The notes under the pieces were generated by a model. The model did no database searches. It was given only the letters and a program-made list of their open reading frames with translations, and had not been told where the DNA came from. This document shows, piece after piece, positions 1-64,000 of a DNA stretch of 64,000 bases; positions within the stretch are counted from its first letter, which is position 1, and each line of letters opens with the position of its first letter. Origin of the DNA: Escherichia phage vB_EcoM_H12; the sequence record PP952733.1; one strand, given 5' to 3'. The position numbers were made by a program, and so were the translations under genes.

Positions 1-1100
1 GCCCCCTTAACATTCTCTTAACAATTTCTTAACAATCCCTACATAGTTATGCTTGTTAGAGACTTGTTAGCCCCTTGTTAAATCTCTGTTAAGACCACGT
101 AAAAGCCTTGTAAGAGCCTTTAGCATAGCCTTTAAAGCCCCTGTAAAGCCCTATAAAGAGCTTTCTACATAGTTGGGGTGTAATTACTAGGAAGAGACTA
201 AAAAGAGCTTATAAGGAGCTATAAAGGGCTTTTAAGAGGGCTATTTAAAAAGTCACTAAGAGGGAAAGGGAACGATAAGAAAAGAGATAGTGACCATGTT
301 AATAGCTTGTTAAAAAGATTAAACACTTGTTAGGAACTTGTTAATTATCTTAACAAAATAACTCTTTAAAATTAACTTGTTAGCTCTTGTTAGTCATCTG
401 TTAAGACTCTGTAAAGCCTATGTATCAACTGTTGAGACTCTGTTACAGCCTTGTTAGTTCTGTTAAGAATCTGTTAAGACCTCTGAAGAGATGTTAAGAG
501 GATGTAGTAGCTGTTAAGAGATTGTTAAGGATATTTTAAAATTTTGCAAAGGGATGGTAAGGGAGCTGTTAAGGGCTACCAAGCAGATATACATCTTTTA
601 CAGATATTTTTCAGTTCCTTCAAAGACCCTAAAAAATGACTTGATAGTCCTATTTTATAAAAATTTTAAAATTCTGAATAATTACCTAAACAGTCTTCTA
701 AAAATACAGGCATAAACAGGCTTATAAGATACCTTGTTAGTACCGTGTTAGACCTTGTGAGATAAGGTCTGTAAAGATATTCCTGTTAAGTTTGTTAAAA
801 CAGTCTATATAGAGGCTTAGTAATACCTAGTGAACACCTATAGAGGGTAACATAGCTGACATAGAGATTAAGAGGTGTATAGGAGCTTCTAAGAGGGTAT
901 AGAGGTATGGTTAAGGTGATTGTATAGGTTGTTAAGAGGGCTTGTTAGAAGGTTTATTAGAAGGCTATTTAGAAGGTTTATACAGAGGGGCTATTAAGAC
1001 CACTAGATAGTTACTAAGATACTATATAGTACTATATAACTATATAGAGAGTAAGATTAAGAAGGTTGTTAAGAAGGGTAGATATTTTATTCACATATGA
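1..1100. repeat. Non-coding array of about 30 short direct repeats (consensus YTGTTARR, often CTGTTAAGA or CTTGTTAG), plus TAAGAGG-like motifs
   Basis: Repeat copies counted by eye, nearly all in plus orientation, several at 10-12 bp spacing (e.g. 375/386/398 and 461/471/483); two inverted copies (TTAACAA) near position 20; no ORF of 60 aa or more in the track for 1-1180. Confidence 0.7.
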
Positions 1101-1180
1101 TGGTGACCCAGAGGTTGGGACAACCGATAAAATTTTATAAAAATTAAAAAGCCCCCAATTAAGGAGGCTCTTAAGATATT

Positions 1181-1774
1181 TTAAATCAGTGTTTCCAGAA
1201 CTGTTTTCAATGATGACTTGGTTGTCTGATAAAAATGAGTAAATCCATTGTTGTTATCAAATACCTGCATCATGATGTCATCTCCCTTGATTGGGTACAC
1301 TCGGATATCATAGTGAAAACCATTAAAGACACAAGAACCACTACAGAATGCTCTAAAGTCATCCACTGAGATATACTCTTCATGTCCTGTGATTTTTATA
1401 CAAACACCTTTACTCGGTCTCTTAGGGTTGATATCTTCCATCACAGACATACTCTGTCCACCAAGAGATACCATAGTGACCACTTTACGGTTCTTCTGTT
1501 TAAAGTACATCTTAACTTTCTGCAAAGTGTCTTCATAGAACGGATAAGACTTCTCTACAAAGACTCCTTCAAGTGGGTCTTTACCATTTTGAACCTCTCT
1601 GTAACCCCGTACTGCAAAGATAATTTGTTCTAACCTATTAAGGCTTTCTTCGTAGAGTGCTCCACGAATATCATTCCAGTCAAGGACTAGGTAGTTACCT
1701 TCAACTTCTTTTAAGTTATCTTTTTCCATAACTATCACACCATTATCGTAAGACTTGGTAATCTGGGACTGCAA
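1181..1774 (-). CDS. hypothetical protein (197 aa)
   Basis: ORF in track; first gene of a leftward co-oriented block; no motif recognised. Confidence 0.5.
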   Translation of the reverse strand: MQSQITKSYDNGVIVMEKDNLKEVEGNYLVLDWNDIRGALYEESLNRLEQIIFAVRGYREVQNGKDPLEGVFVEKSYPFYEDTLQKVKMYFKQKNRKVVTMVSLGGQSMSVMEDINPKRPSKGVCIKITGHEEYISVDDFRAFCSGSCVFNGFHYDIRVYPIKGDDIMMQVFDNNNGFTHFYQTTKSSLKTVLETLI

Positions 1775-2207
1775 ACTTGTTGTCTTTGTTTTTAATGAGG
1801 TCTTCTTTTGTTACAAAGAATGTAAGCCCACATAAGTGTGTATGGTGGCTATCATACTCAAATACTTTAAGTAAGTATTCACCGTCATCATAAACATGCT
1901 CTACTACACCTTTTGCAACAACCTTTCCAGTCTTGAAATCTTTAAGTGGATATACATTACCAACTTTAGGAACTGTTTTCATCTCAGGTTCTTTTAGCTT
2001 CTCACCAGCTTCTACATCACCTAGTAAGTGAGAACTCTCAAACGCTACATATTGCATATAAGCTTCTGAGCATTCCCAGATAAAACAATGTACAAGAGCC
2101 TTAGCAGCATGTCTTGAACAATTCAACTTATCGCAAATCTCTTTGTACATTTCATCTTTAGTTGAGTTGTCGAGCATTGCTTTTCGAACTGTTTCTTTAA
2201 CTTTCAT
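1743..2207 (-). CDS. hypothetical protein (154 aa)
   Basis: ORF in track, short overlap with neighbours typical of phage operons. Confidence 0.5.
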   Translation of the reverse strand: MKVKETVRKAMLDNSTKDEMYKEICDKLNCSRHAAKALVHCFIWECSEAYMQYVAFESSHLLGDVEAGEKLKEPEMKTVPKVGNVYPLKDFKTGKVVAKGVVEHVYDDGEYLLKVFEYDSHHTHLCGLTFFVTKEDLIKNKDNKFAVPDYQVLR

Positions 2208-2625
2208 AAGCTCTCCGAATAACCCTATTAAGCATCTCTAAAGTCAGCTTTCCAGATTCTAAATGTGGCATAATGAGCTTTAAAGCTTCTTCAACATCAT
2301 GCACGACATCTATTATACCTTCTTCATAGGCTTCTACAAGGATATCTTTTACGTTTTGTGGGTTAACTTTTTGCGGTATCACTAGACGCATATCAAACTC
2401 ATTTGCTTGAGGATGGTTCTTACCTTGCCAATAACCGTCTTTGTTAAAGCTGATGTAGTCACCATGATAAAAGTGTATACCATTAGCTTTAAACTTTTCC
2501 AGCACAAGGCATTGAATGGGGTATTCAGTATTCCAATCCCTAACTCCTATAGCCTTCACTGTTGCGATATACTTCTGTGTTTTTGCATCTACGATGTCAA
2601 GTTCTTGACCAGCAATGATTTGCAT
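2197..2625 (-). CDS. hypothetical protein (142 aa)
   Basis: ORF in track; no motif recognised. Confidence 0.5.
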   Translation of the reverse strand: MQIIAGQELDIVDAKTQKYIATVKAIGVRDWNTEYPIQCLVLEKFKANGIHFYHGDYISFNKDGYWQGKNHPQANEFDMRLVIPQKVNPQNVKDILVEAYEEGIIDVVHDVEEALKLIMPHLESGKLTLEMLNRVIRRAYES

Positions 2626-2679
2626 ATTCGCTACCTTCTAAGTTTCTACAAAGGGGCTATCAAGTAACCCCTCAAGTTA

Positions 2680-2904
2680 CTACTCAGACTTTTCAGTCTT
2701 CTTATCGGATTTCTTACTAGTCTTCTTCTCAGCTTTCTGCTCAGGTTCCTTCTCAGAAGTTGCCTTGATAACCATATCAAGAAGCTCTGATAAGTCACTC
2801 TTCAGCAGAGTAACAGGCTGCTCATTGTAGAAGTTTTTGTCAAGATAAACTTTGAACTCTTCAATAGAAGGAAATCCAAAAATTGGTACAGGTGTCTTAA
2901 TCAT
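2680..2904 (-). CDS. hypothetical protein (74 aa), lysine-rich C-terminus
   Basis: ORF in track; C-terminal KAEKKTSKKSDKKTEKSE tail. Confidence 0.4.
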   Translation of the reverse strand: MIKTPVPIFGFPSIEEFKVYLDKNFYNEQPVTLLKSDLSELLDMVIKATSEKEPEQKAEKKTSKKSDKKTEKSE

Positions 2905-2980
2905 TACTTAGTTTCTCCATAGGCATCTTTTAAGATTGCCTTGTTAATCATTTCAGCGATTGCAAAACGAACACATACAG

Positions 2981-3484
2981 CTATAATTGTAGGTTGCATT
3001 CTTTACTTACCTCTTCAAGTTTAACCTCAGAGTCCTTAAGTCGTTTCTTATGAACTCTGAATCTCATTAGTGCGATGATGATACCAACTAAAGGAACAGC
3101 ATACAAGTACCAAACATCATACCCCTTTGCAGTAATCTGTGTAATGGTCAAGTCTTGAGCTATGGAACTGATTGCTGATACTGCCAGTAATGTTGCTAAG
3201 AAAAATGCCAGTACCATTACCGTACTTAAACAACCTCTGGCATGGTGTTCATGCTTAATGCACTTATTCTTTTCGTCAACAACCCTGTTATAGTCGTTTG
3301 TAAAGTCTCTGTAGAAAGCTTTCAAGTATTCTTTATTGTATCCTTCAAAGCAACCTGTACCGTACCAATAATCACCACCAAAATGTGCTATGATACCAGT
3401 GTCCCCATTCGGTTTAGTTACTCTCAAAGAGGTGTGATGACGAGTGTCTTGATAATCTATTTTGTATCTTTCTTCGTAAATCAT
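2981..3484 (-). CDS. putative membrane protein (167 aa)
   Basis: Two hydrophobic helices (VMVLAFFLATLLAVSAISSIA and AVPLVGIIIALMRF) in translation. Confidence 0.5.
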   Translation of the reverse strand: MIYEERYKIDYQDTRHHTSLRVTKPNGDTGIIAHFGGDYWYGTGCFEGYNKEYLKAFYRDFTNDYNRVVDEKNKCIKHEHHARGCLSTVMVLAFFLATLLAVSAISSIAQDLTITQITAKGYDVWYLYAVPLVGIIIALMRFRVHKKRLKDSEVKLEEVSKECNLQL

Positions 3485-3699
3485 TTTCTAATCCCTCTCA
3501 ATCGTTTGTTCCACTCAAGGTCAACAAGTCTTTGTAGGACTTTCCCTCTAGGTGTTACACCTCTTAAGTCTGCATCGTAACAATGGTAAAAGTCACCTTC
3601 AGCGTATCTACCATAGCATTTTCTGATATTCTGACTCCTACGATACTGCTCTAACAGGGACAGTTTGTAGTAATCTTCAACTGTAGTTAGTTTTTTCAT
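3481..3699 (-). CDS. hypothetical protein (72 aa)
   Basis: ORF in track, start overlaps stop of upstream gene. Confidence 0.4.
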   Translation of the reverse strand: MKKLTTVEDYYKLSLLEQYRRSQNIRKCYGRYAEGDFYHCYDADLRGVTPRGKVLQRLVDLEWNKRLRGIRK

Positions 3700-3782
3700 T
3701 CTTTCACCACGTATCTTCTCAAGAAAATAAAAAGGGAACTACCTCTCGATAGCTCCCATCATAGTTAATACTGCATATTTGG

Positions 3783-4364
3783 TCAAGAGTATTTTTTAGG
3801 CAGTAATGCACTGCGCTTGTTACTCTCTTCACTCAATAGTGCGATAAATTCATCACCTTTCCCTTTCCACGGACTGAATGTAGGGATGTGCTCTCGGATA
3901 GCCTCAATCACTGTTTTCAGGGCGTTGTTCTTTAACCACCAATCAGATACTGCCGAAGCTACAATGTAGTAAGCACCATCATCTGTGAAGATTGGCTCAG
4001 AGATACATGGTGAAATCATAGTGGTAATGATAGAACCATTATTCATGTAGTATGTTCTTTTTTCAACCTTGTCAAGCAGTTTATGAAGGTCTGCAAAGAG
4101 ACTTACCACCTCTTTATGGTCAATATCTTTTTCAAGATTTGCCCTGTATTTCAATAGTGCAGCATCAACCTCTTTATCATTGAATTTGAAGTATTGAACT
4201 TCTTCATTCACACATACACTGATGTTGTTGGTGTTTATCGTCAATTTGCACAGTTTGACTGGAGAGTTAATGTTGGTCTGAAAAAGTGCTACACAGCCTT
4301 CTACATTCCCGAAATGTTTGACTAATGTAACTTCTGGTTGGATGTGCTCATGTTCTTCTGACAT
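3783..4364 (-). CDS. hypothetical protein (193 aa)
   Basis: ORF in track. Confidence 0.5.
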   Translation of the reverse strand: MSEEHEHIQPEVTLVKHFGNVEGCVALFQTNINSPVKLCKLTINTNNISVCVNEEVQYFKFNDKEVDAALLKYRANLEKDIDHKEVVSLFADLHKLLDKVEKRTYYMNNGSIITTMISPCISEPIFTDDGAYYIVASAVSDWWLKNNALKTVIEAIREHIPTFSPWKGKGDEFIALLSEESNKRSALLPKKYS

Positions 4365-4708
4365 TATAGTTTCCTCATTAAATACTTTTTAAGTTGTGTG
4401 TTAGGTTTCTCAAAAACTTCTATAGAAGATATCTTGACAGACTCACCACGCATACCTGTATGTTTAAATATGTAATACTCTAACATCCCTATGTACTTTG
4501 CTGGTAAGTCATGTTTGACATAGACTGTTACAGAATCTTCAAATTCAACAACCTTTGTACCATCCTTGTAGTTAAACTCTTTAGGATGGTTGTAGTTGTC
4601 GATGTCGTACATTAAAAAGAGTCTTTTCCGTTGCATGTCAAGCTTATTGGTTAAAGATTCTTTGATATCTGAGAAGTTTTTATATACTATGACATGGAGC
4701 TTACTCAT
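4364..4708 (-). CDS. hypothetical protein (114 aa)
   Basis: ORF in track, abuts upstream gene. Confidence 0.5.
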   Translation of the reverse strand: MSKLHVIVYKNFSDIKESLTNKLDMQRKRLFLMYDIDNYNHPKEFNYKDGTKVVEFEDSVTVYVKHDLPAKYIGMLEYYIFKHTGMRGESVKISSIEVFEKPNTQLKKYLMRKL

Positions 4709-4994
4709 CGTTAAACTCTCTGACGAAGAAATAGTTGACTTTGTTATTACCTACCATAAGGTCAAAGCAGGTGTTCTCAAAAGGTTTATTGTAGGCATCA
4801 TAGGAAGTGTACGTATCAGCTACTTGTTTAGTATTGAGCTTTTTACTTGATGGATTTAAGAGGCCACCATACAGTTTCTTGATAGCCTCTTCTACAACAG
4901 ACCAGATAATTTCGTCAGTAATTTCTTCGTACAGGTCAAGTTCACGCTCTAGTGAGAAGTCACAAATAGGGAAGATAACCTGTACTTTGCTCAT
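4701..4994 (-). CDS. hypothetical protein (97 aa)
   Basis: ORF in track. Confidence 0.45.
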   Translation of the reverse strand: MSKVQVIFPICDFSLERELDLYEEITDEIIWSVVEEAIKKLYGGLLNPSSKKLNTKQVADTYTSYDAYNKPFENTCFDLMVGNNKVNYFFVREFNDE

Positions 4995-5389
4995 TAACGA
5001 ATAACCTGTGTGACTTGAATTGCTTCAGTTACGGACAAATCACCAACTTTCTCTTCTTTGATGAAAGTAAAGGTGAGTTCAACAGGTTCTTGCTCTTCTT
5101 GCTCAACTGGAATACCGTTAAGCTCATCAAAGATTGATTGGGTAGTCCAGTCTTCTCCACCATCTGGATAGTGGATGGCATAAAGAGGAAACTCTAAATT
5201 ATACCAAGCAAAAACAGGACAACCGTCTGCATCATCTCGGCATCTGTGGAGGTACGTATTTGTACCTTCAAAATGCAAATGAAGATTGCCATTCTTCTCA
5301 AATAGAAGAGCATCTCGCAGGTCTAGTTCCTCATTTTCGCTGTAACGACTGACATCAACTTTAACGTGGATATGACTGTTATTATTCAT
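4994..5389 (-). CDS. hypothetical acidic protein (131 aa)
   Basis: ORF in track; Glu/Asp-rich segments. Confidence 0.5.
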   Translation of the reverse strand: MNNNSHIHVKVDVSRYSENEELDLRDALLFEKNGNLHLHFEGTNTYLHRCRDDADGCPVFAWYNLEFPLYAIHYPDGGEDWTTQSIFDELNGIPVEQEEQEPVELTFTFIKEEKVGDLSVTEAIQVTQVIR

Positions 5390-5780
5390 AAAAACCTCTC
5401 TCTGCTTGTTCGATTTTTGCTCTTAAAGTTTCGCAATGCTGTAAATGGTAGTTAGCTTCTTGTTCATGTGTTGCTAACTGCCTTTCAAGAACAGTTTTAT
5501 AGTAACCTGCAAGTTGCTCTTTTGTCAATGGGTGCTCTGAAATAATATCAAGTCCACTTTCACCAAGAGGATTGAATTGTCCATGCTCATTGACATTGTA
5601 AGTCTCAAACTTGAACATACCATTGTTCACAGACTCAATAGGTGACAGTTCAACAAGCTCTACAGTAAACCGTGTATACACCTTGTCGCCTCTTGAAACT
5701 ACATTGTTTCCAATGATGCGTACAAGCGAACCATTACGAGTGTATTTAAAAGTCCCAAAATCACTAGCCCAAAGCTTCAT
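5382..5780 (-). CDS. hypothetical protein (132 aa)
   Basis: ORF in track; AAGGAG-like RBS upstream of start on minus strand. Confidence 0.5.
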   Translation of the reverse strand: MKLWASDFGTFKYTRNGSLVRIIGNNVVSRGDKVYTRFTVELVELSPIESVNNGMFKFETYNVNEHGQFNPLGESGLDIISEHPLTKEQLAGYYKTVLERQLATHEQEANYHLQHCETLRAKIEQAERGFYE

Positions 5781-5791
5781 AGTTTTCTCCT

Positions 5792-5821
5792 TAGAAAATA
5801 AAAAAGGCTCCCGAAGGAGCC
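5792..5821 (-). terminator. Rho-independent terminator-like hairpin downstream of endolysin gene
   Basis: GGCTCC-CGAA-GGAGCC stem-loop (5806-5821) followed on the minus strand by a T-run (plus-strand AAAATAAAAAA). Confidence 0.5.
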
Positions 5822-5831
5822 TATGAAGATA

Positions 5832-6296
5832 TTACTTTGGATATACACTGTCAAGATAAATGTCAGCTTCCATTCTACGTCTGTTTTTCAAGCCGTTTGA
5901 AGTGACCTTCTTACCTTTGACTGTAATCTTGTTCCACCACTGCATAGCTTCTGCACAACCTACCTTATTACCAGCATTGTGGCGCTTGATAAATGTAGAG
6001 TCCTGCATAGCTGTGATACCAATGTTATATGTTTCACTTACAAGTGCATCGAACTCATTCTGAGAAGTTGGAGCCTTGATAGCTTTGTTCACTGCTGCAA
6101 CAAACTTTTCAACATCTGCGAGAAGATACTGTTCAGCTTGTTCAGCCGTGATTTTCATACCCATCTTAACAGGTTTACCAGAAATACTGGTTGTCCCATA
6201 CCCAATTGTTGGGATTCCAGCAGAGTCTTCGTAAGCCTCTAACTTAAGACCCTCAAAGAACTTAATGGCTTCTAAACCTTTTCTTGAGAGTTGCAT
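5832..6296 (-). CDS. endolysin, GH24 (T4/lambda-type) lysozyme family
   Basis: N-terminal motif LEAIKFFEGLKLEAYEDSAGIPTIGYGTT matches the catalytic Glu / TIGYG signature of phage lysozymes. Confidence 0.8.
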   Translation of the reverse strand: MQLSRKGLEAIKFFEGLKLEAYEDSAGIPTIGYGTTSISGKPVKMGMKITAEQAEQYLLADVEKFVAAVNKAIKAPTSQNEFDALVSETYNIGITAMQDSTFIKRHNAGNKVGCAEAMQWWNKITVKGKKVTSNGLKNRRRMEADIYLDSVYPK

Positions 6297-7429
6297 TATT
6301 CACCTCCTGCTGGATTAACTGTAACTGTTGCCGCATTAGATGTTACCGAACCACCTGCGCCAGTTACTACACAAGTGTAGCTTCCTGCATCAGCAGCGGT
6401 TGCACCTTCTTTGGTGTAAGTTGCAGTAGTTGCGTCTGGGATGTTTTCCTCACCCTTCTTCCACTGATAGCCTGTTGCACCTGTTGCCACAACATTCAGC
6501 GTTAAGGTCTCACCTTCAGTGATTTCTTGATTGGTTGGCTGTTGAGTGATTACAGGAAGAGCATTCACAGTTACTGTCGCTGCATTAGATGTGACTGAAC
6601 CACCTGCACCAGTTACAACACAAGTGTAAGAACCTGCATCTGCTGGAAGCGCACCAGTCTTGCTATAGGTAGCATTTGTAGCTGAAGGGATGTTAGAGCC
6701 ATCTTTCTTCCACTGGTAACCTGTTGCACCTGTTGCAGTCACTTCCAAGCTAATGCTTCCACCCTCATTGATGGTCTGGCTAGAAGGTTGCTTGGTAATC
6801 ACTGGTAGAGCATTAACAGTAACTGTTGCCGCATCTGAAGTAACACTTGTCCCAGCCTCTCCAGATACAACACAAGTATATGAACCAGCATCGGCAGGTA
6901 CTACAGATTGTTTTGTGTAAGTTGCAGAAGTGGCACTGGAGATGTCCTCACCATCCTTCTTCCACTGATATCCAGTGGCGTTATTTGCGATAACGTTTAA
7001 GGTCAGTGTGTCACCCTCATTAACCGTTTGGTTTGTTGGTTGCTGAGTAATTGCGGGTGGCTTAATAGCATCCTTCAGCTTAGCATTCAACATTGAGAAC
7101 GGCTTAACCCTCGCCAACCACTCACAATACACTGTATCAACGTCTTTACCATTGATGATTGCATACTGTAAATCCATGAAGAAATCAGCAGTCCTCATCT
7201 GTGCACCAACACTGTAAAGGAGTTCATCACTAAAAGGGACTTTGTAGTCTGGTTTGTAGTCAAACTTCTCAACCTCTGCAATATCAGCTTCAGGCCAATA
7301 TGAGCTATAGGTGAGTGGTAAAATAGCTTCTTGATATGTTCTAAAATCATATCTCTTACCAGCCTTTACATTTGCGATGAAGCCCTTCACAAATTCTTTG
7401 AAGTCTGGGTAAGTCTTTGCTTTAATCAT
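6296..7429 (-). CDS. protein with N-terminal domain plus three tandem Ig-like repeats (377 aa)
   Basis: Three consecutive ~85-aa repeats (ITQQPTNQ...GYQWKKDG...AGSYTCVV...ATVTVN); N-terminal ~120 aa is paralogous to the adjacent 123-aa protein. Confidence 0.6.
   Translation of the reverse strand: MIKAKTYPDFKEFVKGFIANVKAGKRYDFRTYQEAILPLTYSSYWPEADIAEVEKFDYKPDYKVPFSDELLYSVGAQMRTADFFMDLQYAIINGKDVDTVYCEWLARVKPFSMLNAKLKDAIKPPAITQQPTNQTVNEGDTLTLNVIANNATGYQWKKDGEDISSATSATYTKQSVVPADAGSYTCVVSGEAGTSVTSDAATVTVNALPVITKQPSSQTINEGGSISLEVTATGATGYQWKKDGSNIPSATNATYSKTGALPADAGSYTCVVTGAGGSVTSNAATVTVNALPVITQQPTNQEITEGETLTLNVVATGATGYQWKKGEENIPDATTATYTKEGATAADAGSYTCVVTGAGGSVTSNAATVTVNPAGGE
6299..7072 (-). repeat. 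Three tandem ~258-bp coding repeats (Ig-like domain units)
   Basis: Direct repetition visible in the protein and in the nucleotide sequence. Confidence 0.7.
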
Positions 7430-7797
7430 TTCTTTTTAGCCTCTAAACGTGCGTTTAATCTGAAATAGCCTTTATGTTGTGGAGACACATCACTAACAAC
7501 AATACCTTCAACTTTATAACCCTTACCAATTACATACTGGATATCCATAAGAAACGTACCAAGACCAACAATGTGGAACATTGGGTATAGTAACTTATCT
7601 GAATCTGGAAGTTTGATGTCTGGTTTATAGGTAGGTTGCTCGGCAGTTGGTGTAATATCTTCTTCAGGCCATCTACTCATTCTCCATGTTAAAGGTGATG
7701 AAATAACATCGTTAAGATTGTATTTTTCACCATTCTCCACGGAGCGGATATAGGATTGTAGGAAGCAATAAAAGTCTTTTGCACTCTTAGCCTTCAT
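7426..7797 (-). CDS. hypothetical protein (123 aa), paralog of N-terminal domain of the Ig-like repeat protein
   Basis: Shared motifs KDFxxFxxxxIxxVxxGxxY, WPExDI, YKPDxKxPxSDxLLY, FxMDxQYxIxxGxxV with 6296..7429. Confidence 0.55.
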   Translation of the reverse strand: MKAKSAKDFYCFLQSYIRSVENGEKYNLNDVISSPLTWRMSRWPEEDITPTAEQPTYKPDIKLPDSDKLLYPMFHIVGLGTFLMDIQYVIGKGYKVEGIVVSDVSPQHKGYFRLNARLEAKKK

Positions 7798-7844
7798 TAA
7801 ATATCCTTATAAATAGATAAAGGGGCGTTAGCCCCTGTTGACAC

Positions 7845-8435
7845 TTAAGCTTTGGTCTTAAGTAGGTTCTTAAGCTTTTTGAGATTCATGCTCTCGTCAA
7901 ACTTAAAACCAAATCCATTGACATAATCAATGAACTCGGATTTCTTACTAAGTGATAGTGCGTAACTCATATCAAAGTTATTACTTGTTTCTGCGTCTGG
8001 ACTAGAGTTCACATCAAATGAAATTTCTGTAGGTTCTTGTTTGCTGCTTCTCATGTTATCAATCAATAGACAGGTATAGTTTGCTGGATAGAAGTTAACA
8101 CTCCCGTCAACATACCCATACTTATTATTGTGAATGAGGCTGGAAAATACCTTAAGGAATGTTTCTGCGTCGTGGCATACAAGTTTGAATTGACTACATT
8201 CACCAAGAGCCACTAAAGAGTAAGGACTTTCACTATCAATGTCATAATTCGGATTTGATGTTGTAACCGTCACACGCATCAGGTTATTGGCAATAGTCTT
8301 CTGCTTAAAAGAATTTGGAACATAGTGAAGACCTCTGTCACACTGATTAACTAACTCTTTCAATAGGTCGTTTGCATATGGTGAATTAATTGATACAGAG
8401 CCATCACTATTGTAATTAAAACTTACTGTTAACAT
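7845..8435 (-). CDS. hypothetical protein (196 aa)
   Basis: ORF in track. Confidence 0.5.
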   Translation of the reverse strand: MLTVSFNYNSDGSVSINSPYANDLLKELVNQCDRGLHYVPNSFKQKTIANNLMRVTVTTSNPNYDIDSESPYSLVALGECSQFKLVCHDAETFLKVFSSLIHNNKYGYVDGSVNFYPANYTCLLIDNMRSSKQEPTEISFDVNSSPDAETSNNFDMSYALSLSKKSEFIDYVNGFGFKFDESMNLKKLKNLLKTKA

Positions 8436-8662
8436 TTTTCAGTTCTCCTGCGATTTATAATTTTGCTGCAATAGAGAAACGAAGTAAACTCACTGGAAGA
8501 AACCATTAAGTGTTGTTCACTAGATTGAGCCATTGCCCTGAAATACATTCCAGTCAAAGCATCATAGTGACTATTCTTTCCAATTGAGGTTATATAGCCA
8601 TGACTCTTTGCAGTTTGATATAAATCTATAATATCTGCGATTTCTAATTGGGAACTACACAT
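8429..8662 (-). CDS. hypothetical protein (77 aa)
   Basis: ORF in track; GAGG-type RBS upstream on minus strand. Confidence 0.4.
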   Translation of the reverse strand: MCSSQLEIADIIDLYQTAKSHGYITSIGKNSHYDALTGMYFRAMAQSSEQHLMVSSSEFTSFLYCSKIINRRRTEKC

Positions 8663-8805
8663 AGATAATCCTCTTGTCTTCTGTAATTTTGAAAGAACAG
8701 GTACAGACCAATTTCAGAGGATGAATAGTAGAGTAACTCTACCCTTTTTGATTCCTTACAGTGATTGGTATTTTTACCTTTCTTCGGGTTATTTGATTTT
8801 CTCAT
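8644..8805 (-). CDS. small basic protein (about 53 aa; start moved to internal ATG)
   Basis: Internal ATG preceded by AAGGAG; track ORF 8644..8826 starts further upstream. Confidence 0.3.
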   Translation of the reverse strand: MRKSNNPKKGKNTNHCKESKRVELLYYSSSEIGLYLFFQNYRRQEDYLCVVPN

Positions 8806-8903
8806 TAAGTCTCCTTTGTAGAACAAGGCAGACCTACAGCTTTAAGTAAGATGGTACAGTAATCCATACAACAAGTCAAGAACTATTGCAAGTTAAAAAA
8901 GTT

Positions 8904-8928
8904 GTTGACAAAGTACTTGACAAGGTGT
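8904..8928 (+). promoter_or_regulatory. Conserved 25-bp promoter-like element GTTGACAAAGTACTTGACAAGGTGT at divergent junction
   Basis: Two TTGACA boxes 12 bp apart after an A-tract; near-identical copy (one mismatch) at 50936-50960. Confidence 0.55.
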
Positions 8929-9054
8929 AGGCTTATAAATACTTAGAAGATAACTTAAAAGGTTCCTCTAAAAAGGCTATTTAAACAGATATCTTTCTGG
9001 ATATCTATCTTTTATCTTAAAAGCCTTTTAAGAGGTCTTATAAGAGGCATACCA

Positions 9055-9426
9055 ATGAAAAACAGAACAAACAAAGGCCAGTTTAAAAAAGGCCAGTCTG
9101 GAAACCCATCTGGAAGACCAAAAGGCTCTCGTAACAAAAGCTCACTTGTAAAAGCTCAACTGACCATTGATAATTCTGCTGAGTTTGCTGCAAAGTTGTT
9201 TGAAGCGATTGTTACAAGGGACGCTGCTAAGCTTGCAGAGTTTGGTCTAAACACAGATGACGTAACCATCAAGAGCATGATTGAGGTCGGTAAAACTATC
9301 ATGACTCACTCAGCAGGTGAGATGAAAGCAATTGCAGCAGATACTAAGAAGACCCCTGATAATGGTGGTCAGTCACAGACAGATAACAAACCAACGTTCT
9401 CTGCTGTAGCTACTCTCAAAAAATAA
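9055..9426 (+). CDS. hypothetical protein (123 aa) with basic Gly/Pro-rich N-terminus
   Basis: AAGAGG RBS; N-terminal KGQFKKGQSGNPSGRPKGSRNK. Confidence 0.5.
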   Translation: MKNRTNKGQFKKGQSGNPSGRPKGSRNKSSLVKAQLTIDNSAEFAAKLFEAIVTRDAAKLAEFGLNTDDVTIKSMIEVGKTIMTHSAGEMKAIAADTKKTPDNGGQSQTDNKPTFSAVATLKK

Positions 9427-9507
9427 TTTTAAAAGGTGTTGACAGGCTCTACAAAGTTGCTCTAAAGTCTGTCACATCAAACAACAAATGAGAGAAGAGA
9501 GTAAAAT

Positions 9508-10923
9508 ATGAGCGAATTATTTAAACATGCGCACCTTCATGCAGGTCGAACTGAAAATGGTGCTGTAAACCATACTTCATCAATGTCTGCTCTGGTAGAC
9601 TTCTACAAAGCCGCTGGCTCAAGCCGTAGCAATGTAGAAATCTTACCAGACCTGTTCTACAAAGCTTTGCGTGAGGATGTTGATGTTGCAGTTCGTATTT
9701 TACTGCATATGCGAGATGTACGAGAAGGTATGGGTGAGCGTAAAGCTTTCCGAACTGTTTTACTTCAAGCGATTGAAGATAAAGTTTTAGAGCCTACACA
9801 GGTTCTTCGCATTATGGATAAGATTGCAGAACTTGGTCGTTTTGATGACTTCAAAATCTTCGTAGGTACTCGTTTTGAGACAGATGCCTTCAAACATTTA
9901 GAAGCAGCATTACTAGACCCTGCAACAGCAGGTTTAGCGGCTAAGTGGTTACCACGAGTAAAACCACGCCACAAACAGTTTGTAAAACGTTTCTGTAAGT
10001 TTGCAAACTTAAGTGAGAAGGAGTATCGCACGCTGTTATCTGCACTGTCTGATACGGTTGAGCAAAAAATCTCTGCTAATGAGTTTGGTAAGATTGACTA
10101 CAGCAAGATTCCTTCACTCGCTGCTGCACGTTACCAAAAGCTCTTTAACCGTAAAGATGGGGAACGTTACAAAGCTTACATCGAGTCCCTCTCAAAAGGT
10201 GAGGCTAAGATTAACGCTGGTGCTGTTTACCCATACGATGTGATTAAATCTATCAAGTATGGTAATGCAGATGTTGCTAATGAGCAGTGGAAAGCACTAC
10301 CAAACTGGATGGCAGAAGGTGAGAACATCTTGTGTATGACTGATGTTTCAAGCTCAATGTCTTGGGTGAATCTTGGTTCAATCACTGCCCTTGATATTGG
10401 TGTATCACTTGCTTTGTATGTAGCAGAACGCAACACTGGTTGCTTTAAGAATGAGTTAATGGTTTACTCAACAAACCCTCACTTCATCGAACTGAGTGGT
10501 GATTTACGAAACCGTCATCGTCAGGTAATGCGTCATGTTGAATACGGTTCAACTAACTTACAAGCAGCTTTTGACCGTATTCTTGAGGTAGGTAAGCGAA
10601 ACAACTTGACTCAGAAAGATATGCCAAGTAAGCTTATTATCTTCTCCGATATGGAGTTCAATCAGGTTGATGGAGCTAACGGTCGTACAAACTTTGAAGC
10701 AATTCAGAGTAAGTACAAAAAAGCTGGATACGAAATGCCACAACTAGTATTCTGGTACTTAGCAAACCGTAATGGTACTTGCGAAGTATCTGTTAAGGAT
10801 AATGGTGTAGCAATGGTATCAGGGTTCTCTCCAGCCACTTTAAAAGCTCTGCTTGGTGGTGAGAAGTTTGACCCAATCAGCATAATGCTCAAAGCGGTAA
10901 TGATTGACCGTTACATCTGGTAA
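9508..10923 (+). CDS. vWA-domain protein with MIDAS motif and long helical N-terminal domain; candidate Ro60-like (TROVE-vWA) protein
   Basis: DxSxS MIDAS motif (CMTDVSSSMSW) about residue 277 preceded by hydrophobic strand; about 270-aa N-terminal domain; TROVE-like assignment is inference from domain layout only. Confidence 0.6.
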   Translation: MSELFKHAHLHAGRTENGAVNHTSSMSALVDFYKAAGSSRSNVEILPDLFYKALREDVDVAVRILLHMRDVREGMGERKAFRTVLLQAIEDKVLEPTQVLRIMDKIAELGRFDDFKIFVGTRFETDAFKHLEAALLDPATAGLAAKWLPRVKPRHKQFVKRFCKFANLSEKEYRTLLSALSDTVEQKISANEFGKIDYSKIPSLAAARYQKLFNRKDGERYKAYIESLSKGEAKINAGAVYPYDVIKSIKYGNADVANEQWKALPNWMAEGENILCMTDVSSSMSWVNLGSITALDIGVSLALYVAERNTGCFKNELMVYSTNPHFIELSGDLRNRHRQVMRHVEYGSTNLQAAFDRILEVGKRNNLTQKDMPSKLIIFSDMEFNQVDGANGRTNFEAIQSKYKKAGYEMPQLVFWYLANRNGTCEVSVKDNGVAMVSGFSPATLKALLGGEKFDPISIMLKAVMIDRYIW

Positions 10924-10934
10924 AAAGTTTTAAA

Positions 10935-10970
10935 AAGGGTATTGACAATGTGTTTAATACCCTTTAATAT
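10935..10970 (+). promoter_or_regulatory. Sigma70-like promoter (TTGACA-17-TAATAT) embedded in a 9-bp inverted repeat
   Basis: TTGACA at 10942-10947, TAATAT at 10965-10970; AAGGGTATT / AATACCCTT arms flank the -35 box. Confidence 0.55.
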
Positions 10971-11033
10971 GTTCTACATAGAAACGAAATGAGAGCTTTT
11001 CTAAGATACTGAAAAATATTTTAAAAAAGTTCT

Positions 11034-11062
11034 TGACAACCACTAAAAAATAATGTTAAAGT
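11034..11062 (+). promoter_or_regulatory. Promoter-like element upstream of tRNA array
   Basis: A-tract then TTGACA at 11034-11039; weak -10 (TTAAAG). Confidence 0.4.
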
Positions 11063-11088
11063 GGTTACATAGAGTTTGAAAAGTTTAT

Positions 11089-11165
11089 CTCTGTTTAGCT
11101 CAGCTTGGTAGAGCGTTCCGTTTGGGGCGGTAAGGCCGGAGGTTCAAGTCCTCCAACAGAGACCA
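11089..11165 (+). tRNA. tRNA-Pro (anticodon UGG)
   Basis: Cloverleaf folded by hand: 7-bp acceptor CTCTGTT/AACAGAG, anticodon loop TTTGGGG, T-arm GGAGG-TTCAAGT-CCTCC, CCA encoded. Confidence 0.85.
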
Positions 11166-11172
11166 AATTAAT

Positions 11173-11250
11173 GTTCCAGTAGACAAAATGGTAAAGTCAC
11201 CACTCTTTCAAAGTGGATATTTGAGGGTTCAAATCCCTTCTGGAACGCCA
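11173..11250 (+). tRNA. tRNA-Glu (anticodon UUC)
   Basis: Acceptor GTTCCAG/CTGGAAC, anticodon loop CTTTCAA, T-loop TTCAAAT, CCA encoded. Confidence 0.8.
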
Positions 11251-11257
11251 GTTTTGA

Positions 11258-11330
11258 CAGAAGACCAATTGCAGCAAACTTAATCTTATTCATCTGACAC
11301 GAAATCGGACAAAGAAGAGATTTGGTCTGG
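11258..11330 (+). ncRNA. Stem-closed RNA-like element A (CAGAAGACCAAT...TTTGGTCTGG)
   Basis: Terminal inverted repeat AGACCAA/TTGGTCT enclosing about 50 nt; conserved CAGCAA next to 5' arm; one of four related elements. Confidence 0.4.
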
Positions 11331-11341
11331 TCATTAAGAAT

Positions 11342-11418
11342 TGCGGGTATAGAGAAAGGGCGTCTCACATGTCTCATTAGCATGGTATCGGCAGGTTCGA
11401 CTCCTGCACCCGCCTCCA
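11342..11418 (+). tRNA. tRNA with anticodon CAU (Met or Ile2 type)
   Basis: Anticodon loop CTCATTA, T-arm GCAGG-TTCGACT-CCTGC, CCA encoded; first acceptor pair mismatched. Confidence 0.75.
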
Positions 11419-11424
11419 AATTTA

Positions 11425-11488
11425 CAGAAGACCGTTTACAGCAATATTTATTAAATTTTTAGCGGAAAAATTGAAAGATACGGTCTGG
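11425..11488 (+). ncRNA. Stem-closed RNA-like element B (CAGAAGACCGTT...ACGGTCTGG)
   Basis: Terminal inverted repeat AGACCGT/ACGGTCT; compensatory changes relative to elements A and C. Confidence 0.4.
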
Positions 11489-11501
11489 TAATACTAAACA
11501 T

Positions 11502-11578
11502 GGTTAGGAAGCACATAAGGTATGTGCGGTCGCCTGTTAAGCGAATGGCACAGGGTTCGAATCCCTGACTAACCGCCA
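11502..11578 (+). tRNA. tRNA-Asn (anticodon GUU)
   Basis: Anticodon loop CTGTTAA, T-arm CAGGG-TTCGAAT-CCCTG, CCA encoded. Confidence 0.8.
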
Positions 11579-11587
11579 AATTTAAAT

Positions 11588-11675
11588 GTGTCGTTATCCC
11601 GTAGATGGTAGCGGTGGGGACTGTAAATCCCTTGTCATTGAGACTCGGTAGGTTCGACTCCTACACGGCACACCA
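11588..11675 (+). tRNA. tRNA-Tyr (anticodon GUA), long variable arm
   Basis: Anticodon loop CTGTAAA, about 14-nt variable arm, T-loop TTCGACT, CCA encoded. Confidence 0.8.
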
Positions 11676-11681
11676 AATAAA

Positions 11682-11759
11682 GGTTATGTAGTTTAATCTG
11701 GTTAAAATACTCCCCTGTCACGGGAGATGATGAGGGTTCAAATCCCTTCGTAACCGCCA
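11682..11759 (+). tRNA. tRNA-Asp (anticodon GUC)
   Basis: Anticodon stem CTCCC/GGGAG with loop CTGTCAC, T-loop TTCAAAT, CCA encoded. Confidence 0.8.
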
Positions 11760-11845
11760 AATTATAATAAGTATTTCAAAATGATGTTTGAGAGGGCTAT
11801 TCAGCCCCTCCCTTAAAGAGTTTTTACGAGTATTCTTTAAAGGAG

Positions 11846-11918
11846 CAGAAGACCAAATTCAGCAAGTTACTTAAAATTTCAAGCCAATTTAATTTTGAAA
11901 AATTTAAAACTTGGTCTG
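11846..11918 (+). ncRNA. Stem-closed RNA-like element C (CAGAAGACCAAA...TTGGTCTG)
   Basis: Terminal inverted repeat AGACCAA/TTGGTCT; conserved CAGCAA after 5' arm. Confidence 0.4.
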
Positions 11919-11932
11919 ACTCAACAAATTTA

Positions 11933-12064
11933 CAGAAGACCGTTTACAGCAAAACTTAAACAATCTATTTCTCCGGTAAAGAAAAGGCGAAGGTTCGATT
12001 CCTTCACTCGGCAGATGTCGAGTTGGTGTAATGGTAGCACTTAAGATGATAAACAACGGTCTGG
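11933..12064 (+). ncRNA. Stem-closed element D with permuted tRNA-like module (Y RNA-like candidate)
   Basis: Closing stem AGACCGTT/AACGGTCT; inside, in order: T-arm GAAGG-TTCGATT-CCTTC (11989-12005), 7-bp hairpin ACTCGGC-AGAT-GTCGAGT (12006-12023), D-arm-like TGGTGTAATGGTAGCAC; no anticodon arm or CCA. Confidence 0.45.
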
Positions 12065-12065
12065 T

Positions 12066-12209
12066 AATTATCTTTGTAGATAAGTTATTAAGCTTACTTG
12101 TGAGTATGCGACCACAAAGGGTGAAAGGGTAAATTCTAGATTTAAACCCAACAACGCACATCGCTACAGACCTTAAGCAAGTCTGGGTAGCTTATCTACA
12201 AAGATAATT
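12066..12209 (+). repeat. 19-bp perfect inverted repeat (AATTATCTTTGTAGATAAG / CTTATCTACAAAGATAATT) enclosing about 105 nt
   Basis: Arms at 12066-12084 and 12191-12209 are exact reverse complements; inner hairpin CAGAC-CTTAAGCAA-GTCTG. Confidence 0.6.
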
Positions 12210-12223
12210 TAATGGAAGTGTAG

Positions 12224-12289
12224 CAGAATGGTGATGCGGCAGACTTTTAATCTGACAGGCGATGGGTTCGAATCCCTCCACTTCTACCA
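12224..12289 (+). tRNA. tRNA-Lys (anticodon UUU)
   Basis: Acceptor GGAAGTG/CACTTCT, anticodon loop CTTTTAA, T-loop TTCGAAT (T-stem has two mismatches), CCA encoded. Confidence 0.7.
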
Positions 12290-12293
12290 ATAT

Positions 12294-12370
12294 GGTTCAG
12301 TCGCAGATAAGGTAATGCAGGGGTCTCATAAGCCCTATGAATGTGGGTTCGATTCCCATCTGAACCTCCA
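12294..12370 (+). tRNA. tRNA-Met (anticodon CAU), second copy
   Basis: Anticodon stem with three consecutive G-C pairs, loop CTCATAA, T-arm GTGGG-TTCGATT-CCCAT, CCA encoded. Confidence 0.75.
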
Positions 12371-12371
12371 A

Positions 12372-12447
12372 GCTGGTATAGTTAAGAAGGTTATAACACT
12401 CCCCTGATAAGGGAACATCGGTGGTTCGATTCCACCTACCAGTACCA
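12372..12447 (+). tRNA. tRNA-Ile (anticodon GAU)
   Basis: Anticodon loop CTGATAA, T-arm GGTGG-TTCGATT-CCACC, CCA encoded. Confidence 0.8.
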
Positions 12448-12462
12448 ATTTCAATAAAGTTG

Positions 12463-12491
12463 TTGACATTGAGATGTGACCACTTTATAGT
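12463..12491 (+). promoter_or_regulatory. Sigma70-like promoter TTGACA-17-TATAGT inside tRNA array
   Basis: TTGACA at 12463-12468, TATAGT at 12486-12491, upstream A-tract. Confidence 0.55.
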
Positions 12492-12783
12492 AACTAAAAT
12501 ACTTCATAATATGTATAATTCAAACACCAATACATGAGCGTTAGACGTAACACAATGTGGGGAAATTTGTTGTACATATTCTGAATAGTTTTCGTTGCGT
12601 AGCGTCTATTTTGCAAATTTAAAATAAATGCAAACGACAATGTTTTTCTGGCAGTAGCTTGATAGGCTAAACACCAGTGAGGTCTTCCAATCCCTCATCA
12701 AAGAATTTGGCGTACTAGCCCACGGTATGATTAATAAGGTGGGCATCTTTAAGTACTTTCTAAGAGAGTCTTTAAAGATTAAT

Positions 12784-12860
12784 GCACCCTTAGTTCAATT
12801 GGATAGAGCAACGGTCTTCTAAATCGTTAGTTACAGGTTCGAATCCTGTAGGGTGTGCCA
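12784..12860 (+). tRNA. tRNA-Arg (anticodon UCU)
   Basis: Acceptor GCACCCT/AGGGTGT, anticodon stem ACGGT/ATCGT with loop CTTCTAA, T-loop TTCGAAT, CCA encoded. Confidence 0.8.
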
Positions 12861-13001
12861 AATAGTTAGCAGATTGCTTAGACGACCTTATCGGGTCTCC
12901 GTGTAAGGAGGTGGTCTGTATCTCATGTTTCCAGAACATGTAAATAATCTGAGAAGGGGCTTTACAGTGTTGCGAAAATACGGTAAGCTTCGAATTATAG
13001 T

Positions 13002-13084
13002 GTGGGACGATGTTAAGACTCTAAGGCATGAGCAACGGCCTCCAAAACCGTTTCAAAGGGGTTCAACTCCTCCGTCCCATGCCA
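13002..13084 (+). tRNA. tRNA-Trp-like (anticodon CCA), atypical expanded D region
   Basis: Acceptor GTGGGAC/GTCCCAT, anticodon loop CTCCAAA, T-arm AGGGG-TTCAACT-CCTCC, CCA encoded; about 26 nt between acceptor and anticodon stem. Confidence 0.45.
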
Positions 13085-13097
13085 AAGTCTTATTAGG

Positions 13098-13185
13098 GGT
13101 AGGTAGCGGCTAATGGCAGCCAAACAGTCTTGAAAACTGTTGCCACTGTAGAGATACGGTGAGGGTTCGACTCCTTTACTTACCG
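13098..13185 (+). tRNA. tRNA-Ser (anticodon UGA), long variable arm
   Basis: Anticodon stem ACAGT/ACTGT with loop CTTGAAA, long variable arm, T-loop TTCGACT; CCA not encoded. Confidence 0.75.
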
Positions 13186-13340
13186 CCTAATAAGATTTAA
13201 AACCAAGCTTCATTCGGATGTTGCTTTGGTATCCCTCGTGTATTGTCGTACACAAGTAAAGCACCTAGTAGGTGTCACGGAGAAGAGATAATATCAAGCT
13301 CTCCAAAGGTTCTAGTCACCGGATTAAACAAGACTATGCA

Positions 13341-13361
13341 AAGACCTATTTAGGTCTTTTT
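13341..13361 (+). terminator. Terminator-like hairpin inside tRNA array
   Basis: AAGACCT-ATTT-AGGTCTT followed by TTT; AT-rich stem so probably weak. Confidence 0.4.
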
Positions 13362-13440
13362 AGAGGGCTTCTAAGGTTATTACAGCTTGTTGTGGAACCT
13401 TGTTGCTTAGGTTCTTAGAAGTTCTCTAAAAAGATTTAAT

Positions 13441-13518
13441 GGGAGATTGACGGTAATTGGTAAACCTACCATCCTTAGAAGTTGGTGTTTGAGGGTTCGA
13501 ATCCCTTGTCTCCTACCA
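13441..13518 (+). tRNA. tRNA with anticodon UAG (leucine-type anticodon) but short variable arm
   Basis: Acceptor GGGAGAT/GTCTCCT, anticodon loop CTTAGAA, 5-nt variable loop, T-arm GAGGG-TTCGAAT-CCCTT, A73, CCA encoded. Confidence 0.7.
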
Positions 13519-13525
13519 AATTAAT

Positions 13526-13601
13526 GCAGGTGTAGCAAAATGGTTATGCGGCTGACTCTTAATCAGTAAGACGATGGGTTCAATTCCCTCCACCTGTACC
13601 A
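13526..13601 (+). tRNA. tRNA-Lys (anticodon CUU)
   Basis: Close paralog of the UUU tRNA at 12224; anticodon loop CTCTTAA; CCA encoded. Confidence 0.75.
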
Positions 13602-13605
13602 AATT

Positions 13606-13681
13606 GGGGTCATAGTTTATATGGTTAAAATTCGAGTTTTGCAAACTTGGGAACTGAGTTCAATTCTCAGTGACTCCACCA
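13606..13681 (+). tRNA. tRNA-Ala (anticodon UGC)
   Basis: Acceptor GGGGTCA/TGACTCC, anticodon loop TTTGCAA, T-arm CTGAG-TTCAATT-CTCAG, CCA encoded. Confidence 0.8.
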
Positions 13682-13687
13682 ATTAGT

Positions 13688-13762
13688 GCATCCATAGTTT
13701 AAACGGGAAAATTACAGTCTTCCAAACTGAGGTTGAGGGTTCGATTCCCTCTGGATGCTCCA
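13688..13762 (+). tRNA. tRNA-Gly (anticodon UCC)
   Basis: Acceptor GCATCCA/TGGATGC, anticodon loop CTTCCAA, T-arm GAGGG-TTCGATT-CCCTC, CCA encoded. Confidence 0.8.
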
Positions 13763-13769
13763 AATTAAT

Positions 13770-13845
13770 GCTCCTATCGTATAATTGGCTATTACGGTTG
13801 CCTTGTAAGCAACTTATCAGGGTTCGAATCCTTGTGGGAGCACCA
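13770..13845 (+). tRNA. tRNA-Thr (anticodon UGU)
   Basis: Acceptor GCTCCTA/TGGGAGC, anticodon stem GTTGC/GCAAC with loop CTTGTAA, T-loop TTCGAAT, CCA encoded. Confidence 0.8.
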
Positions 13846-13850
13846 ATTCA

Positions 13851-13936
13851 GAGGTCAAGTGAAAGACCGCTTTGAGTCAACTGAAGACCGTAACAAATCC
13901 CACGGAGTTGAGTTAGCGGCACAACTTCAGACCTCT
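13851..13936 (+). ncRNA. Structured hairpin element between tRNA-Thr and tRNA-Val
   Basis: 6-bp closing inverted repeat GAGGTC/GACCTC around about 75 nt with nested complementary segments (TCAACT/AGTTGA) and a GAAGACCGT motif; no canonical T-loop. Confidence 0.35.
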
Positions 13937-13941
13937 TTCAT

Positions 13942-14016
13942 ACTCGCTTAGTTTATATGGTAAAACATCACCCTTACAAGATGAAGAAAAAGGTTCAAGC
14001 CCTTTAGTGAGTACCA
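13942..14016 (+). tRNA. tRNA-Val (anticodon UAC)
   Basis: Acceptor ACTCGCT/AGTGAGT, anticodon loop CTTACAA, T-arm AAAGG-TTCAAGC-CCTTT, CCA encoded. Confidence 0.7.
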
Positions 14017-14017
14017 T

Positions 14018-14095
14018 GTTCCAGTATCCCAATTGGCAGAGGATGCAAGCTCAAACCTTGTACTAGTGACGGTTCGAATCCGTCTTGGAACACCA
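14018..14095 (+). tRNA. tRNA with anticodon CAA (leucine-type anticodon) but short variable arm
   Basis: Acceptor GTTCCAG/TTGGAAC, anticodon stem GCAAG/CTTGT with loop CTCAAAC, 6-nt variable loop, T-arm GACGG-TTCGAAT-CCGTC, A73, CCA encoded. Confidence 0.7.
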
Positions 14096-14100
14096 ATTTT

Positions 14101-14176
14101 GCAGGATTAGTTCAAATGGATAGAGCAACAGTCTACGAAGCTGTTAATAGGGGTTCGAATCCCTTATCCTGCGCCA
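14101..14176 (+). tRNA. tRNA-Arg (anticodon ACG)
   Basis: Acceptor GCAGGAT/ATCCTGC, anticodon stem ACAGT/GCTGT with loop CTACGAA, T-loop TTCGAAT, CCA encoded. Confidence 0.8.
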
Positions 14177-14195
14177 ATTTAAAGAGGCTATTTAG

Positions 14196-14753
14196 ATGAG
14201 ATATTTGAAGTATGCTTCATGGATTTTCTTAGCTTTGTTAGAGCCATTTGCAGCAATCTTAGCAGTTATCTTAGCACCTTTTGTAGTTCCATTCTACAGT
14301 GAAAAGAAAGGACACTTACCTTTCGGCTTCAGATGGATGGAAACATATGACAACCCAATTGATGGTGATGAAGGTCATGTTGAACGATGGGCTAAGATTA
14401 GAAAGATTGGTAAGCTTGGTGTCTATATGCAGAGAGTTGGTTGGCTCTGGAGAAACAAAGCTTATAACTTCTCTTACCATGTGTTAGGAAGAGATGTAAA
14501 AGATGTTACTAAGTGGAAAGGTAATATCAATGTAAGTTCTAACCCTGAAGATAATCAGACAGGTTATCTCCTAATGTGGAACAGTAATGCTTGGGGATTA
14601 TTCGCTTTTATCCCATCAATTAAAGTCTTTGGTAAGCAATTCTACTGGAGAATTTATGTTGGATGGAAACTTAAAAGTGTTGTTCCAAAAGAAAGAGCAT
14701 TCTCAAGGGAAAGAGTTATGTTGGCATTCTTTATTCATCCACTAAGAAAGTAA
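14196..14753 (+). CDS. putative membrane protein (185 aa) encoded inside the tRNA array
   Basis: AAAGAGG RBS; N-terminal hydrophobic helix (WIFLALLEPFAAILAVILAPFVVPF); Trp-rich. Confidence 0.55.
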   Translation: MRYLKYASWIFLALLEPFAAILAVILAPFVVPFYSEKKGHLPFGFRWMETYDNPIDGDEGHVERWAKIRKIGKLGVYMQRVGWLWRNKAYNFSYHVLGRDVKDVTKWKGNINVSSNPEDNQTGYLLMWNSNAWGLFAFIPSIKVFGKQFYWRIYVGWKLKSVVPKERAFSRERVMLAFFIHPLRK

Positions 14754-14761
14754 AGATTTAA

Positions 14762-14837
14762 AGGGGATTAGTTTACAAGGTTAAAACCTCGGTCTTTGAA
14801 ATCGAAGAAGTTGGTTCAATTCCAACATCCCCCGCCA
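14762..14837 (+). tRNA. tRNA-Gln (anticodon UUG)
   Basis: Anticodon stem TCGGT/ATCGA with loop CTTTGAA, T-arm GTTGG-TTCAATT-CCAAC, CCA encoded; first acceptor pair mismatched. Confidence 0.75.
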
Positions 14838-14839
14838 AT

Positions 14840-14918
14840 GCTCCATTACTCCAATTGGTAGAGAGGCCAGACTTAAAATCTGTGTTATGTATCGGTTCGA
14901 ATCCGATATGGAGTACCA
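14840..14918 (+). tRNA. tRNA with anticodon UAA (leucine-type anticodon) but short variable arm
   Basis: Acceptor GCTCCAT/ATGGAGT, anticodon loop CTTAAAA, about 7-nt variable loop, T-arm ATCGG-TTCGAAT-CCGAT, A73, CCA encoded. Confidence 0.7.
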
Positions 14919-14923
14919 AATTT

Positions 14924-14999
14924 AGCGGTATAGCATAACTGGCAATGCAGCAGTCTCTGAAGCTGTCTTATTAAGGTTCAAATCCTTATGCCGCTGCCA
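14924..14999 (+). tRNA. tRNA-Gln (anticodon CUG)
   Basis: D-stem GCAT/ATGC, anticodon stem GCAGT/GCTGT with loop CTCTGAA, T-loop TTCAAAT, CCA encoded. Confidence 0.7.
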
Positions 15000-15030
15000 C
15001 TTCTAAGGATTCTTACGAGAGTCCTTAAAT

Positions 15031-15106
15031 GTGGCCTTATCATAAATGGTAATGACCCATGCTGTGAACATGGTCTATACGGGTTCAAATCCCGTAGGTC
15101 ACCCCA
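15031..15106 (+). tRNA. tRNA-His (anticodon GUG)
   Basis: Acceptor GTGGCCT/AGGTCAC, anticodon stem CCATG/CATGG with loop CTGTGAA, T-arm ACGGG-TTCAAAT-CCCGT, CCA encoded. Confidence 0.8.
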
Positions 15107-15111
15107 ATTTA

Positions 15112-15188
15112 TAGTCCAAGTAGCTTATATGGTTAAAGCGCGTGTCTGAAAAACATGAGAAGAGGGTTCAAATCCCACTGGACTACCA
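15112..15188 (+). tRNA. tRNA-Phe (anticodon GAA)
   Basis: Acceptor TAGTCCA/TGGACTA, anticodon loop CTGAAAA, T-loop TTCAAAT. Confidence 0.75.
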
Positions 15189-15204
15189 ATTTCAAAGGTG
15201 CTTA

Positions 15205-15939
15205 ATGAAAGAGATGACAGAACAAGGTAAGGAGATTTTTAATCTCTTAAAAACTGGTAAAGGGTTATCTAACCCCCTTATTACTGGTGCAGCAGTTCTC
15301 GGTGGAACAGTAGCTGCCTCTACATCACTTGTAAGCTCTATTAGCTCTGTAACAGACCCTACAATAAAGGATAAGCTTATTGCTGCTGGACTTACAACAG
15401 TTCTGCTTAACAGCTTTACCACAAGTCTGACAAGCACTACATCAACTACTAAAACACTGACAGATTACGGTCAAAAGTCCATTGATGAGTTTTCATCACG
15501 TATGCAGGTAGCAAAAGGTTATTCTAATGTTATGGGTGCAGCAGGTGAACAAGTTGGCTGTACACCATTTAGTGGTATTATGGGTGTTGCTACAGAGTAC
15601 GGTCAAAAAGCTATTGACACAATTAACAGCACACTAGACGGTGTTAATGATGTATTAAGTGACTTACAAGACGCTATTGACAAAGGTCTTGATACTATTT
15701 CTGATTTAGCTAACCAAGCTGTTAGTAAGATTAATGAAGGTATCTCGAAGATTACAGCTTATGCAGATGAAGTTGTGCAGATGATTGAAGAAGAAGCTGC
15801 CCTTATTGCAGAGTACCTTAAAACAAATATCAATGGGTTCTTAGCAGGTATCTTACCAGACTGGTTTGATGATGCTTGTAAAACTGGTGTAATTGATACT
15901 ATTGCAACACCAGAGATGAAGAACGCATTACAGAAATAA
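15205..15939 (+). CDS. hypothetical Ser/Thr-rich protein (244 aa) inside the tRNA array
   Basis: Start moved from track 15142 to ATG 15205 (AAAGG RBS) so it does not overlap tRNA-Phe; low-complexity S/T segment. Confidence 0.5.
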   Translation: MKEMTEQGKEIFNLLKTGKGLSNPLITGAAVLGGTVAASTSLVSSISSVTDPTIKDKLIAAGLTTVLLNSFTTSLTSTTSTTKTLTDYGQKSIDEFSSRMQVAKGYSNVMGAAGEQVGCTPFSGIMGVATEYGQKAIDTINSTLDGVNDVLSDLQDAIDKGLDTISDLANQAVSKINEGISKITAYADEVVQMIEEEAALIAEYLKTNINGFLAGILPDWFDDACKTGVIDTIATPEMKNALQK

Positions 15940-15941
15940 AT

Positions 15942-16034
15942 GGAAGATTAACCCTAAAAGGTAAGGGAGCAGTTTGCTAAACTGCCAGTAGCTGAGAAAT
16001 CGGTGTACCAGTTCAAGTCTGGTATCTTCCTCCA
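15942..16034 (+). tRNA. tRNA-Ser (anticodon GCU), long variable arm
   Basis: Acceptor GGAAGAT/ATCTTCC, anticodon stem GCAGT/ACTGC with loop TTGCTAA, long variable arm, T-arm ACCAG-TTCAAGT-CTGGT, CCA encoded. Confidence 0.8.
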
Positions 16035-16038
16035 ATTT

Positions 16039-16114
16039 GAATCCGTGACAGAAATGGATATGTACCTGTCTGCAAAACAGGTTTATAAGGGTTCGAGTCC
16101 CTTCGGATTCTCCA
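16039..16114 (+). tRNA. tRNA-Cys (anticodon GCA)
   Basis: Acceptor GAATCCG/CGGATTC, anticodon stem CCTGT/ACAGG with loop CTGCAAA, T-loop TTCGAGT, CCA encoded. Confidence 0.8.
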
Positions 16115-16276
16115 AGTTATTTTACTCTCTCTCAATTAAAATAATAATAATGCCCTGCTATAAGTATTCTTCCTTTCGCTACCGAAGAGTATTTTTAGAC
16201 AGGGCTTTTTTACAGAGTTATACTTTATAAGAAGACTTATACAGTATGTCTCTGACGTACATTGTGGTTTCTCCTT

Positions 16277-16300
16277 GACGGTCTCTGTACCGTCTTTTTT
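16277..16300 (+). terminator. Rho-independent terminator after the tRNA array
   Basis: GACGGT-CTCTGT-ACCGTC hairpin followed by TTTTTT. Confidence 0.7.
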
Positions 16301-16336
16301 AAGGGGAAACATGGTTAAATATTTGGAGAAAACATA

Positions 16337-16537
16337 ATGAGCGAGACCGTTTATAAAGAACTTTATGAAGCTAATAAGAAGCTAGAATTTATGCAGAATA
16401 CTATCATGGCAATTGCAGACAGATTATCTGTAGCAACAGGTATTGATATTAAAGAAGCATCTATGGATGCACTTCTTGATGCTGTTGATGCAAAGTTCGA
16501 AGTTAAGAAAGAAGAGACTGCTACAGACTCTGAATAA
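16337..16537 (+). CDS. hypothetical small acidic protein (66 aa)
   Basis: GGAG RBS; just upstream of large terminase; too small to call small terminase. Confidence 0.4.
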   Translation: MSETVYKELYEANKKLEFMQNTIMAIADRLSVATGIDIKEASMDALLDAVDAKFEVKKEETATDSE

Positions 16538-16558
16538 TTCTATTTGCGGAGGTGCTTA

Positions 16559-18160
16559 ATGGACTTAAATGCTGTTAAGCAGAAGCGAGTGGAAGATGTT
16601 AGGAAAGTCCTAGCTGGAGAGTTGGGGCTTTCTGATGAAGTAAAAGAAATTATCAAATCATTCGGTAAAGACCCCTCTAAATTCCTTCCAACTCAAATTC
16701 TGACTTTATTAAGATACACACCAGACCAAGTTAGACTTATCTTCAAATTGATGACTGATAAGAACTATGTAGCCCCTCAGCCGGGTTCTCAAGAGGTCTT
16801 TTTAAATACTAATGCTGACTTGGTTCTCTATGGTGGTGCTGCTGGTGCTGGTAAGACTGCTGCATTGTTAATGGACTCTTTAAGGTTTATTGATGACCCT
16901 AACTATAACGCTGTCTATTTCCGTCGAAACACAACACAGTTACAAGGTGGTTTGTGGCCTGCTGCAAAGAAACTATTTGGTAAGTTTGGTGGGGTTCCTC
17001 ACGAGCAGAAGATGACTATCACATTCCCTTCTGGGGCAACTATCAAGTTTACCTATCTAGAACTTGAAAAGCACGCTGAAGGTCATCAGGGTATTGAATA
17101 CTCAGCCATTTACTTTGACGAAGGTACACACTTCTCTGCTTCACAGATTTCATACCTACAGACTCGTCTACGTTCTGGGGCTGAAGGTGATTCATACATG
17201 AAGATTTCTATGAACCCAGACAGAGACCACTTTATTTATGATTGGGTAGAACCATTCTTAGATGAAGAAGGTTACCCAGACCCTGAAAAGTGTGGTCGTA
17301 TTCGTTGGTATGTAATGAATGATGGTGTTATGGTTTCTGATTGGGAGAGAGACAAGATTCTTGAAATGTTTCCTCTTGAGATTCCTCAAACATATACATT
17401 CATCTCTGGTACGATTGATGATAACCCAATTCTTGACTTCTTAGAACCTAAATATCGTGGTAAGTTGGAAAACAACACCCCTGTAAACGTTGCAAGACTT
17501 CGTTTCGGTAACTGGAAGGCTCGTGCAGAAGGTTCAAACTATTGGCAAAGACAATGGTGTGAAATTGTTGATTCACTCCCAGAAGATGTATTCGATGTCA
17601 GAGCATGGGACTTAGCAGCAACTTTACCATCTGAGATTAACCCTAATCCAGACTGGACAGCAGGTGTTAAGATGGGTAAATCTAAAAAAGACGGTTGCTA
17701 TTATATCATTGATGTAGTAAGATTTAGAGATAGACCCTCTGGAGTCGAAACACAAATTAATTTGACTGCTGAAAGTGACGGTAAGCGAACTGGTATTTTT
17801 ATCCCTCAAGACCCAGGCGCTGCTGGTAAATCCTACGCAACATCCCTCATCAGGAAACTTGCCGAGAAAGGTTATCGAGCAAGAGCTAAACCAACAAATA
17901 AAGATAAAGTTACCCGATTTGCGGGGTTTTCTGCTGCTTCTGAAGCTGGACTTGTAAAAGTCTTGAGAGGTAGTTGGAACGAAGCTTACTTCCAAGAACT
18001 TGAAGGTTTTTGTGGTGATGGTAAAACTAAAGATGACCAAGTGGATGCTACCAGTGATGCTTTCAACAGTCTTAACGAAGTTAAATTATTCAAGCCACCA
18101 TCAATGGGTGCTCACACAGACTTAGTGAGAGGAAACCCATATGAGGGGCTTAGACGTTGA
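16559..18160 (+). CDS. terminase large subunit
   Basis: Walker A LYGGAAGAGKT; start moved to ATG 16559 preceded by GGAGG (track starts at TTG 16544). Confidence 0.85.
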   Translation: MDLNAVKQKRVEDVRKVLAGELGLSDEVKEIIKSFGKDPSKFLPTQILTLLRYTPDQVRLIFKLMTDKNYVAPQPGSQEVFLNTNADLVLYGGAAGAGKTAALLMDSLRFIDDPNYNAVYFRRNTTQLQGGLWPAAKKLFGKFGGVPHEQKMTITFPSGATIKFTYLELEKHAEGHQGIEYSAIYFDEGTHFSASQISYLQTRLRSGAEGDSYMKISMNPDRDHFIYDWVEPFLDEEGYPDPEKCGRIRWYVMNDGVMVSDWERDKILEMFPLEIPQTYTFISGTIDDNPILDFLEPKYRGKLENNTPVNVARLRFGNWKARAEGSNYWQRQWCEIVDSLPEDVFDVRAWDLAATLPSEINPNPDWTAGVKMGKSKKDGCYYIIDVVRFRDRPSGVETQINLTAESDGKRTGIFIPQDPGAAGKSYATSLIRKLAEKGYRARAKPTNKDKVTRFAGFSAASEAGLVKVLRGSWNEAYFQELEGFCGDGKTKDDQVDATSDAFNSLNEVKLFKPPSMGAHTDLVRGNPYEGLRR

Positions 18161-18167
18161 TAGCTAG

Positions 18168-19643
18168 GTGAGAAGAATGGCAGATATTACAGAAACACAA
18201 GAAAGCTTACCACCATTTAGAATGGGTGAAGTAGGTTCTTTGGGTCTGAAGGTTAAGAATGGAAGAATCTATGAAGAACCTCGTCAGGCACTAAGGTTCC
18301 CTGAAAGTATTAAAACTTTCCAATTAATGATGCGTGACCCTGCTGTAGCAGCATCTGTAAATATTATTAAGATGTTTGTCAGAAAAGTCAACTGGAGATT
18401 CGTACCTCCAAAGGGAAAAGAGCAAGACCCTAAAATGCTTGAAAGAGCAGACTTCTTTAATTCTTTAATGGATGACATGGAGCATGATTGGGCAGATTTT
18501 ATTAACTCTGTAATGTCATTCTGCACTTATGGGTTCTGTGTTAACGAAAAGGTTTATAAGAAACGTCAGGGTAAAAAAGGAAAGTACCAGTCAAAATTTG
18601 ATGATGGTCTAATTGGGTGGGCTAAATTACCAATCAGAAACCAGTCAACGCTTGATAAGTGGTATTTTGACGAAGATTTTAGAAAAGTTACTGGTGTTAG
18701 ACAGAATCTGAGAAATGTTTCACATATTGCTGGAGCAATCAATCTCGGAGAAAGACCACTAACAAGAAAACTTCCACGAGCTAAATTCATGCTGTTTAAG
18801 TATGATGATGAGTATGGTAACCCAGAAGGTCGTTCACCATTACTTAATGCTTATGTACCGTGGAAATATAAAGTACAGATTGAAGAGTATGAAGCTGTTG
18901 GTGTTTCAAGAGACTTAGTAGGTATGCCAAAGATTGGTTTACCACCAGACTATCTGGATGAAAATGCAGAGCCTGAAAAGAAAGCTTTCGTACAATACTG
19001 CAAAACTGTTGTTAATGACATGATTGCTAATGACAGAGCAGGCTTAATCTGGCCTAGATATATCGACCCAGAAACTAAAGAGGATATCTTTGAGTTCTCA
19101 TTAGTTTCTAGACAGGGTGCTAAAGCATATGATACAGGTTCTATCATTGACAGATATTCCAAGCAAATTATGATGGCATTTATGTCAGATGTTCTTGCTA
19201 TGGGTCAGTCAAAATATGGTTCATTCTCTCTTGCAGATTCTAAGACAAGCCTGTTAGCAATGTCAGTAGATATCCTGCTGAAGCAAATTAAGAACGTAAT
19301 TAACCGTGATTTAGTTGCACAGACTTATGCTCTTAATATGTGGGATGATGAAGAACATGTACAAATCACATACGATGATATCGAAACTCCAGACCTTGAA
19401 GCAATTGGTTCTTATATTCAGAAGACTGTTGCAGTAGGTGCTTTGGAAGTTGACAAAGAGCTATCTAACAAACTTAGAGAGCATATTGGTCTTCCTCCTG
19501 CTGATGAGTCTCAGCCAGTATCTGAAAAGCTTTCTCCAAATAGCCAAAGCCGTTCAGGAGATGGTTATAAGACCGCTGGAGAAGGTACTGCAAAGACACC
19601 TTCAGCGAAAGACCCAAGCACAGCAAATAAGGCAAATAAATAA
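18168..19643 (+). CDS. portal protein (putative)
   Basis: About 490-aa ORF directly after large terminase; track start is GTG, alternative ATG at 18177. Confidence 0.7.
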   Translation: MRRMADITETQESLPPFRMGEVGSLGLKVKNGRIYEEPRQALRFPESIKTFQLMMRDPAVAASVNIIKMFVRKVNWRFVPPKGKEQDPKMLERADFFNSLMDDMEHDWADFINSVMSFCTYGFCVNEKVYKKRQGKKGKYQSKFDDGLIGWAKLPIRNQSTLDKWYFDEDFRKVTGVRQNLRNVSHIAGAINLGERPLTRKLPRAKFMLFKYDDEYGNPEGRSPLLNAYVPWKYKVQIEEYEAVGVSRDLVGMPKIGLPPDYLDENAEPEKKAFVQYCKTVVNDMIANDRAGLIWPRYIDPETKEDIFEFSLVSRQGAKAYDTGSIIDRYSKQIMMAFMSDVLAMGQSKYGSFSLADSKTSLLAMSVDILLKQIKNVINRDLVAQTYALNMWDDEEHVQITYDDIETPDLEAIGSYIQKTVAVGALEVDKELSNKLREHIGLPPADESQPVSEKLSPNSQSRSGDGYKTAGEGTAKTPSAKDPSTANKANK

Positions 19644-20143
19644 TGGCTGAAGTTATCTCTATTTCAAATGCTACACGAGTGCATTCGTATAGGGGTGTCC
19701 TTATCATTACTGATAAGTTATCTGTAGAGGCTGGCTCAAGGGTCAGCCTTTCAGGTTATGTTAGTGATGGTGGAGTCTCTGACGTTTTCACTATTTGCAG
19801 GTTACTTGATGCACCAATGAGTGGTAAACCGTTTATTTCAGGAAATTGTAGTGAAATTGTTAAAATTCCATTTGACAGTTCATGCCTTTTGGGTGTAAAG
19901 TTATATAACTGCGAGAATAAACGTATCAATGTTAATAGCATTGAAGCCGCTTTCATTACCCTCGACACTGCATTTCAATCCCCAATGACAGTTAACAAAG
20001 AAACAAACAGACTTGAATACATTTTTTCACAAAATGATTACAAAGTACTTGTCAAAGGTAAAGTATATGATATGATTGTAAATGTGGTAGATGAATCTGG
20101 TAACCATTCAACAGTCCTTAAACAAAAAGTAAGGTTTAATTAA
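19643..20143 (+). CDS. hypothetical head-module protein (166 aa)
   Basis: ORF between portal and protease genes. Confidence 0.45.
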   Translation: MAEVISISNATRVHSYRGVLIITDKLSVEAGSRVSLSGYVSDGGVSDVFTICRLLDAPMSGKPFISGNCSEIVKIPFDSSCLLGVKLYNCENKRINVNSIEAAFITLDTAFQSPMTVNKETNRLEYIFSQNDYKVLVKGKVYDMIVNVVDESGNHSTVLKQKVRFN

Positions 20144-20475
20144 TGGGAACATTAACTATTGATGGTAAGAATAAAATCCTCGCCACGCTAACCCCAACGA
20201 CTATTATTTTACACAATGTAGACCCAACGGCAGACCCTACAGCAAATAAGGTTACTCAGCCAGTGGCTATTTATTTTTCTGAACCGGATAATGGCTTAAT
20301 TGTCTCAGAAGATACAGTTAATATTACTGTTCCAGCTTCTGCAACGGTCTCACACTATAGCTTGTGGGATGCTAACGATAAATGCGTGGCAACTGGTGCT
20401 CTTAGCAAACCTCAATTCTTTGCTGAAGAAGGTATCTATGTTATCTCTTCAGTCTCTGTAGATTTAAACAAATAG
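20143..20475 (+). CDS. hypothetical head-module protein (110 aa)
   Basis: ORF abutting flanking genes. Confidence 0.45.
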   Translation: MGTLTIDGKNKILATLTPTTIILHNVDPTADPTANKVTQPVAIYFSEPDNGLIVSEDTVNITVPASATVSHYSLWDANDKCVATGALSKPQFFAEEGIYVISSVSVDLNK

Positions 20476-20486
20476 GGTGAGTAAAA

Positions 20487-21833
20487 ATGAGTTCGAATAT
20501 CTTCAGACTTGCTGATAGATTATTCAACCAACCTTTACTAGCCACTGAATCATTAGCTCACTCAGCAGCAACTTATGTGAATAACAGATTGCTGGGTGAT
20601 GTCCAAGCAGCAGTAAACTTTGATAAACCCAAAGGTGAAGCAAGAAGTCTTTTAAAAGTAAAAGATGATATTGCTATTGTTCCTATTATGGGTGGCTTAA
20701 CCCATCGTATGACATTCATTGATGCAATGTGTACAGGTGGTTTAAGCTCTTATGAAGGTTTACGCAGAGGCTTTGACGAAGCTTTAGCAGATGAGTCAAT
20801 TAAGACTATTGTTCTGCACATCGATTCTGGTGGTGGTGAAGCTTCAGGTTGCTTTGAATTAGCACGTCACATTATGGCTTCAAGAGGCCAAAAGAAAATT
20901 ATTGCTTATGTAGATGAGTTCGCTTGTTCCGCTGCATATGCTCTTGCATCTTCTGCTGAAGAAATTATTGCATCACCAGATGCAGATGTTGGTTCTATCG
21001 GTGTAATCATGGTTCATCAGGAATTAACTAAGGCATTTGAAAAGAATGGCGTAACAATTAACGTCATCAAAGCTGGTGAGTTTAAAGGTATGGGTTCACC
21101 ATTCCAAGCACTTTCAGAAGAAAGCAAAGAAAGACTTCAAAAGAGAATTAATGATACCTACGCAACCTTCACAGGTTTTGTAGCTGAATCACGTAATATC
21201 TCTGAAGAAGCTGTAAAGAATACTGAGGCGAATGTTTATTCTGCTCAGGAAGCTCTTGAACTTGGTTTAATTAACTCAATCATGTCTCAAGATGATTTCT
21301 TAAATTACTTACAAGGTTCTGAAGAGGCTCCTGTAAGTTTAAACGTTAACAATTCAGGTGAAGAAATGACTGAACAAGAAAAGCAAGAACTAGAAGCTTT
21401 GCGTCTTCAGGTTGCTCAAATGAAAGCTAAAGAACAGGAAGCTGCTTTGTCAGATTTGACTAATAAGATTTCTGCTTCTGCTGAAGCTTTTGGATTTGAT
21501 GCAAAAGAAGCTGCAACGACTATTTTAGGTGCTGGTCTTGATAACCCTCTGAGTGTTCTGTTTATGAATGCTATGGAAGGTGCTAACCAGAAACTTAATG
21601 AAACTATCGCGTCCCATGCTTCTGCAATGGAAGAAAAAGAATCAGAAATTACCAAGCTGAAAGAAACTGCTGGTGCTGTTCTTGAACATTCCAACGCTAT
21701 GGAAGAAGTGGGTAATGACGGCGAAGCTGATTTAGTTGAAGAAGAAAAAGAACCAGCTAAGAATGCTTCCGAAGACACCGCTGAACAACGCAAACTGGCT
21801 CTCCAGAATGCTCTAAAATCTCTTATCAAATAA
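20487..21833 (+). CDS. prohead protease (S49/ClpP-like) fused to coiled-coil scaffold-like C-terminus
   Basis: N-terminal half has S49-like segments (IVPIMGGLT, HIDSGGGEASG, YVDEFACSAAYALAS); C-terminal half is Ala/Glu-rich. Confidence 0.7.
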   Translation: MSSNIFRLADRLFNQPLLATESLAHSAATYVNNRLLGDVQAAVNFDKPKGEARSLLKVKDDIAIVPIMGGLTHRMTFIDAMCTGGLSSYEGLRRGFDEALADESIKTIVLHIDSGGGEASGCFELARHIMASRGQKKIIAYVDEFACSAAYALASSAEEIIASPDADVGSIGVIMVHQELTKAFEKNGVTINVIKAGEFKGMGSPFQALSEESKERLQKRINDTYATFTGFVAESRNISEEAVKNTEANVYSAQEALELGLINSIMSQDDFLNYLQGSEEAPVSLNVNNSGEEMTEQEKQELEALRLQVAQMKAKEQEAALSDLTNKISASAEAFGFDAKEAATTILGAGLDNPLSVLFMNAMEGANQKLNETIASHASAMEEKESEITKLKETAGAVLEHSNAMEEVGNDGEADLVEEEKEPAKNASEDTAEQRKLALQNALKSLIK

Positions 21834-21844
21834 GGAACACAATA

Positions 21845-22222
21845 ATGGCATATCAAGGTTTTACTAAGTTAGGTAAAAGAGAACCTCTGAATGATATCAT
21901 TCTTTGGGAACAGGTTACCCCAACAGGCCACTCTCGTAAAGAGTACACCCCACAGGCATCTACAGAATATCGTGTAGGTGAGGTTCTGAAGGCAGACGGT
22001 ACTAAAGTTACAGCAGGGCAAGAAGCTCAGGCTGATTCGGTATGTATCGTTAACTTCTATGCAGACCTGCAACTGTCTTACCACGGTCAGTTGAAAGTTG
22101 TTGGTATTTACCGCGACGCAGAACTAAAAGACCTGCTTACTCTTGAGTCAGGTGTTGATGCTGCCGCAGTCAAGACAGCTCTGGCTGCTAAAGGTATCGA
22201 TTTCGTACCAACTGGCCTGTAA
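21845..22222 (+). CDS. putative head accessory or decoration protein (125 aa)
   Basis: Position between protease/scaffold and major capsid genes; no motif. Confidence 0.4.
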   Translation: MAYQGFTKLGKREPLNDIILWEQVTPTGHSRKEYTPQASTEYRVGEVLKADGTKVTAGQEAQADSVCIVNFYADLQLSYHGQLKVVGIYRDAELKDLLTLESGVDAAAVKTALAAKGIDFVPTGL

Positions 22223-22255
22223 TAACAATAATAAGACATTCTGGAGAATTTTACA

Positions 22256-23359
22256 ATGTTGACTAATTCTGAAAAAAGCAGATTTTTCCTTGCTGACCTG
22301 ACTGGTGAAGTCCAGTCTATCCCAAATACTTATGGGTATATTTCCAACTTAGGTCTGTTCCGTTCAGCACCAATCACCCAAACTACTTTCCTTATGGATT
22401 TGACTGATTGGGATGTTAGCTTGCTTGATGCGGTAGACCGTGATAGCCGTAAAGCAGAGACTAGCGCACCTGAGCGTGTTCGTCAAATCAGCTTCCCAAT
22501 GATGTACTTCAAAGAAGTTGAAAGCATTACTCCTGATGAAATTCAGGGTGTACGTCAGCCAGGCACTGCAAACGAACTGACTACTGAAGCTGTAGTACGT
22601 GCTAAGAAGCTGATGAAGATTCGTACCAAGTTCGATATTACTCGTGAGTTCCTGTTTATGCAAGCTCTGAAGGGTAAAGTTGTTGATGCTCGTGGTACTC
22701 TGTATGCTGACCTGTACAAGCAGTTCGACGTTGAGAAGAAGACTGTTTACTTCGACCTTGACAACCCTAATGCTGACATCGACGCTTCTATTGAAGAACT
22801 GCGTATGCACATGGAAGACGAAGCTAAGACTGGCACTGTAATCAACGGTGAAGAAATTCACGTAGTTGTTGACCGTGTATTCTTCAGCAAGCTGACTAAA
22901 CACCCTAAGATTCGTGATGCCTATCTTGCACAGCAGACCCCACTGGCTTGGCAACAGATTACTGGTTCTCTGAGAACTGGTGGTACTGACGGCGTTCAGG
23001 CTCACATGAACACTTTCTACTACGGTGGTGTTAAGTTTGTCCAGTACAACGGTAAGTTCAAAGACAAGCGTGGTAAGGTTCATACTCTGGTGAGCATTGA
23101 TGGTGCTGGTGCAGAGGTTGGTGTAGGACACGCTTTCCCTAACGTTTCTATGCTGGGTGAAGCAAACAACATCTTCGAAGTGGCATATGGTCCATGTCCT
23201 AAGATGGGTTATGCAAATACGCTTGGTCAGGAACTGTACGTATTTGAATACGAAAAAGACCGTGACGAAGGTATCGACTTTGAAGCTCACTCTTACATGC
23301 TGCCATACTGTACTCGTCCTCAGTTGCTGGTAGACGTTCGTTCTGACGCTCAAGGCTAA
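22256..23359 (+). CDS. major capsid protein (lambda gpE-like family)
   Basis: 367 aa; GGAG RBS; segments resembling lambda E-type capsid proteins; position after protease and accessory protein. Confidence 0.75.
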   Translation: MLTNSEKSRFFLADLTGEVQSIPNTYGYISNLGLFRSAPITQTTFLMDLTDWDVSLLDAVDRDSRKAETSAPERVRQISFPMMYFKEVESITPDEIQGVRQPGTANELTTEAVVRAKKLMKIRTKFDITREFLFMQALKGKVVDARGTLYADLYKQFDVEKKTVYFDLDNPNADIDASIEELRMHMEDEAKTGTVINGEEIHVVVDRVFFSKLTKHPKIRDAYLAQQTPLAWQQITGSLRTGGTDGVQAHMNTFYYGGVKFVQYNGKFKDKRGKVHTLVSIDGAGAEVGVGHAFPNVSMLGEANNIFEVAYGPCPKMGYANTLGQELYVFEYEKDRDEGIDFEAHSYMLPYCTRPQLLVDVRSDAQG

Positions 23360-23380
23360 TATTCTTAAGGAGGGTTATGA

Positions 23381-23830
23381 ATGTGCTATACAGGCGACCC
23401 AGCCAATAACCCTCTTGATAGAGTAAGAATCCTCTGCACAGACACCAATAATGATGAAATTCTTATTGAACAGTCTGTGCTAGAGTGGTTCTATCTAGAA
23501 TCTGGAAAGGATGAAAAGAAAGCAGCCATCAAAGCTCTTAAATATTTACTCTTTCAAGTAGCCAAGATGGGAGATGAGAAGGTTGGTGGTGTTTATTTAC
23601 GTAACTCTTCCAGATTCAAATCTCTGAAAGCTGTTTATGACGACCTTGTTAAAAGCTCTGTTTCAGGACTACCCTATGCAGGTGGTATTAATCAGTGCGA
23701 CATTGATATGCGTCGTCAAAATCCTTGCTCTGTCAAGAAATACACAGAATATGGTGATGCTGCCAGATACGAAGGCAGAGATTACTGCAACCGTGTTAAT
23801 GGCGTATTTATTATCGAGCGAGATGAATAA
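23381..23830 (+). CDS. putative head-tail connector protein (149 aa)
   Basis: Position after capsid gene; GGAGGG RBS. Confidence 0.4.
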   Translation: MCYTGDPANNPLDRVRILCTDTNNDEILIEQSVLEWFYLESGKDEKKAAIKALKYLLFQVAKMGDEKVGGVYLRNSSRFKSLKAVYDDLVKSSVSGLPYAGGINQCDIDMRRQNPCSVKKYTEYGDAARYEGRDYCNRVNGVFIIERDE

Positions 23831-24312
23831 TGGTTAAAAGGGTTATTCACCCCGCTAGAGCAAAATTAGTCGGGGCTATGAAGAACTTGCAAACGGCTAA
23901 TGCTCAAGTTGGGTATTTTCAAGAACAAGGTCAACATAGCTCTGGTTTTTCTTATCCTGCTTTAATGTATTTACAAGAAGTTATTGGGGTTCCCTCAGCT
24001 TCTGGTAAAGTATATCGTAGGTTGTTTGAAATCACTATGATGCTAAACAGACAGACCTTGTTAGAGCAGACTAAGAAGAATCTATATAAGCAGCTTAGCA
24101 GTCTCAACACAGACCCTTCAAATACCTTAGAAGCATTTGCAAAGAATGCTCAGAAGGCAATTAAAAGAGGTTTTGGTAATTCTGCTATACTCCCTCCTAA
24201 CGCACCTTCCACAGTCAAGAAAAAAGGCTTTAACGCACCTCTTGTTGAGACAGGTGACTTAAGGGACAACCTTGCTTATAAAATTTCTACTAAGAAGGGT
24301 ATTAAAAAATGA
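23830..24312 (+). CDS. putative head completion or adaptor protein (160 aa)
   Basis: Position in head-tail joining region. Confidence 0.4.
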   Translation: MVKRVIHPARAKLVGAMKNLQTANAQVGYFQEQGQHSSGFSYPALMYLQEVIGVPSASGKVYRRLFEITMMLNRQTLLEQTKKNLYKQLSSLNTDPSNTLEAFAKNAQKAIKRGFGNSAILPPNAPSTVKKKGFNAPLVETGDLRDNLAYKISTKKGIKK

Positions 24313-24710
24313 GACTCTTAAACAGACACAGCTTTGTAGTAAAGCGTAAAGTCTCTGAAGACGGTTATTATAATGATGATGGTGATTGGGTAGCTTCACA
24401 AGATATTGTAGAGGTTAACTGTAAAGGTAATATCCAGCCATACATCAAAGGTTCTGTAAAGAACGGTACACAGATTGCTTTACCAGAAGGTATTAGACTC
24501 ACTGATACGAGAATCTTGTATACCACATATAAACTTAGAACTTCAGATGATGTAGAGTGGAATGAGTCTGACATTGTTATGATTGATGGTCATGAGTATG
24601 AAGTATTTATGACTATGGATTGGTCACAACAATTAGCCCATACGTCCCATTATGAATATATCATTATTAGAAGGGATAAAATGAATGCAGTTAGAAACAG
24701 CAGAACTTGA
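24309..24710 (+). CDS. hypothetical virion protein (133 aa)
   Basis: ORF in late operon. Confidence 0.4.
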   Translation: MRLLNRHSFVVKRKVSEDGYYNDDGDWVASQDIVEVNCKGNIQPYIKGSVKNGTQIALPEGIRLTDTRILYTTYKLRTSDDVEWNESDIVMIDGHEYEVFMTMDWSQQLAHTSHYEYIIIRRDKMNAVRNSRT

Positions 24711-25284
24711 AAAAGGTCTAGTTAGAACCTTAGTGGATGTTATTGGTCACAGACTAGCTCGTGATAAAAATAATAGACCAAATGTAATTAGAGCTTACCC
24801 TTCTGATAACTCAAATGACAAAGGTTTAAAACCTGACCAGCCATTTATTACCGTATATTGTCAAGATGCTGCAACACCTTATGGTTGGGTTCTTGATAAG
24901 TTTGTTGAGGATGATGTAGTTTGCTATAGAATTGCTTTTCAAATTCCAGTATTAATTACGGTAAATGGTAAAGGTGCTCACAGTATTATGCTTGAGCTTA
25001 AACAACGATTAGAGATGAGTTCAGTCAGAGATTTAATTCTTGAAGAGACAGGAGCTACAGTTTTAGACACTGGAGCTATCCCAAATGACTACACTTATCT
25101 TAATACAGATTTCGAAAATTCTGCACCTCTTGTTGTAACTCTTGTAAAAAATTCAGTCCTGAAAGATGAACGTGGAGGTATCATTGAACGTGTCATTGTT
25201 GATGGTGAATTAGTTTACGAAGAAGGACAAGAGCCACCAGAATATACTATCCATCTAGATGTAGACTCCAAAGGGGTAAAATAA
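24685..25284 (+). CDS. hypothetical virion protein (199 aa)
   Basis: ORF in late operon. Confidence 0.4.
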   Translation: MQLETAELEKGLVRTLVDVIGHRLARDKNNRPNVIRAYPSDNSNDKGLKPDQPFITVYCQDAATPYGWVLDKFVEDDVVCYRIAFQIPVLITVNGKGAHSIMLELKQRLEMSSVRDLILEETGATVLDTGAIPNDYTYLNTDFENSAPLVVTLVKNSVLKDERGGIIERVIVDGELVYEEGQEPPEYTIHLDVDSKGVK

Positions 25285-26637
25285 ATGTGGAATCCAATTG
25301 TTAATGTAGATATTACATTGAACACCGCAGGAACTACAAGAGAAGGTTTTGGGCTGCCACTATTTTTAGCTTCAACAGATAACTTTGAAGAAAGAGTCCG
25401 TGGTTACACTTCCTTAACTGAAGTTGCTGAAGATTTCGATGAAAATTCTGCTGCATATAAGGCTGCTAAACAACTTTGGAGTCAGACTCCTAAAGTAACT
25501 CAGCTTTATATTGGTAGACGTGCTATGCAGTACACTGTATCAATTCCTGATGAGGTTACTGAGAGCACCGACTATTCTTTAACTGTAGCTGTGAGCGGTG
25601 GAGTTTCTCAGCCATTCCAGTACACTTCACAGTCAGAAGATACTGCTGAGAAGGTGCTACAGCAGCTTAAAACTCAGATTGAAGCAGAACCTTCTGTAAA
25701 AGACCTTGTTACTGTCAATGTAACTGGTGCTGGCGGTTCAGCAACAATGGTAATCACCAAAGCTGGTGTCAACGACTTCGTGAAGGTTACTACTACAGCA
25801 CAAACAGTGTCAATTGCAAGCACAACTGCTGACACAGCATCGACTGCTCTGGCAGCTATTGAAGCGTATTCAACTGACTGGTATTTCATTGCAGCAGAAG
25901 ACAGAACTCAACAGTTTGTCTTAGCAATGGCTTCTGAGATTCAAGCTCGTAAGAAGATTTTCTTTACAGCTAACTCCGATGTAGCAGCACTGCAAGGTAC
26001 AGAATTAGCGAGTGCAAATGATGTTCCAGCACAGCTTGCTAAGAATCAGTACACTCGTACAGTTTGCTTGTGGCATCACACAGCAGCAGAAGACTATCCA
26101 GAAATGGCTTATATTGCTTATGGTGCTCCGTATGATGCAGGTTCAATTGCTTGGGGTAACGCACAGTTAACTGGTGTAGCTGCTTCTCTACAGCCATCTA
26201 ATCAGAGACCTCTGACAAGTATTCAGAAGTCAGCTTTAGATGCACGTCACTGTAACTTTATTGACCTTGATGGTGGTGTTCCAGTGGTTCGTAGAGGGAT
26301 TACTTCTGGTGGGGAATGGATTGATATCATCCGTGGTGTTGACTGGTTAGAATCAGACCTGAAAACTTCTCTGAGAGACTTGCTAATTAACCAGAAGGGT
26401 GGTAAGATTACTTATGATGATACTGGTATTACCCGTATTCGTCAAGTCATTGAAACCTCTCTGCAAAGAGCAGTCAACAGAAACTTCCTGTCATCTTACA
26501 CAGTTAATGTTCCTAAAGCCTCTCAAGTTGCTTTGGCAGACAAGAAAGCTCGTATCCTGAAAGATGTTACCTTCGCAGGTATCTTGGCAGGGGCTATCTT
26601 GGATGTTGACTTGAAAGGTACAGTGGCTTACGAATAA
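25285..26637 (+). CDS. putative tail sheath protein (450 aa)
   Basis: Size and position upstream of a 148-aa tube-like protein, chaperones and tape measure; no motif. Confidence 0.45.
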   Translation: MWNPIVNVDITLNTAGTTREGFGLPLFLASTDNFEERVRGYTSLTEVAEDFDENSAAYKAAKQLWSQTPKVTQLYIGRRAMQYTVSIPDEVTESTDYSLTVAVSGGVSQPFQYTSQSEDTAEKVLQQLKTQIEAEPSVKDLVTVNVTGAGGSATMVITKAGVNDFVKVTTTAQTVSIASTTADTASTALAAIEAYSTDWYFIAAEDRTQQFVLAMASEIQARKKIFFTANSDVAALQGTELASANDVPAQLAKNQYTRTVCLWHHTAAEDYPEMAYIAYGAPYDAGSIAWGNAQLTGVAASLQPSNQRPLTSIQKSALDARHCNFIDLDGGVPVVRRGITSGGEWIDIIRGVDWLESDLKTSLRDLLINQKGGKITYDDTGITRIRQVIETSLQRAVNRNFLSSYTVNVPKASQVALADKKARILKDVTFAGILAGAILDVDLKGTVAYE

Positions 26638-26652
26638 TAGAGGTAAATTGGA

Positions 26653-27099
26653 ATGGCTATGTATCAGCAATATTCCCCTAAAGACGTTGTGTGTAGCTGG
26701 AATGGTATTGCCATTGAAGGCTTTGCCCCAGACTCATTCTTACGTCTACAGAGAACATCACCACTTGTGACACCAGTTGTAGGTGCAGGTGGTCAGGTTG
26801 CTCTGACAAGAAATGCAGACAAGACAGGTACTATTGAGATTGAGCTAATGCAGACTTCTCTCTCTAATCAGATGCTTTCTGCAATTCAAGCTAAACAAGA
26901 CAATATGGAACTTGAAGAAGATATCTCTTCTAACTTCGTAATCTACGACCCATCAGGCTCTGTTCTGGCAACTGGTATTAATGCTTGGTTGCAGGAATTA
27001 CCACAGATTGAACTTGGTCGTGACCAGAACTCTAAAACTTGGATTTTTGGTTGTGAGAAGCTAGACTACACTTCTACAATTCCAGCGTCAAGTGTTTAA
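26653..27099 (+). CDS. putative tail tube protein (148 aa)
   Basis: Size and position; followed by a strong terminator-like hairpin. Confidence 0.45.
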   Translation: MAMYQQYSPKDVVCSWNGIAIEGFAPDSFLRLQRTSPLVTPVVGAGGQVALTRNADKTGTIEIELMQTSLSNQMLSAIQAKQDNMELEEDISSNFVIYDPSGSVLATGINAWLQELPQIELGRDQNSKTWIFGCEKLDYTSTIPASSV

Positions 27100-27111
27100 T
27101 AAATCCTATAA

Positions 27112-27144
27112 GGGGGAGACTTTAAAAGGTCTTCCCCTTTTTTG
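27112..27144 (+). terminator. Rho-independent terminator after putative tail tube gene
   Basis: GGGGGAGAC-TTTAAAAG-GTCTTCCCC hairpin followed by TTTTTTG. Confidence 0.65.
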
Positions 27145-27172
27145 TTTCTTTTAAAAGTATTAAGGAATCACA

Positions 27173-27571
27173 ATGAAAACAGAATCTAGAGTAATTAATG
27201 GTAAGAAAGTAAATATCGTTCTGCTTGGGGCAAGAGATGGTATTAAGATGTCTATGAAGTTGGGTAAAATTGTTGTTCCAACATTTGCACAGATGCTGTC
27301 AAGCCTGACTGATAAAGATAAGAAAGAAGCTCCAATGGTTCCATTTAAAGAACTTGTTGAAGCTTGTTTTGACAGAATTGAAGAAATTAACCTTGAAGAA
27401 ATGGCTACCCTGTTATTTCAAGGGGCAACTGTTGATGACTTCCCACTTAATATTGATACATACTTCCAAGCAAACTATGGTGAATTTATTGATTACTTAG
27501 TATTTGCGCTGGAGGCAAACTTCGGAAGTTTTTTCGAAGCAAGCATTTTCAAAAGCCTAACTTCTCAGTAA
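27173..27571 (+). CDS. tail assembly chaperone (132 aa)
   Basis: Position upstream of tape measure; slippery heptamer near 3' end. Confidence 0.55.
   Translation: MKTESRVINGKKVNIVLLGARDGIKMSMKLGKIVVPTFAQMLSSLTDKDKKEAPMVPFKELVEACFDRIEEINLEEMATLLFQGATVDDFPLNIDTYFQANYGEFIDYLVFALEANFGSFFEASIFKSLTSQ
27529..27535 (+). other. Candidate -1 frameshift slippery heptamer T_TTT_TTC
   Basis: X_XXY_YYZ heptamer aligned to the zero frame; the -1 frame runs without a stop into the downstream 79-aa ORF. Confidence 0.5.
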
Positions 27572-27573
27572 AC

Positions 27574-27812
27574 ATGGGTAACACTCTACAGACACCACTG
27601 ACTGATGCTGCTGTAGAGGCAACCTATGAAGAAGCAGACGAGATGAAATTTGTGCTTGCTATTTATGGTATGGAAGGGTGTAAAGAAACACTTGACCAAC
27701 TCTTTGCTATGACATTCTCTGATTTATTATCATTGAGACAATTTCTTGAGATTCAGAGGTCGTATAAAGAGGAAATTGCTTACAACGAACTTAGAAGAGC
27801 AGGAAAAATGTA

Positions 27813-27813
<1 letters not shown>
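27574..27813 (+). CDS. tail assembly chaperone frameshift extension (79 aa ORF in -1 frame)
   Basis: In -1 frame relative to 27173..27571 and abutting tape measure start. Confidence 0.45.
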
Positions 27814-33197
<5,384 letters not shown>

Positions 33198-33198
<1 letters not shown>

Positions 33199-34667
33199 TG
33201 GCAGGATTAACTACAACAGGATTACAAACTCTAAGATATCAGGAGATTTTTGATAATATCAAATCAAGACTTCTTAGAGATATTTCACCCAATCTTGACG
33301 TTTCTGAAGATAGTCAATTAGGACTCTTCCTAGCTTCAATTGCAAGGTCTTTAGCAGATACTCATGAGATTCTATCAGAAATCTACGATGGTGGGACAAT
33401 TGATAAAGCTGAAGGTTTTAACCTTGACGACATTACAGCTTTGAACGCGGTGTATAGGTATGTTGCTCAGGCAACAAGAGGTCAGGTTGAGTTTACTGGA
33501 ACAACTGGTGCTACCATTCCTTCAACAACAAGATTAAGAAGTACTGCCGGAAACATCTTTTATCCAGTTAATAACATTACCCTTACTCCATCATATTGTG
33601 TTGAAGCTATCCTTGAAGTTAACTCTTTACGAACTGATGCAGATTATGTTATTATTATTGATAACGTCATTTTCTCATATAAACCAACCTCATTAGACAC
33701 AATCACCACGCTGCTAACAAAATTAGCAGAAGCTATTAATGGTGGTATTGTAGCAAAAGCAGAAGTCATTAATGATGGAGCCGCACTAAGAGTCTATAAA
33801 GACGAGGGTGATATCATTGCAAGAACAAACCCTATGGTTGTCACTGCAACAACGTTTCTGACCTTTACAAAAATTACAACTATTTCAGATGTAGTAGCTG
33901 AAGAGGTTGGTGCTACCCCTGCTTTGGCTGGTACGCTTATTGAGATTGAGACAACTGTTGATGGTCTTGACAGTATTTATAACAGGTATGATTTAACAAC
34001 TGGTAGAAACGAAGAAACTGACACAGAACTTAGACAGAGATATTTAGAATCTTTAGCAGTTACTGGTGTAGGGACTTTGGATGCAATTGTAGCTGCTGTT
34101 AAAAGAGTTCAAGGTGTCTCAGATGCTTCAGGTGTTGAAAATGATACTGAAGAGACAAGCTCAGAAGGTCTTCCACCAAAATCTTTTAAGATTGTTGTGG
34201 TTGGTGGTCAAAATGATAATGTTGCTCAAGCAATCTGGGATACAAAACCTGCTGGTATTAGGGCTTATGGCTCAATTTTTGGTACAGCCCATGATTTAGG
34301 TGGTTTGGCACATAATATTTATTTTAGCAGACCAACACCAAAATACGCATTTGTTAAAGTCTCTTACTCTTTATATGATGAAGAAAGCTTGACAATCCCT
34401 GAAGAGGATATCAGAGACAGCATTGTACAAGGTATTAATGCTTATGGAAGAACTCTTAAGGTTGGTAATGATGTTATCCCTAACAGAATCTATGGATATA
34501 TCTATGACGTGATTAAAGGTATTGAGATTAATGAGGTTAAAGTAGCCTTATCAAACAGCCAATCAGTCCCACCTAGTGACGGGCAGTATACTACAGCAAG
34601 AATTACTGTTGACGGTGACCAATATACTGTTTGGGAAAGCAGCCAGTATACCATCACTAAGGAGTAA
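33198..34667 (+). CDS. putative baseplate J-like protein (489 aa)
   Basis: Size and position. Confidence 0.45.
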
Positions 34668-34669
34668 TA

Positions 34670-35524
34670 ATGTTTGAAAAGATTGATAGTGTTTATTACA
34701 AAACACTTGATGAAAGGACTGTAACACAGTTTAAAGATAAATTTATCTATACAAGTATCTTGAAAGCAATCACTGATGAATTACAAACTCTAGAGGATGT
34801 TTGCTGGCAGATGCACACAGAGAGAAATATCAGGACGTCAGTAGGCCAACAACTTGATAACATTGGCTCACTGATTAAAGTTCCTAGACCTTTAGGTGCA
34901 GATGATGAAACATATAGGGCTATGCTTTATATTCAAATCTTCCTAAGACGCTCTGACACCACCCCAACATTCTTGCAAAAAGCAATTATGACGCTATACG
35001 GTGCAACTTTCTCTCAGATTTTTGAGCATATTACTCCTAAGATTGGTGGTATCGTTATCCGTATCAACACTAGAAAAAGCGTTCTAGATGCTGCATATAC
35101 ACTATCAAAGATTTCTGCAACAACTACTGGCTCCGCTGTTATCTTAAGAGATGTTACTTTAAATGGGACTGCTTGGACACCTGTAGAGGTTGCTGATTCA
35201 TCACTTGCTATTGTTGATGATAAAGAGAACTGGTTTGTAACTGATGCTAACAGGGGTCTTGTCACAAATAACACTGGTGGCTCTCTGGAGTCCAACTTAG
35301 TAGGTAGTCTTGCAGATGCTGGTGTTATTGATGGTTACTTTAGGGTTGACAGAACAGCAAACTCACAGAGTGATGATTATATGACTGTAGATAGGTCCAA
35401 TAATAGTGGCTATTTCATCGTTGGTAAAGAAGCTATTGCAGGTGGTGCATATGGAATCATGGCTGAGGTTGCACAAATTGTCAAAGGCAGAAAAGATAAA
35501 TCACAACAAGAAGGAAATTCTTAA
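34670..35524 (+). CDS. putative baseplate or tail-fiber-associated protein (284 aa)
   Basis: Position upstream of tail fibers. Confidence 0.4.
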
Positions 35525-35826
35525 TGGCAGTTTTAAATTGGTCTACAAATGAAGTAGATACTGATGGTAACCAGTTAAAAGTTTTACCACCACCGGAAGT
35601 TCAAGAGACAGGTCTTTTAAAGGGTGAACCTATGGGTAGACAGTGGTTCAACTATATTATCAACTACCTGCTTAATAAAGTAAACGGCACTGTTGGTGAA
35701 GTTCGCTCATATGCAACTCAGCAACCAGATTTAGTAGCCAATGGCTGGAAACTAATTAAGTCTGAGACAGGGACTGCAACAACAAGTACAAAGAACCTTT
35801 ACACATATGAATATGTAGGAGCTTAA
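35524..35826 (+). CDS. small tail protein (100 aa)
   Basis: Position. Confidence 0.4.
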
Positions 35827-35828
35827 TA

Positions 35829-37004
35829 ATGGCAGTCGGTGAAATTCAAATTAGTGCCTTGCCACAAGCGGCATTACCTGTTGATTTAAGTGATATCTTC
35901 CATCTTAAGCAAGGTGTTGAGGATAAAAGATGTACGCTTGAACAGTTGTTAGCACCTCACGCATCTTTGAGGAATAATCCTCATGGTGTAACCAAATCGC
36001 AAGTGGGTCTTGATAATGTTATTAACTCTCTTCAATTAGTTGCAGCTAATAACTTGTCAGACATTGTGAATGTTGCTGAGGCAAGAGCAAATCTACAAAT
36101 TATGTCGTCAGAGGAAGTGAATAACTTAATTCAGCAACATATTGACGACAAAAGTAACCCACACAATACAACGAAAGCACAGGTCGGTTTAAGTAATGTT
36201 CAGAACTGGACAACATCTAATCTGTACAACGAAGATGCTGATAAGTACGCCACCGCGAGAGCAGTGAATAATTTATACAAAGCTATTCAAGCATCATATC
36301 CAGTAGGGACTATTCATCTATCTGTTAACTCTGCCAACCCATCCACTTACTTGCTTTGTGGAGGTACTTGGGAGTTAGTTTCTAAAGGTAGAGCACTAGT
36401 TGGTTACGATACAGATTCTAGACCTGTTGGTTCAATGTTTGGTTCTCAGACTGTAGCATTAACGAATAATAATTTACCAGCACACACACACTCTATCTAT
36501 CTAACAGGTGGTGGTCATACACACTCTGCAAGTGTATCTATCTCTAGTTTTGATTATGGTTCAAAGAGTACATCAACTTTTGACTACGGTACAAAAACGA
36601 CTAATAGTGCTGGTGCTCATACTCACACGTTTAGTGGTACAACAAGTAATGCTGGTAACCACAACCACAGAGTACCTATGAGGGGTAATGATAGGGGTGG
36701 TACAAATGCTATTACTGCATCTGCTGATGCTGGTGTTGGTAATGCTATGTATACTGATTTAGCTGGTGCTCACACCCATAGCTTCTCAGGCACAACTGCA
36801 TCATCTGGTGCTCATAGCCATACTCTTGCAATTGGTGCTCACAGCCACACTGTTAATATTGGTTCACACAGTCATACGGGCACTGTTACTGTTTCTAGCT
36901 CTGAGCATACACACTCAGGGACATCTGGTTCTGTTGGTGGTGGTCAAGCTTTCAGTGTTGAGCAACCATCTTTTGTAGTATATGTGTGGCAGAGAACAGC
37001 TTAA
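35829..37004 (+). CDS. tail fiber protein with His-rich repeat tip
   Basis: Repeated PHxxTKxQVGLxNV motifs and C-terminal GAHTHxFSGTT / GAHSHT repeats; C-terminus related to 37051..39600. Confidence 0.7.
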   Translation: MAVGEIQISALPQAALPVDLSDIFHLKQGVEDKRCTLEQLLAPHASLRNNPHGVTKSQVGLDNVINSLQLVAANNLSDIVNVAEARANLQIMSSEEVNNLIQQHIDDKSNPHNTTKAQVGLSNVQNWTTSNLYNEDADKYATARAVNNLYKAIQASYPVGTIHLSVNSANPSTYLLCGGTWELVSKGRALVGYDTDSRPVGSMFGSQTVALTNNNLPAHTHSIYLTGGGHTHSASVSISSFDYGSKSTSTFDYGTKTTNSAGAHTHTFSGTTSNAGNHNHRVPMRGNDRGGTNAITASADAGVGNAMYTDLAGAHTHSFSGTTASSGAHSHTLAIGAHSHTVNIGSHSHTGTVTVSSSEHTHSGTSGSVGGGQAFSVEQPSFVVYVWQRTA

Positions 37005-37013
37005 TTTCTTTAC

Positions 37014-37034
37014 AGGGGCTTTGTAGCCCCTTTT
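37014..37034 (+). terminator. Terminator-like hairpin between the two tail fiber genes
   Basis: GGGGCT-TTGT-AGCCCC followed by TTTT. Confidence 0.55.
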
Positions 37035-37050
37035 AAGAGGAAAATTTATA

Positions 37051-39600
37051 ATGGCAGATTACAAATTGAGTCAATTAAACTCAATCGACACAATTCGTTC
37101 AGAAGACCTATTGCACATCAGAGTTAAGAAAAGACCTGAAATGTTGGGTGACGAAGACCGTAGAATGACCTATCAAGACTTCTTAGCTTCCTTCAAACTA
37201 GAAAGGTTTGTTCAGATTGCTGGGAGTACTATGGTTGGGGATTTAGGTATTGTCAAGTTACTTTACGGTGGTAAGGCAGTATTTGACCCAACAGGCTCTT
37301 CTGAGATTACTATTGGGGATATTTTAAAGTCTTTTAAAATTAACTCAAATGGGCTTAAACTCACTATTGCAGATGCCACAAGGTCGGCAACTGTTTATCA
37401 TACTTTGAATAAACCAAGCCCTAATGAACTTGGTATGAGAACTAATGAAGAGAATGATGCAAGATATGCAAGGCTTGCTGTTACAAACACATTCTCTGGG
37501 ACTCAGAACATTCAAGGTGATGCTAACTTACTTCGCCTTAGAAACCGAAATGCAAACAATGCACAATACATTGAAGGTGTAAACCCAGATGGTTCAGCTA
37601 GATGGTGGGTTGGTATTGGTAGCAATGGTTCTGACGAAGTAAAACTGTACAATAACAAATACAACTCAGTCTTGACTGTTGCAAGTAATATCTCTGTTAA
37701 TAAGTCTTTAGCAATCACTGGACAAGTCCAACCTTCAGATTTCTCTAACTTAGATGCTAGATACTTTACTCAGACAGTTGCTAATCAGAGATTTGCACAG
37801 TTAGCTGGTAATAACACTTTTACAGGTGCTAACACATTTAGGACTATGAGTGTTATTTCAAATGCTGCTGCTATCACACTGCAATGTGCATCAGCAAACG
37901 AATCCCTGTATCTACTTGCAAAAGATTATGAAGGTGGAAACTTATGGTATCTCGGTAAAGGTAGTTCAGGTGCTGGTGTAACTATCTACAACTATACCAC
38001 TAACACCTCTTTGGTCTTAGATGCTGCTGGAGTATCAGCAAATAAAAATGTCAGAATCACTGGACAAGTTCAACCTTCAGATTGGGCTAACATTGACTCT
38101 AGATATATTCCGGCAGCAACATTAAGTACAATTGCAAGAACTAATGCAAGGAATACTTTTAATGGTGTACAGACAGTTGTTACGGATAATGAAGGTCTGA
38201 TTGTTAAAAACTCTACTCAGAATAGACCATTATATATTCGTGGTGTGGACACTACTAATGTATCAAGATGGTGGATTGGTGTTGGTGGTGCTGATACGAA
38301 TGATGTTACCCTAAATAACAGTTATTCTGGAACCCAATTGGTTCTCGGAAATACAACATCATACATTAACAAAACATTGACTATTGCTGGACAAGTTCAA
38401 CCTTCAGATTTTTCTAACTTAGATGCTAGATACTTTACGCAAAGTGCTAGTGATAGCAGATACCTAAGAATCAGAAGCACTAGCTTCAATGTGGGAAACA
38501 CTGATAAGTGGGCTAAAATTGCCACTGTTGTGATGCCACAATCAGCATCAACTGCTGTTATTGAGGTATTTGGTGGGTCAGGTTTTAATATTAATACACC
38601 ACAACAAGCAGGTAAATGTGAAATTGTTCTGCGAACTTCAAATAACAATCCAAAGGGCTTAAATGTTGTTGCTTGGAGAACATCAGACAACACCATTGTC
38701 AGGGATATTGGTTATGTGAATACTTCTGGAGACACCTATGATATTTACTATCTTGCTGGTACGTATCAAAACAGCACAACGACAAGGGTTCAGTCTTCTA
38801 GTAATGCAAGTGTACAGTTGTTTGAAGTCCCACAGACATTTGATGATGCTCCACAAGGTATTGTGAAGGGTACAATTGCAAAATACTACACAAGTTTGCA
38901 AAAACCAACCCCTTCAGAAATTGGTGCATACACTAAAGCAGAGACTGACCAGAAGATTGCAGAAGCAATTAGTGACTCTACAGACCTGAATAAAATCTAT
39001 CCAGTAGGTATTGTGACGTGGTTTAATAGTAATGTTAACCCTAATACAGCACTTCCTGGTCTAACTTGGACGTACCTGAATAATGGTGTTGGCAGAACTA
39101 TTAGAATTGCAGCAGCAAATGGTTCAGATGTTGCTACAACTGGTGGTTCAGACTCTGTAACGTTATCTGTTGGTAACTTGCCTTCACACACGCATAGTTT
39201 CTCTGCTACTACTTCATCATTTGATTATGGTACTAAGACTTCTAGTACAACTGGTAACCATAACCATAACAGAGGGACTATGGAGATTACTGGTACAGTA
39301 GGTTACTTTAGAAGTGACTCTAGCAGCTTCTACACAGCAAGTGGTGCATTTACACTTGGTAGCTCAACTGCTTCTAAAGGCTTTACTGGTTCTCACTTCA
39401 CTTATGGTATCCCTGCTAACTTCAATGCGTCAAGAACTTGGTCTGGTGTAACTAACACAACTGGTAACCACAGCCACACTGTTGGTATTGGTGCTCACAG
39501 CCACACAGTTAGTGGTAACACAGGTGGTACTGGTTCTGGTTCAGCATTTAGTGTTACTAACCAGTTCTACAAGTTAATGGCTTGGGTGAGAACTGCTTAA
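37051..39600 (+). CDS. large tail fiber protein (849 aa) with His-rich repeat tip
   Basis: Repeated QVQPSD(F/W)(S/A)N(L/I)D(A/S)RY modules; C-terminal LPSHTHSFS and GNHSHTVGIGAHSHT repeats. Confidence 0.7.
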   Translation: MADYKLSQLNSIDTIRSEDLLHIRVKKRPEMLGDEDRRMTYQDFLASFKLERFVQIAGSTMVGDLGIVKLLYGGKAVFDPTGSSEITIGDILKSFKINSNGLKLTIADATRSATVYHTLNKPSPNELGMRTNEENDARYARLAVTNTFSGTQNIQGDANLLRLRNRNANNAQYIEGVNPDGSARWWVGIGSNGSDEVKLYNNKYNSVLTVASNISVNKSLAITGQVQPSDFSNLDARYFTQTVANQRFAQLAGNNTFTGANTFRTMSVISNAAAITLQCASANESLYLLAKDYEGGNLWYLGKGSSGAGVTIYNYTTNTSLVLDAAGVSANKNVRITGQVQPSDWANIDSRYIPAATLSTIARTNARNTFNGVQTVVTDNEGLIVKNSTQNRPLYIRGVDTTNVSRWWIGVGGADTNDVTLNNSYSGTQLVLGNTTSYINKTLTIAGQVQPSDFSNLDARYFTQSASDSRYLRIRSTSFNVGNTDKWAKIATVVMPQSASTAVIEVFGGSGFNINTPQQAGKCEIVLRTSNNNPKGLNVVAWRTSDNTIVRDIGYVNTSGDTYDIYYLAGTYQNSTTTRVQSSSNASVQLFEVPQTFDDAPQGIVKGTIAKYYTSLQKPTPSEIGAYTKAETDQKIAEAISDSTDLNKIYPVGIVTWFNSNVNPNTALPGLTWTYLNNGVGRTIRIAAANGSDVATTGGSDSVTLSVGNLPSHTHSFSATTSSFDYGTKTSSTTGNHNHNRGTMEITGTVGYFRSDSSSFYTASGAFTLGSSTASKGFTGSHFTYGIPANFNASRTWSGVTNTTGNHSHTVGIGAHSHTVSGNTGGTGSGSAFSVTNQFYKLMAWVRTA

Positions 39601-39679
39601 TCACTTGTTGACTGATTGTTAAGATGGTGTTAATATTCTTTATGGGTATTCTCACCATCTTGGCTGATGAGGTGATTAA

Positions 39680-39877
39680 ATGCCTACAATCCTAGCAATT
39701 CTTCTAAAAAATCTAGGTAGCTTCTTCTGGAAACTCATTTTATCCCTTCTAAGTGAATACATGATTGAGAAAGTGTTCTTTAAGCTTGCAAGATATCTTG
39801 CGAGTAAGACAGATACACCTATTGATGATGAGTTCGTAGATAACTTAGAAAAAGCTTTTAAGGGGGAGAATAAATGA
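39680..39877 (+). CDS. small membrane protein (65 aa), holin-like candidate
   Basis: N-terminal hydrophobic helix; last genes of late operon. Confidence 0.35.
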   Translation: MPTILAILLKNLGSFFWKLILSLLSEYMIEKVFFKLARYLASKTDTPIDDEFVDNLEKAFKGENK

Positions 39878-40245
39878 AGTGGCTAGAGGAAGCTTTTAAA
39901 AATAATATTGGTGCAATTGTAGTTGGTATTTTTAGTGTTATTGGGATGTATACCACCATGCAAGTTTCGGATGGTAAGCAAGAAGTGTCTGTCACAACAA
40001 AGTTACAGCAGCTAGATAATTATAGCAAATCTAATTACTCAGCTATTCGTGATTTACAGTCTGACATGAGACTGATTCAGCTAGGGATGGAGAACCAGAA
40101 AGTTCAGTTAGAGAATGTTAAGGGTGAGAACGCAAAACTTACTAAAACTCTGGACAAATTCTCTGACAGTGTGAACAATCTGGCTCAATCAGTATCAGCC
40201 TTGCAAGCTATTACTGAAAAGAACACAAAGAATACTGAAAAATAA
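39874..40245 (+). CDS. membrane-anchored coiled-coil protein (123 aa)
   Basis: N-terminal hydrophobic helix (IGAIVVGIFSVIGMY) then helical region. Confidence 0.4.
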   Translation: MKWLEEAFKNNIGAIVVGIFSVIGMYTTMQVSDGKQEVSVTTKLQQLDNYSKSNYSAIRDLQSDMRLIQLGMENQKVQLENVKGENAKLTKTLDKFSDSVNNLAQSVSALQAITEKNTKNTEK

Positions 40246-40252
40246 AATTTAA

Positions 40253-40277
40253 GGCTCCTTTTTACGGGAGCCTTTTT
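40253..40277. terminator. Terminator hairpin at convergent junction
   Basis: GGCTCC-loop-GGAGCC followed by TTTTT on plus strand and A-rich tract upstream; between convergent late and thyA blocks. Confidence 0.6.
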
Positions 40278-40280
40278 GTT

Positions 40281-41180
40281 TTACTTGCCTACTGACAGAG
40301 GTGCTTCAATCTTACCTGCATGTTGGTAGTTATTAATCCCACCAATAAAATCACTTGCTGTAAGATGTTTTAAGTCACTTAAAGTGTTAAGTGGAATACC
40401 AATCTCAAAAGTTGGTGCATGGAACTCTTCATTGTTCATCAGTTCATAAACCTGCTTCATATGGTTCTGATAAATCTGAGTATCTCCAAAGACACCTATC
40501 AAGTACCGTGGAGTGTATCCAGTCATCTTACAAAGAACTTCCAGAATAAAACCGTAAGATGCAATATTAAACGGAAGTCCTAAAAAGGTGTCTACTGAAC
40601 GCTGATACCATTGTAAGTCAACTTCACCCTCGTTAGTGATATAAATCTGAAACAGAACATGACAAGGTGCTAAAGCCATCGAGTTTGCTGCAATATCTGC
40701 TGCATTCCAAGCATTAACAAGCATGTAACGGTCTGTGATATCACCCTTCATCTTCGTTACTAAGGTCTCTAGTTGGTCTACAACACAACCATTATGACCT
40801 TCAAAGTTTCTCCACTGAACCCCATAGATTCTTCCACCTGCATCCTCTAACCAATCTTGTTCAGAAGAATAATTAGAGCTTAACCAGCGTTTAAAATCAT
40901 CTGACCAGATAGTCCAGCGTTCCCCATCATTTTCACCCCAAGTGCGGTAACGGAGTTCACCCAGCTTATTCTCACCGTTCAGGAACCATAAAGCTTCACC
41001 GATAACTTGTCGTGTAAACACCTGTTTAGATGTTAAGAGTGGGAAACCAGTTCGCATATCAAAACGAAACTGAGGTGGAGCAAATGCAGAGATAACATCA
41101 CCAGTTCGTGTAGTACGCAGTTCACCAACGGATAAAACATGGTTCAGGATATTTTTGTAACTTGTATCTGCTTGTGACAT
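40281..41180 (-). CDS. thyA: thymidylate synthase (ThyA family)
   Basis: LAPCHVLFQ with catalytic Cys, QRSVDTFLGLPFNIASY with dUMP-specifying Asn; DHFR gene adjacent. Confidence 0.85.
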   Translation of the reverse strand: MSQADTSYKNILNHVLSVGELRTTRTGDVISAFAPPQFRFDMRTGFPLLTSKQVFTRQVIGEALWFLNGENKLGELRYRTWGENDGERWTIWSDDFKRWLSSNYSSEQDWLEDAGGRIYGVQWRNFEGHNGCVVDQLETLVTKMKGDITDRYMLVNAWNAADIAANSMALAPCHVLFQIYITNEGEVDLQWYQRSVDTFLGLPFNIASYGFILEVLCKMTGYTPRYLIGVFGDTQIYQNHMKQVYELMNNEEFHAPTFEIGIPLNTLSDLKHLTASDFIGGINNYQHAGKIEAPLSVGK

Positions 41181-41181
41181 A

Positions 41182-41727
41182 TCAAAAGTGTCCTTTTACT
41201 TGTGGTGTATAGATATCAAAAGTTGCTTTTCCATCTGCTGATGGTCTTGACTGAATCTTAGCGAAAATTTTACGGTCATGCAACTTGTCAAAGAAGTTCT
41301 CAAAAGGTAGATATACAGTTGCCTCTTCATTAACTTCATGGAAAACTGTATGGAACACTACATCAGCATACGGTAAAGCACTGACAAGGATACCTGAACC
41401 ACCAATTACGAAAACATCTTCTTCAATATTACTGTCAAGATACTTTAAAAATGCTCCAAAAGAGTCTTGATGAGCTTTAGCAAACATAACATCATCTTTA
41501 CTAAAATCTATACCGTAATAAGGCACAGAGTTTGTCAAGATAAGGTTTTCACGTTCAGGTAAAGGGTTACTTCCCAGAGTCTTGAAAGTCTCATTACCCA
41601 TTACTACTAAGTTGTCTTTAGTGAGTCTCTTAAACTCTTGCATATCCTCTTTATGTCGAGGCCACGGCATACCAGTTGGAGTACCAAACTCACCATTTTC
41701 ACCACTTGCAAAGATTAATTTAATCAT
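41182..41727 (-). CDS. dihydrofolate reductase
   Basis: N-terminal IKLIFASGENGEFGTPTGMPWP and GNETF motif; AAGGA RBS; adjacent to thyA. Confidence 0.75.
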   Translation of the reverse strand: MIKLIFASGENGEFGTPTGMPWPRHKEDMQEFKRLTKDNLVVMGNETFKTLGSNPLPERENLILTNSVPYYGIDFSKDDVMFAKAHQDSFGAFLKYLDSNIEEDVFVIGGSGILVSALPYADVVFHTVFHEVNEEATVYLPFENFFDKLHDRKIFAKIQSRPSADGKATFDIYTPQVKGHF

Positions 41728-41984
41728 TTTGTAAATCCTTTCTTAATGAACCAGTTGATAACATTCTTCACAGCTTTATTGCTATGGTAGATTAAGTGTG
41801 GCGTAGGCTGGTATGAACCATAAGCCCAGAAAGCAATAATTTCACTACACCCTGTACACCTTGTACTCTCTTCAGCAATATGACCGTTGACTATTTCACT
41901 TACCTCACCTTGTAAGTCTGTGCATCCACAATGTGGACAACGGATAGGTGCTCCGTCAGACTCATAGCAGTGTTCAATTTTCAT
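41724..41984 (-). CDS. small zinc-ribbon protein (86 aa)
   Basis: CPHCGC ... CTGC cysteine pairs. Confidence 0.45.
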   Translation of the reverse strand: MKIEHCYESDGAPIRCPHCGCTDLQGEVSEIVNGHIAEESTRCTGCSEIIAFWAYGSYQPTPHLIYHSNKAVKNVINWFIKKGFTK

Positions 41985-42500
41985 TTATTTAACCTCAAAA
42001 ACTGGTTCAAGAACCAATATAAAATCTACACAGTCATCTTCTTCATCCAGAATACCATCAAAGTTCTTAGGAACGAAGTCGAAGAGGCTCATAACAAAGC
42101 AGTCAGAAGTAACCCTAATAGTGCCTCCCATATTCTCTACAGTCAACACTGTACGGCTTTCTTTTACCTCTCTCAGAAGATTACTCACAAAGTCATCTAA
42201 GAAGTACTTCATCAGTGACTTAAAGCCTTTAGGGTAATCTGTACCAGAGTATGTTTCAATCTGAGGTACAAGCTTAACATTTATACTGGTCTTTGTTAAG
42301 AATGTGCTAGAGAACATGCTATCAGGTAACTTACAAACAGTCTTTTCAGTACCTTCATGTTCAATCTCAACAAAACCAGCTTCATCGCCACATGTGACTA
42401 TTTTAAAAGATGCTTCATTATCACCCTGTGAAGCCATAAACTTTTTAAGCATCACTTTAAGGAAATCTGCATGAGCATCTTGTAAGTATATATCAATCAT
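41985..42500 (-). CDS. hypothetical protein (171 aa)
   Basis: ORF in track. Confidence 0.5.
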   Translation of the reverse strand: MIDIYLQDAHADFLKVMLKKFMASQGDNEASFKIVTCGDEAGFVEIEHEGTEKTVCKLPDSMFSSTFLTKTSINVKLVPQIETYSGTDYPKGFKSLMKYFLDDFVSNLLREVKESRTVLTVENMGGTIRVTSDCFVMSLFDFVPKNFDGILDEEDDCVDFILVLEPVFEVK

Positions 42501-42513
42501 AATTCATCACCTA

Positions 42514-42873
42514 TTATGGGAACAGACATTTGATGTCATCGTTTTTGAAAACGAAGCTTGTGTAGTTGTGACCGTCAACATCCAGCCAAACAGCCTGAAC
42601 ATCTACACCATCAAGATTGTGGTAAAGCTCTTTGATGAAGTGGTCTTTCACAATCTGGCTGCTAGTTGTCTCCAGCTTAATGTTTGAGATTGCTGAACCT
42701 ACAGCCATATAACCCATGACACGTTTCTTCTCAGTATGCTTAATCTTACCATCTTTGTAAGCCATAATGAGATTGGAAAGAATCTTCACACCATAATACT
42801 TTTCAAGGTGAGTAGGTACACCATAAAAGCCTAATGCGAAATTTTCAGAGTGGATAATGTTTTCACGTTTCAT
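42514..42873 (-). CDS. hypothetical protein (119 aa)
   Basis: ORF in track. Confidence 0.5.
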   Translation of the reverse strand: MKRENIIHSENFALGFYGVPTHLEKYYGVKILSNLIMAYKDGKIKHTEKKRVMGYMAVGSAISNIKLETTSSQIVKDHFIKELYHNLDGVDVQAVWLDVDGHNYTSFVFKNDDIKCLFP

Positions 42874-42874
42874 A

Positions 42875-43174
42875 TTAATCTGCCAGCCTTAAATTAAAAT
42901 TAACACCAAATTTTTCGCATACTTCCAACATAAACTCAAGAGAGACATTACCAGTGAGATTGATTATGTTGGATACGCGAGCCTGAGAGATACCACAAAT
43001 TTTAGCAACTTGCTCTTGAGAAAGACCTCTGGATTTAATCTCTCTCTTAAAACGATGTGCAACGAAGTCTCTCATTTCGTCTACATCCATTGGACAAATA
43101 TAATTCTCCATTTCAGCCTCTCTGTCAGCCTCCCAATCATCTTGTGGAGCATAAGGGTCAAAAACCTCATTCAT
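42875..43174 (-). CDS. HTH (XRE-like) transcriptional regulator
   Basis: Helix-turn-helix LSQEQVAKICGISQARVSNIINL; start moved to internal ATG (track start is TTG at 43204). Confidence 0.55.
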   Translation of the reverse strand: MNEVFDPYAPQDDWEADREAEMENYICPMDVDEMRDFVAHRFKREIKSRGLSQEQVAKICGISQARVSNIINLTGNVSLEFMLEVCEKFGVNFNLRLAD

Positions 43175-43379
43175 CTTTCTTCTTCCGTTTTCGTGAAGTG
43201 TCAATCAATGAATCTATGTTTGTAGACCTAACCTTTTCACGTTCATCGTTAAGATAATCGTCAAGAATCTTTTCAATCTGTGAATCATCTTGACAGATAA
43301 CTGTAAAGACTGTAAAGCCGTCTGTATCATCAATTATCTTACCATAACCGCTTCTGGGATGTAACTTTTTAAGAGCCAT
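43167..43379 (-). CDS. hypothetical small protein (70 aa), basic C-terminus
   Basis: ORF in track. Confidence 0.35.
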   Translation of the reverse strand: MALKKLHPRSGYGKIIDDTDGFTVFTVICQDDSQIEKILDDYLNDEREKVRSTNIDSLIDTSRKRKKKDE

Positions 43380-43380
43380 A

Positions 43381-43764
43381 TCAAATACCTGTGCAGCTTC
43401 TGTTTTCTAAGAAATACTCAACACCATACATAGCTTTTTGCATCAAATCTTCTTTAAACTGCATGCGATGATTGAGCATAGCCTGTACATCAATATCATC
43501 AGGGTGCTTCTCTTTAATGTTTGCAGATTGCAGGAAATACTCTGCAAGAACACGATACTGATAGTCAGTTACCTTATCAGTCATCTCTGTTAAAGACTCT
43601 TCAGAGATTGGTTTAAGTAGCTCACCATTAGATAGAGCAACACCTTTAACAATCTGACAAGTGTCTTCTGGAACACCTGATAAGTCCACATTTGGAAGTT
43701 CTGTTGCATTGACTGGTAAATTCATTGCCATAACCATTGCAGCAGCTAATAAAATCTTTTTCAT
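43381..43764 (-). CDS. secreted or periplasmic protein with signal peptide (127 aa)
   Basis: N-terminal MKKILLAAAMVMAMNLPVNA signal-peptide-like sequence. Confidence 0.55.
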   Translation of the reverse strand: MKKILLAAAMVMAMNLPVNATELPNVDLSGVPEDTCQIVKGVALSNGELLKPISEESLTEMTDKVTDYQYRVLAEYFLQSANIKEKHPDDIDVQAMLNHRMQFKEDLMQKAMYGVEYFLENRSCTGI

Positions 43765-43860
43765 AATGACCTCAAAGTTATATTAAATTTTGTATTACAT
43801 TGAGTATAAAAATAAGCTATAACACCTGACTTGTCAACAGATTTTATAGCTTATTTGGCA

Positions 43861-43997
43861 GATTTTTTATAAGGCTACTGCCATCCTTCCATACCTTACC
43901 ACACCAAACCACACCATACCGAGCCACACCCTACCAGACCCTACCAAACCCGACCGAGCATCACTTAAAAATCCTCTTAGAAGACTCTTAAGTGATG
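43861..43997. repeat. ACC-rich intergenic repeat copy 1 with 10-bp inverted repeat
   Basis: GGCTACTGCCATCC then ACC/CCA-rich tract, then CATCACTTAA ... TTAAGTGATG; homologous to 45261-45388. Confidence 0.65.
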
Positions 43998-44009
43998 TAA
44001 TCGAATTTT

Positions 44010-44108
44010 AATGTAGCTCCGATTAACTACCCGCACTTTACCAAACCTCACCCTACCCTACCAGACCTTACCTAACCGCGCCGTACCTCATTAAAAGACC
44101 CTCTTAAA
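44010..44108. repeat. ACC-rich intergenic repeat copy 2 (degenerate)
   Basis: CTACCC..ACCAAACCTCACCCTACCCTACCAGACCTTACC tract similar to copies 1 and 3. Confidence 0.5.
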
Positions 44109-44139
44109 GACCTTTTAAAAAGGAGCCTCCGAAGAGGCT
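44109..44139 (-). terminator. Terminator-like hairpin downstream of 44151..44591
   Basis: AGCCTC-CGAA-GAGGCT with T-run on the minus strand. Confidence 0.5.
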
Positions 44140-44150
44140 ACCTAGTCAAC

Positions 44151-44591
44151 TTAGAAAGGTTTTCTACGTTGCTTATTAATGTTAGCTTTCATAGCAGCTA
44201 AATGGTTTTGCTGTTCAATCAGTCGTGAGCGTTCTTGATGGCTAAGTGCCATAGTGTTCACATTCTCAATCGCTTGAGTGGCTTGCTTTAAAGCTCGACC
44301 AATCTTGCCAGACATTTTACGTTTTGCAATAGTTGCTTGATGCTTAGGTTCAACCACACGATAACCAACACCCATTGAAGCAACCAGATAAATCTTCTCT
44401 TCTTTAAGAAGCTTCTCAATAAACTTCTCAAGTCGGTTTAGACGTGTAAGCGCATAAGCCTTCATTTCATCTTCGTACTTAACAATGTCACCTTGATAAG
44501 TTGGCTTCACAATACCTAAGAATGTGTCCATCTCAGAATGTGATACAGTGTCACCGTAACTAAACTTTGCTGCTAATGCTTTTGTATTCAT
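44151..44591 (-). CDS. hypothetical protein (146 aa)
   Basis: ORF in track; flanked by ACC-rich repeats. Confidence 0.5.
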   Translation of the reverse strand: MNTKALAAKFSYGDTVSHSEMDTFLGIVKPTYQGDIVKYEDEMKAYALTRLNRLEKFIEKLLKEEKIYLVASMGVGYRVVEPKHQATIAKRKMSGKIGRALKQATQAIENVNTMALSHQERSRLIEQQNHLAAMKANINKQRRKPF

Positions 44592-44593
44592 AA

Positions 44594-45199
<606 letters not shown>

Positions 45200-45260
45200 T
45201 TAGTTGATTGTTAAGTTGTTTGTAAAGAACCCTCAACAGAAGACTCTTTAGAAACTTGGT

Positions 45261-45388
45261 AGATTTTTAACGTGGCTACTACCATCCACCCAGACTTTAC
45301 CATACCTCACCAGACCATACCTCACCTGGCCGCGCCTTGCCTTGCCAAACATCACTTAAAAACCCTTTTAAAAGACTCTTAAGTGATG
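45261..45388. repeat. ACC-rich intergenic repeat copy 3 with 10-bp inverted repeat
   Basis: GGCTACTACCATCC then ACC-rich tract, then CATCACTTAA ... TTAAGTGATG; homologous to copy 1. Confidence 0.65.
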
Positions 45389-45442
45389 CTGGTGAGTACC
45401 CGTTGGTTTATGCTGCTCAGTATACTCACCAAATTTTCTATG

Positions 45443-45631
45443 TCAACAACTTTCTAATAAAGTTTTATGAAGATTTTGCTTAACAACCCGCCTCACATGT
45501 CTGTGCTCTTTCTTAATAAAGAGTGACCTCTTCTTGATAGAGCGCCTATTCTTGTAAGTGTTGCTAGGGTATTTATCATGAACCGGACAACAACTACCCG
45601 GTTTTGCAAACTTGATAATCTCTCTTTTCAC
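45443..45631 (-). CDS. small basic protein (62 aa)
   Basis: ORF in track; Lys/Arg-rich. Confidence 0.35.
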   Translation of the reverse strand: MKREIIKFAKPGSCCPVHDKYPSNTYKNRRSIKKRSLFIKKEHRHVRRVVKQNLHKTLLESC

Positions 45632-46734
45632 TATTCATAATCTCGTATAACCAGCCCAACAGGGAACTGTAAAGACCCCTTACGAGTCATCTTCTGGAAC
45701 TGAACCGTTAAAGGCTTCCCGATAAACTCTTCAGGATGCTCAGCAAGATACTGTTTCTTCTCATGAGTAGTCTTCCATGAGACATCTACAAAGACGTTAG
45801 GAAGAGTCTCTACAACGAACTTGCCATGACCACGTTTATCGGTCTTTACACCAGTCACTTTAAACTCTTCAGTGTGCATCTTCTTGTGTTTAATCAAGAA
45901 GTATGAACGGTGACAACACTCGTAGAAGGAGTCTTCAGAGATTGAACGGTACATTGCACCTTCAAACTTAGCTTCAACCCACTTATCATGAGCTTCATCG
46001 AACTCTTCCCAAGAATTTACACGACGAGACTTAACAGGGACAACTTTACAGCCATCTCTAAAGTCATTCAATGGTGAAGTCTCAATAATATCTCTACGCT
46101 CAGGCCACGTCTTAGTACTGTCACAGATATCGTACCAGTAAAACTTGAGCAAGTGTCTGTCAGGATTGTCTTCATTTTTAATCATAGAGACAATATCTTC
46201 TAAGTCCCACCCATGAGCATAAATCTCTCCATCAAATTCATCAACATCTTTGTGGAGCCTTAACATTGCCATAATGTCAGGTATTAGTTCAGTAGGGATT
46301 TTGTAAACAGTATTTTCACGAGAATATGCTGTGAATACACTGCCAATACTTAAGTGCCTTGAAATCCTACAACGGACACCATCAAGTTTCGGTTGAGCAT
46401 CAGCAGGGAACTTCAGATACTTTGCATGACTAACCTTTGCAGCATCATGAGCAAGCTGTACACCTACCTTCTCAGTATTCTGTGCAGACTCTTTTGTGTA
46501 AGCATAACCTTTGCGGTCAACTTGTTTTTTATACTTAGCAGCAACTTCAAAGAGAGCTTGCTGTTCAGCGTTACGCTCGTTCTTTTTACCGATGTTTTTA
46601 GGTTCTGCTGTATACTCTTCAAACATCATCTTGCCATTTTCTTTACCGTAGGTTGTAATAACTTTGTCACCTACAGCGACACATGACCAGACGTTAAAAG
46701 AGCCATCTTTATTTTGTTTGTATAGAGTTGTCAT
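45631..46734 (-). CDS. ATP-dependent DNA ligase
   Basis: KxDG adenylation motif (PKLDGVRC); start moved to internal ATG preceded by GAGGA. Confidence 0.75.
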   Translation of the reverse strand: MTTLYKQNKDGSFNVWSCVAVGDKVITTYGKENGKMMFEEYTAEPKNIGKKNERNAEQQALFEVAAKYKKQVDRKGYAYTKESAQNTEKVGVQLAHDAAKVSHAKYLKFPADAQPKLDGVRCRISRHLSIGSVFTAYSRENTVYKIPTELIPDIMAMLRLHKDVDEFDGEIYAHGWDLEDIVSMIKNEDNPDRHLLKFYWYDICDSTKTWPERRDIIETSPLNDFRDGCKVVPVKSRRVNSWEEFDEAHDKWVEAKFEGAMYRSISEDSFYECCHRSYFLIKHKKMHTEEFKVTGVKTDKRGHGKFVVETLPNVFVDVSWKTTHEKKQYLAEHPEEFIGKPLTVQFQKMTRKGSLQFPVGLVIRDYE

Positions 46735-46735
46735 T

Positions 46736-46927
46736 TTATTCCTCTGAGTGATACCAAGTATTGCAAGCATTACATGCGTAAAGCTCTAAGTCATTTTTAT
46801 CTGGTTTATGAAAACAGTTTGCTCCGCAGTGGCAACGAAATGGCTTTCCATCAACTGTAAGGATGAAGGATTGAACCTTTCCATCAGGAGTTCGTACAGC
46901 ATTTTTATGCTTATCTTCTTTGTTCAT
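46736..46927 (-). CDS. small zinc-finger protein (63 aa)
   Basis: CHC ... C ... CNAC cysteine/histidine pattern. Confidence 0.4.
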   Translation of the reverse strand: MNKEDKHKNAVRTPDGKVQSFILTVDGKPFRCHCGANCFHKPDKNDLELYACNACNTWYHSEE

Positions 46928-47083
46928 TTTATCTCTTGCCTTTGTCAGATTTCATATATGACATGTTACTACGCCTTTTAATGAAATGCACAACGCATTT
47001 TGGTGTATTTTTTGCATCTTTGATGTGCAACCTTTCGAAACTGCGCACTGTGAAGGTTGCATCTGTCATTGTTTGCTTAGGTT

Positions 47084-47290
47084 TCATTTTCTCTTACCAC
47101 CAATCTCTACGTCGATAACTTGAACATCACCAGCAACATCAAACTTATGGATGATGCTTTCCACAGTGTAAGTCCAACCCTCGATGCGAACCAACTCACC
47201 TTCTCGTGGGATGATTGGGTTACGTTGAGCTACGGTTGTAGTGGAGTGAACAACATCATAACAATAGATATAGTTTACTAGGACTTCCAT
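47084..47290 (-). CDS. hypothetical protein (about 68 aa; start adjusted)
   Basis: Track ORF 47084..47389 overlaps the lipoprotein gene; internal ATG with GAGG RBS avoids the overlap. Confidence 0.4.
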   Translation of the reverse strand: MEVLVNYIYCYDVVHSTTTVAQRNPIIPREGELVRIEGWTYTVESIIHKFDVAGDVQVIDVEIGGKRK

Positions 47291-47300
47291 CGTGAAAACC

Positions 47301-47558
47301 TCACTCAATAACCGTAGTGTGTGATTGACCATTTTTCCCATAACTATAAGATGTTGTTGTTTGAGAGTTTGGACATCTGACAACAACAATATCTCTGCTT
47401 ATGGCATCACCATGTAACTTATAGACTTTGCAATCTTGCATCTCTGGTGGGAGGCTATAAGAAGCGTTTTTGTCCTCGTAAGAGGGGTTGCAGCCAGATA
47501 GAAAAATTACTCCAAGTGCAACCATTGCTTTCACACAACTCTTAACCTTATTGTTCAC
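47301..47558 (-). CDS. putative lipoprotein (85 aa)
   Basis: Signal peptide with lipobox (ALGVIFLSGC), small Cys-containing mature domain. Confidence 0.55.
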   Translation of the reverse strand: MNNKVKSCVKAMVALGVIFLSGCNPSYEDKNASYSLPPEMQDCKVYKLHGDAISRDIVVVRCPNSQTTTSYSYGKNGQSHTTVIE

Positions 47559-47690
47559 GATAGTCTACCTCTCTGTATGTTTTTAAATAGTGAGTAATGA
47601 GTTCTGGTAATTCACTACGTTTAACGTTTGAACGAAGAAGTGTCCAGTCAAAACCTTTACCAACCCTTCCCCAGAGACTGTACATTTTCT

Positions 47691-47924
47691 TCATAGCAAC
47701 TCCAGAATATCAATACGTTCACCTTTAAGTACTCCAGTACGGTCTTTTGCAATCTTACCGTCAACGATAAGGATGTGTGTAGACCTTAAAGCGTCGTTGT
47801 TAAAGGTTTTTACGAACTTACTAGGCATGACTACAATGGACATCTCCTGAATTAACTCTGGAGTGTAGCAGTTATCATGAAGTTGCTGAATAACGTCTGC
47901 AAGTGTCATTTTTGATGTCTCCAA
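47691..47924 (-). CDS. hypothetical protein (77 aa)
   Basis: ORF in track. Confidence 0.45.
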   Translation of the reverse strand: METSKMTLADVIQQLHDNCYTPELIQEMSIVVMPSKFVKTFNNDALRSTHILIVDGKIAKDRTGVLKGERIDILELL

Positions 47925-48115
47925 TATTCAATATCTACAAGTTCTTGTGCAATGCTTTTCAGATTACCTTTCAAGAAAACCTTCTCAGAACCTGAAAGAG
48001 ATGAATTGTCAATCAACCTGTTTATTCTCTCAAACAACTTCTGCTTACGATTCTTGATAGTTTCCTTTGAAGCACCTTTCATCATTGCTGCATGGGTTCT
48101 TCCACGGTGGCTCAT
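47906..48115 (-). CDS. hypothetical basic protein (69 aa)
   Basis: ORF in track. Confidence 0.4.
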   Translation of the reverse strand: MSHRGRTHAAMMKGASKETIKNRKQKLFERINRLIDNSSLSGSEKVFLKGNLKSIAQELVDIEYWRHQK

Positions 48116-48176
48116 AATCGCTCCTATATAAGATATTGTATAAGGTACTCTTCCATGAGCACCTTGTCAATACTAA

Positions 48177-50876
48177 TTAGTGAACCTCAAGCCAGCTTTT
48201 ACCAACCTTACCAGTACCTGTAACAAGTGTTTCTTTCTTAAGACCTAAGTTCTTAGAAGCTTGTCCATAATACCAGTCAGTAACTGCTTTCACTTCTGCC
48301 GTCATACTTTCTGGACATTCCCAGCTTGTTTCATCGTGATATGCGCAGAGCAAACGAGCACCAATAGCTGGTTGACGACCATTCAACTTCATCAAACCTT
48401 CGTCAATCATACGACGACAAGCAAGGTTAATTGCCTCGTTTTGAATCTGAGCCTCCGAACCCATAAGCAAATAATTCAATAGCTTATGTGGAGATTTACA
48501 CCATAACCAAGCTCCAGCAACCTTTACAAAACCCCCTTTAGAGATTGCAGCAGTCTTACCAAACACCTCTTCAAGTGCCTTTTTAGTCGCTTTGTAGTCA
48601 GCTTCCAAGTCATCTAGCAGCTTCTTAATTTTAGGCAAACGAATAAAGTAAGTCTGTTTAGTCAGTGCACCTTCCTGAGTAGTTGCAGCCTTAATTGTCT
48701 TAGCAAACTTCTCATCACCTGCACCGAACAGTAGTGCATAGATACCATTCTTAGCTTTCTTACGACCCTTACTAATCTCATGAAGAAGATTCTCATCCTG
48801 AGTAGCTCGACAAGTCAAGATATCCTGCTCATCATTCAAGCTAAAGTAAATACTGTTCAGTGTGTGTGCATCAGTCCCTGAATAGACAACGTAAAGGTCG
48901 TTCTCAGAGTCATAGTGAAGGTACTTATCAACCTCTGGGTTGAGGTACTCATCAAAGTGTTTGCAGTAATAGCGTCCATCTTCTTGACGAATAAACTCAA
49001 TCTCTTCTTTACCTTGCGTTACCGCTTTGGTGAAGTCTTTGTCACCCATAAAGTTACAAAGAAGAACTAGCTGGGCTGAGTTCATGTCTACAGAGACAAC
49101 GTTAGTACCTTCTTCACAAATCCACACTGCCCTCATTGGTTCCCCATAGACAGCAGCACCAGACGGTACGTTTACAATACCATACTGTGTCATACGTCCA
49201 GTTGAAGTACCAAACACCATTGCACCAGCACTAAGGCGACCATCTGGACGAATCTGGTTCAACCAACCTTTTTCATCATCCTTTGAGTTCTCAATAGTTC
49301 TGCGTCTGTGCATCAAAGTATAGTACTTAGCAATCTTCTGTCCAAGCTCACCTTCAATCGTATCATAAGATGATTCAGTAAGTTTTGGTGAAGTACGGAT
49401 TAAGCAAGGCTCAAGCAAATCTGTGTACTTCTTCACAGACCAGTTATGTTCAATGTACTGGACACCTTCATGTTCAACATAACTCAAACCACACCGTTCC
49501 ACCATCTCATCCCACTTAGGATGTTTTGTAATCATCTTTTTGTTGTCTTTGAAACGACAAACCTTAACAGGACGACCATCTGAGTCTTTCTTGTAGTTCC
49601 AGTCATCTGGAATCCAACCAACTGATTTCAAGTAGTCTTTAACAACTGCTACCTGAGTCATACGAGAAACTTCGAACTCAATTGGTGTATATGGTGCATC
49701 AATCAAACCTGTGTAGCGACTTGACTCAAGTTCAAAGTGGTTAACAACATGACTGTTATAGTACTTCACAGTTTTAACTGTTTTTACTGGCTTCCAGTCT
49801 TTACACTTCTTACCAATCTTTGCATTCAACTCATTGCAAATTGCACGAGCATCCTTCATTGCTACAAAGCCTTCCTTGTACTCTTCGCCAGTTACAGAGT
49901 TGGTTGGTGTATAGCAATTCCGCTTTTCAATGTTAAAAATCTTTGTAGTTGGCTTACCAAATGGCTTGATTTCATATGTCTGCATCTCACCGTTACGTAC
50001 CTGCTGACGATACTTTGTCTTAGGGTACTTGGTAATTCTCTTCAGTCCATCTGCATGACCGAATGCTTCAACATACTCATTCCAAGCTTTTGCAAATTCT
50101 TCTCCAGTGACTTTACCTTTGGTCTTAATAGTTGGAGGAAGATGTGGTTCAACTTCTGAAGCAAGCTCATTAGTCAACTTGTCAAGTTCCTTTACATGGA
50201 ACTCCATAAGTTCTTTATCAGCTTTCCAACCATTGATAGCTTGTTGACTCATCCAGAAAGATGTTTCTTTAGCTCGCATGTAGGTTTCATAAGTATCTAC
50301 GCCACACTTCTTCAGCTTGAGATATTCATTATCCAGTGCGCGTTTAGTTTTGGCGTTAATACGAATATCTTCTACAACACGAGTGAAGATTTCTGCATTC
50401 CACACACCCCAATGTTCAATCTCTGGTTTACGTACACCAACACGAGCACCCCATGCTGCCAAGCCATGAGCGCCTTTATAGCCTTTTGGAGTTGGTCTAT
50501 CCATCCACTGAACACGAGACTGGATAAGAGAATCCTGAAAGAAATTACTCCACGGCTTACACTTTGGATTATCAAAGTTCCACAAATCAGGTGCAATGTG
50601 ATTGAAAACCCACCAGTCATATCCCAGACCATTATGGATGCAAAGTCGTTTTGCCTTTAACGCAAACTCAACACCTTCACGCAAGCCACCCTTAATGTAC
50701 TTGGTATACTTGTGACCGAGGATAGGTTCATCTGTAAAGACCCATACAGGCGGCTCTTCATCGTCAGATTTATAGTCTGCGAAAGCCATTACGTGCACTT
50801 TAGTGAACTCAAGGAGTAAACCATCAGTTTCTGTATCACCAACTAAATGTAAGTTTTTAAAATCTACGTTTTCCAT
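48177..50876 (-). CDS. DNA polymerase, family A, with 3'-5' exonuclease domain
   Basis: Exo I motif HLVGDTETDGL near N-terminus; about 900 aa; start moved to internal ATG preceded by GAGGGA. Confidence 0.85.
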   Translation of the reverse strand: MENVDFKNLHLVGDTETDGLLLEFTKVHVMAFADYKSDDEEPPVWVFTDEPILGHKYTKYIKGGLREGVEFALKAKRLCIHNGLGYDWWVFNHIAPDLWNFDNPKCKPWSNFFQDSLIQSRVQWMDRPTPKGYKGAHGLAAWGARVGVRKPEIEHWGVWNAEIFTRVVEDIRINAKTKRALDNEYLKLKKCGVDTYETYMRAKETSFWMSQQAINGWKADKELMEFHVKELDKLTNELASEVEPHLPPTIKTKGKVTGEEFAKAWNEYVEAFGHADGLKRITKYPKTKYRQQVRNGEMQTYEIKPFGKPTTKIFNIEKRNCYTPTNSVTGEEYKEGFVAMKDARAICNELNAKIGKKCKDWKPVKTVKTVKYYNSHVVNHFELESSRYTGLIDAPYTPIEFEVSRMTQVAVVKDYLKSVGWIPDDWNYKKDSDGRPVKVCRFKDNKKMITKHPKWDEMVERCGLSYVEHEGVQYIEHNWSVKKYTDLLEPCLIRTSPKLTESSYDTIEGELGQKIAKYYTLMHRRRTIENSKDDEKGWLNQIRPDGRLSAGAMVFGTSTGRMTQYGIVNVPSGAAVYGEPMRAVWICEEGTNVVSVDMNSAQLVLLCNFMGDKDFTKAVTQGKEEIEFIRQEDGRYYCKHFDEYLNPEVDKYLHYDSENDLYVVYSGTDAHTLNSIYFSLNDEQDILTCRATQDENLLHEISKGRKKAKNGIYALLFGAGDEKFAKTIKAATTQEGALTKQTYFIRLPKIKKLLDDLEADYKATKKALEEVFGKTAAISKGGFVKVAGAWLWCKSPHKLLNYLLMGSEAQIQNEAINLACRRMIDEGLMKLNGRQPAIGARLLCAYHDETSWECPESMTAEVKAVTDWYYGQASKNLGLKKETLVTGTGKVGKSWLEVH

Positions 50877-50935
50877 TTTTACTCCCTCTAAAATCATTAA
50901 CCTCATACATTACTGCAAAAAATTATAAAAAGCAA

Positions 50936-50960
50936 GTTGACAATGTACTTGACAAGGTGT
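50936..50960 (+). promoter_or_regulatory. Conserved 25-bp promoter-like element GTTGACAATGTACTTGACAAGGTGT at second divergent junction
   Basis: One mismatch relative to the element at 8904-8928; two TTGACA boxes. Confidence 0.55.
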
Positions 50961-51071
50961 TAATCTTTGCGAAGTGGGTTTTTACTTAAAAGGTTACTTA
51001 ACAGTTTAACTATACAGATACTTTAAAACTCTTAAAAGATTATTTAATAGCTTTTAAAAAGCTTTAAAGTA

Positions 51072-51090
51072 TAACGTATAGAATACGTTA
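51072..51090. promoter_or_regulatory. Palindrome TAACGTA-TAGAA-TACGTTA, operator-like
   Basis: Perfect 7-bp inverted repeat 45 bp upstream of the first gene of the rightward block. Confidence 0.4.
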
Positions 51091-51133
51091 AGATAAAAGA
51101 TTAAAACTTAATAGTTACTTAAAAGAGGCTTAC

Positions 51134-51556
51134 ATGCAGAAAATGTTTGTTCACCCAGACATAGCTGACTTTGTTAGGGCTTTGCAGAAGTTGGAAGAAC
51201 TTGACATTGCTGCTCAACGGGAATATGCTCACCATCACAGGAGAATGGTTGATATACAACATGAAATAGAGTTGTCTGAAAACTATGAAGATGACTTAAA
51301 ATGCTCTGTATTTGAGCATATGAAAGATGTTGCTACAGCGAGACGTAAAGCTAAAGATACAGTTGCTTTACTAGATTCTCTTAAAAAGAGGTTGCAAAGT
51401 GGTACAGACCTGTGTAATCTAGCGTCACTGATTAACGATGTTGAAACTTCTTGGGATAGACATTACTATCCACGTTCTGAAAAGGCACTTGACTTTTCTT
51501 CATCAGAAAACTTAAAATATTCTAGAAAGAAACTTAACCAACTGAGAGAGAAATAA
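51134..51556 (+). CDS. hypothetical protein (140 aa)
   Basis: AAGAGG RBS; ORF in track. Confidence 0.5.
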   Translation: MQKMFVHPDIADFVRALQKLEELDIAAQREYAHHHRRMVDIQHEIELSENYEDDLKCSVFEHMKDVATARRKAKDTVALLDSLKKRLQSGTDLCNLASLINDVETSWDRHYYPRSEKALDFSSSENLKYSRKKLNQLREK

Positions 51557-51557
51557 T

Positions 51558-52370
51558 ATGAATACTACTGTAGACCAGATGCTTGAAGAAAAAGGTATTG
51601 ACGAAGCATTCTTAATCAATGCCGTAGAAAGCATGGCTATTATTCTTCGTGGAAACAACTACACAGAACAGTTTATGCCTGCAAGCTATAACTTGCCTAA
51701 AGACAAGTCTGATAACGGTGCTTTTGCAGAACAGGTTAATATGATGCTGTGTGACAAAACGCTTGCTTTAGCATCTATCGTTGTAGGTGTTGATGCTCTT
51801 GCAGAGTTCATTTTTTATGAGATGCAGAAAAATGACTATATTGCCATGACCTCTGAAGAAAAAGACTCGCTACTGCTCTTAGATAATAATGAGCTAGTTG
51901 ACCTGTTAATTTCGTCAACTAGTGCTGTTATGGCTGCTCTTGAGAAGCGCATGGAAGAGAAGTTGTCACGATATGAAAAACTTGATTGGGGTGTAGAAGA
52001 GTTAAACCCACGAATCAAAGAGATTATCCAGCAAACTAAAGACTCTTTAGCAGAAGCTGTGAAAGATGATTCTGTAGCTGATGTAGAACCACTACAGGTG
52101 AAGGTCGCTCTGATGATTCCAGCTATTTCTACAATGATGAATATCGTTGCACTAATCCAACTTTCTCAGATGTTGGGTGTCACCATTGAGTTCGTTGAGG
52201 AGATGACTGGTGGTGTAAGTATGCAAGCAATCAATGATGTTTTGGTAAACATTGGTGCTTCAATCATTGAAGAGAAACTGCGTATTAACTTCGGTGATGA
52301 TTTTGTGAAGCAAATCTCAGCTATGGCTGAAAAAGAACACTCACAGATTAATACTGACCGACTGCACTAA
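51558..52370 (+). CDS. hypothetical protein (270 aa)
   Basis: ORF in track. Confidence 0.5.
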   Translation: MNTTVDQMLEEKGIDEAFLINAVESMAIILRGNNYTEQFMPASYNLPKDKSDNGAFAEQVNMMLCDKTLALASIVVGVDALAEFIFYEMQKNDYIAMTSEEKDSLLLLDNNELVDLLISSTSAVMAALEKRMEEKLSRYEKLDWGVEELNPRIKEIIQQTKDSLAEAVKDDSVADVEPLQVKVALMIPAISTMMNIVALIQLSQMLGVTIEFVEEMTGGVSMQAINDVLVNIGASIIEEKLRINFGDDFVKQISAMAEKEHSQINTDRLH

Positions 52371-52431
52371 GTCTTTATAAACCTTACAAGCCTCCTTAGT
52401 TGGGGGCTTTTTAGTAATTAAGGGAGACAAA

Positions 52432-53175
52432 ATGAGTAATATTATTGCATTTACTGGAAAGGCACGTTCTGGAAAAGACACCTCATGTTCTATTGTTAAG
52501 AATATCTTAGAAGATGAGTATGGCTACAATGTTGCAGTAATGGCATATGCAGACAACCTTAAGCTATCTGCATCAAAGATATTTGACCTGACTTGGAATG
52601 ACCTATACGGTGAAACTAAAGAGACTCCACAGGTTTTTGATTTATCATACTCTGAACTAATGTTCAAAGTTACAGAAGCTATGGAGTTCACCTTCAGAGA
52701 TGAACGTTACCATATGGACTTTAAGCTTATGTCGGAGTTAACCGGACGATTAATCATGGAACTTAAGAAGGTCGCTAAACCGACTCTATTGACACGTCTG
52801 GGGTTTAGTAAAAAGTATAAATTCTCATCAAGGCAAATTCAACAGATTTGGGGCACTGAAGTTATCCGTAAAGTTATGGGTGACAAATTCTGGGCTAAAG
52901 ACCTCGAAACACGGATGGTTCGCTTCTTTGAATCTTGTTCACTAAGGAATCAAGAGGGTGTTGTTTTAATCAGTGACTTAAGGTTTGACTCTGAAGCTGA
53001 GTGGCTGAGTAGATTTGCACACCAAACTATTGAAGTAAAAAGAGACAATGTGGATAAGGTTTCATCACATGTTTCAGAAAATGGGATTTCTACCAAATAT
53101 GCGCGTGACATTATCCATAATAATGGTACTCTTGAAGACCTTGAAAGCAAGCTAAGAGCTATCCTGAAAATTTAA
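52432..53175 (+). CDS. deoxynucleoside monophosphate kinase-like protein
   Basis: N-terminal P-loop AFTGKARSGKDT resembling T4 gp1. Confidence 0.6.
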   Translation: MSNIIAFTGKARSGKDTSCSIVKNILEDEYGYNVAVMAYADNLKLSASKIFDLTWNDLYGETKETPQVFDLSYSELMFKVTEAMEFTFRDERYHMDFKLMSELTGRLIMELKKVAKPTLLTRLGFSKKYKFSSRQIQQIWGTEVIRKVMGDKFWAKDLETRMVRFFESCSLRNQEGVVLISDLRFDSEAEWLSRFAHQTIEVKRDNVDKVSSHVSENGISTKYARDIIHNNGTLEDLESKLRAILKI

Positions 53176-53183
53176 AATGGAGA

Positions 53184-53384
53184 ATGAAGATGAGAGTAAA
53201 AGATAATTTTAAGGTTATTGACCATCGTTTAGTGGAACTCTCATCTCTTTCCAATGAGGTAATGATTGAACGTCTTAAGAGAGTTGAATCACGAAGGAAA
53301 GAGATTGCAGATGAGATTCATGAACTGGACAAGATTGAAAATGGATTGAAGGCAGAACTACAACGAAGAGGTGCTAATGTCTAA
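53184..53384 (+). CDS. small coiled-coil protein (66 aa)
   Basis: ORF in track. Confidence 0.4.
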   Translation: MKMRVKDNFKVIDHRLVELSSLSNEVMIERLKRVESRRKEIADEIHELDKIENGLKAELQRRGANV

Positions 53385-55362
53385 AGGTCGTAAATTGAAA
53401 GAGGCTGGTCAGTTTATTGGTCATTGTGCATGTCCACGTTGTGGTTCATCAGATGCTGGTTCAATCTACCATCATGACGATGATTCTTATTCGATGACTT
53501 GCTTTAGTTGTAACAAAGGTTTCCCAGAGTGGGATTTTGATAAAGGACAAATCGTGAGCACTTATTCTACCGGTTCAGATAATAAAAACCGTACTTTCCG
53601 TGGAATGGATTTAGATGATGTAAAAGAAAACCTAGAAGCAATGGACTTGAAAGACAGGAAGATTCCTGCAAAAGTCCTTGAACGTTTGGGTATCAAGGTT
53701 GACATTGACAGTGATGGTGAAATTGACGCACATTTCTACCCAACTTACAAACGTAATGAAGATGGCAAGCTAGAACATGTTGGCTACCGTGTTCGTCACC
53801 GTTACCCAGAAGACCACCCAAAAGAACACCTACGTGGTAAGCTAAAAGACTTTTCAGGTGGTGTTGGAGATATTAAAGGCGAACTGGCAATGTTCGGTTC
53901 ATGGATTGCTCCAGAAGGTGGGAACCGACTGTTCATCTGGGAAGGTGAGATGGAATGTGCGACAGCTATCTACATGACTTCTTTGGCGATTAAAGATAAG
54001 TCTCGTCGTAAGAATTACTGTCACGTATCTGTTCCATCAGGTGCAAACATTAAGTCTATTAAGGACAACTATCAGTACATCACATCATTTGATGAGATTT
54101 ACTTGTGCTTTGATAACGATGAAGCAGGTGCTAAAGCTACCAAAGAGGCTGCTGGTATCCTACCTATTGAGAAGGTTCGTTTGTTCCAGTATCCAGAAGG
54201 TGTAAAAGACCTTAACGAATGGTGGACAAAGTTCTATAAAGAGAAAGACACAGTTCTGGAAGGATTTAAACAGCGTATCTACAACGCACCTCGTTACTGC
54301 CCTGCTGGTATCAAGAACTTCGCAGATGGTTTTGAGGCAATGAAGAATCGTGGTCAGATTCCATTGATTCCTTTCCCAGAATCTTTCGGGGATTTGAATA
54401 GGTTGACTTATGGTGGTTACGGTTTAGGTGAGATTACAACTCTGGCAGCACCATCTTCAGTAGGTAAATCAGCATACACCCGTGAAATGATTTACACTGC
54501 TTGGAAGGAAACCGATTACAATATTGGTGTAATTCCAGTTGAAGATACCTATGAAGAGTTGATGGAGATGCTATGTGCAATCCACCTGAGCAAGCAGATT
54601 TCTGAGATTCCTTATGACGAACGTGATTGGGATGAATTAAAGGAAGCACACGCAGAACTATCTAAAGGTCGTCGTATCCACATCGTAGACCATCAAGGGG
54701 CAATTGACCAAGATAACCTGCTGGAATTTGTTGACTATCTTGTTAACAGTTTAGACTGTAAGATTATTATTCTTGACCCTATTACGTTGGCTCTGTCACG
54801 TTCAGATACGGATGAAGAGGAAGTTTTGTCTGAACTATTGCGTCGTTGCAAACGCTATCAGTATGCACAGGTTAACGTCTGTCACGTTCGTAAGAGTGCA
54901 GGTGGTCAGAAAGCCAACTCTGAAGGTGGAGATATCTCTGAAGAGGATATTAAGGGTTCTGGTGCATACTTCCAGATTTCCATGAACAACATTCTGTTAA
55001 TGCGTAACAAGGTTGACCCAGACCCTGTTAAGAAAAACTTGACAAAAATCAAGTTAACTAAGTGTCGTCGTCATGGTAAGTCAACAGGTATTGCTGGTCA
55101 TACTTGGTACAATCCAGACACAGGACGTCTTATCAAAGCTTCTGGGTGTGGTGTTGACATTGATGGTGCAGCAGAAAATATTCGTCAACAGTTTGGTATT
55201 GGTGAAGCTGAAGACCATTATGATGACTCTTTACCTCATTATGAGGATGAAGTGTTTGACCGTGAGACTGGTGAAGTTTATACTGAAGAACAGCGTCAAA
55301 GCTCAACGATTCCACCTGTATTAAGTGAGGATGCAGATGACTGCCCGTTTGAAACTGAGTGA
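53371..55362 (+). CDS. bifunctional DNA primase-helicase (T7 gp4-like)
   Basis: Cys4 zinc ribbon (CPRCGSSD ... CFSCNKG), TOPRIM-like EGEMECATAI / FDNDEAG, helicase Walker A APSSVGKSAYT and Walker B IIILDPI. Confidence 0.8.
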   Translation: MLMSKGRKLKEAGQFIGHCACPRCGSSDAGSIYHHDDDSYSMTCFSCNKGFPEWDFDKGQIVSTYSTGSDNKNRTFRGMDLDDVKENLEAMDLKDRKIPAKVLERLGIKVDIDSDGEIDAHFYPTYKRNEDGKLEHVGYRVRHRYPEDHPKEHLRGKLKDFSGGVGDIKGELAMFGSWIAPEGGNRLFIWEGEMECATAIYMTSLAIKDKSRRKNYCHVSVPSGANIKSIKDNYQYITSFDEIYLCFDNDEAGAKATKEAAGILPIEKVRLFQYPEGVKDLNEWWTKFYKEKDTVLEGFKQRIYNAPRYCPAGIKNFADGFEAMKNRGQIPLIPFPESFGDLNRLTYGGYGLGEITTLAAPSSVGKSAYTREMIYTAWKETDYNIGVIPVEDTYEELMEMLCAIHLSKQISEIPYDERDWDELKEAHAELSKGRRIHIVDHQGAIDQDNLLEFVDYLVNSLDCKIIILDPITLALSRSDTDEEEVLSELLRRCKRYQYAQVNVCHVRKSAGGQKANSEGGDISEEDIKGSGAYFQISMNNILLMRNKVDPDPVKKNLTKIKLTKCRRHGKSTGIAGHTWYNPDTGRLIKASGCGVDIDGAAENIRQQFGIGEAEDHYDDSLPHYEDEVFDRETGEVYTEEQRQSSTIPPVLSEDADDCPFETE

Positions 55363-55374
55363 TAGTTATAAAAG

Positions 55375-55396
55375 AGAGGGGTTCATACCCTTCTTT
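55375..55396 (+). terminator. Terminator-like hairpin after primase-helicase gene
   Basis: GGGT-TCAT-ACCC followed by TTCTTT. Confidence 0.4.
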
Positions 55397-55433
55397 GAAG
55401 AAAAAAGTTTAAATAAATTTCAGGAAGAGTGTT

Positions 55434-55461
55434 TGACAAAGATTGATAGGTTCTATAGAAT
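55434..55461 (+). promoter_or_regulatory. Sigma70-like promoter TTGACA-16-TAGAAT
   Basis: TTGACA 55434-55439, TAGAAT 55456-55461. Confidence 0.5.
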
Positions 55462-55615
55462 GCTCTACATGAAATGTGATGGAGGCGTTGAGGTAGAAGA
55501 AAAGTTCCATCACAGTATGATAACAGTCACTATTACTATACCTCGACATAATATTGGTTGGTTGTTTATAATTAAAGAAAATGTGTTTGAATATCAAGTA
55601 TATCGGAGAATATCA

Positions 55616-55762
55616 TGAAACACTCTAAAGCATTTGAAAAAGTTTTTGGGGATTCCTTAAAAGCCACTGCTGGCAAACCAGCAAAATACTATGAAGAGAA
55701 GCGTGTAAGAACTGGAAAAACTGCACGTAAAGCAGCTTCTAAAGATAAGCACAACTTCCAGT
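55616..55762 (+). CDS. small basic protein (48 aa), not in ORF track
   Basis: ATG 55616 to TAA 55760-55762 reads MKHSKAFEKVFGDSLKATAGKPAKYYEEKRVRTGKTARKAASKDKHNFQ; between two promoters. Confidence 0.3.
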
Positions 55763-55771
55763 AATTAATGT

Positions 55772-55800
55772 TTGACAATAGAGTATCAACAAATTAGAAT
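55772..55800 (+). promoter_or_regulatory. Sigma70-like promoter TTGACA-17-TAGAAT upstream of SSB-like gene
   Basis: TTGACA 55772-55777, TAGAAT 55795-55800. Confidence 0.6.
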
Positions 55801-55836
55801 TGGTACTCTTCATAAATTGAGATAGAGGTTTAAATA

Positions 55837-56694
55837 ATGTCTAAAGTTGTTAAAATGAAAGCTCCGGTAGAGAAGTACAACGGTACTGAACGTCAAACTC
55901 TGCGTTACCTGCTGAAAGATGTCTGGTTTTATTACCTGAACACTTCACCACGTCCGGGAAAAGGTAAATCAATTGATAAGAAATTCCCAGGAAAAGACTG
56001 CAACTACAGTGTTTCAATTCTGGCAGAAGATGGTAACAAGCTGTTTAAAGAGTTCACTAAGTCTAAGAGAAACCCAGAAGGTTGGGATAAAGTTACTACT
56101 GAAGCAGTTGATGCAGATGACTTCGAAGAGAAGTTTGGTTGCAAACCACCATTTGAAGCAGACACTTACTACATCTTGAAAGTAAGTCGTGCAGCAGCTT
56201 ATAAGGATGGTGCTGTGTGGACAGCTAAACAGTCATTCCCTGTAATGCTGATTGAAGAAGTAAACGGTAAGCGTGTAGCTGTTAAGCAGCCGATGAAGAA
56301 AATCAAAGCTCAAGCATCTGATAAGCATGAAGATGACAAGAACTATGATGTAATTCATCCAGATATTGCAGTTGGTAACGGTTCTTTTGGTAGTGTGATT
56401 CTTTCTACTCACTTCTACACCTTTGAGAACAATGTTCTGACAAAACCTATTCAGGAACAGTTTATCATTGATACTCTTGTGCCTTACACTGGTGGTAACG
56501 GTGCTAATGGCGAACCTGAACTGGATGAAGACGAACTGGCTATGCTTGGTCTTGATGGTGTTGAAGATAACGGTGAAATCACTGAAGAAGATGCAAAAGA
56601 CCACAAACCTTCGAATGATTCTGATGATGGTGACGATGAAGACTTGCCAGACCCAGATGACGAAGGAGATGAAGACTTCGATACAGAAGACTAA
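55837..56694 (+). CDS. single-stranded DNA-binding protein (T7 gp2.5-like) with acidic C-terminal tail
   Basis: Strongly acidic C-terminus (DDGDDEDLPDPDDEGDEDFDTED); position in replication module. Confidence 0.6.
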   Translation: MSKVVKMKAPVEKYNGTERQTLRYLLKDVWFYYLNTSPRPGKGKSIDKKFPGKDCNYSVSILAEDGNKLFKEFTKSKRNPEGWDKVTTEAVDADDFEEKFGCKPPFEADTYYILKVSRAAAYKDGAVWTAKQSFPVMLIEEVNGKRVAVKQPMKKIKAQASDKHEDDKNYDVIHPDIAVGNGSFGSVILSTHFYTFENNVLTKPIQEQFIIDTLVPYTGGNGANGEPELDEDELAMLGLDGVEDNGEITEEDAKDHKPSNDSDDGDDEDLPDPDDEGDEDFDTED

Positions 56695-56756
56695 TCTCTA
56701 AAAGTTACTTTAAAGCCCTGTACTTAGTATGGGGCTTTTTCATATGGAGAGTCACA

Positions 56757-57797
56757 ATGGAGAAGTATACGCTAACAAAACTTCCCGATTCAGTTACACA
56801 TGTCTTTATTGATTCTGACAGTATTGCCTATAAAGGTGCTTGTGTAGTTGAGAAAGCAAAATATAAATACATCAATAAACTCACAGCAGAAGAATCTGAA
56901 TCATTTGATAATGCAAAAGATGCTGCAAGATGGTTAGCAGACCAGAGAATCTTTGTAGAAGAGCTTGGCCTAACATTTGATGAAGATGAATGGGAAAGAC
57001 AGACTTGGAAAGAAGCTAAGAGTGAAAAAGAAGCTATAATGGCGACTCAGCAGGTTCTTCAGGAATGGCTTAAGGTTGTTGGTAAAGAAAGAACTTGGGT
57101 AGGTTACTTAACAGAGAAGGGTGTACATAAACATAAAGACATTAAAGGTCTTGAGCACCAATATCAAGGTAACCGTAAAGAGGCTGTCACACCAACACAC
57201 TTAGTTGCTTGTCGTGAATATCTTCTGTCAAGACCAGAGTTCAAGCTTTTAAAAGGTGGCTTTGAAGCTGACTCAATCGTAATTGCTAAAGCTGAAAAGA
57301 TGGGTAAGAAGGCTGCTCTTATGAGTATTGACAAAGACCTTCGACAAGCTGAAGGGACTTATTGTATTGACATGACTTATGAGAAGTCACCACTAATTTT
57401 TATTGCTGACAATAATGTTGGTAATATCTGGGATTGTCCTATCAAATCAAAACCAAAAGCTGCAAAAACAGTTGGTGTAGGTTTTAAATTCTTGTGTTAT
57501 CAGGCTGTTGCTGGGGATAATGCAGACAACTACTTCGGCCTTAAAGGTGCTGGTAAAGTAGCTGTGATGAATGCTTTAGATGGTAAAGAGACCTATAAAG
57601 AGTGCCTTGATGCTATCTATGAACTCTATGCTAAAAAAGAGTCATACACCTATGTATCATGGGATGGACAGACTATCACAAAGACACCATTAGAGTTAAT
57701 GGAACAGCATTTCTGGATAGCATATCAAGAGAGAAATCCAAAAGATAATTTCTCTTTTAAGAAATATAATTGGGAGCCGTGTATGAATGAAGATTAA
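56757..57797 (+). CDS. RNase H / 5'-3' exonuclease (FEN family)
   Basis: Segments VFIDSDSIAYKG, YQGNRKE, GFEADSIVIAK, MSIDKDLRQ align by eye with T4 RNase H acidic-residue motifs. Confidence 0.65.
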   Translation: MEKYTLTKLPDSVTHVFIDSDSIAYKGACVVEKAKYKYINKLTAEESESFDNAKDAARWLADQRIFVEELGLTFDEDEWERQTWKEAKSEKEAIMATQQVLQEWLKVVGKERTWVGYLTEKGVHKHKDIKGLEHQYQGNRKEAVTPTHLVACREYLLSRPEFKLLKGGFEADSIVIAKAEKMGKKAALMSIDKDLRQAEGTYCIDMTYEKSPLIFIADNNVGNIWDCPIKSKPKAAKTVGVGFKFLCYQAVAGDNADNYFGLKGAGKVAVMNALDGKETYKECLDAIYELYAKKESYTYVSWDGQTITKTPLELMEQHFWIAYQERNPKDNFSFKKYNWEPCMNED

Positions 57798-58284
57798 AGG
57801 ATTTGGCAATTGTCCTACCTATGGTCATTGGGTATCTTTATGTGGGGAAGTTGACCCCACTAAACATTTTGGCTTTGTCTATTTAGTACACTGTAAGAAA
57901 ACCGGACAATACTATATCGGAAAGAAACAGCTTAATAGTGTGACCAAAAGAAAGGTTGCTGGGAAGACTCGGAAGAAGGTAGTCACTAAGGAAAGTGATT
58001 GGATGACTTACGAGACTTCTTCTGAGTATATTAAAAAAGATATTGAGAGCTTTGGAAAAGAATTTTTTGACTTTTACATTATTCAGACCTACTACACTAA
58101 AGGCGGTCTAGTTTATGGCGAAGCAAACCTTCAACATAAATTCGATGTAATGACAAAAAGGATTGACTCTAAGCTCAGACTCTTCTACAATGCCAATATT
58201 GCAGCAATTAAGTTTATTACTAAAGAAACTTATGAAGATGCTGAAAAAAGAATCCATAAGGTAATGAAAGCAAATTGTGCTTGA
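57787..58284 (+). CDS. GIY-YIG homing-endonuclease-like protein
   Basis: N-terminal FGFVYLVHCKKTGQYYIGKK matches the GIY-(10-11)-YIG pattern; free-standing small ORF. Confidence 0.65.
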   Translation: MKIKGFGNCPTYGHWVSLCGEVDPTKHFGFVYLVHCKKTGQYYIGKKQLNSVTKRKVAGKTRKKVVTKESDWMTYETSSEYIKKDIESFGKEFFDFYIIQTYYTKGGLVYGEANLQHKFDVMTKRIDSKLRLFYNANIAAIKFITKETYEDAEKRIHKVMKANCA

Positions 58285-58290
58285 TAACTA

Positions 58291-58554
58291 TTGAGAGAGA
58301 ATAAAATGTTTAACAAAAGCAAAGCTGTGAGTCATGTAGCAAAAGTTGACAGCAAGATTGAAGAACTTGAGCGCATCCTTGCAAATGCTAGAGAGTCAAT
58401 AATCAAAGAAGTTGAAGCTGTTGAATCTCAAATGCAGCACCTAATGCTTAAACGTCAAGAGCTACGTGAGCATCTAGAATATATTGAAACACGAGAGCTA
58501 AAAGTTAACAGATATTTTAAGGAGTCCGAATGTTTAACTCAAGAGAATCAGTAA
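58291..58554 (+). CDS. small coiled-coil protein (87 aa)
   Basis: ORF in track. Confidence 0.4.
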   Translation: MRENKMFNKSKAVSHVAKVDSKIEELERILANARESIIKEVEAVESQMQHLMLKRQELREHLEYIETRELKVNRYFKESECLTQENQ

Positions 58555-59285
58555 AAAACTGGAACCTTCGTTGTGGAAACACTCAAAAGCAACCTTACAG
58601 TAATGAGTATTGGGAATCTTTAAAATCTCAATCTCTGTGTATGCTTGAAGAAGCAAAAGAGCTTGTAAAAGCAATTGAAGAGAAAGACCCCATTGAGACA
58701 CTGGATGCTCAGGCAGATTTACAATATGTTCTTGACGGTTTGATTTACCTGTCACAACATGACCATAACGGTGCTATGGAAGCTGTTTGCCATAATAATG
58801 ACCTGAAGTACACAGACAACTATGAAGAAGCTTTAAAACGTCTTGCAGACATTGAAAAGCGTACTGGTCAAGAATGTATCATCAGAATGTCAGTAGTTGA
58901 TGGTAAAGAGTGGTATGCAATTGTTCGTGCAGCAGATGGGAAGATTATGAAGCAATCTAATCTCCCTAAAGTGCAGCTTGGTGAATACATTGTAGAACTT
59001 GAAAGCCAAGAACTTTTTGTGGTAGTATCTGAGACATGCGTTATCTGCAAAGGTATTGTATGTAGCTTAAAGGATTTGGGTGTAGATGGTTTTGTAGAAG
59101 TTAATCCAATTACCTCTAAAGCAGATAAAGATTTCTGTAAAGAGAATGGACTATGGATTGCAGATATTGTCTACTATGATGGTGAGCAGTTCCATGTAAC
59201 CTCATACCCGAAACTGAATTATGATGCTAATAACCTGAAGTGCTGGTTAAAAGGGGTTGGTTATAATGGATTCACAGAACATTAA
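58530..59285 (+). CDS. hypothetical protein (251 aa), possible MazG-like N-terminal domain
   Basis: EExxE ... E ... D pattern (LEEAKELVKAIEEKDPIETLDAQADLQYVLDGLIY); weak. Confidence 0.4.
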   Translation: MFNSRESVKNWNLRCGNTQKQPYSNEYWESLKSQSLCMLEEAKELVKAIEEKDPIETLDAQADLQYVLDGLIYLSQHDHNGAMEAVCHNNDLKYTDNYEEALKRLADIEKRTGQECIIRMSVVDGKEWYAIVRAADGKIMKQSNLPKVQLGEYIVELESQELFVVVSETCVICKGIVCSLKDLGVDGFVEVNPITSKADKDFCKENGLWIADIVYYDGEQFHVTSYPKLNYDANNLKCWLKGVGYNGFTEH

Positions 59286-59589
59286 TAAAGAAGGTGTGGC
59301 TCAGAAGAGCCACTTCTCAAACTACAATATTTCTATGACGGTGTTTATGAATGACCCGTTACTTGAGAAGTATGGTGAGACTCCAGATACACTTCTGGAT
59401 AATGAACAAGTTTTAAAAGCAGTCCTGTACAAATACGGGATTGATATTGAGAAAGAGTATTCTTTTGAAATCTGTCAACACAGGAATACTTTTGGTAAAG
59501 TTGTAATGGCTCCACTCTTCATGGGTGTAGAAAGAACTGACTATGGTTGGTTATATCTAAAAAGAAACTTGGAGAAATACCGTGTCTAA
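59257..59589 (+). CDS. hypothetical protein (110 aa)
   Basis: ORF in track. Confidence 0.4.
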   Translation: MVIMDSQNINKEGVAQKSHFSNYNISMTVFMNDPLLEKYGETPDTLLDNEQVLKAVLYKYGIDIEKEYSFEICQHRNTFGKVVMAPLFMGVERTDYGWLYLKRNLEKYRV

Positions 59590-59914
59590 AGCAAAAAAGT
59601 TATCTTATGATGACATTATCTCAGGTGCTAAATTAGGTGTTGATAGTATCGGACAAGATGTTAAGCACGGAGACACAGTTATGTACTGTGACGACCGAAG
59701 AGGCAGAAGTGCAATCTTGTTTGGAAGAGTTGTTTGCAAGATGCGAGGTAATTACGTTGTTGAAGACATGAATGTGGATGTCACAAAACAGCTTGAAATA
59801 ATTATGAATAGTAATATATCATGGTTCGTCAATTGTATGCACACTTCGTCAGTCACAAAGGTAAGTGATAAGTTTTACGATATGTGGCAGAATGAGCAAA
59901 TTTTCAAGATTTAA
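59582..59914 (+). CDS. hypothetical protein (110 aa)
   Basis: ORF in track. Confidence 0.45.
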   Translation: MSKAKKLSYDDIISGAKLGVDSIGQDVKHGDTVMYCDDRRGRSAILFGRVVCKMRGNYVVEDMNVDVTKQLEIIMNSNISWFVNCMHTSSVTKVSDKFYDMWQNEQIFKI

Positions 59915-59920
59915 ACTAGG

Positions 59921-59945
59921 GAGCCTCTTCGGAGGCTCTTCTCAT
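59921..59945 (+). terminator. Terminator-like hairpin upstream of nrdA
   Basis: GAGCCTC-TTCG-GAGGCTC followed by TTCTCATCT. Confidence 0.5.
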
Positions 59946-59960
59946 CTGTAGGATTCAAAA

Positions 59961-62195
59961 ATGATTAAGACAATTAAAAAATCAAACGGTACAGTAGTAA
60001 GCTTTGACCCAGAAAGACTGAATAAGTGGGCATCATGGGCAGATAAGCGTGGAATTATCTGGTCAGAAGTCACTATGGAAGCCATGAAGCGTGTCTATGA
60101 GGGTTGCACTACAAAAGAGATGCACCAAGCCATGATTGATGTTTGTGTTGATAAACAAACTCAAGAGTACTCAGATATGGCTGGACGGCTACTTCTGGGG
60201 ATTATCTACAAAGAAGCCTTTGGAGGCTTTACTAAGGTTCCTACGCTGGTTACCTTCGTTAAAAATATGGAGAGAGCAGGACTTTGGGAGAAGATGGACT
60301 ATTCTCAGGAAGAGCTTGAATATCTGCAAGGATACATTGTGCACTCAAAAGATATCTCTTACGGCTATGCAGTGTTGAAACAGTTCAGAGATAAATATGG
60401 TATCCGTGATATTAAAACGGGAAGACTTTTTGAGTCACCACAATTTATGTTTATGGGTATGGCTATGAAAGCCTTTGAGAAGCAACCAAAGCACCGTAGA
60501 CTGCAAGATGTTATTAAGCTGTACACTTACCTATCTGACCTGAAGATTAATGCTCCTACACCTTATCTGAATGGTTTACGTGCTACTAAGTCAGGTTATG
60601 CGTCATGCTGTTTGATTAAGGCAAATGATACTGCTGAGTCTCTTGGTATTGCTGCAAAGGTTGCTTATAATATGACCACAAAGCAAGCTGGTATTGGTAT
60701 GCTGATGGAGACACGTACTATTGGTGATGGTATCCGTCAAAATACGATTGAGCACATGGGTAAACTACCTTATTACAAGCTTGTACGTTCATCTGTAGAG
60801 GCAAACAAACAGAAGAGTCGTGGCGGTTCAGCTAATAACTTCTACACTGCTCTAGACCCGCAGATTGAAGATTTACTGCGTTTGAAGCACCCTACAACGG
60901 TTCCTTCTAAACGTATTAATGAGATGGACTATTCATTCGGCACAAACGATTATTTCTGGCAGTGTGTTCAGTATGATACAGATTGGTTGCTATTCTCTTA
61001 CAAAGATGCACCAAAACTCTATGACATGTTCTACACAGCATCTGCTGATGAGTTTGCTATGGCAGTTGGTCATGCAGTACATTCAGGTGTTAAGCACAGA
61101 CGAGTCAAGGCTCGTGAAATTGCTAAGCTGTTTATTCAACAGCGTTATGCTACAGGTCGTGTGTATCCATTCTTCACTAACAATGCAAACACACATACAC
61201 CATTTAAAGAACCATTGAAGATGTCAAATCTTTGTATGGAAATTGTATTGCCAGTGTATGGTTTTGAGAAAGAGACAGACCTTTACAGAGACGATGCTGT
61301 GAAAGAGGATGGTGAGGTGGCTCTTTGCTTCCTAGCTAGTTTGGTTGCAGGGAGAATTTCAGAAGATGAATACGCTGACGTTGCTTATTATGCTCTTGCA
61401 ATGGTTGACTCCGTTATTGACCTTATGGATTATCCGTATCCGTCGATGCGTAACCATGTTCAGAAGCGTCGTTCTGTTGGGATTGGCCTTACAAATGTGG
61501 CTCATTACCTTGCGAAGAACTACGTGAACTATTCTTCAAGAGCAGGTAAGACGAAGCTTCATGAGCTTGCTGAAATGCACTCTTACTACTTACACGAAGC
61601 TTCTTTGAGACTTGCTAAAGAGCGTGGTGTTCCAGAGTACATGAAGTTCACTAAGTATCCTGAAGGATGGGTTCCTCCAAAAACAGCTAACAAGAAGATT
61701 GATGAAAAGCATGACGCAAAACTACGATATGATTGGGATGACTTAGCACAGCGTATCAAAGAAAATGGTGGAATCCGAAACTCTGTATTAGAAGCTTACA
61801 TGCCTAATGAGAGTTCTTCACTAGCAACTAATACGACAAATGGCTTGTACCCAATTCGTGACTTTATTTTAACTAAAAAGTCTGCAACTGGTAACGTGCT
61901 GTTTATTGTTCCAGATTATGAAGAGTTGAAGTATGTCTATGAAATTGCTTGGGGTATTGACACCTTTGACCTGATTGATTGTTATGCAATTGTTCAAAAG
62001 TTCACTGGTCAAGCTATCTCTTCAGATTTCTATGTTGACTACGCAAAAGCTAAGAAGGTATCATTGGCTCAAGCTTTGAAATACATGATTTATGCTAACT
62101 CAGTAGGTATGAAAACCATGTACTACCTTAACAGTCGCATTGGTGTAGGTAAATCTGCACTACAAGATGCTTATTGCGAGGGTTGTGGTGTTTAG
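59961..62195 (+). CDS. nrdA: ribonucleotide reductase large subunit (class I, NrdA-like)
   Basis: 744 aa; active-site-like NLCMEI; C-terminal Cys pair (CEGCGV); followed by small subunit gene. Confidence 0.85.
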   Translation: MIKTIKKSNGTVVSFDPERLNKWASWADKRGIIWSEVTMEAMKRVYEGCTTKEMHQAMIDVCVDKQTQEYSDMAGRLLLGIIYKEAFGGFTKVPTLVTFVKNMERAGLWEKMDYSQEELEYLQGYIVHSKDISYGYAVLKQFRDKYGIRDIKTGRLFESPQFMFMGMAMKAFEKQPKHRRLQDVIKLYTYLSDLKINAPTPYLNGLRATKSGYASCCLIKANDTAESLGIAAKVAYNMTTKQAGIGMLMETRTIGDGIRQNTIEHMGKLPYYKLVRSSVEANKQKSRGGSANNFYTALDPQIEDLLRLKHPTTVPSKRINEMDYSFGTNDYFWQCVQYDTDWLLFSYKDAPKLYDMFYTASADEFAMAVGHAVHSGVKHRRVKAREIAKLFIQQRYATGRVYPFFTNNANTHTPFKEPLKMSNLCMEIVLPVYGFEKETDLYRDDAVKEDGEVALCFLASLVAGRISEDEYADVAYYALAMVDSVIDLMDYPYPSMRNHVQKRRSVGIGLTNVAHYLAKNYVNYSSRAGKTKLHELAEMHSYYLHEASLRLAKERGVPEYMKFTKYPEGWVPPKTANKKIDEKHDAKLRYDWDDLAQRIKENGGIRNSVLEAYMPNESSSLATNTTNGLYPIRDFILTKKSATGNVLFIVPDYEELKYVYEIAWGIDTFDLIDCYAIVQKFTGQAISSDFYVDYAKAKKVSLAQALKYMIYANSVGMKTMYYLNSRIGVGKSALQDAYCEGCGV

Positions 62196-62207
62196 TTTTA
62201 ACAACTA

Positions 62208-62227
62208 TGAGGGTCGTAAAAGACCCT
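62208..62227 (+). promoter_or_regulatory. Hairpin GAGGGTC-GTAAAA-GACCCTC between nrdA and downstream ORF
   Basis: 7-bp perfect stem; no T-run, so attenuator or processing site rather than a canonical terminator. Confidence 0.4.
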
Positions 62228-62250
62228 CTAAAAATAACTTTGGAGAGACC

Positions 62251-62526
62251 ATGTTAGAACTTATTAAAGCTGCAAGATTGAGAAGTAAAGATAGCTCATT
62301 GTATTTGTATTATGCGCCAAGAAAATCACTGTACTATATTGCAGATTTAGATTTAAAAGTTAAAATGCCAGATGGCTCTTGGAAAGAGCATATACGTTAC
62401 ACTGACTGTTTCAATCCTAAACAGACATATGCAAGGCCACTTGACATGTTTAAAACCGAACGCTGGGTTGTAATGACAACACCTGAAGCCAGAGAATTTC
62501 TTAATACAGGAAGATTACCAGAATGA
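62251..62526 (+). CDS. hypothetical protein (91 aa) between nrdA and nrdB
   Basis: Start moved to ATG 62251 preceded by GGAGAG; track ORF 62167 overlaps nrdA. Confidence 0.4.
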   Translation: MLELIKAARLRSKDSSLYLYYAPRKSLYYIADLDLKVKMPDGSWKEHIRYTDCFNPKQTYARPLDMFKTERWVVMTTPEAREFLNTGRLPE

Positions 62527-63596
62527 TTAACCAACACCCAATCTTTTTAGGTGGTGAGAGAAAAACTTTTGACTCACTTAACAAGCACTACCCAAAAATC
62601 TTTGAACTTTATAAACAACAAAAAGCACAAGACTGGTCAGAAGATGAGTTCCCTTTTGAACAATCCCGTCTTGATTTTGAGAGTGTCCCAGCATCAATGT
62701 CAGGTGTAATGCTTGAGATTCTTAAGTGGCAGTGGGAAGCAGACACTCAAGTTGCTAAGAGCTTGGCATTTGCCTTTGCACCCTTTATCTCTGATGACAT
62801 CTATGCAACTGCAATTATGAAGCAGTCTGAGATTGAAAACCTACATGCTCTTACTTACTCAGAGATTGTAAGACAATGTATTAAAAACCCTGAAACAATC
62901 TTAGATGAGATTAACCAGAATGTTGCTGTGCAAGACCGATTAAAAACTGTGAATCGTGTTCTTGAAGAATTATTGGATGAAGGGATAAACTACCGACTGA
63001 GTTATGTCCGTGATTCACTTCTGGACAAAGACCCTTTACACTTCCATAAAGTGATTCTAAAAGGTCTATTTGCAGTGACTGCACTTGAAGGTATATCTTT
63101 TATGGCATCCTTTGCATGTACTTTTGCACTTGATGCTCAAGATAAATTTCAGGGTATTGCTCAAGCTGTCCAGAAAATTATGCTTGATGAAATCCTTCAC
63201 ACTAAAATTGATATTGAAGTTTTAAAAGAAACTTTAAGAGATGATGAGTGGCAAAAAGCTTTCCAACAAATTCTTCCAGAGATTAAAGTAATCTTAGATG
63301 AAGTAGTTGAAAGTGAAGAAAAATGGTCGTATTATATCTTCTCCGAAGGACGTGCTGTAGTTGGTTTAAATACAAAGCTTCTTCATGAGTGGGTTTACTA
63401 TAATGCTGCCCCACTGTATGATATGTTTGGCATTCCCAGAGATTTTGTAGCTCCTAAAGAACCACCTTTGAAGTATATGATTAAGAAGATGGAAATTGAT
63501 AAAGAGCAGAATGCTAATCAGGAGCAACAGAACGGTGCGTACCTGTTGAATACTGTTGTAGATGATTTGAATAGTGGATTTTTAGAGGTTCCTTAA
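62523..63596 (+). CDS. nrdB: ribonucleotide reductase small subunit (NrdB-like)
   Basis: 357 aa; position directly after nrdA; helical ferritin-like segments (EILHTKIDIE). Confidence 0.8.
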   Translation: MINQHPIFLGGERKTFDSLNKHYPKIFELYKQQKAQDWSEDEFPFEQSRLDFESVPASMSGVMLEILKWQWEADTQVAKSLAFAFAPFISDDIYATAIMKQSEIENLHALTYSEIVRQCIKNPETILDEINQNVAVQDRLKTVNRVLEELLDEGINYRLSYVRDSLLDKDPLHFHKVILKGLFAVTALEGISFMASFACTFALDAQDKFQGIAQAVQKIMLDEILHTKIDIEVLKETLRDDEWQKAFQQILPEIKVILDEVVESEEKWSYYIFSEGRAVVGLNTKLLHEWVYYNAAPLYDMFGIPRDFVAPKEPPLKYMIKKMEIDKEQNANQEQQNGAYLLNTVVDDLNSGFLEVP

Positions 63597-63838
63597 TGAC
63601 TTATGTGATTTACTCCAAAACTGGATGCCCTCAGTGTGAGACTGCAAAGAATTTTGCAAAAGCTCGTGGTATTGACCATGTTGTGAGAATGTTAGGGCAG
63701 GATTATGAACTGTCAGACCTGATGGATATTGCACAGATGCCAGTTCGTCAGATGCCATTCATCATGAAAACTGATGGACAAAGCCTAAAGCCTGTTGGGA
63801 CGCTACAGAATTTTATGGCAGAGGTGAATAATGCTTAA
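63596..63838 (+). CDS. glutaredoxin-like (NrdH-type) redoxin
   Basis: CPQC redox motif near N-terminus; 80 aa; directly after nrdB. Confidence 0.6.
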   Translation: MTYVIYSKTGCPQCETAKNFAKARGIDHVVRMLGQDYELSDLMDIAQMPVRQMPFIMKTDGQSLKPVGTLQNFMAEVNNA

Positions 63839-64000
63839 ACGCATTTGGGAAGGTTTGGTTGTTGATGCACCAGCTATTGTGATTGGTATGCTGATTGTTA
63901 ACCTATTTACTGATTTTGAACAAGGTTCATTGTTTGGGGCCATGTTACTATGGGTTATCTTTGAAATATTAGAGATACAGCTAGGCATCACTGAAAAACT
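63829..64000 (+). CDS. partial ORF, hydrophobic small protein (runs off window end)
   Basis: ATG 63829 overlapping the redoxin stop; hydrophobic stretch; no stop before the window end. Confidence 0.3.

Follow-up and report, generated by a model that had tools for sequence, protein, structure and literature searches.

Three tRNA-Leu genes with short variable loops in the tRNA array of an Escherichia phage

Introduction

A long variable arm is the textbook hallmark of bacterial tRNA-Leu. For E. coli LeuRS, both the arm and the anticodon are dispensable, and arm-deleted variants of its substrate stay active (reviewed in PMC9976931). Among the work summarised in that review are 'minimalist' E. 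coli tRNA-Leu variants (Larkin et al. 2002; Asahara et al. 1993, 1998; Tocchini-Valentini et al. 2000), which, as far as they are described there, are LeuRS substrates given intact A73 and D/T-loop interactions. According to the same summary these are laboratory constructs, assayed in vitro or as suppressors (PMC9976931). The phage tRNAs described below look like natural counterparts. The E. coli LeuRS identity set is also given in PMC6614811. A crystal structure is cited in this literature as well, in which the C-terminal domain touches arm residues 47f-47i.

A type I tRNA-Leu in a bacterium has been called rare (Fan et al. 2019, PMC6614811). The S. coelicolor type I tRNA-Leu(CAA) studied by these authors is of bacterial type, carries a short variable loop, and occurs in a cytoplasm that also contains type II tRNA-Leu but only one LeuRS; EcLeuRS failed to leucylate it and is stated to charge type II tRNALeu only (Fan et al. 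2019, PMC6614811). The Streptomyces LeuRS is adapted, in that its leucine-specific domain is required and A73 is unused (PMC6614811), in contrast to the phage case, where the synthetase would be the unadapted enterobacterial LeuRS and A73 is strictly kept. Mitochondrial tRNA-Leu(UUR), which is armless, likewise depends on A73 and A14, but has its own LeuRS (PMC9976931). As to phages, a review of T5 includes tRNA-Leu among the tRNA species it names (PMC4810235). Our literature search found no paper on armless tRNA-Leu in phages, although one may exist; the nearest was a remark, made only in passing, on a short-variable-loop tRNA-Leu(TAG) in an accessory array among mycobacterial tRNA gene clusters (PMC6582537).

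Here we describe three armless tRNA-Leu genes in a 64,000-nucleotide stretch of DNA from Escherichia phage vB_EcoM_H12 (PP952733.1), the whole of which is called the window below.

Results

The tRNA array and its leucine tRNAs

Judged by its sequence, the window is that of a Felixounavirus (a Felix O1-like phage, with E. coli and Salmonella as hosts), and its tRNA array (Table 1) is 96-98% identical to Felixounavirus genomes. A sequence-only reading of the window had stated that every amino acid other than leucine is represented by a conventional tRNA. This is not correct: tRNA-Trp is absent among the 26 genes that ARAGORN calls in the window, and mismatches and 3-bp D stems make several of the non-Leu tRNAs themselves a little unconventional. 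The long arms noted on the serine and tyrosine tRNAs are confirmed (Table 1).

Table 1. Coordinates of the array in the window and of its class II-sized and armless leucine tRNAs
Feature	Coordinates	Strand	Size or content	Source
tRNA array	11089-16114	+	26 tRNA genes, 19 amino acids, small ORFs interspersed	ARAGORN; Rfam
tRNA-Tyr, long-armed	11588-11675	+	88 nt	ARAGORN
tRNA-Ser, long-armed	13098-13187	+	90 nt	ARAGORN
tRNA-Leu(UAG), armless, type I-like	13441-13518	+	78 nt incl. CCA	ARAGORN; Rfam tRNA 40.0 bits
tRNA-Leu(CAA), armless	14018-14095	+	78 nt incl. CCA	ARAGORN; Rfam tRNA 43.6 bits
tRNA-Leu(UAA), armless	14840-14918	+	79 nt incl. CCA	ARAGORN; Rfam tRNA 49.9 bits
tRNA-Ser, long-armed	15942-16034	+	93 nt	ARAGORN

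The three tRNAs with leucine anticodons that the sequence-only reading had folded by hand were returned by ARAGORN with identical coordinates and anticodons. Infernal agreed on all three, covering positions 1-71 of 71 of the Rfam model RF00005 with E values from 5e-6 to 9e-9 and with scores above its gathering threshold of 29 bits; the UAG and CAA species score lowest of the array. The cloverleaf drawings have no variable stem; as had been claimed, the variable loops are 5-7 nt long and 75-76 nt precede CCA. The drawings contain the anticodon loops CTTAGAA, CTCAAAC and CTTAAAA just as first read. It had also been argued that the neighbouring genes leave no room for a long arm, and the adjoining tRNAs indeed lie 1-7 nt off on the sides named. 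In the ARAGORN check for outcomes that would speak against this picture, the three genes showed no other anticodons and no long arm, and the array no separate class II tRNA-Leu.

tRNA-Leu(UAG) has the variable loop UGUUU (5 nt), the D loop UAAUUGGUAAA, and one additional nucleotide in the 8-13 region adjoining the D stem, and its anticodon stem contains the mismatch U30.U40; it carries G1.U72 and A73, with A37 in the anticodon loop. In tRNA-Leu(CAA), the D arm UCC-CAAUUGGCAGA-GGA is combined with the variable loop ACUAGU (6 nt), G1-C72, A73 and C38 in the anticodon loop, while tRNA-Leu(UAA) has the D arm CUC-CAAUUGGUAGA-GAG, the variable loop GUUAUGU (7 nt), and G1.U72 with A73, as E. coli leuZ does. 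The loop lengths of 5, 6 and 7 nt follow the numbering used here; ARAGORN gives 4, 5 and 7, as it counts an additional pair, 26:44. All three lack the variable region of more than 10 nt, folded into a stem-loop, that marks class II, and each combines a leucine anticodon, a short variable loop, A73 and a tRNA-Leu-like body, which are the features of type I tRNA-Leu. Minimum free energy folds of the three sequences are not cloverleaves, with weak z-scores (-0.3 to -1.5), a result that says little about AT-rich tRNAs folded without their modifications.

Absence of a class II tRNA-Leu had been reported for the array. ARAGORN called none in the window, where the three armless genes are the only tRNA-Leu genes, and it found no tRNAs at all at positions 45000-87697 of the complete genome E9 (97.7% identical), the portion that lies outside the window.

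Comparison with host tRNA-Leu

With so short a query and so large a database, blastn matched tRNA-Leu(UAA) to none of the complete E. coli genomes, and E. coli leuZ, leuX and leuW were taken by genome coordinates for alignment. They have the same anticodons and the same D-arm architecture as the phage tRNAs, with near-identical D loops (CAAUUGGUAGA and CAAUUGGCAGA in the phage; GAAUCGGUAGA, AAAUCGGUAGA and AAAUUGGUAGA in E. coli), and A73, A15:U48 and a UUCRAxU T loop are common to both sets. The host tRNAs are 85-87 nt long with a variable stem-loop of 13-15 nt, which in the phage tRNAs is replaced by 5-7 unpaired nucleotides. There are also differences in the anticodon loops: the phage UAG species has A37 where the host has G37, and the CAA species C38 where the host has A38. 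The three phage tRNAs look like ordinary bacterial tRNA-Leu from which the variable stem-loop alone has been removed.

Common to all three are a D stem of 3 bp, a D loop of 11 nt (xAAUUGGYARA) that includes A14, A15, G18G19 and A20a, the T loop UUCGAAU with its U54:A58, U55 and C56 elements, and the discriminator A73. U8, A14, A15 and U48, the last being the final nucleotide of the variable loop, are likewise present in all three and invariant across an alignment of armless Leu tRNAs. As far as can be read from the genes, they retain every element of the identity set published for E. coli LeuRS, a set that is independent of the arm. As a caveat, A15 and U48 are also frequent in other tRNAs of the AT-rich phage.

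The D-loop motif AAYYGGYARA occurs in all three leucine tRNAs but in 0 of the window's 23 non-Leu tRNAs, and in viral contigs in 12 of 26 unselected tRNA-Leu versus 9 of 371 non-Leu tRNAs. The combination of a 3-bp D stem and an 11-nt D loop was found in 83% of armless and 87% of long-armed Leu tRNAs, compared with 5% of other class I tRNAs. Profile HMMs that were trained on long-armed viral tRNA-Leu only, with the anticodon and variable region stripped, place leucine first for all three, by small margins of 2-4 bits; for the homologous tRNAs of phage Sf14, leucine is also the top tRNAscan-SE isotype score (PMC12482277). A nearest-neighbour comparison of whole sequences, leaving out the anticodon and variable region, was too noisy against 501 viral tRNAs to speak to ancestry. 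Descent by anticodon change from some other class I tRNA in the array was considered and rejected as the main origin, as features specific to Leu are seen in the D arm, at U48 and A73, and in the HMM ranking. The 5' strand of the acceptor is common to tRNA-Glu and tRNA-Leu(CAA).

Conservation and covariation

All three armless genes are kept in every Felixounavirus contig that we compared. tRNA-Leu(CAA) was found in 21 of 21 related contigs and, apart from one G73 variant, varies only in the variable loop. A single allele of tRNA-Leu(UAA) is common to 22 related contigs and departs from that of the window by one D-loop base. For tRNA-Leu(UAG), a sister allele in related phages has its entire anticodon stem exchanged in a compensatory manner, and in some Felixounaviruses the usual allele is displaced by an unrelated one that is also armless; the armless shape therefore persists even when the gene is exchanged. 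The window tRNAs can be aligned with 54 other armless Leu tRNAs without any rearrangement. In the alignment of 57 armless Leu tRNAs, pairing holds in 97.6% of cells, and double-sided changes are found at 20 of 20 pairs, in a set gathered with ARAGORN, which itself favours cloverleaves.

Armless leucine tRNAs in other phages and bacteria

The atypical shape is not confined to the phage studied here, as T5 and many uncultivated phages have it. T5 encodes just two Leu tRNAs, both armless, and no class II tRNA-Leu was found in this phage. Its tRNA-Leu(UAG) and tRNA-Leu(UAA) are 77 nt long and have a variable loop of 5 nt, a D stem of 3 bp, the 11-nt D loop GAAUUGGCAUA and A73; a CAA isoacceptor, present in the window phage with its three genes, is lacking in T5. 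The T5 UAG species is 84.6% identical to that of the window, shows one compensatory stem change and has the same U30.U40 mismatch, whereas the UAA and CAA species of the window form a sequence subgroup apart from those of T5 (D loop CAAUUGGYAGA, variable loops of 6-7 nt).

At least 88 further armless Leu tRNAs were found across 54 uncultivated viral contigs. They recur in many unrelated contigs, often as every Leu isoacceptor of a phage, and stand beside long-armed tRNA-Leu at 22 of 59 loci among the matches listed. Also among the matches listed, A73 is present in 229 of 229 and U48 in 227 of 229 viral Leu tRNAs (about 59% and 25-39%, respectively, in non-Leu tRNAs), both are invariant in the armless Leu tRNAs of unrelated phages, and the long arm is kept in 59 of 60 tRNA-Ser and 29 of 29 tRNA-Tyr. 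Outside phages, armless Leu(UAA/CAA) genes comparable with the type I tRNA-Leu of Streptomyces were seen in Gordonia, Nocardia, Rhodococcus and Mycobacterium.

Codon usage

In phage codon usage UUA accounts for 26.5%, CUU for 27.5%, CUA for 11.1% and CUG for 15.3%, and UUG is also among the codons heavily used, while CUG makes up 68% in six E. coli genes. When phage nrdA/nrdB were aligned with E. coli NrdA/NrdB, leucine stood opposite UUA at 7 of 15 positions, UUG at 6 of 17 and CUA at 5 of 12, against a background of 9%; the remaining positions are otherwise occupied by I, V or F in the E. coli homologues. Nothing in the anticodons marks suppressor or reassigned tRNAs, since UAG, CAA and UAA are sense anticodons reading CUR, UUG and UUR, and neither G3:U70 (AlaRS) nor a long arm (SerRS) is found in any of the three. 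Codon usage and the NrdA/NrdB alignment fit ordinary leucine decoding and do not support a decoy or reassigned reading.

Discussion

In our view, the three genes are probably genuine, functional leucine tRNAs, with a class II body in which the variable stem-loop of 13-15 nt has been swapped for a loop of 5-7 nt. The sequence-only reading had left a choice between structurally atypical Leu tRNAs and decoy or reassigned ones. The former gains from the conservation, covariation and LeuRS identity elements described above, and the latter loses from the match of their codons to leucine and from the missing G3:U70. LeuRS of the E. coli type recognises its tRNA by the discriminator A73 together with core and elbow contacts (U8:A14, A15:U48, G18G19 and A20a in a large D loop, U54:A58) and ignores the anticodon and the arm. 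Since all of these recognition elements are kept, leucylation of the three tRNAs by the host LeuRS would be expected. Against this expectation stand the failure of EcLeuRS on the Streptomyces type I tRNA-Leu (PMC6614811) and the arm contacts seen in the crystal structure. The UAA and CAA anticodons would then decode UUA/UUG, and UAG would decode CUA/CUG and possibly CUU; these codons take a far larger share of leucine codons in the AT-rich phage than in the CUG-reliant host. We infer charging by the host LeuRS and use in translation. Of the three class II synthetases, LeuRS alone would need no arm, so that the arm could be lost from tRNA-Leu only; SerRS and TyrRS require theirs, and the arms of the phage tRNA-Ser and tRNA-Tyr stay.

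Why the arm was lost is a matter on which we can only speculate. The tRNAs may be functional and armless as an adaptation resisting nucleases or toxins, from host defence or induced by the phage, that sense the type II shape of host tRNA-Leu or cleave it in its long arm, so that phage translation continues once the host tRNA-Leu is destroyed; we regard this as unlikely. A host tRNA-Leu is cleaved upon T-even infection, which would favour such a role, but we know of no type II tRNA-Leu-specific nuclease in E. coli or Salmonella. The recurrence of armless Leu tRNAs in unrelated contigs, often as complete isoacceptor sets and in part beside long-armed ones, would be in keeping with it, as would the Felixounaviruses that retain the shape with an exchanged Leu(UAG) allele. 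Defences that target tRNAs, and tRNA-based countermeasures of phages, are well established (PMC10264068), human Schlafen nucleases show a preference for type II tRNAs (PMC13191261), and bacterial Schlafens have a role in phage defence, although the paper on the latter is silent on Leu or type II specificity (PMC13056530). On the other hand, the Ser and Tyr arms kept in the same phages are not what general evasion would predict, unless synthetase constraints forbid the loss there, and armless tRNA-Leu is also a normal chromosomal gene in Actinobacteria. A related form of the idea, that the complete armless Leu set of Felix O1- and T5-like phages is an anti-defence or takeover adaptation, escaping nucleases directed at type II tRNAs and still charged because LeuRS is the sole class II synthetase that ignores the arm, strikes us as distinctly unlikely.

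Alternatively, these could be tRNA-shaped RNAs with little or no charging by the host LeuRS. They would then be decoys, whether for nucleases, for modification enzymes or for LeuRS itself, or decaying relics, rather than adaptors in translation. The failure of EcLeuRS on the Streptomyces type I tRNA-Leu (PMC6614811) would fit, together with the low Infernal scores, the irregular UAG species, the weak thermodynamic folding and the departures from the host at positions 37 and 38, but relics would hardly be kept strictly in all relatives with compensatory stem changes, and the invariance of A73 and U48 in unrelated phages is the pattern of LeuRS substrates instead. The anticodons, moreover, suit codons over-used by the phage, and T5, with armless Leu tRNAs only, is listed as encoding tRNA-Leu (PMC4810235); we therefore hold this explanation to be very unlikely. 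That the tRNAs are charged with another amino acid and recode UUA, UUG or CUA in phage or host proteins is extremely improbable, with nothing in its favour but the unusual shape and the G73 variant of Leu(CAA) in one contig, whereas these codons in nrdA/nrdB most often stand opposite leucine, all LeuRS determinants are present without the Ala or Ser elements, other synthetases mostly require their own anticodon (identity rules, PMC9976931), and host tRNA-Leu reading the same codons would make the recoding ambiguous.

Taking the three genes as leucine tRNAs, the Felix O1 group and T5 carry exclusively armless tRNA-Leu, and many uncultivated phages are alike in this respect. For genome annotation, the armless tRNA-Leu of phage arrays should be regarded as true genes and not as mis-calls. 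If the host LeuRS charges them, they would prove, by a case from nature, that enterobacterial LeuRS can do without the arm in vivo, and would be ready material for studies of LeuRS recognition, editing and tRNA engineering. If they are uncharged, or if their shape guards against tRNA-targeting nucleases, they would reveal a new facet of the contest between phage and host over tRNA.

The tRNA array and its leucine tRNAs

Positions 11000-16200 align end to end, at 96-98% identity, with more than 200 Felix O1-like myoviruses (Felixounavirus, Ounavirinae) of E. coli, Salmonella and Shigella, whose GenBank records usually list three tRNA-Leu genes; on the basis of this identity, the window is part of a virulent enterobacterial phage genome of ~88 kb. 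ARAGORN detected 26 tRNA genes in the array, covering 19 amino acids, and as tRNA-Trp is missing, the statement of the sequence-only reading that every other amino acid is represented was inexact. The three tRNA-Leu genes lie exactly where that reading had placed them, and the cloverleaves confirmed both the anticodon loops CTTAGAA, CTCAAAC and CTTAAAA, with no different anticodons assigned, and the absence of a stem from the variable loops. The 88-nt tRNA-Tyr and the two tRNA-Ser, of 90 and 93 nt, likewise proved to be long-armed. ARAGORN found no further tRNA-Leu within the window, and the part beyond the window of a complete genome 97.7% identical to it holds no tRNA at all, in agreement with the earlier claim that a separate class II tRNA-Leu is lacking.

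Features of the tRNA array and its surroundings in window coordinates
Feature	Position	Strand	Remarks
DUF2828 + DUF7788 protein, 471 aa	9508-10923	+	directly upstream of the tRNA array
tRNA array	11089-16114	+	ARAGORN
tRNA-Glu(UUC)	11173-11250		acceptor 5' strand GTTCCAG
tRNA-Met(CAU)	11342-11418	+	ARAGORN; first base unpaired, 3-nt spacer
tRNA-like match in gap	11956-12006	+	Infernal, 22 bits, E ~0.4
tRNA-like match in gap	13004-13078	+	Infernal, 23 bits, E ~0.4
Hairpin, near-perfect, ~90 nt	13350-13439	+	directly 5' of tRNA-Leu(UAG)
tRNA-Leu(UAG)	13441-13518	+	ARAGORN; Rfam tRNA 40.0 bits; variable loop 5 nt
tRNA-Leu(CAA)	14018-14095	+	ARAGORN; Rfam tRNA 43.6 bits; variable loop 6 nt
DUF7338 protein, 185 aa	14196-14753	+	inside tRNA array; membrane protein in relatives' annotation
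tRNA-Leu(UAA)	14840-14918	+	ARAGORN; Rfam tRNA 49.9 bits; variable loop 7 nt

Several other features of the array were observed. The tRNA-Met(CAU) call is doubtful, as it has no Infernal tRNA match at E <= 1 and scores poorly against all isotype HMMs; it is either a very atypical tRNA or not a genuine one. The weak, partial tRNA-like matches in two array gaps may be remnants of lost tRNA genes. The hairpin preceding tRNA-Leu(UAG) has an RNA minimum free energy of -37.6 kcal/mol (z = -5.0; 0 of 200 shuffles fold as well) and may serve as a terminator, as an RNase III-type processing site or in regulating the tRNA block downstream of it. Besides, Leu(CAA) and tRNA-Glu(UUC) have the same acceptor 5' strand, and their 3' strands agree at 6 of 7 positions, which could reflect shared ancestry via duplication and anticodon change in the array, or coincidence.

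Structure and leucine-like body

All three tRNA-Leu match the Rfam tRNA model (threshold 29 bits) over its whole length. They were aligned with host leuZ, leuX and leuW, which carry the same three anticodons. The E. coli plan comprises a 7-bp acceptor stem, U8, R9, a 3-bp D stem, an 11-nt D loop (G/A)AAU(C/U)GGUAGA and the anticodon arm, followed by a 13-15-nt variable stem-loop ending in U, the T arm, A73 and CCA. The phage tRNAs follow this plan, with D loops CAAUUGGUAGA (UAA), CAAUUGGCAGA (CAA) and UAAUUGGUAAA (UAG), a variable region that ends in U, the T loop UUCGAAU and A73; G1.U72 of leuZ also recurs in Leu(UAA) and Leu(UAG). The sole architectural difference is that 5-7 unpaired nucleotides replace the variable stem-loop.

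Smaller deviations were also seen. In Leu(UAG), an additional nucleotide adjoins the D stem, U30 and U40 are mismatched, and position 37 is A (CUUAGAA) rather than the G of leuW (UUUAGGU), so that m1G37 cannot form; A37 is the majority state among armless Leu(UAG) of other phages. Leu(CAA) carries C instead of A at position 38 (CUCAAAC), which leaves MiaA and TrmL with an incomplete A36A37A38 motif (for the TrmL rule, see PMC9976931).

Because a 3-bp D stem is also present in several further tRNAs of this phage, leucine specificity was assessed by four tests. The D-loop motif AAYYGGYARA was seen in 3/3 Leu and 0/23 other window tRNAs, and in unrelated viral contigs in 12 of 26 Leu (not selected for the motif) versus 9 of 371 non-Leu tRNAs. 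A 3-bp D stem combined with an 11-nt D loop is shared by most tRNA-Leu, both armless (83%) and long-armed (87%), but by only 5% of other class I tRNAs. Profile HMMs, built without anticodon and variable region from only long-armed viral tRNA-Leu and from 19 further isotypes, ranked Leu top for all three, with margins of only 2-4 bits and the correct isotype on top for 15 of 25 window tRNAs. For each of the three homologues in Mooglevirus Sf14, Leu obtained the best published tRNAscan-SE isotype score (PMC12482277).

Conservation and wider distribution

Felixounavirus contigs were recovered via the DUF7338 gene, homologues of which (58-62% identity) also occur in phage contigs of 120-180 kb. 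All recovered Felixounavirus contigs retain three tRNA-Leu, 77-79 nt in length, alongside long-armed Ser and Tyr. Leu(UAA) is a single allele across 22 contigs, and variation of Leu(CAA) in 21 related contigs (loci L126-L152) is confined to the variable loop, except for one contig with G73; this change is expected to abolish leucine identity, and the allele may reflect a sequencing error or a gene in decay. Leu(UAG) exists in three forms, namely the window type, a second in which the entire anticodon stem CCAUC/GUUGG is exchanged for UCUCG/CGAGA in a fully compensatory manner, and a third, unrelated but still armless, of 77 nt (GCACCTATAGCCCAAYTGGTAGAGGC...), which replaces the window-type gene at loci L129, L134, L138 and L140. 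In its D arm and variable loop it is similar to armless tRNA-Leu from Actinobacteria and from other viral contigs, which suggests that phages exchange tRNA cassettes.

T5, which in contrast to the window array has a tRNA-Trp, encodes two tRNA-Leu, UAA and UAG, each armless and 77 nt long, the latter 84.6% identical to window Leu(UAG); a scan of the whole T5_ev219 genome revealed no class II Leu. Two IMG/VR pattern scans of at least 120 loci each identified 54 contigs that together carry at least 88 armless tRNA-Leu, with anticodons CAA, UAG, UAA, AAG, GAG and CAG. In the contigs among the IMG/VR matches listed, A73 is present in 229/229 and U48 in 227/229 Leu tRNAs, long or short, against ~59% and 25-39% in the other tRNAs, while the long arm is kept by 59/60 tRNA-Ser and 29/29 tRNA-Tyr. 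One cloverleaf with a short variable loop fits 57 aligned armless Leu, picked by ARAGORN as cloverleaves: 97.6% of cells pair, compared with 34-46% when partners are slid, and both-sided changes occur in 20 of 20 pairs.

The pattern scan in cellular genomes returned mostly chance-sequence matches; armless Leu(UAA/CAA) turned up there too, both as solitary genes on actinobacterial chromosomes and within very large tRNA arrays. Lone chromosomal genes with the D arm GCC-CAAUUGGCAGA-GGC were seen in Gordonia, Herbiconiux, Nocardia, Mycobacterium and Rhodococcus (bacterial loci with this D arm include L277, L279, L304, L315 and L349), and 25-29-tRNA arrays of Acidobacteriota MAGs (L333, L350) also contain armless Leu(UAA/CAA). 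Type I tRNA-Leu thus seems wider in Actinobacteria than the literature's single Streptomyces case.

Charging and decoding

For E. coli LeuRS, the anticodon and long arm are dispensable, and armless variants are active if A73 and the elbow are intact (PMC9976931; PMC6614811). The three phage tRNAs possess every LeuRS identity element, and neither G3:U70 nor a long arm occurs in any of them, which excludes AlaRS and SerRS, the other anticodon-independent synthetases. Like SerRS, bacterial TyrRS uses the arm. With LeuRS alone ignoring it, the arm would have been lost from only that class II tRNA whose synthetase is indifferent to it, which would account for Leu losing the arm across phages while Ser and Tyr keep it.

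Codon usage fits the anticodons. Across 56 long window ORFs, leucine codons are UUA 26.5%, CUU 27.5%, CUG 15.3%, UUG 13.8%, CUA 11.1% and CUC 5.8%, compared with CUG 68%, UUA 3% and CUA 2% in six E. coli K-12 genes; the phage supplies UAA, CAA and UAG, omitting CAG, the abundant host species. When phage nrdA/nrdB were aligned with E. coli NrdA/NrdB, Leu was the commonest counterpart of UUA (7/15), UUG (6/17) and CUA (5/12), over a 9% background, the remainder aligning with Ile, Val or Phe, so the coding sense of these codons is leucine.

We infer charging and translational use from these data, and consider it likely that the three genes are working leucine tRNAs charged by the host LeuRS. Against this count the Infernal/Rfam scores of Leu(UAG) and Leu(CAA), the lowest two tRNA scores of the array, and the failure of thermodynamic folding alone to give cloverleaves for any of the three. 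Moreover, E. coli LeuRS failed to leucylate S. coelicolor type I tRNA-Leu(CAA) and was described as an enzyme restricted to type II tRNA-Leu, and Streptomyces LeuRS requires a particular leucine-specific domain for its type I substrate (Fan et al., PMC6614811). The S. coelicolor system does not use A73, which the phage tRNAs possess, so the result need not transfer to them, but it demonstrates that the lack of an arm is not tolerated as a matter of course. The classical T5 tRNA identifications reportedly involved charging with E. coli enzymes; if so, they would be direct evidence for charging, because T5 has only armless Leu. The species identified in that work include tRNA-Leu (review PMC4810235).

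Origin and significance of the armless shape

The armless shape might shield these tRNAs from nucleases that target type II tRNAs or the tRNA-Leu arm. This adaptive explanation is compatible with all the evidence, and the recurrence of armless Leu, the exchange of one armless Leu(UAG) allele for another and the general biology of tRNA-targeting defences speak for it circumstantially. Nevertheless, Ser and Tyr retain their arms and ordinary actinobacterial chromosomes carry armless Leu, so relaxed constraint may be enough to explain arm loss. The sequence-only reading had offered structurally atypical tRNA-Leu or else decoy or reassigned tRNAs, of which the first is supported, as a tRNA-Leu plan minus its variable stem-loop. 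Decoy or relic RNAs are unlikely, because the genes are strictly retained, with compensatory changes, and A73 and U48 do not vary, and reassignment to another amino acid is not supported, given the codon alignments with Leu.

Type I tRNA-Leu are known from mitochondria and from S. coelicolor, where they were characterised in 2019 and called rare in bacteria (PMC6614811), and one paper notes briefly that a mycobacterial tRNA cluster includes a tRNA-Leu(TAG) with a short variable loop (PMC6582537). The Sf14 study analysed the Felix O1-group homologues without remark on the arm (PMC12482277). Our full-text literature search found no paper calling phage Leu tRNAs, T5's included, armless, nor one on armless Leu being widespread in phages with arms kept on Ser and Tyr. 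A largely conventional explanation of the armless phage tRNA-Leu is plausible, and these tRNAs raise a testable question about enterobacterial LeuRS and tRNA-directed conflict.

Follow-up and report, generated by a model that had tools for sequence, protein, structure and literature searches.

What fills the 96-nt spacer (13846–13941) between the CCA end of tRNA-Thr(UGU) at 13845 and tRNA-Val(UAC) at 13942 in the tRNA operon of a Felix O1-like myovirus of the Felixounavirus genus (Ounavirinae), an operon in which ARAGORN places most other tRNA genes 1 to 8 nt apart? A sequence-only reading of this DNA had pointed to a structured hairpin at the site and had offered two explanations for it, another small structured RNA or a processing signal. 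Analyzing a 64-kb stretch of the phage (the window, to which all positions refer), we find that the spacer is taken up in its entirety by a structured element of ca. 86 nt (Table 1), and that this is a real, conserved, and structured non-coding RNA element without an Rfam family, a new finding if a modest one.

The operon comprises 26 tRNA genes at 11089–16114, all on the + strand according to ARAGORN and most with an encoded CCA. Upstream of the element, sigma-70-like promoter sites were called at 10942, 11033, and 12463; on the + strand, no convincing terminator-like site occurs before 16277. The element lies inside one + strand transcription unit running from the promoter-like sites to this terminator-like site. 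The leader between the CCA of tRNA-Thr and the element has the size of an ordinary inter-tRNA spacer of this operon and differs among relatives (AUUC, AUUU, GUUC, or AUUA). Over the surrounding 1 kb, many Escherichia and Salmonella phages of Felixounavirus are 95% to 99% identical to the sequence studied here, and the operon as a whole is a mosaic with many insertions and deletions among relatives. Those of 110, 240, and 424 bp that distinguish relatives within 13400–14400 all fall outside the element and represent a micro-ORF in the interval from tRNA-Leu to tRNA-Arg, a small CDS preceding the DUF7338 gene, and a Gly–Thr insertion in Felix O1. A mobile cassette that would include the element was ruled out, since these indels map elsewhere.

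Known kinds of RNA do not account for the spacer. ARAGORN made no call, and the Rfam models for tRNA (RF00005) and tRNA-Sec (RF01852) gave no match at 13846–13941 at E<=10 with permissive filters, in agreement with the initial remark that T-loop and anticodon features are absent; the closing stem is followed by UUUCAU here and by UCUAUC in Avunavirus, neither of which provides a CCA. Searches with all families of Rfam 15, among them tRNA, tRNA-Sec, YrlA, tmRNA, and every ribozyme and riboswitch, gave no match overlapping the element, whether at gathering thresholds or at E<=10. A hammerhead, brought to mind by the resemblance by eye of CUGAAGA to the CUGANGA box, was rejected because no GAAA box follows stem II, and an intrinsic terminator was rejected as well, with no terminator-like site at 13846–13941 on either strand and a tail that reads CUUUCAU. 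An antisense target of the invariant core was sought on both strands of the window, where the best duplex reached −22.6 kcal/mol compared with −21.5 to −26.9 kcal/mol for shuffled cores. The Felix O1 genome paper, a SUSP1 functional screen, and a retron paper that tested Felixounavirus species make no mention of the element, and literature searches turned up no transcriptome, Northern, or end-mapping results for Felix O1-like phages.

Table 1. Features of the Thr–Val spacer and its surroundings, with nucleotide diversity (pi) where calculated.
Feature	Position	Strand	pi	Remarks
tRNA-Thr(UGU)	13770–13845	+	0.147	upstream neighbor, encoded CCA; ARAGORN; Rfam tRNA model 58.4 bits
Leader AUUC	13846–13849	+		4 nt, tRNA-Thr CCA to closing stem; from the sequence
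Element			0.038	
P1, 5′ strand (A)GAGGUC	13850–13856	+		pairs with 13930–13936; 98.3% of cells paired
Junction AAGUGAAAGA	13857–13866	+		GUG at 13859–13861 is the tentative P5 5′ strand; one compensatory event
P2, 5′ strand CCGC	13867–13870	+		pairs with GCGG 13916–13919; 100% of cells paired
Variable linker	13871–13876	+		UUUGAG, UUGAG, UGGUG, or UUGGG
Invariant core UCAACUGAAGACCGUAACAAAU(N)C	13877–13900	+		24 nt; holds GAAGACCGU, TCAACT, and CCGT
Core as taken for diversity	13877–13903		0.014	27 nt
Tentative P5, 3′ strand CAC	13901–13903	+		CAC to CAU in Avunavirus
P3, 5′ strand GGAGUUG	13904–13910	+		pairs with 13922–13928; overlaps AGTTGA 13906–13911
P3 loop, 5′ part AGUUA	13911–13915	+		AGUUA, AGUUU, CGUUU, or UGGUA; length constant
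P2, 3′ strand GCGG	13916–13919	+		sits within the P3 loop
P3, 3′ strand CAACUUC	13922–13928	+		second CAAC, rivalling for GUUG
P1, 3′ strand GACCUC(U)	13930–13936	+		fold and alignment
Trailer UUCAU	13937–13941	+		5 nt before tRNA-Val, no CCA; from the sequence; variable in relatives
tRNA-Val(UAC)	13942–14016	+	0.10	downstream neighbor; ARAGORN
Spacer	13188–13440		0.197	
DUF7338 gene, third codon positions			0.22	

Distribution and conservation of the element

By blastn, the element is found in 259 phage records with one copy per genome. These comprise 253 Ounavirinae of the Felixounavirus, Mooglevirus, and Suspvirus groups (93% to 100% identity) and 6 Avunavirus phages of a different subfamily, the Vequintavirinae (ca. 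81% identity). In Avunavirus, the element has tRNA-Gly(UCC) on its upstream side and a CDS, but no tRNA, at a distance of 35 nt on its downstream side. It lies there in a block that is syntenic with the Felix segment from tRNA-Gly via the element to DUF7338, minus the tRNAs for Thr, Val, Leu, and Arg. Kolesnikvirus phages, also Ounavirinae, have no element anywhere in their tRNA region, and their Thr and Val genes lie 6 nt apart. The element is thus kept while adjacent tRNAs are gained and lost, a pattern that speaks for selection on the element in its own right and against an accessory role at the Thr/Val junction.

More distant homologs were hunted with exact or degenerate pattern scans, four of viral contigs, one of metagenome contigs, and one of genome contigs, all of which returned only Felix-like and Avunavirus copies besides chance matches that were rejected by the covariance model. 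They added one more diverged, Ounavirinae-like copy (L044). The scan of genome contigs found no copy in a bacterial genome and hence nothing to suggest that the element came from a host. Covariance model R1 detected nothing further in 77 seeded loci, no match in the tRNA clusters of Kolesnikvirus and Erwinia phages, and none near the DUF7338 gene of RB43. The DUF7338 protein itself is syntenic in Felix-like phages and Avunavirus; a specific link between it and the element upstream was rejected, since hundreds of T4-like phages encode DUF7338 and have no copy of the element.

Nucleotide diversity was calculated from 30 distinct copies of the surrounding 1.7 kb. In the element, it is about five times lower than in a nearby spacer or at the third codon positions of the DUF7338 gene and also lower than in both flanking tRNAs (Table 1), showing at the level of sequence diversity that the element is under strong purifying selection. 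Its core is identical between Felix-like phages and Avunavirus save for the N at 13899 and otherwise carries one singleton change, G to A at 13890 in variant L038. This invariance is not a retrieval artefact, because loci that were fetched via tRNA-Gly or via the 3′ part of the element have an equally invariant core. In the linker just upstream of the core, near-identical genomes (>95%) differ in sequence and by 1 nt in length, as they do in both flanks, and such 1-nt indels among close relatives exclude a conserved reading frame.

Supported helices and competing inner folds

As + strand RNA, the element has a minimum free energy of −30.0 kcal/mol compared with −18.8 ± 2.95 kcal/mol for 200 dinucleotide shuffles (z = −3.8), none of which folds as well; a similar value was obtained for the minus strand (z = −3.2). 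The minimum-energy structure from this folding check, which the sequence-only reading had called for, is the nested hairpin drawn there with a CCGCU/AGCGG helix added. Covariation was assessed among 20 distinct variants (alignment A3, in which column n is window position 13850+n), and the comparative sample is a shallow one of 20 to 22 distinct variants with three lineages of any depth and mostly singletons.

Among these relatives, pairing is conserved in P1 and P2, and compensatory changes support both GAGGUC/GACCUC and CCGC/GCGG at the level of aligned sequences. P1 is the closing stem that had originally been proposed (GAGGTC at 13851–13856 with GACCTC at 13930–13935), here lengthened to 7 bp by A13850–U13936. 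One of its G-C pairs has become U-A in Avunavirus (GAUGUC/GACAUC) with a G·U intermediate in variant L045, and P1 also has singleton breaks (L049, L145, and L151). P2 shows a double change to CCAC/GUGG in variant L039 and the G·U intermediate CCGC/GUGG in L060. A helix of three pairs, P5, may close the 5′ domain, as suggested by one event that can be read directly from the sequences, the change from GUG/CAC in Felix-like phages to AUG/CAU in Avunavirus. Taken together with P3, the candidate hairpin discussed below, P1 and P2 have 99.4% of 340 cells paired and three pairs with double changes; their covariation score was reached by none of 500 shuffles, and slid controls were 28% to 42% paired. 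Read on the minus strand, the supported helices would have A·C mismatches in place of their 20 G·U cells, which identifies + strand RNA as the functional molecule.

Two partners compete for GUUG at 13907–13910, which can pair either with the upstream CAAC, as in the nested fold (model A), or with the downstream CAAC to form P3 (model B). The complementarity of TCAACT (13877–13882) and AGTTGA (13906–13911) that the sequence-only reading had named is indeed present. UCAACU/AGUUGA together with CCGU/ACGG belongs to the minimum-energy fold in Felixounavirus, where the ensemble probability of the former helix is ca. 0.99. The pairing of GACCGT with ACGG proposed alongside it holds for only four of the six bases, CCGT at 13888–13891 with ACGG at 13902–13905. 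Over the 85-nt core of the element in Felixounavirus, model A reaches −21.7 to −27.8 kcal/mol compared with −14.5 kcal/mol for the nested part of model B, a value that excludes the P2 pseudoknot term, itself of uncertain size. In Avunavirus, the inner pairs of model A are kept by wobble (U-A to U·G and G-C to G·U), and P1 and P2, which show the clearest compensation, belong to the nested fold too.

Substitutions favor the P3 hairpin GGAGUUG/CAACUUC over these inner pairings, though they do not settle the matter. Four of the seven P3 pairs vary, yet all 140 cells stay paired, with a change from A-U to G-C in Avunavirus and changes of G·U to G-C in at least four lineages and to A-U in wV8. The P3 loop segments, 5 nt and 2 nt long, do not change in length although their sequence varies, and the same is true of the one-nucleotide link (A) from P3 to P1. 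In the helices specific to model A, no pair is doubly compensated and the broken cells number 9, 2, and 2 (13 in total), and its AAGU/ACUU helix is destroyed in Avunavirus; the singleton breaks among these weigh little, given that the well-supported P1 has singleton breaks as well. The nested fold also leaves unexplained why U has become C at column 76 in Avunavirus and recurrently at column 77, while both changes complete pairs of P3. In the Avunavirus and L044 copies, model B is the minimum-energy fold.

If P3 forms, P2 becomes a pseudoknot, since its GCGG strand lies in the P3 loop. The strands of P2 and P3 interleave, and both helices show pair-preserving changes; P2 fits the nested fold also, the P3 events are few, and the truly discriminating ones amount by our own count to only p ~0.03–0.06. 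Weighing all this, we think that the inner fold probably differs from the nested drawing and that P3 has a somewhat better than even chance of forming, be it alone or as one state of a switch.

Possible roles of the RNA

We assign a probability of about 0.5 to the reading that the element is the gene for a structured non-coding RNA of ca. 86 nt that sits in a tRNA slot and is, as we infer, stable and trans-acting. Such an RNA would be transcribed together with the tRNAs and then be released by the machinery that matures them. RNase P at the 5′ end of tRNA-Val would set its 3′ end, as expected from established tRNA processing, and RNase E together with 3′ exonucleases working behind the CCA of tRNA-Thr would free its 5′ side. 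The RNA might survive because P1 holds both of its ends, with no more than 4 to 5 nt protruding. A P2 pseudoknot or loop-docking contact would tie the 5′ region to P3, and the 24-nt segment at 13877–13900 would be displayed between the two. This invariant segment may act in trans on a putative host or phage protein or RNA, and that partner would be conserved across the Escherichia, Salmonella, Shigella, and Citrobacter hosts. Purifying selection, compensatory changes, G·U pairs that fit the + strand, and persistence in a second subfamily all bear out the original suggestion of another small structured RNA.

It seems unlikely to us that the element is instead a nested irregular hairpin, composed of P1, CCGC/GCGG, UCAACU/AGUUGA, and CCGU/ACGG, whose role would lie in cis, in processing or insulating parts of the tRNA precursor before it is discarded, for example as an RNase III-type stem or as a 3′-exonuclease block separating the Thr and Val precursors. 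Apart from the folding energies and shared helices described above, this explanation can draw on the same succession of stem, purine bulge (G)AAGA, and CCGU stem in the four hairpins at 11258–12066. The RNase III sites of rRNA operons and T7 are likewise long irregular hairpins between mature RNAs of one precursor. However, the other junctions of the operon are mostly 1 to 8 nt long and have no such stem, the 6-nt Thr–Val junction of Kolesnikvirus needs none, and Avunavirus retains the element without a downstream tRNA. RNase III-type processing stems are known to be conserved as structure and not as a 24-nt invariant sequence, which would be unusual for a stem that merely needs to be double-stranded, and substitutions do not show the best-conserved 24 nt of the element to be paired. 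The processing signal considered in the sequence-only reading thus appears less likely than the small RNA.

It is quite improbable, in our estimation, that the element is a two-state switch in which GUUG at 13907–13910 alternates between CAAC at 13878–13881 and CAAC at 13923–13926, with the balance set by a ligand, a protein, temperature, or co-transcriptional timing. Both of these mutually exclusive pairings are available in every copy, GUUG and the CAAC copies are essentially invariant, and the state preferred by the energies in Felixounavirus is not the one preferred in Avunavirus and L044. The element has another internal repeat besides, formed by AAGACCGC at 13863–13870 and AAGACCGU at 13884–13891. 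Still, the energy gap in Felixounavirus is large for balanced states, the context downstream is inconsistent for an expression platform (a tRNA in Felix-like phages but a CDS 35 nt away in Avunavirus), and neither a terminator-like site at the element nor a match to a riboswitch family was found.

A functionless relic, left behind by the decay of a tRNA gene or of a member of the family at 11258–12066, would fit the tRNA-sized slot with its tRNA-like spacing on both sides, the GAAGACCGU motif that the element has in common with two members of the family, and the mosaic nature of the operon. We consider it very improbable in view of a diversity several-fold below that of neighboring tRNAs and neutral-like sites and of the maintenance of the element across two subfamilies as adjacent tRNAs come and go; the element has neither a tRNA signal at E<=10 nor a GGUCUG arm, and the covariance model gave no cross-match. 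A small protein-coding gene or a site that works as DNA, for instance in protein binding or packaging, is hardly credible, for although ORFs of 24 to 39 codons cross the region and several GenBank records place a "hypothetical protein" over the element (e.g., wV8 51A and HY02), the longest of these ORFs start inside tRNA-Thr or run into tRNA-Val, 1-nt indels at 13871–13876 shift every frame, the substitutions preserve pairs with G·U valid solely in + strand RNA, and the minus strand folds no better. These "hypothetical proteins" are spurious annotation, and none of the records that we inspected annotates the element as an RNA.

To return to the trans-acting RNA, phage tRNA clusters are now studied as counters to tRNA-cleaving host defenses, and there is an outside chance that the element represents the first of a new class of pseudoknotted phage RNAs that ride in tRNA operons as RNA-based devices for counter-defense or host takeover. 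If so, its invariant 24-nt face would trap or misdirect a tRNA-handling host factor, with a tRNA-targeting defense nuclease, RNase P, or a modification enzyme as candidate targets, possibly in partnership with the capped, circularly permuted tRNA-like RNA at 11933–12066 of the same operon.

Relation to known RNAs

The sequence-only reading had noted a motif like that of a family of elements at 11258–12064. The 9-mer GAAGACCGT is indeed matched exactly at 13883–13891 in the element and also occurs on the + strand at 11427 and 11935, but kinship beyond this single 9-mer is not supported. Its reverse complement is present within tRNA-Arg(UCU), in the anticodon arm, and at one place in a distant CDS, and we estimate the chance of one shared 9-mer between the 88-nt element and the ca. 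400 nt of the family at roughly 0.1–0.3. The four-copy family is defined by CAGAAGACC..CAGCAA paired to ..GGUCUG; its 5′ box CAGAAGACCNNUUNCAGCAA pairs with the 3′ box NNGGUCUG, and of these the element shares only GAAGACCGU, with two of the copies, and lacks both the CAGCAA box and the conserved 3′ arm ACGGUCUGGUAAU (GGUCUG). With filters off, covariance model R1 found nothing in 11258–12066 at E<=10; within the window, it scores the element at 113 bits and its next match, elsewhere and outside of the family region, at 17.8 bits. As the single shared 9-mer is not significant and the covariance model gives no cross-match, we do not count the element as a member of the family. In the nested fold, both share the arrangement of stem, (G)AAGA purine bulge, and CCGU stem, and both are found in the Felix-like clade (the element also in Avunavirus) and were not seen in the tRNA cluster of Kolesnikvirus. 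The stems of the family covary between paralogs, whereas CCGU/ACGG of the element lacks support from substitutions, so that this loose likeness of modelled folds might serve as a lead but does not establish kinship.

Compared with tRNA (RF00005), the element has a tRNA-sized slot, the same spacing as the real tRNAs, and a terminal stem of 6 to 7 bp. In model B, the likeness would go further in that a hairpin abuts the 3′ strand of the terminal stem and its loop pairs just past the 5′ strand of that stem, loosely like the contact between T-loop and D-loop. Unlike a tRNA, it has no T-loop sequence, no in-register D-arm or anticodon arm, and no CCA.

The closest parallel is found in phage T4, with RNAC and RNAD, two small stable RNAs that are made from its tRNA region and have no known role (PMC3014915; PMC9697503). 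Like the element, RNAC (species 1) and RNAD (species 2) are non-tRNA RNAs of ca. 100 nt in the tRNA operon of a lytic coliphage, and they lie 1 and 6 nt from the neighboring tRNA compared with 4 to 5 nt for the element, which shares the + strand with its own neighbors. At 139 and 119 nt, the T4 RNAs are larger than the element with its ca. 86 nt; RNAC has a canonical T-arm, CCGGGUUCGAAUCCCGG, that the element lacks, and the folds differ. Covariance model R1 reached at best 12 bits in the T4 tRNA region, outside rnaC and rnaD. RNAC and RNAD have been detected experimentally, while the element is known here from its sequence. The T4 RNAs are freed from the tRNA precursor by host processing enzymes. 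In our best reading, the element would be analogous to RNAC and RNAD and not homologous with them, i.e., a new and unrelated member among such RNAs. To our knowledge, no function has been assigned in fifty years to the non-tRNA RNAs of phage tRNA clusters, of which RNAC and RNAD are an example. The element adds a second, unrelated case beside them, carried by phages of Escherichia and Salmonella that include members of the Felix O1 group used in therapy and typing, and it offers a tractable handle on such RNAs because it is short, present in single copy, more tightly conserved than its flanking tRNAs, and found in hundreds of easily grown phages.

The hairpin family and its permuted tRNA-like member

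The four hairpins share a closing module of ACAGAAGACC..CAGCAA paired with ..GGUCUGGUAAU, the stem of which covaries among the copies (CCAA/UUGG vs CCGU/ACGG). In the fourth copy, this module encloses an inside-out tRNA whose parts run from an anticodon-like hairpin over a perfect T-arm (GAAGGUUCGAUUCCUUC) and a 7-bp acceptor-like stem capped by a tetraloop to a D-arm. The fourth copy is a tRNA-like RNA that is circularly permuted and uncharged. Relatives carry a different capped acceptor stem with full compensation (ACACG/CGUGU; ACCCUUC/GAAGGGU), while their T-arm, D-arm, and closing module are unchanged. Separately, we note that the family's 3' arms are similar to the anticodon arm of tRNA-Arg(UCU) over its 5' half, and that GAAGACCGU of the ~86-nt structured element between tRNA-Thr(UGU) and tRNA-Val(UAC) is exactly complementary to ACGGUCUUC of this same phage-encoded tRNA. 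Two long inverted repeats, both in operon gaps devoid of tRNAs, may constitute additional structured spacers.

Features of the tRNA operon and of related loci
Feature	Window	Relative locus	Details
Hairpin 1	11258-11335		common closing module
Hairpin 2	11425-11490		common closing module
Hairpin 3	11846-11921		common closing module
Hairpin 4	11933-12066		common closing module
Hairpin-family 3' arms	11478-11491, 12054-12067		CAACGGUCUGGUAAU
tRNA-Arg(UCU), anticodon-arm 5' half	12808-12824		GCAACGGUCUUCUAAAU
Long inverted repeat	12066-12087 / 12188-12209		22 nt, 95% complementary, arms 100 nt apart
Long inverted repeat	13350-13375 / 13414-13439		26 nt, 85% complementary, arms 38 nt apart
Promoter-like site	12463		TTGACA-17-TATAGT
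tmRNA-like segment	12594-12783	L033 3577-3993 (Kolesnikvirus)	GCAAACGACAATGTTTTTCTGGCAGTAGCTTGATAG
tRNA-like gene	12998-13087		acceptor GGGAC/GUCCC, T-arm GGGGUUCAACUCCUC, CCA at 3' end
Structured element	13846-13941
109-bp insert	14096-14100	L138 904-1012 (phage DE17)	between tRNA-Leu(CAA) and tRNA-Arg(ACG)
Compared block	14196-14753	L001 1847-2389 (Avunavirus)
RNAC (rnaC)		L063 2909-3047 (phage T4)

Shared block and insertions in relatives

The block of tRNA-Gly(UCC), the element, and the gene of a DUF7338 membrane protein occurs both in Felix-like phages (Ounavirinae) and in Avunavirus (Vequintavirinae) with ca. 76% nucleotide identity, which implies an exchange between the two subfamilies. 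DUF7338 is also common in T4-like phages of Klebsiella and Enterobacter. Some relatives carry a 109-bp insert in which a micro-ORF of ca. 32 codons (MSNKSIAKKFIASFKNRRKNNSCEKLYGVLVGK) is accompanied by a ribosome-binding site, and others have a small CDS 5' of DUF7338 or HNH endonuclease genes within the tRNA array.

Further tRNA-like and tmRNA-like features, and T4 RNAC and RNAD

A tRNA-like gene that ARAGORN does not call and that scores below the Rfam tRNA threshold has CCA (Trp) within its anticodon loop and an oversized D region; it reaches 23 bits with the Rfam tRNA-Sec model, and a tRNA-Trp is annotated in the Gly-Thr interval of Kolesnikvirus. In phage T4, the predicted fold of RNAC has a canonical T-arm (CCGGGUUCGAAUCCCGG) adjoining the 3' end and is thus partly tRNA-like; the fold of T4 RNAD is not significant (z = -0.8).

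Another stretch of the operon, conserved in Kolesnikvirus, is a tmRNA-like messenger segment, with a strong promoter-like site 5' of it and tRNA-Arg(UCU) immediately 3'. ARAGORN makes no tmRNA call there, and matches to the tmRNA and permuted-tmRNA models of Rfam are no more than weak (14 and 20 bits). Translation of its GCAAACGACAATGTTTTTCTGGCAGTAGCTTGATAG would yield the tag ANDNVFLAVA and then reach two stops, and this predicted phage tag is close to bacterial ssrA tags.

Follow-up and report, generated by a model that had tools for sequence, protein, structure and literature searches.

Two conserved protein genes in the tRNA array of a Felix O1-like phage, one of a family recurrently found beside lysis genes

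Two protein genes of phage Felix O1, ORF48 (NP_944875) and ORF49 (NP_944879), were annotated in 2010 without an assigned function, and transcripts of both were detected by RT-PCR (PMC3185647). Because these genes have been annotated and shown to be transcribed, the feature that we describe here from a related phage is already known, and it is ordinary for Felix O1-like phages. Both genes were placed in the class with an RT-PCR maximum at 5 min post-infection (PMC3185647), a timing that is unreliable because capsid gene 58 belongs to the same early class. Our literature searches returned nothing relevant on Felixounavirus RNA-seq and no papers on DUF7338 or DUF7217, the Pfam families of the two proteins. 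Database labels such as "holin", "membrane protein" and "GTP-binding domain" given to these genes are putative and are partly contradicted by the results below. Felix O1-like phages have diagnostic and biocontrol uses, so correct labels are important.

The first of the two genes, here called ORF A, can be compared with genes of T-even phages. The T4 holin T resembles the predicted ORF A protein in having one N-terminal transmembrane domain, an N-in/C-out topology and a globular periplasmic domain of ~150 amino acids, and its gene, like that of ORF A homologs, lies beside an endolysin gene in some phages. However, T (Phage_holin_T) has no sequence or profile similarity to ORF A and co-occurs with DUF7338 proteins, and ORF A is dispensable in sister genera. 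The RI antiholin, Sp/spackle and Imm, small periplasm-facing lysis regulators and exclusion proteins, are likewise membrane-anchored or periplasmic accessory proteins; non-essential and often early, they influence either lysis or entry from their place at the envelope. The parallel is purely one of function. These proteins, at 83-97 amino acids, are much smaller than ORF A and no homology was found.

The window analysed here is a stretch of 64,000 nucleotides from Escherichia phage vB_EcoM_H12 (PP952733.1), a Felixounavirus with 97% identity to phages E9 and CL1. It carries 26 tRNA genes (11089-16114), all on the plus strand, and an Rfam scan of the array returned tRNAs only, with no Y-RNA-like or other RNAs. 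A first-pass annotation had placed two protein genes of 185 and 244 amino acids among these tRNAs on the same strand, each with a plausible ribosome-binding site. Both ORFs are present exactly as described, and ARAGORN, with which Rfam agrees, places the tRNA genes around them. Specifically, tRNA-Arg(acg) (14101..14176; Rfam tRNA 59.8 bits) forms the upstream edge of the ORF A slot and is followed by a spacer of 19 nt (14177..14195; ATTTAAAGAGGCTATTTAG) that holds the Shine-Dalgarno sequence AAGAGG, 8 nt before the ATG of ORF A (14196-14753, plus strand, 185 amino acids). The stop codon of ORF A lies 8 nt before tRNA-Gln(ttg) (14762-14837), the first of five plus-strand tRNA genes that separate ORF A from ORF B: Gln(ttg), Leu(taa), Gln(ctg), His(gtg) and Phe(gaa) (14762..15188). 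From the last of these, tRNA-Phe(gaa) (15113-15188), a 16-nt spacer (15189..15204; ATTTCAAAGGTGCTTA) leads to ORF B (15205-15939, plus strand, 244 amino acids) and holds its Shine-Dalgarno sequence AAGGTG, 4 nt before the ATG. A longer ORF B with a GTG start (15142, 265 amino acids) overlaps tRNA-Phe and is unsupported by the conserved N-terminus. The ORF B stop codon lies 2 nt before tRNA-Ser(gct) (15942-16034), which together with tRNA-Cys(gca) ends the array (15942..16114).

Both ORFs thus sit 16-19 nt from the preceding tRNA to the start codon and 2-8 nt from the stop codon to the following tRNA. Judging from this geometry alone, both would be co-transcribed with the tRNAs, starting at host-type promoters; translation would then take place on the precursor itself or on mRNAs freed by tRNA 5′ and 3′ processing. 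A consensus scan gave a candidate sigma-70-type promoter with a TG element just 5′ of the first tRNA (TTGACA-18 nt-TAAAGT; 11033..11062, plus strand), and a candidate internal one within the array (TTGACA-17 nt-TATAGT, 11/12 matches; 12463..12491, plus strand). Promoter-like sites are no more numerous here than shuffled sequence would lead one to expect, so the site at 11033..11062 is a putative start of array transcription. By the same kind of scan, a terminator-like hairpin with a T-run (16277..16294, plus strand) lies between the last tRNA and the packaging genes. Further downstream on the plus strand are a 66-amino-acid acidic ORF (phrog_4397; Felix O1 ORF51; 16337..16537) directly 5′ of the gene for the large terminase subunit (TerL; 16559..18160), which relatives' annotation identifies and which starts the packaging and structural module. 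The portal gene follows TerL from position 18168, and its product matches PDB chains 9mt4_B and 9c39_A.

Among ~28 related loci, differences in both genes fall mostly at third codon positions, with pN/pS values of 0.087 for ORF A and 0.146 for ORF B, and both are under purifying selection. ORF A matches Pfam DUF7338 (PF24027) over residues 1-184 (209 bits, cut-off 27; E 6e-62) and is a member of phrog_2143 (E 3e-81). Similarly, ORF B matches DUF7217 (PF23854) over residues 8-243 (296.9 bits, cut-off 29; E 1.5e-88) and belongs to phrog_2114 (E 5e-110). The two ORFs are genuine genes, more than chance ORFs, and are unrelated to each other; their positions are constant across over 200 genomes of Felix O1-like phages. 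The conservation in relatives on which the first-pass annotation had made its claim depend is therefore found for both, alongside the transcripts of their Felix O1 orthologs. The functions that we infer for them are presented below.

ORF A is rich in aromatic residues (10 Trp, or 5.4%, 10 Tyr and 14 Phe) and basic (pI 10.0), with a single hydrophobic segment at about residues 7-33 (nucleotides ~14214-14294; Kyte-Doolittle 19-residue maximum 2.38), as expected from its earlier description as a Trp-rich protein with an N-terminal transmembrane helix. Topology prediction, also proposed at that time, places the protein as membrane-anchored in an N-in/C-out orientation that is consistent over 30 homologs by positive-inside analysis. 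ORF A is thus predicted to be a bitopic inner-membrane protein with a cytoplasmic N-terminus and a periplasmic conserved domain. The AF2 model (pLDDT 94.4, pTM 0.84) has a helix at residues 2-33, followed by a conserved C-terminal alpha/beta domain that is basic and aromatic-rich; no solved structure matched the model of this periplasmic domain. Its invariant residues are P28, T50, D52, G57, W83, W85, R86, N87, Y90, G98, G109, G123, R152, G156, W157 and K158, and the polar ones among them resemble a ligand-binding or catalytic site more than a typical holin.

The DUF7338 family comprises 889 representatives at 50% identity and is distributed patchily across T4-like phages, Vequintavirinae, Otagovirus, jumbo phages and lambdoid phages. 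Felix O1 ORF48, described as "phage conserved protein / membrane protein" and "CHP; membrane protein", is the same gene (96% amino-acid identity) in the same slot between tRNA-Arg and tRNA-Gln, and T4-like homologs (RB43 ORF080w, JS98 orf136) retain ~60% identity. The gene is precisely missing from phages Moogle and Sf14, in which tRNA-Gln follows tRNA-Arg within 7-9 bp with no ORF between them, and it is also absent at the loci of Erwinia M7 and Yersinia P778. ORF A is therefore an accessory, horizontally mobile gene, an optional cargo exchanged among phages. The first-pass view that embedded ORFs of this kind are accessory holds for ORF A, which is patchy and absent from Mooglevirus and the two loci just named, but not for ORF B, which is present in all Ounavirinae genera examined and in Ackermannviridae. 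One apparent fusion of DUF7338 to a tail-fibre C-domain (P0034), on a 1.1-kb contig, was treated as a chimera.

Recurrent adjacency to lysis genes is the sole functional signal for ORF A. In other phages, lysis genes lie within three ORFs of the DUF7338 gene in nine of 29 sequence clusters, and for at least eight lysis-linked clusters the binomial probability is 6e-5 to 6e-3 at background rates of 5-10%. Peptidoglycan hydrolases are the commonest Pfam match among the 145 ORFs neighbouring DUF7338 genes. The endolysins represent four unrelated families (PF00959, GH108, M15 and SleB-like), and holin_4_1, holin_2 and spanins also occur nearby. A lysis neighbour is missing in 20 of the 29 clusters, and in the source phage ORF A lies 7.9 kb from the endolysin gene (PF00959 Phage_lysozyme, Pfam E 6.7e-41; 5832..6296), which is on the opposite, minus strand. 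This link between DUF7338 and lysis cassettes is statistically supported and previously unreported. Since DUF7338 stands beside both endolysin and holin genes in compact lysis cassettes, the best reading of ORF A is that of a lysis-associated accessory membrane factor. Such a protein would act at the envelope in a holin-like, holin-regulating or otherwise lysis-modulating role, probably without being the only holin. A canonical holin usually accompanies DUF7338 in these cassettes. In large virulent myoviruses with scattered lysis genes, the gene may have become lodged in the plastic tRNA region. Further caveats apply to this reading: junctions between tail-fibre and lysis modules, like cassette ends, typically host unrelated cargo genes, and the 5-min RT-PCR maximum of ORF A is not a late (lysis) time.

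Might ORF A instead be the holin of the phage, a class-III-like protein that frees the soluble PF00959 endolysin by permeabilising the inner membrane? Its topology class is that of T4 T, it has the transmembrane domain that any holin needs in its one N-terminal helix, and DUF7338 genes adjoin endolysins in many phages. In Aeromonas phage phiAS5, the genome has no detectable T homolog and the asiA-adjacent slot holds DUF7338 and a lysozyme gene where IME13 has e-t; however, phiAS5 ORF0118, a small protein with a transmembrane domain and a coiled coil, is an equally good holin candidate. Homologs in Mushroom, HMD-P10, EcoM2, ESCO50, JLBYU32 and HP1 bear the putative annotation "holin", but the Pfam scan of ORF A returned DUF7338 only and hhalign gave a match to T 0.1% probability. 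DUF7338 also coexists with T in AV114 and Yersinia P8, with Phage_holin_2 at locus L030 and with Phage_holin_4_1 at locus L092. Furthermore, ORF A is absent from Moogle and Sf14, both of which are lytic, so that the retention in lytic relatives without another holin that would mark a holin is not seen; a putative holin has been reported in the Moogle genome announcement. The Felix O1 authors did not include gp48 among their holin candidates, and the early RT-PCR maximum speaks against a late role, although those data are themselves unreliable. We consider it quite improbable that ORF A is the holin.

A second alternative retains the envelope as the site of action. ORF A could be an early membrane protein that guards or modifies the envelope through superinfection exclusion, protection from lysis from without, or receptor masking, and the predicted periplasmic location of the conserved domain makes an envelope-directed action plausible. 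The accessory and mobile nature of the gene, its place in a probably early tRNA transcription unit together with the 5-min RT-PCR maximum, and invariant Asp, Arg, Lys, Tyr and Trp residues that suggest binding of an anionic envelope ligand are consistent with such a function, as is the location of DUF7338 directly after tail-fibre genes at loci L019 and L029 and in phiAS5. Proximity to tail-fibre and lysis genes elsewhere would then mirror typical insertion sites of cargo genes. In contrast, DUF7338 follows spanins at locus L030, far from tail fibres, and at loci L092, L089 and L108 it is flanked not by receptor-binding proteins but by holins and hydrolases. The protein is unlike any known exclusion or defence protein: PADLOC and NCBIfam gave no match, and Pfam gave only the DUF. 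The first-pass suggestion of superinfection exclusion thus received no specific support, and we judge a guarding or modifying role of this kind to be improbable.

The embedding itself invites a third proposal, namely that ORF A serves the processing, protection or use of tRNAs, which would explain why DUF7338 genes are repeatedly found in tRNA arrays. They lie within same-strand tRNA clusters, or at most 2.5 kb downstream of them, in eight of 29 clusters from five phage lineages, including Felixounavirus, Vequintavirinae TH18, several T4-like groups and Otagovirus VCM (only 28% identity), and the basic character of ORF A (pI ~10) would suit such a function. The predicted periplasmic location of the conserved domain argues otherwise, as do the 21 of 29 clusters without a nearby tRNA, many of them in phages without tRNA arrays. 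No nucleic-acid-binding fold was found for ORF A. tRNA regions are known plastic zones in which homing endonucleases gather as well, and a tRNA-linked function is very hard to credit.

Returning to an accessory role in lysis, a bolder version is that DUF7338 constitutes an unrecognised, widespread class of phage lysis proteins that are signal-anchored and periplasmic, have a fold of their own and work with any endolysin family, with the myovirus copies relocated to tRNA arrays. We offer this proposal tentatively and regard it as doubtful. Members would serve either as non-canonical holins, for example in T-less phages of the phiAS5 type, or as holin regulators, and in tRNA arrays their mRNA would be made by tRNA processing. 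Regardless, the large family, the confident model without a solved match and the lysis association make DUF7338 a candidate, and a tractable one, for a factor with a new role in lysis or at the envelope. For the locus as a whole, the chances are about balanced that ORF A is an envelope accessory lysis factor and ORF B a virion or assembly protein, both co-transcribed with the tRNAs.

ORF B was described at first pass as Ser/Thr-rich, and its composition bears this out (8.6% Ser, 11.5% Thr; pI 4.4; predicted mass 25.6 kDa). The AF2 model (pLDDT 82) has long helices at residues 25-47, 65-103, 128-160 and 165-207, and in this model the acidic ORF B forms a four-helix bundle, a type of fold that is apolipoprotein-like and lipid-interacting. 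Apolipophorin-III, MLKL 4HB, HeLo-like, CC-NLR and IncA, with which it was compared, are amphipathic four-helix bundles that open on lipid. An N-P-L motif (residues 23-25), Cys119 and Cys225 are invariant. PDB sequence searches yielded compositional coiled-coil noise only.

Several other identities for ORF B were considered and found no support. It is not an integral membrane protein: the best candidate segment, Gly/Ala/Ser-rich residues 25-43, is only weakly hydrophobic (Kyte-Doolittle 1.62) and is modelled as a bundle-packed helix. The "putative membrane protein" label of its Sf14 homolog gp26 derives from a CATH apolipoprotein-fold match, and no strongly hydrophobic segment is present. A GTP-binding function, from the label of phrog_289, rests on a match limited to profile positions 262-499 of 500, in the C-terminal half; the ORF B sequence has no Walker A motif G-x(4)-G-K-[ST] and matched no GTPase Pfam family. 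Tape-measure proteins have hundreds to more than 1000 amino acids and are encoded between tail-tube chaperones and baseplate genes, whereas ORF B has 244 amino acids, lies upstream of TerL and gave weak local PHROG matches to such proteins (E 3e-5 and worse). The real tape-measure protein of relatives is a separate gene (VpaE1_065). Finally, assignment as TerS was rejected because the Ackermannviridae homologs lie far from terminase genes and ORF B folds as a long helical bundle.

Felix O1 ORF49 and Sf14 gp26 (95% and 82% identity to ORF B, respectively) lie before tRNA-Ser/Cys and TerL as ORF B does, and the gene is upstream of TerL in Felixounavirus, Suspvirus, Mooglevirus, Kolesnikvirus and Yersinia P778, that is, in all Ounavirinae genera examined. 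Ackermannviridae homologs are ~27% identical over their full length, share the invariant residues and adjoin a gp3-like tail-completion gene. ORF B is therefore a lineage-conserved gene rather than an inserted accessory; the tRNAs surround ORF B, and not the reverse. By position, it belongs where the module for packaging and morphogenesis begins. The gene links Ounavirinae and Ackermannviridae through a common uncharacterised protein that is possibly virion-associated.

We propose that ORF B is most likely a virion-associated or assembly protein, of low copy number or disordered, and not transmembrane. The LIMEstone1 homolog, ORF129, was detected in virions as an "unknown structural protein" with two peptides and 18% coverage, and the LIMEstone1 authors state that all such virion proteins have structural counterparts in ViI. 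Virion detection is documented solely for this homolog, which is ~27% identical and was represented by two peptides.

An alternative is that ORF B works early and inside the cell, for instance as a helical bundle associated with lipid or membrane and active in host takeover, and that its position before the terminase gene is historical. Its RT-PCR maximum at 5 min and its location upstream of the terminator-like hairpin, which sets the array apart from the packaging genes, are consistent with this possibility. So is its absence from virion inventories: the Felix O1 whole-phage shotgun list (PMC3185647) lacks ORF49, gp26 is missing from the table of Sf14 structural gene products (Table 1), and ORF B was not found among PDB chains in a search whose positive control, near-identical portal chains from reconstructions of Felix O1-like virions, did match. 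One of the structures concerned, 9c39, is the Sf14 neck. Against an intracellular role stand the presence of the LIMEstone1 homolog in purified virions, the adjacency to packaging or tail-completion genes that is conserved in two phage families, and invariant cysteines that fit an extracytoplasmic or virion environment. On this evidence, an intracellular early function is possible but rather unlikely.

Recent cryo-EM atlases did not account for ORF B. Neither the ORF A nor the ORF B protein is mentioned in the Bas63 cryo-EM paper, and neither gene is mentioned in the text of PhageMaP, the Bas63 essentiality map. The text and supplement of the VpaE1 virion mass spectrometry do not state whether ORF46 or ORF47 was detected; the protein list is given only as a figure.

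In Felix O1, "gp49" was equated with a 51 kDa band (PMC3185647), which we did not accept as structural evidence given the predicted 25.6 kDa; a slip in numbering is suggested. The text of that paper shows signs of such a slip, as the 51 kDa band is accompanied by speculation about a "sheath" and gp63 (48.9 kDa) is listed separately. Alternatively, the band may represent an ORF B dimer (2 x 25.6 kDa).

The window derives from a Felix O1-like myovirus of the genus Felixounavirus, and across positions 11000-18200 more than 200 sequenced phages, E9, CL1, Felix O1, wV8 and VpaE1 among them, match it at 95-98% identity. ARAGORN places 26 tRNA genes at 11089-16114, without exception on the + strand, and an Rfam search of the array stretch returns tRNAs only, recovering most of the ARAGORN set at E <= 0.01. 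Two open reading frames interrupt this array exactly where the first-pass annotation had located them: ORF A (14196-14753, +, 185 aa) and ORF B (15205-15939, +, 244 aa). Their compositions were also described correctly. Specifically, ORF A is Trp-rich (10 Trp, pI 10.0) with a single N-terminal hydrophobic helix, and ORF B is Ser/Thr-rich (Ser+Thr 20%, pI 4.4). The plausible ribosome binding sites proposed for each correspond to Shine-Dalgarno motifs found upstream of both. The ATG codons of ORF A and ORF B lie 19 and 16 nt, respectively, from the end of the upstream tRNA, and their stop codons are followed by the next tRNA after only 8 and 2 nt.

Both ORFs are real genes. Their Pfam matches are DUF7338 (E 6e-62) for ORF A and DUF7217 (E 1.5e-88) for ORF B, with phrog_2143 and phrog_2114 as the respective PHROG hits. 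Among approximately 28 related loci, ORF A has a pN/pS of 0.087 and ORF B one of 0.146, and third codon positions carry an excess of nucleotide differences in both. Their Felix O1 equivalents, ORF48 ('CHP; membrane protein', 185 aa, pI 10.1) and ORF49 ('CHP', 244 aa, pI 4.3), yielded RT-PCR products that peak at 5 min post infection (PMC3185647). ORFs that were neither conserved nor expressed would have refuted the first-pass annotation, but both genes are conserved and Felix O1 transcripts were found. The two-ORF feature is already known (published in 2010) and is ordinary in the Felix O1-like group; we found no mention of DUF7338 or DUF7217 in the literature searched. A longer, GTG-started form of ORF B (15142-15939, +, 265 aa) overlaps tRNA-Phe (15113-15188) by 47 nt and is annotated in some records (e.g. 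pinkbiff_38). We rejected this start at 15142, as the conserved N-terminus favours the ATG at 15205.

The two ORFs were first viewed as embedded accessory genes. This description suits ORF A, an accessory membrane protein, but not ORF B, which is conserved throughout the lineage. Within the Ounavirinae, ORF A is carried by Felixounavirus and SUSP phages. In Moogle and Sf14, tRNA-Gln begins only 7-9 bp after tRNA-Arg, and therefore ORF A is precisely absent from its slot; the corresponding loci of Erwinia M7 and Yersinia P778 also lack it. Between this phage and SUSP-like phages (loci L039 and L046), ORF A retains 97% amino acid identity and the adjacent ORF B only 85%. These sequence comparisons hint that the ORF A cassette was recently exchanged, or else is under much stronger constraint. 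Many T4-like phages (RB43 ORF080w, JS98 orf136, and phages of Klebsiella, Enterobacter and Yersinia) encode homologs with approximately 55-62% identity, and remoter ones are found in Vequintavirinae TH18, Aeromonas T4-likes, jumbo phages, the Pseudomonas Otagovirus VCM, and metagenomic lambdoid and Mu-like phages. ORF A is a mobile accessory gene.

To survey genomic context, 85 DUF7338 loci were grouped at 80% identity into 29 clusters, and one representative per cluster was examined for tRNAs and flanking ORFs. tRNAs reside on the same strand within 2.5 kb of the DUF7338 gene in 8 of the 29 clusters, and the gene is embedded within the array in five: Felixounavirus (14196-14753, +, in the window), TH18 (L017:3001-3558), two T4-like groups, and VCM (L016:2995-3552). 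The T4-like examples with tRNA arrays include L069, L074 and JS98 (L005:5001-5555). The same arrangement, a DUF7338 gene inside a same-strand tRNA array or immediately behind it, recurs in at least five unrelated myovirus lineages and persists down to the 28% identity of the VCM homolog. This embedding is most simply explained by the plastic tRNA zones of large virulent phages; in Felix O1, three HNH endonuclease genes reside within the same array (PMC3185647). A gene landing between tRNAs would inherit transcription of the array, and the spacer lengths suggest that its 5' and 3' mRNA ends might be formed by tRNA processing. A consensus scan identifies sigma-70-like hexamers at 11033-11062 and 12463-12491, but promoter-like sites are no more frequent in the region than expected from shuffling.

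An alignment of 30 homologs (33-86% identity) reveals that the N-terminal helix is conserved across DUF7338, along with 16 invariant residues and three strongly conserved motifs: W-x-E-T-Y-D-N-P-I-D-G-D-x-G-H, V-x-W-L-W-R-N-K-A-Y-N-F and R-x-Y-x-G-W-K-L-K. The AlphaFold2 model of ORF A is very confident (pLDDT 94.4, pTM 0.84) and comprises a long helix (residues 2-33), four short helices and a five-stranded sheet, with no match among solved structures. Net charge in the family averages about +2.8 N-terminal to the helix and about -0.1 after it. Given this imbalance and the positive-inside rule, we predict an N-in/C-out topology in which the conserved basic domain (median pI 9.8) would be periplasmic. 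A function tied directly to the tRNAs among which ORF A lies is highly improbable for a protein whose conserved domain is predicted to be periplasmic. An exhaustive profile search yields 889 DUF7338 representatives at E <= 1e-3, nearly all of which are stand-alone proteins of 160-200 aa.

Lysis genes are located within three ORFs of DUF7338 in 9 of the 29 clusters. At a background of 5-10% per locus, the probability of at least 8 of 29 clusters having a lysis neighbour is 6e-5 to 6e-3, and peptidoglycan hydrolases are the top Pfam category among 145 neighbouring ORFs scanned. At L030:5001-5564, the order is holin_2, PF00959 lysozyme, Rz-like spanin, LysC, DUF7338 and terminase. DUF7338 precedes a PF00959 lysozyme at L103:3995-4579, and a PF00959 lysozyme plus an Rz-like protein at L082:3992-4507; in Aeromonas phiAS5 (L015:2989-3516) it follows a tail fibre gene and abuts a lysozyme. 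Similarly, it is separated by a small TM protein from a GH108 endolysin (L019:2296-2874 and L108:4004-4537), by a 114-aa coiled-coil protein from an M15 peptidase (L029:3875-4387), and by an 85-aa TM protein from a SleB-like hydrolase (L089:3956-4522). A Phage_holin_4_1 holin follows it in a 16-locus cluster (L092:3983-4540). The neighbouring endolysins represent four unrelated families (PF00959, GH108, M15 and SleB-like), and therefore the link is to the lysis process or the envelope and to no particular enzyme. Some role in lysis is close to an even call for ORF A, for which 'lysis-associated accessory membrane factor' is the most fitting description. Superinfection exclusion or guarding of the envelope, the idea put forward in the first-pass annotation, is a less likely but live alternative.

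That ORF A is 'the holin' of this phage is a weak claim and, in our judgement, improbable. Several GenBank records label its homologs as holins, but a Pfam scan of ORF A finds no holin family. Likewise, its topology agrees with that of the T4 class III holin T, whereas hhalign of the DUF7338 family profile against T4 T gives a probability of 0.1%. Genuine T is encoded alongside DUF7338 in Escherichia phage AV114 and Yersinia phage P8, as are other canonical holins at L030 and L092. Moogle and Sf14 are lytic despite lacking ORF A, and a putative holin is reported in the Moogle genome announcement. The candidates named by the Felix O1 authors (gp79, 116, 118, 119 and 131) exclude gp48, and the PF00959 endolysin of the window (5832-6296, -) is 7.9 kb from ORF A. 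One result does favour a holin role: in Aeromonas phiAS5 no holin is annotated, and a search of the whole 225-kb genome (L113-L117) detects no T homolog, the best matches being spurious antisense fragments. Its asiA-adjacent slot holds DUF7338, lysozyme and ORF0118 (L114:35672-37025, ORF0116-0118), where IME13 has e and t. ORF0118 (112 aa, with one TMD and a coiled coil) resembles the small proteins beside DUF7338 in L019 and L029, and as a candidate for the holin it is just as good. Such a protein (96-114 aa; L019:2877-3167, L029:4398-4742 and L114:36687-37025) recurs beside DUF7338 and an endolysin in three unrelated phages, possibly as a partner or as the actual holin. The residual interest of DUF7338 lies in its large membership, its structurally unmatched model and its newly documented link to lysis cassettes. 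If borne out, the family would be a new component of Gram-negative phage lysis.

In Felixounavirus, Suspvirus, Mooglevirus, Kolesnikvirus (Erwinia M7) and Yersinia P778 alike, a few hundred bases separate ORF B from TerL downstream, and this same placement across the Ounavirinae genera examined led us to reject it as an inserted gene. Full-length homologs (approximately 26-29% identity) are present throughout the Ackermannviridae, adjoining a gp3-like tail-completion gene. The DUF7217 family has an invariant N-P-L motif and invariant C119 and C225, and in the AlphaFold2 model of ORF B (pLDDT 82) four long helices form an up-down bundle. The database labels 'membrane protein' and 'GTP-binding domain' are unsupported because the sequence contains no convincing transmembrane segment and no Walker A motif.

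We tentatively view ORF B as a low-copy or disordered virion-associated or assembly protein of the packaging/morphogenesis module. The only experimental lead for its presence in virions is the LIMEstone1 homolog ORF129 (25.03 kDa), detected in purified virions by 2 peptides (18% coverage) and, like all such proteins according to its authors, having a ViI structural counterpart (PMC3296691). Against a major structural role in Ounavirinae, the whole-phage shotgun list of Felix O1 does not include ORF49 (PMC3185647), and the structural gene products tabulated for Sf14 include no counterpart. Nor is there a counterpart among all PDB chains, though the near-identical portal chains 9mt4 and 9c39 are present. 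The main rival, that ORF B is an intracellular early protein, is somewhat unlikely. The abstract and section 2.7 of the Felix O1 study assign a 51 kDa virion band to 'gp49', perhaps the sheath (PMC3185647). We reject this assignment because it fits neither ORF49 (244 aa, 25.6 kDa) nor the separate entry for the sheath-sized gp63 (48.9 kDa) in the paper's own shotgun table (PMC3185647). The gene number is probably a slip, since carried over into Felix O1 structural-protein lists. We note that a disulfide-linked ORF B dimer would run at approximately 51 kDa.

Other elements are located near the array. A 75-aa ORF (16003-16230, +) overlapping tRNA-Ser and tRNA-Cys is probably a spurious gene call; its annotated counterparts are the 'hypothetical proteins' Felix01p101 and VpaE1_048. 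The ARAGORN tRNA-Met (11342-11418) is not recovered by Rfam at E <= 0.01, and tRNA-Tyr (11588-11675) matches the tRNA-Sec model alone, below its threshold; the Felix O1 annotation lists the Tyr gene as a pseudo-tRNA and the Met gene with a low Cove score. Directly upstream of the array, a 471-aa gene (9508-10923, +; DUF7788/DUF2828, 'RNA-binding protein') is by position and annotation the counterpart of Bas63 gp130, a protein reported to resemble Ro60 and to act against the Ppl defence system (PMC11482910). The Bas63 authors speculate that some array 'tRNAs' are Y-RNA-like (PMC11482910); for such elements in the window array, Rfam gave tRNA matches only. Behind the Ro60-like gene lies a hairpin with a 12-bp stem (10934-10965); it overlaps a TTGACA...TAATAT promoter-like site and is the counterpart of the bidirectional terminators t42/t43 listed for Felix O1. 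Finally, a 377-aa protein with three Ig-like domains (6296-7429, -), adjoining the endolysin, is probably the Hoc-like hexamer decoration protein whose gene the Bas63 and Sf14 cryo-EM papers locate outside the structural module.
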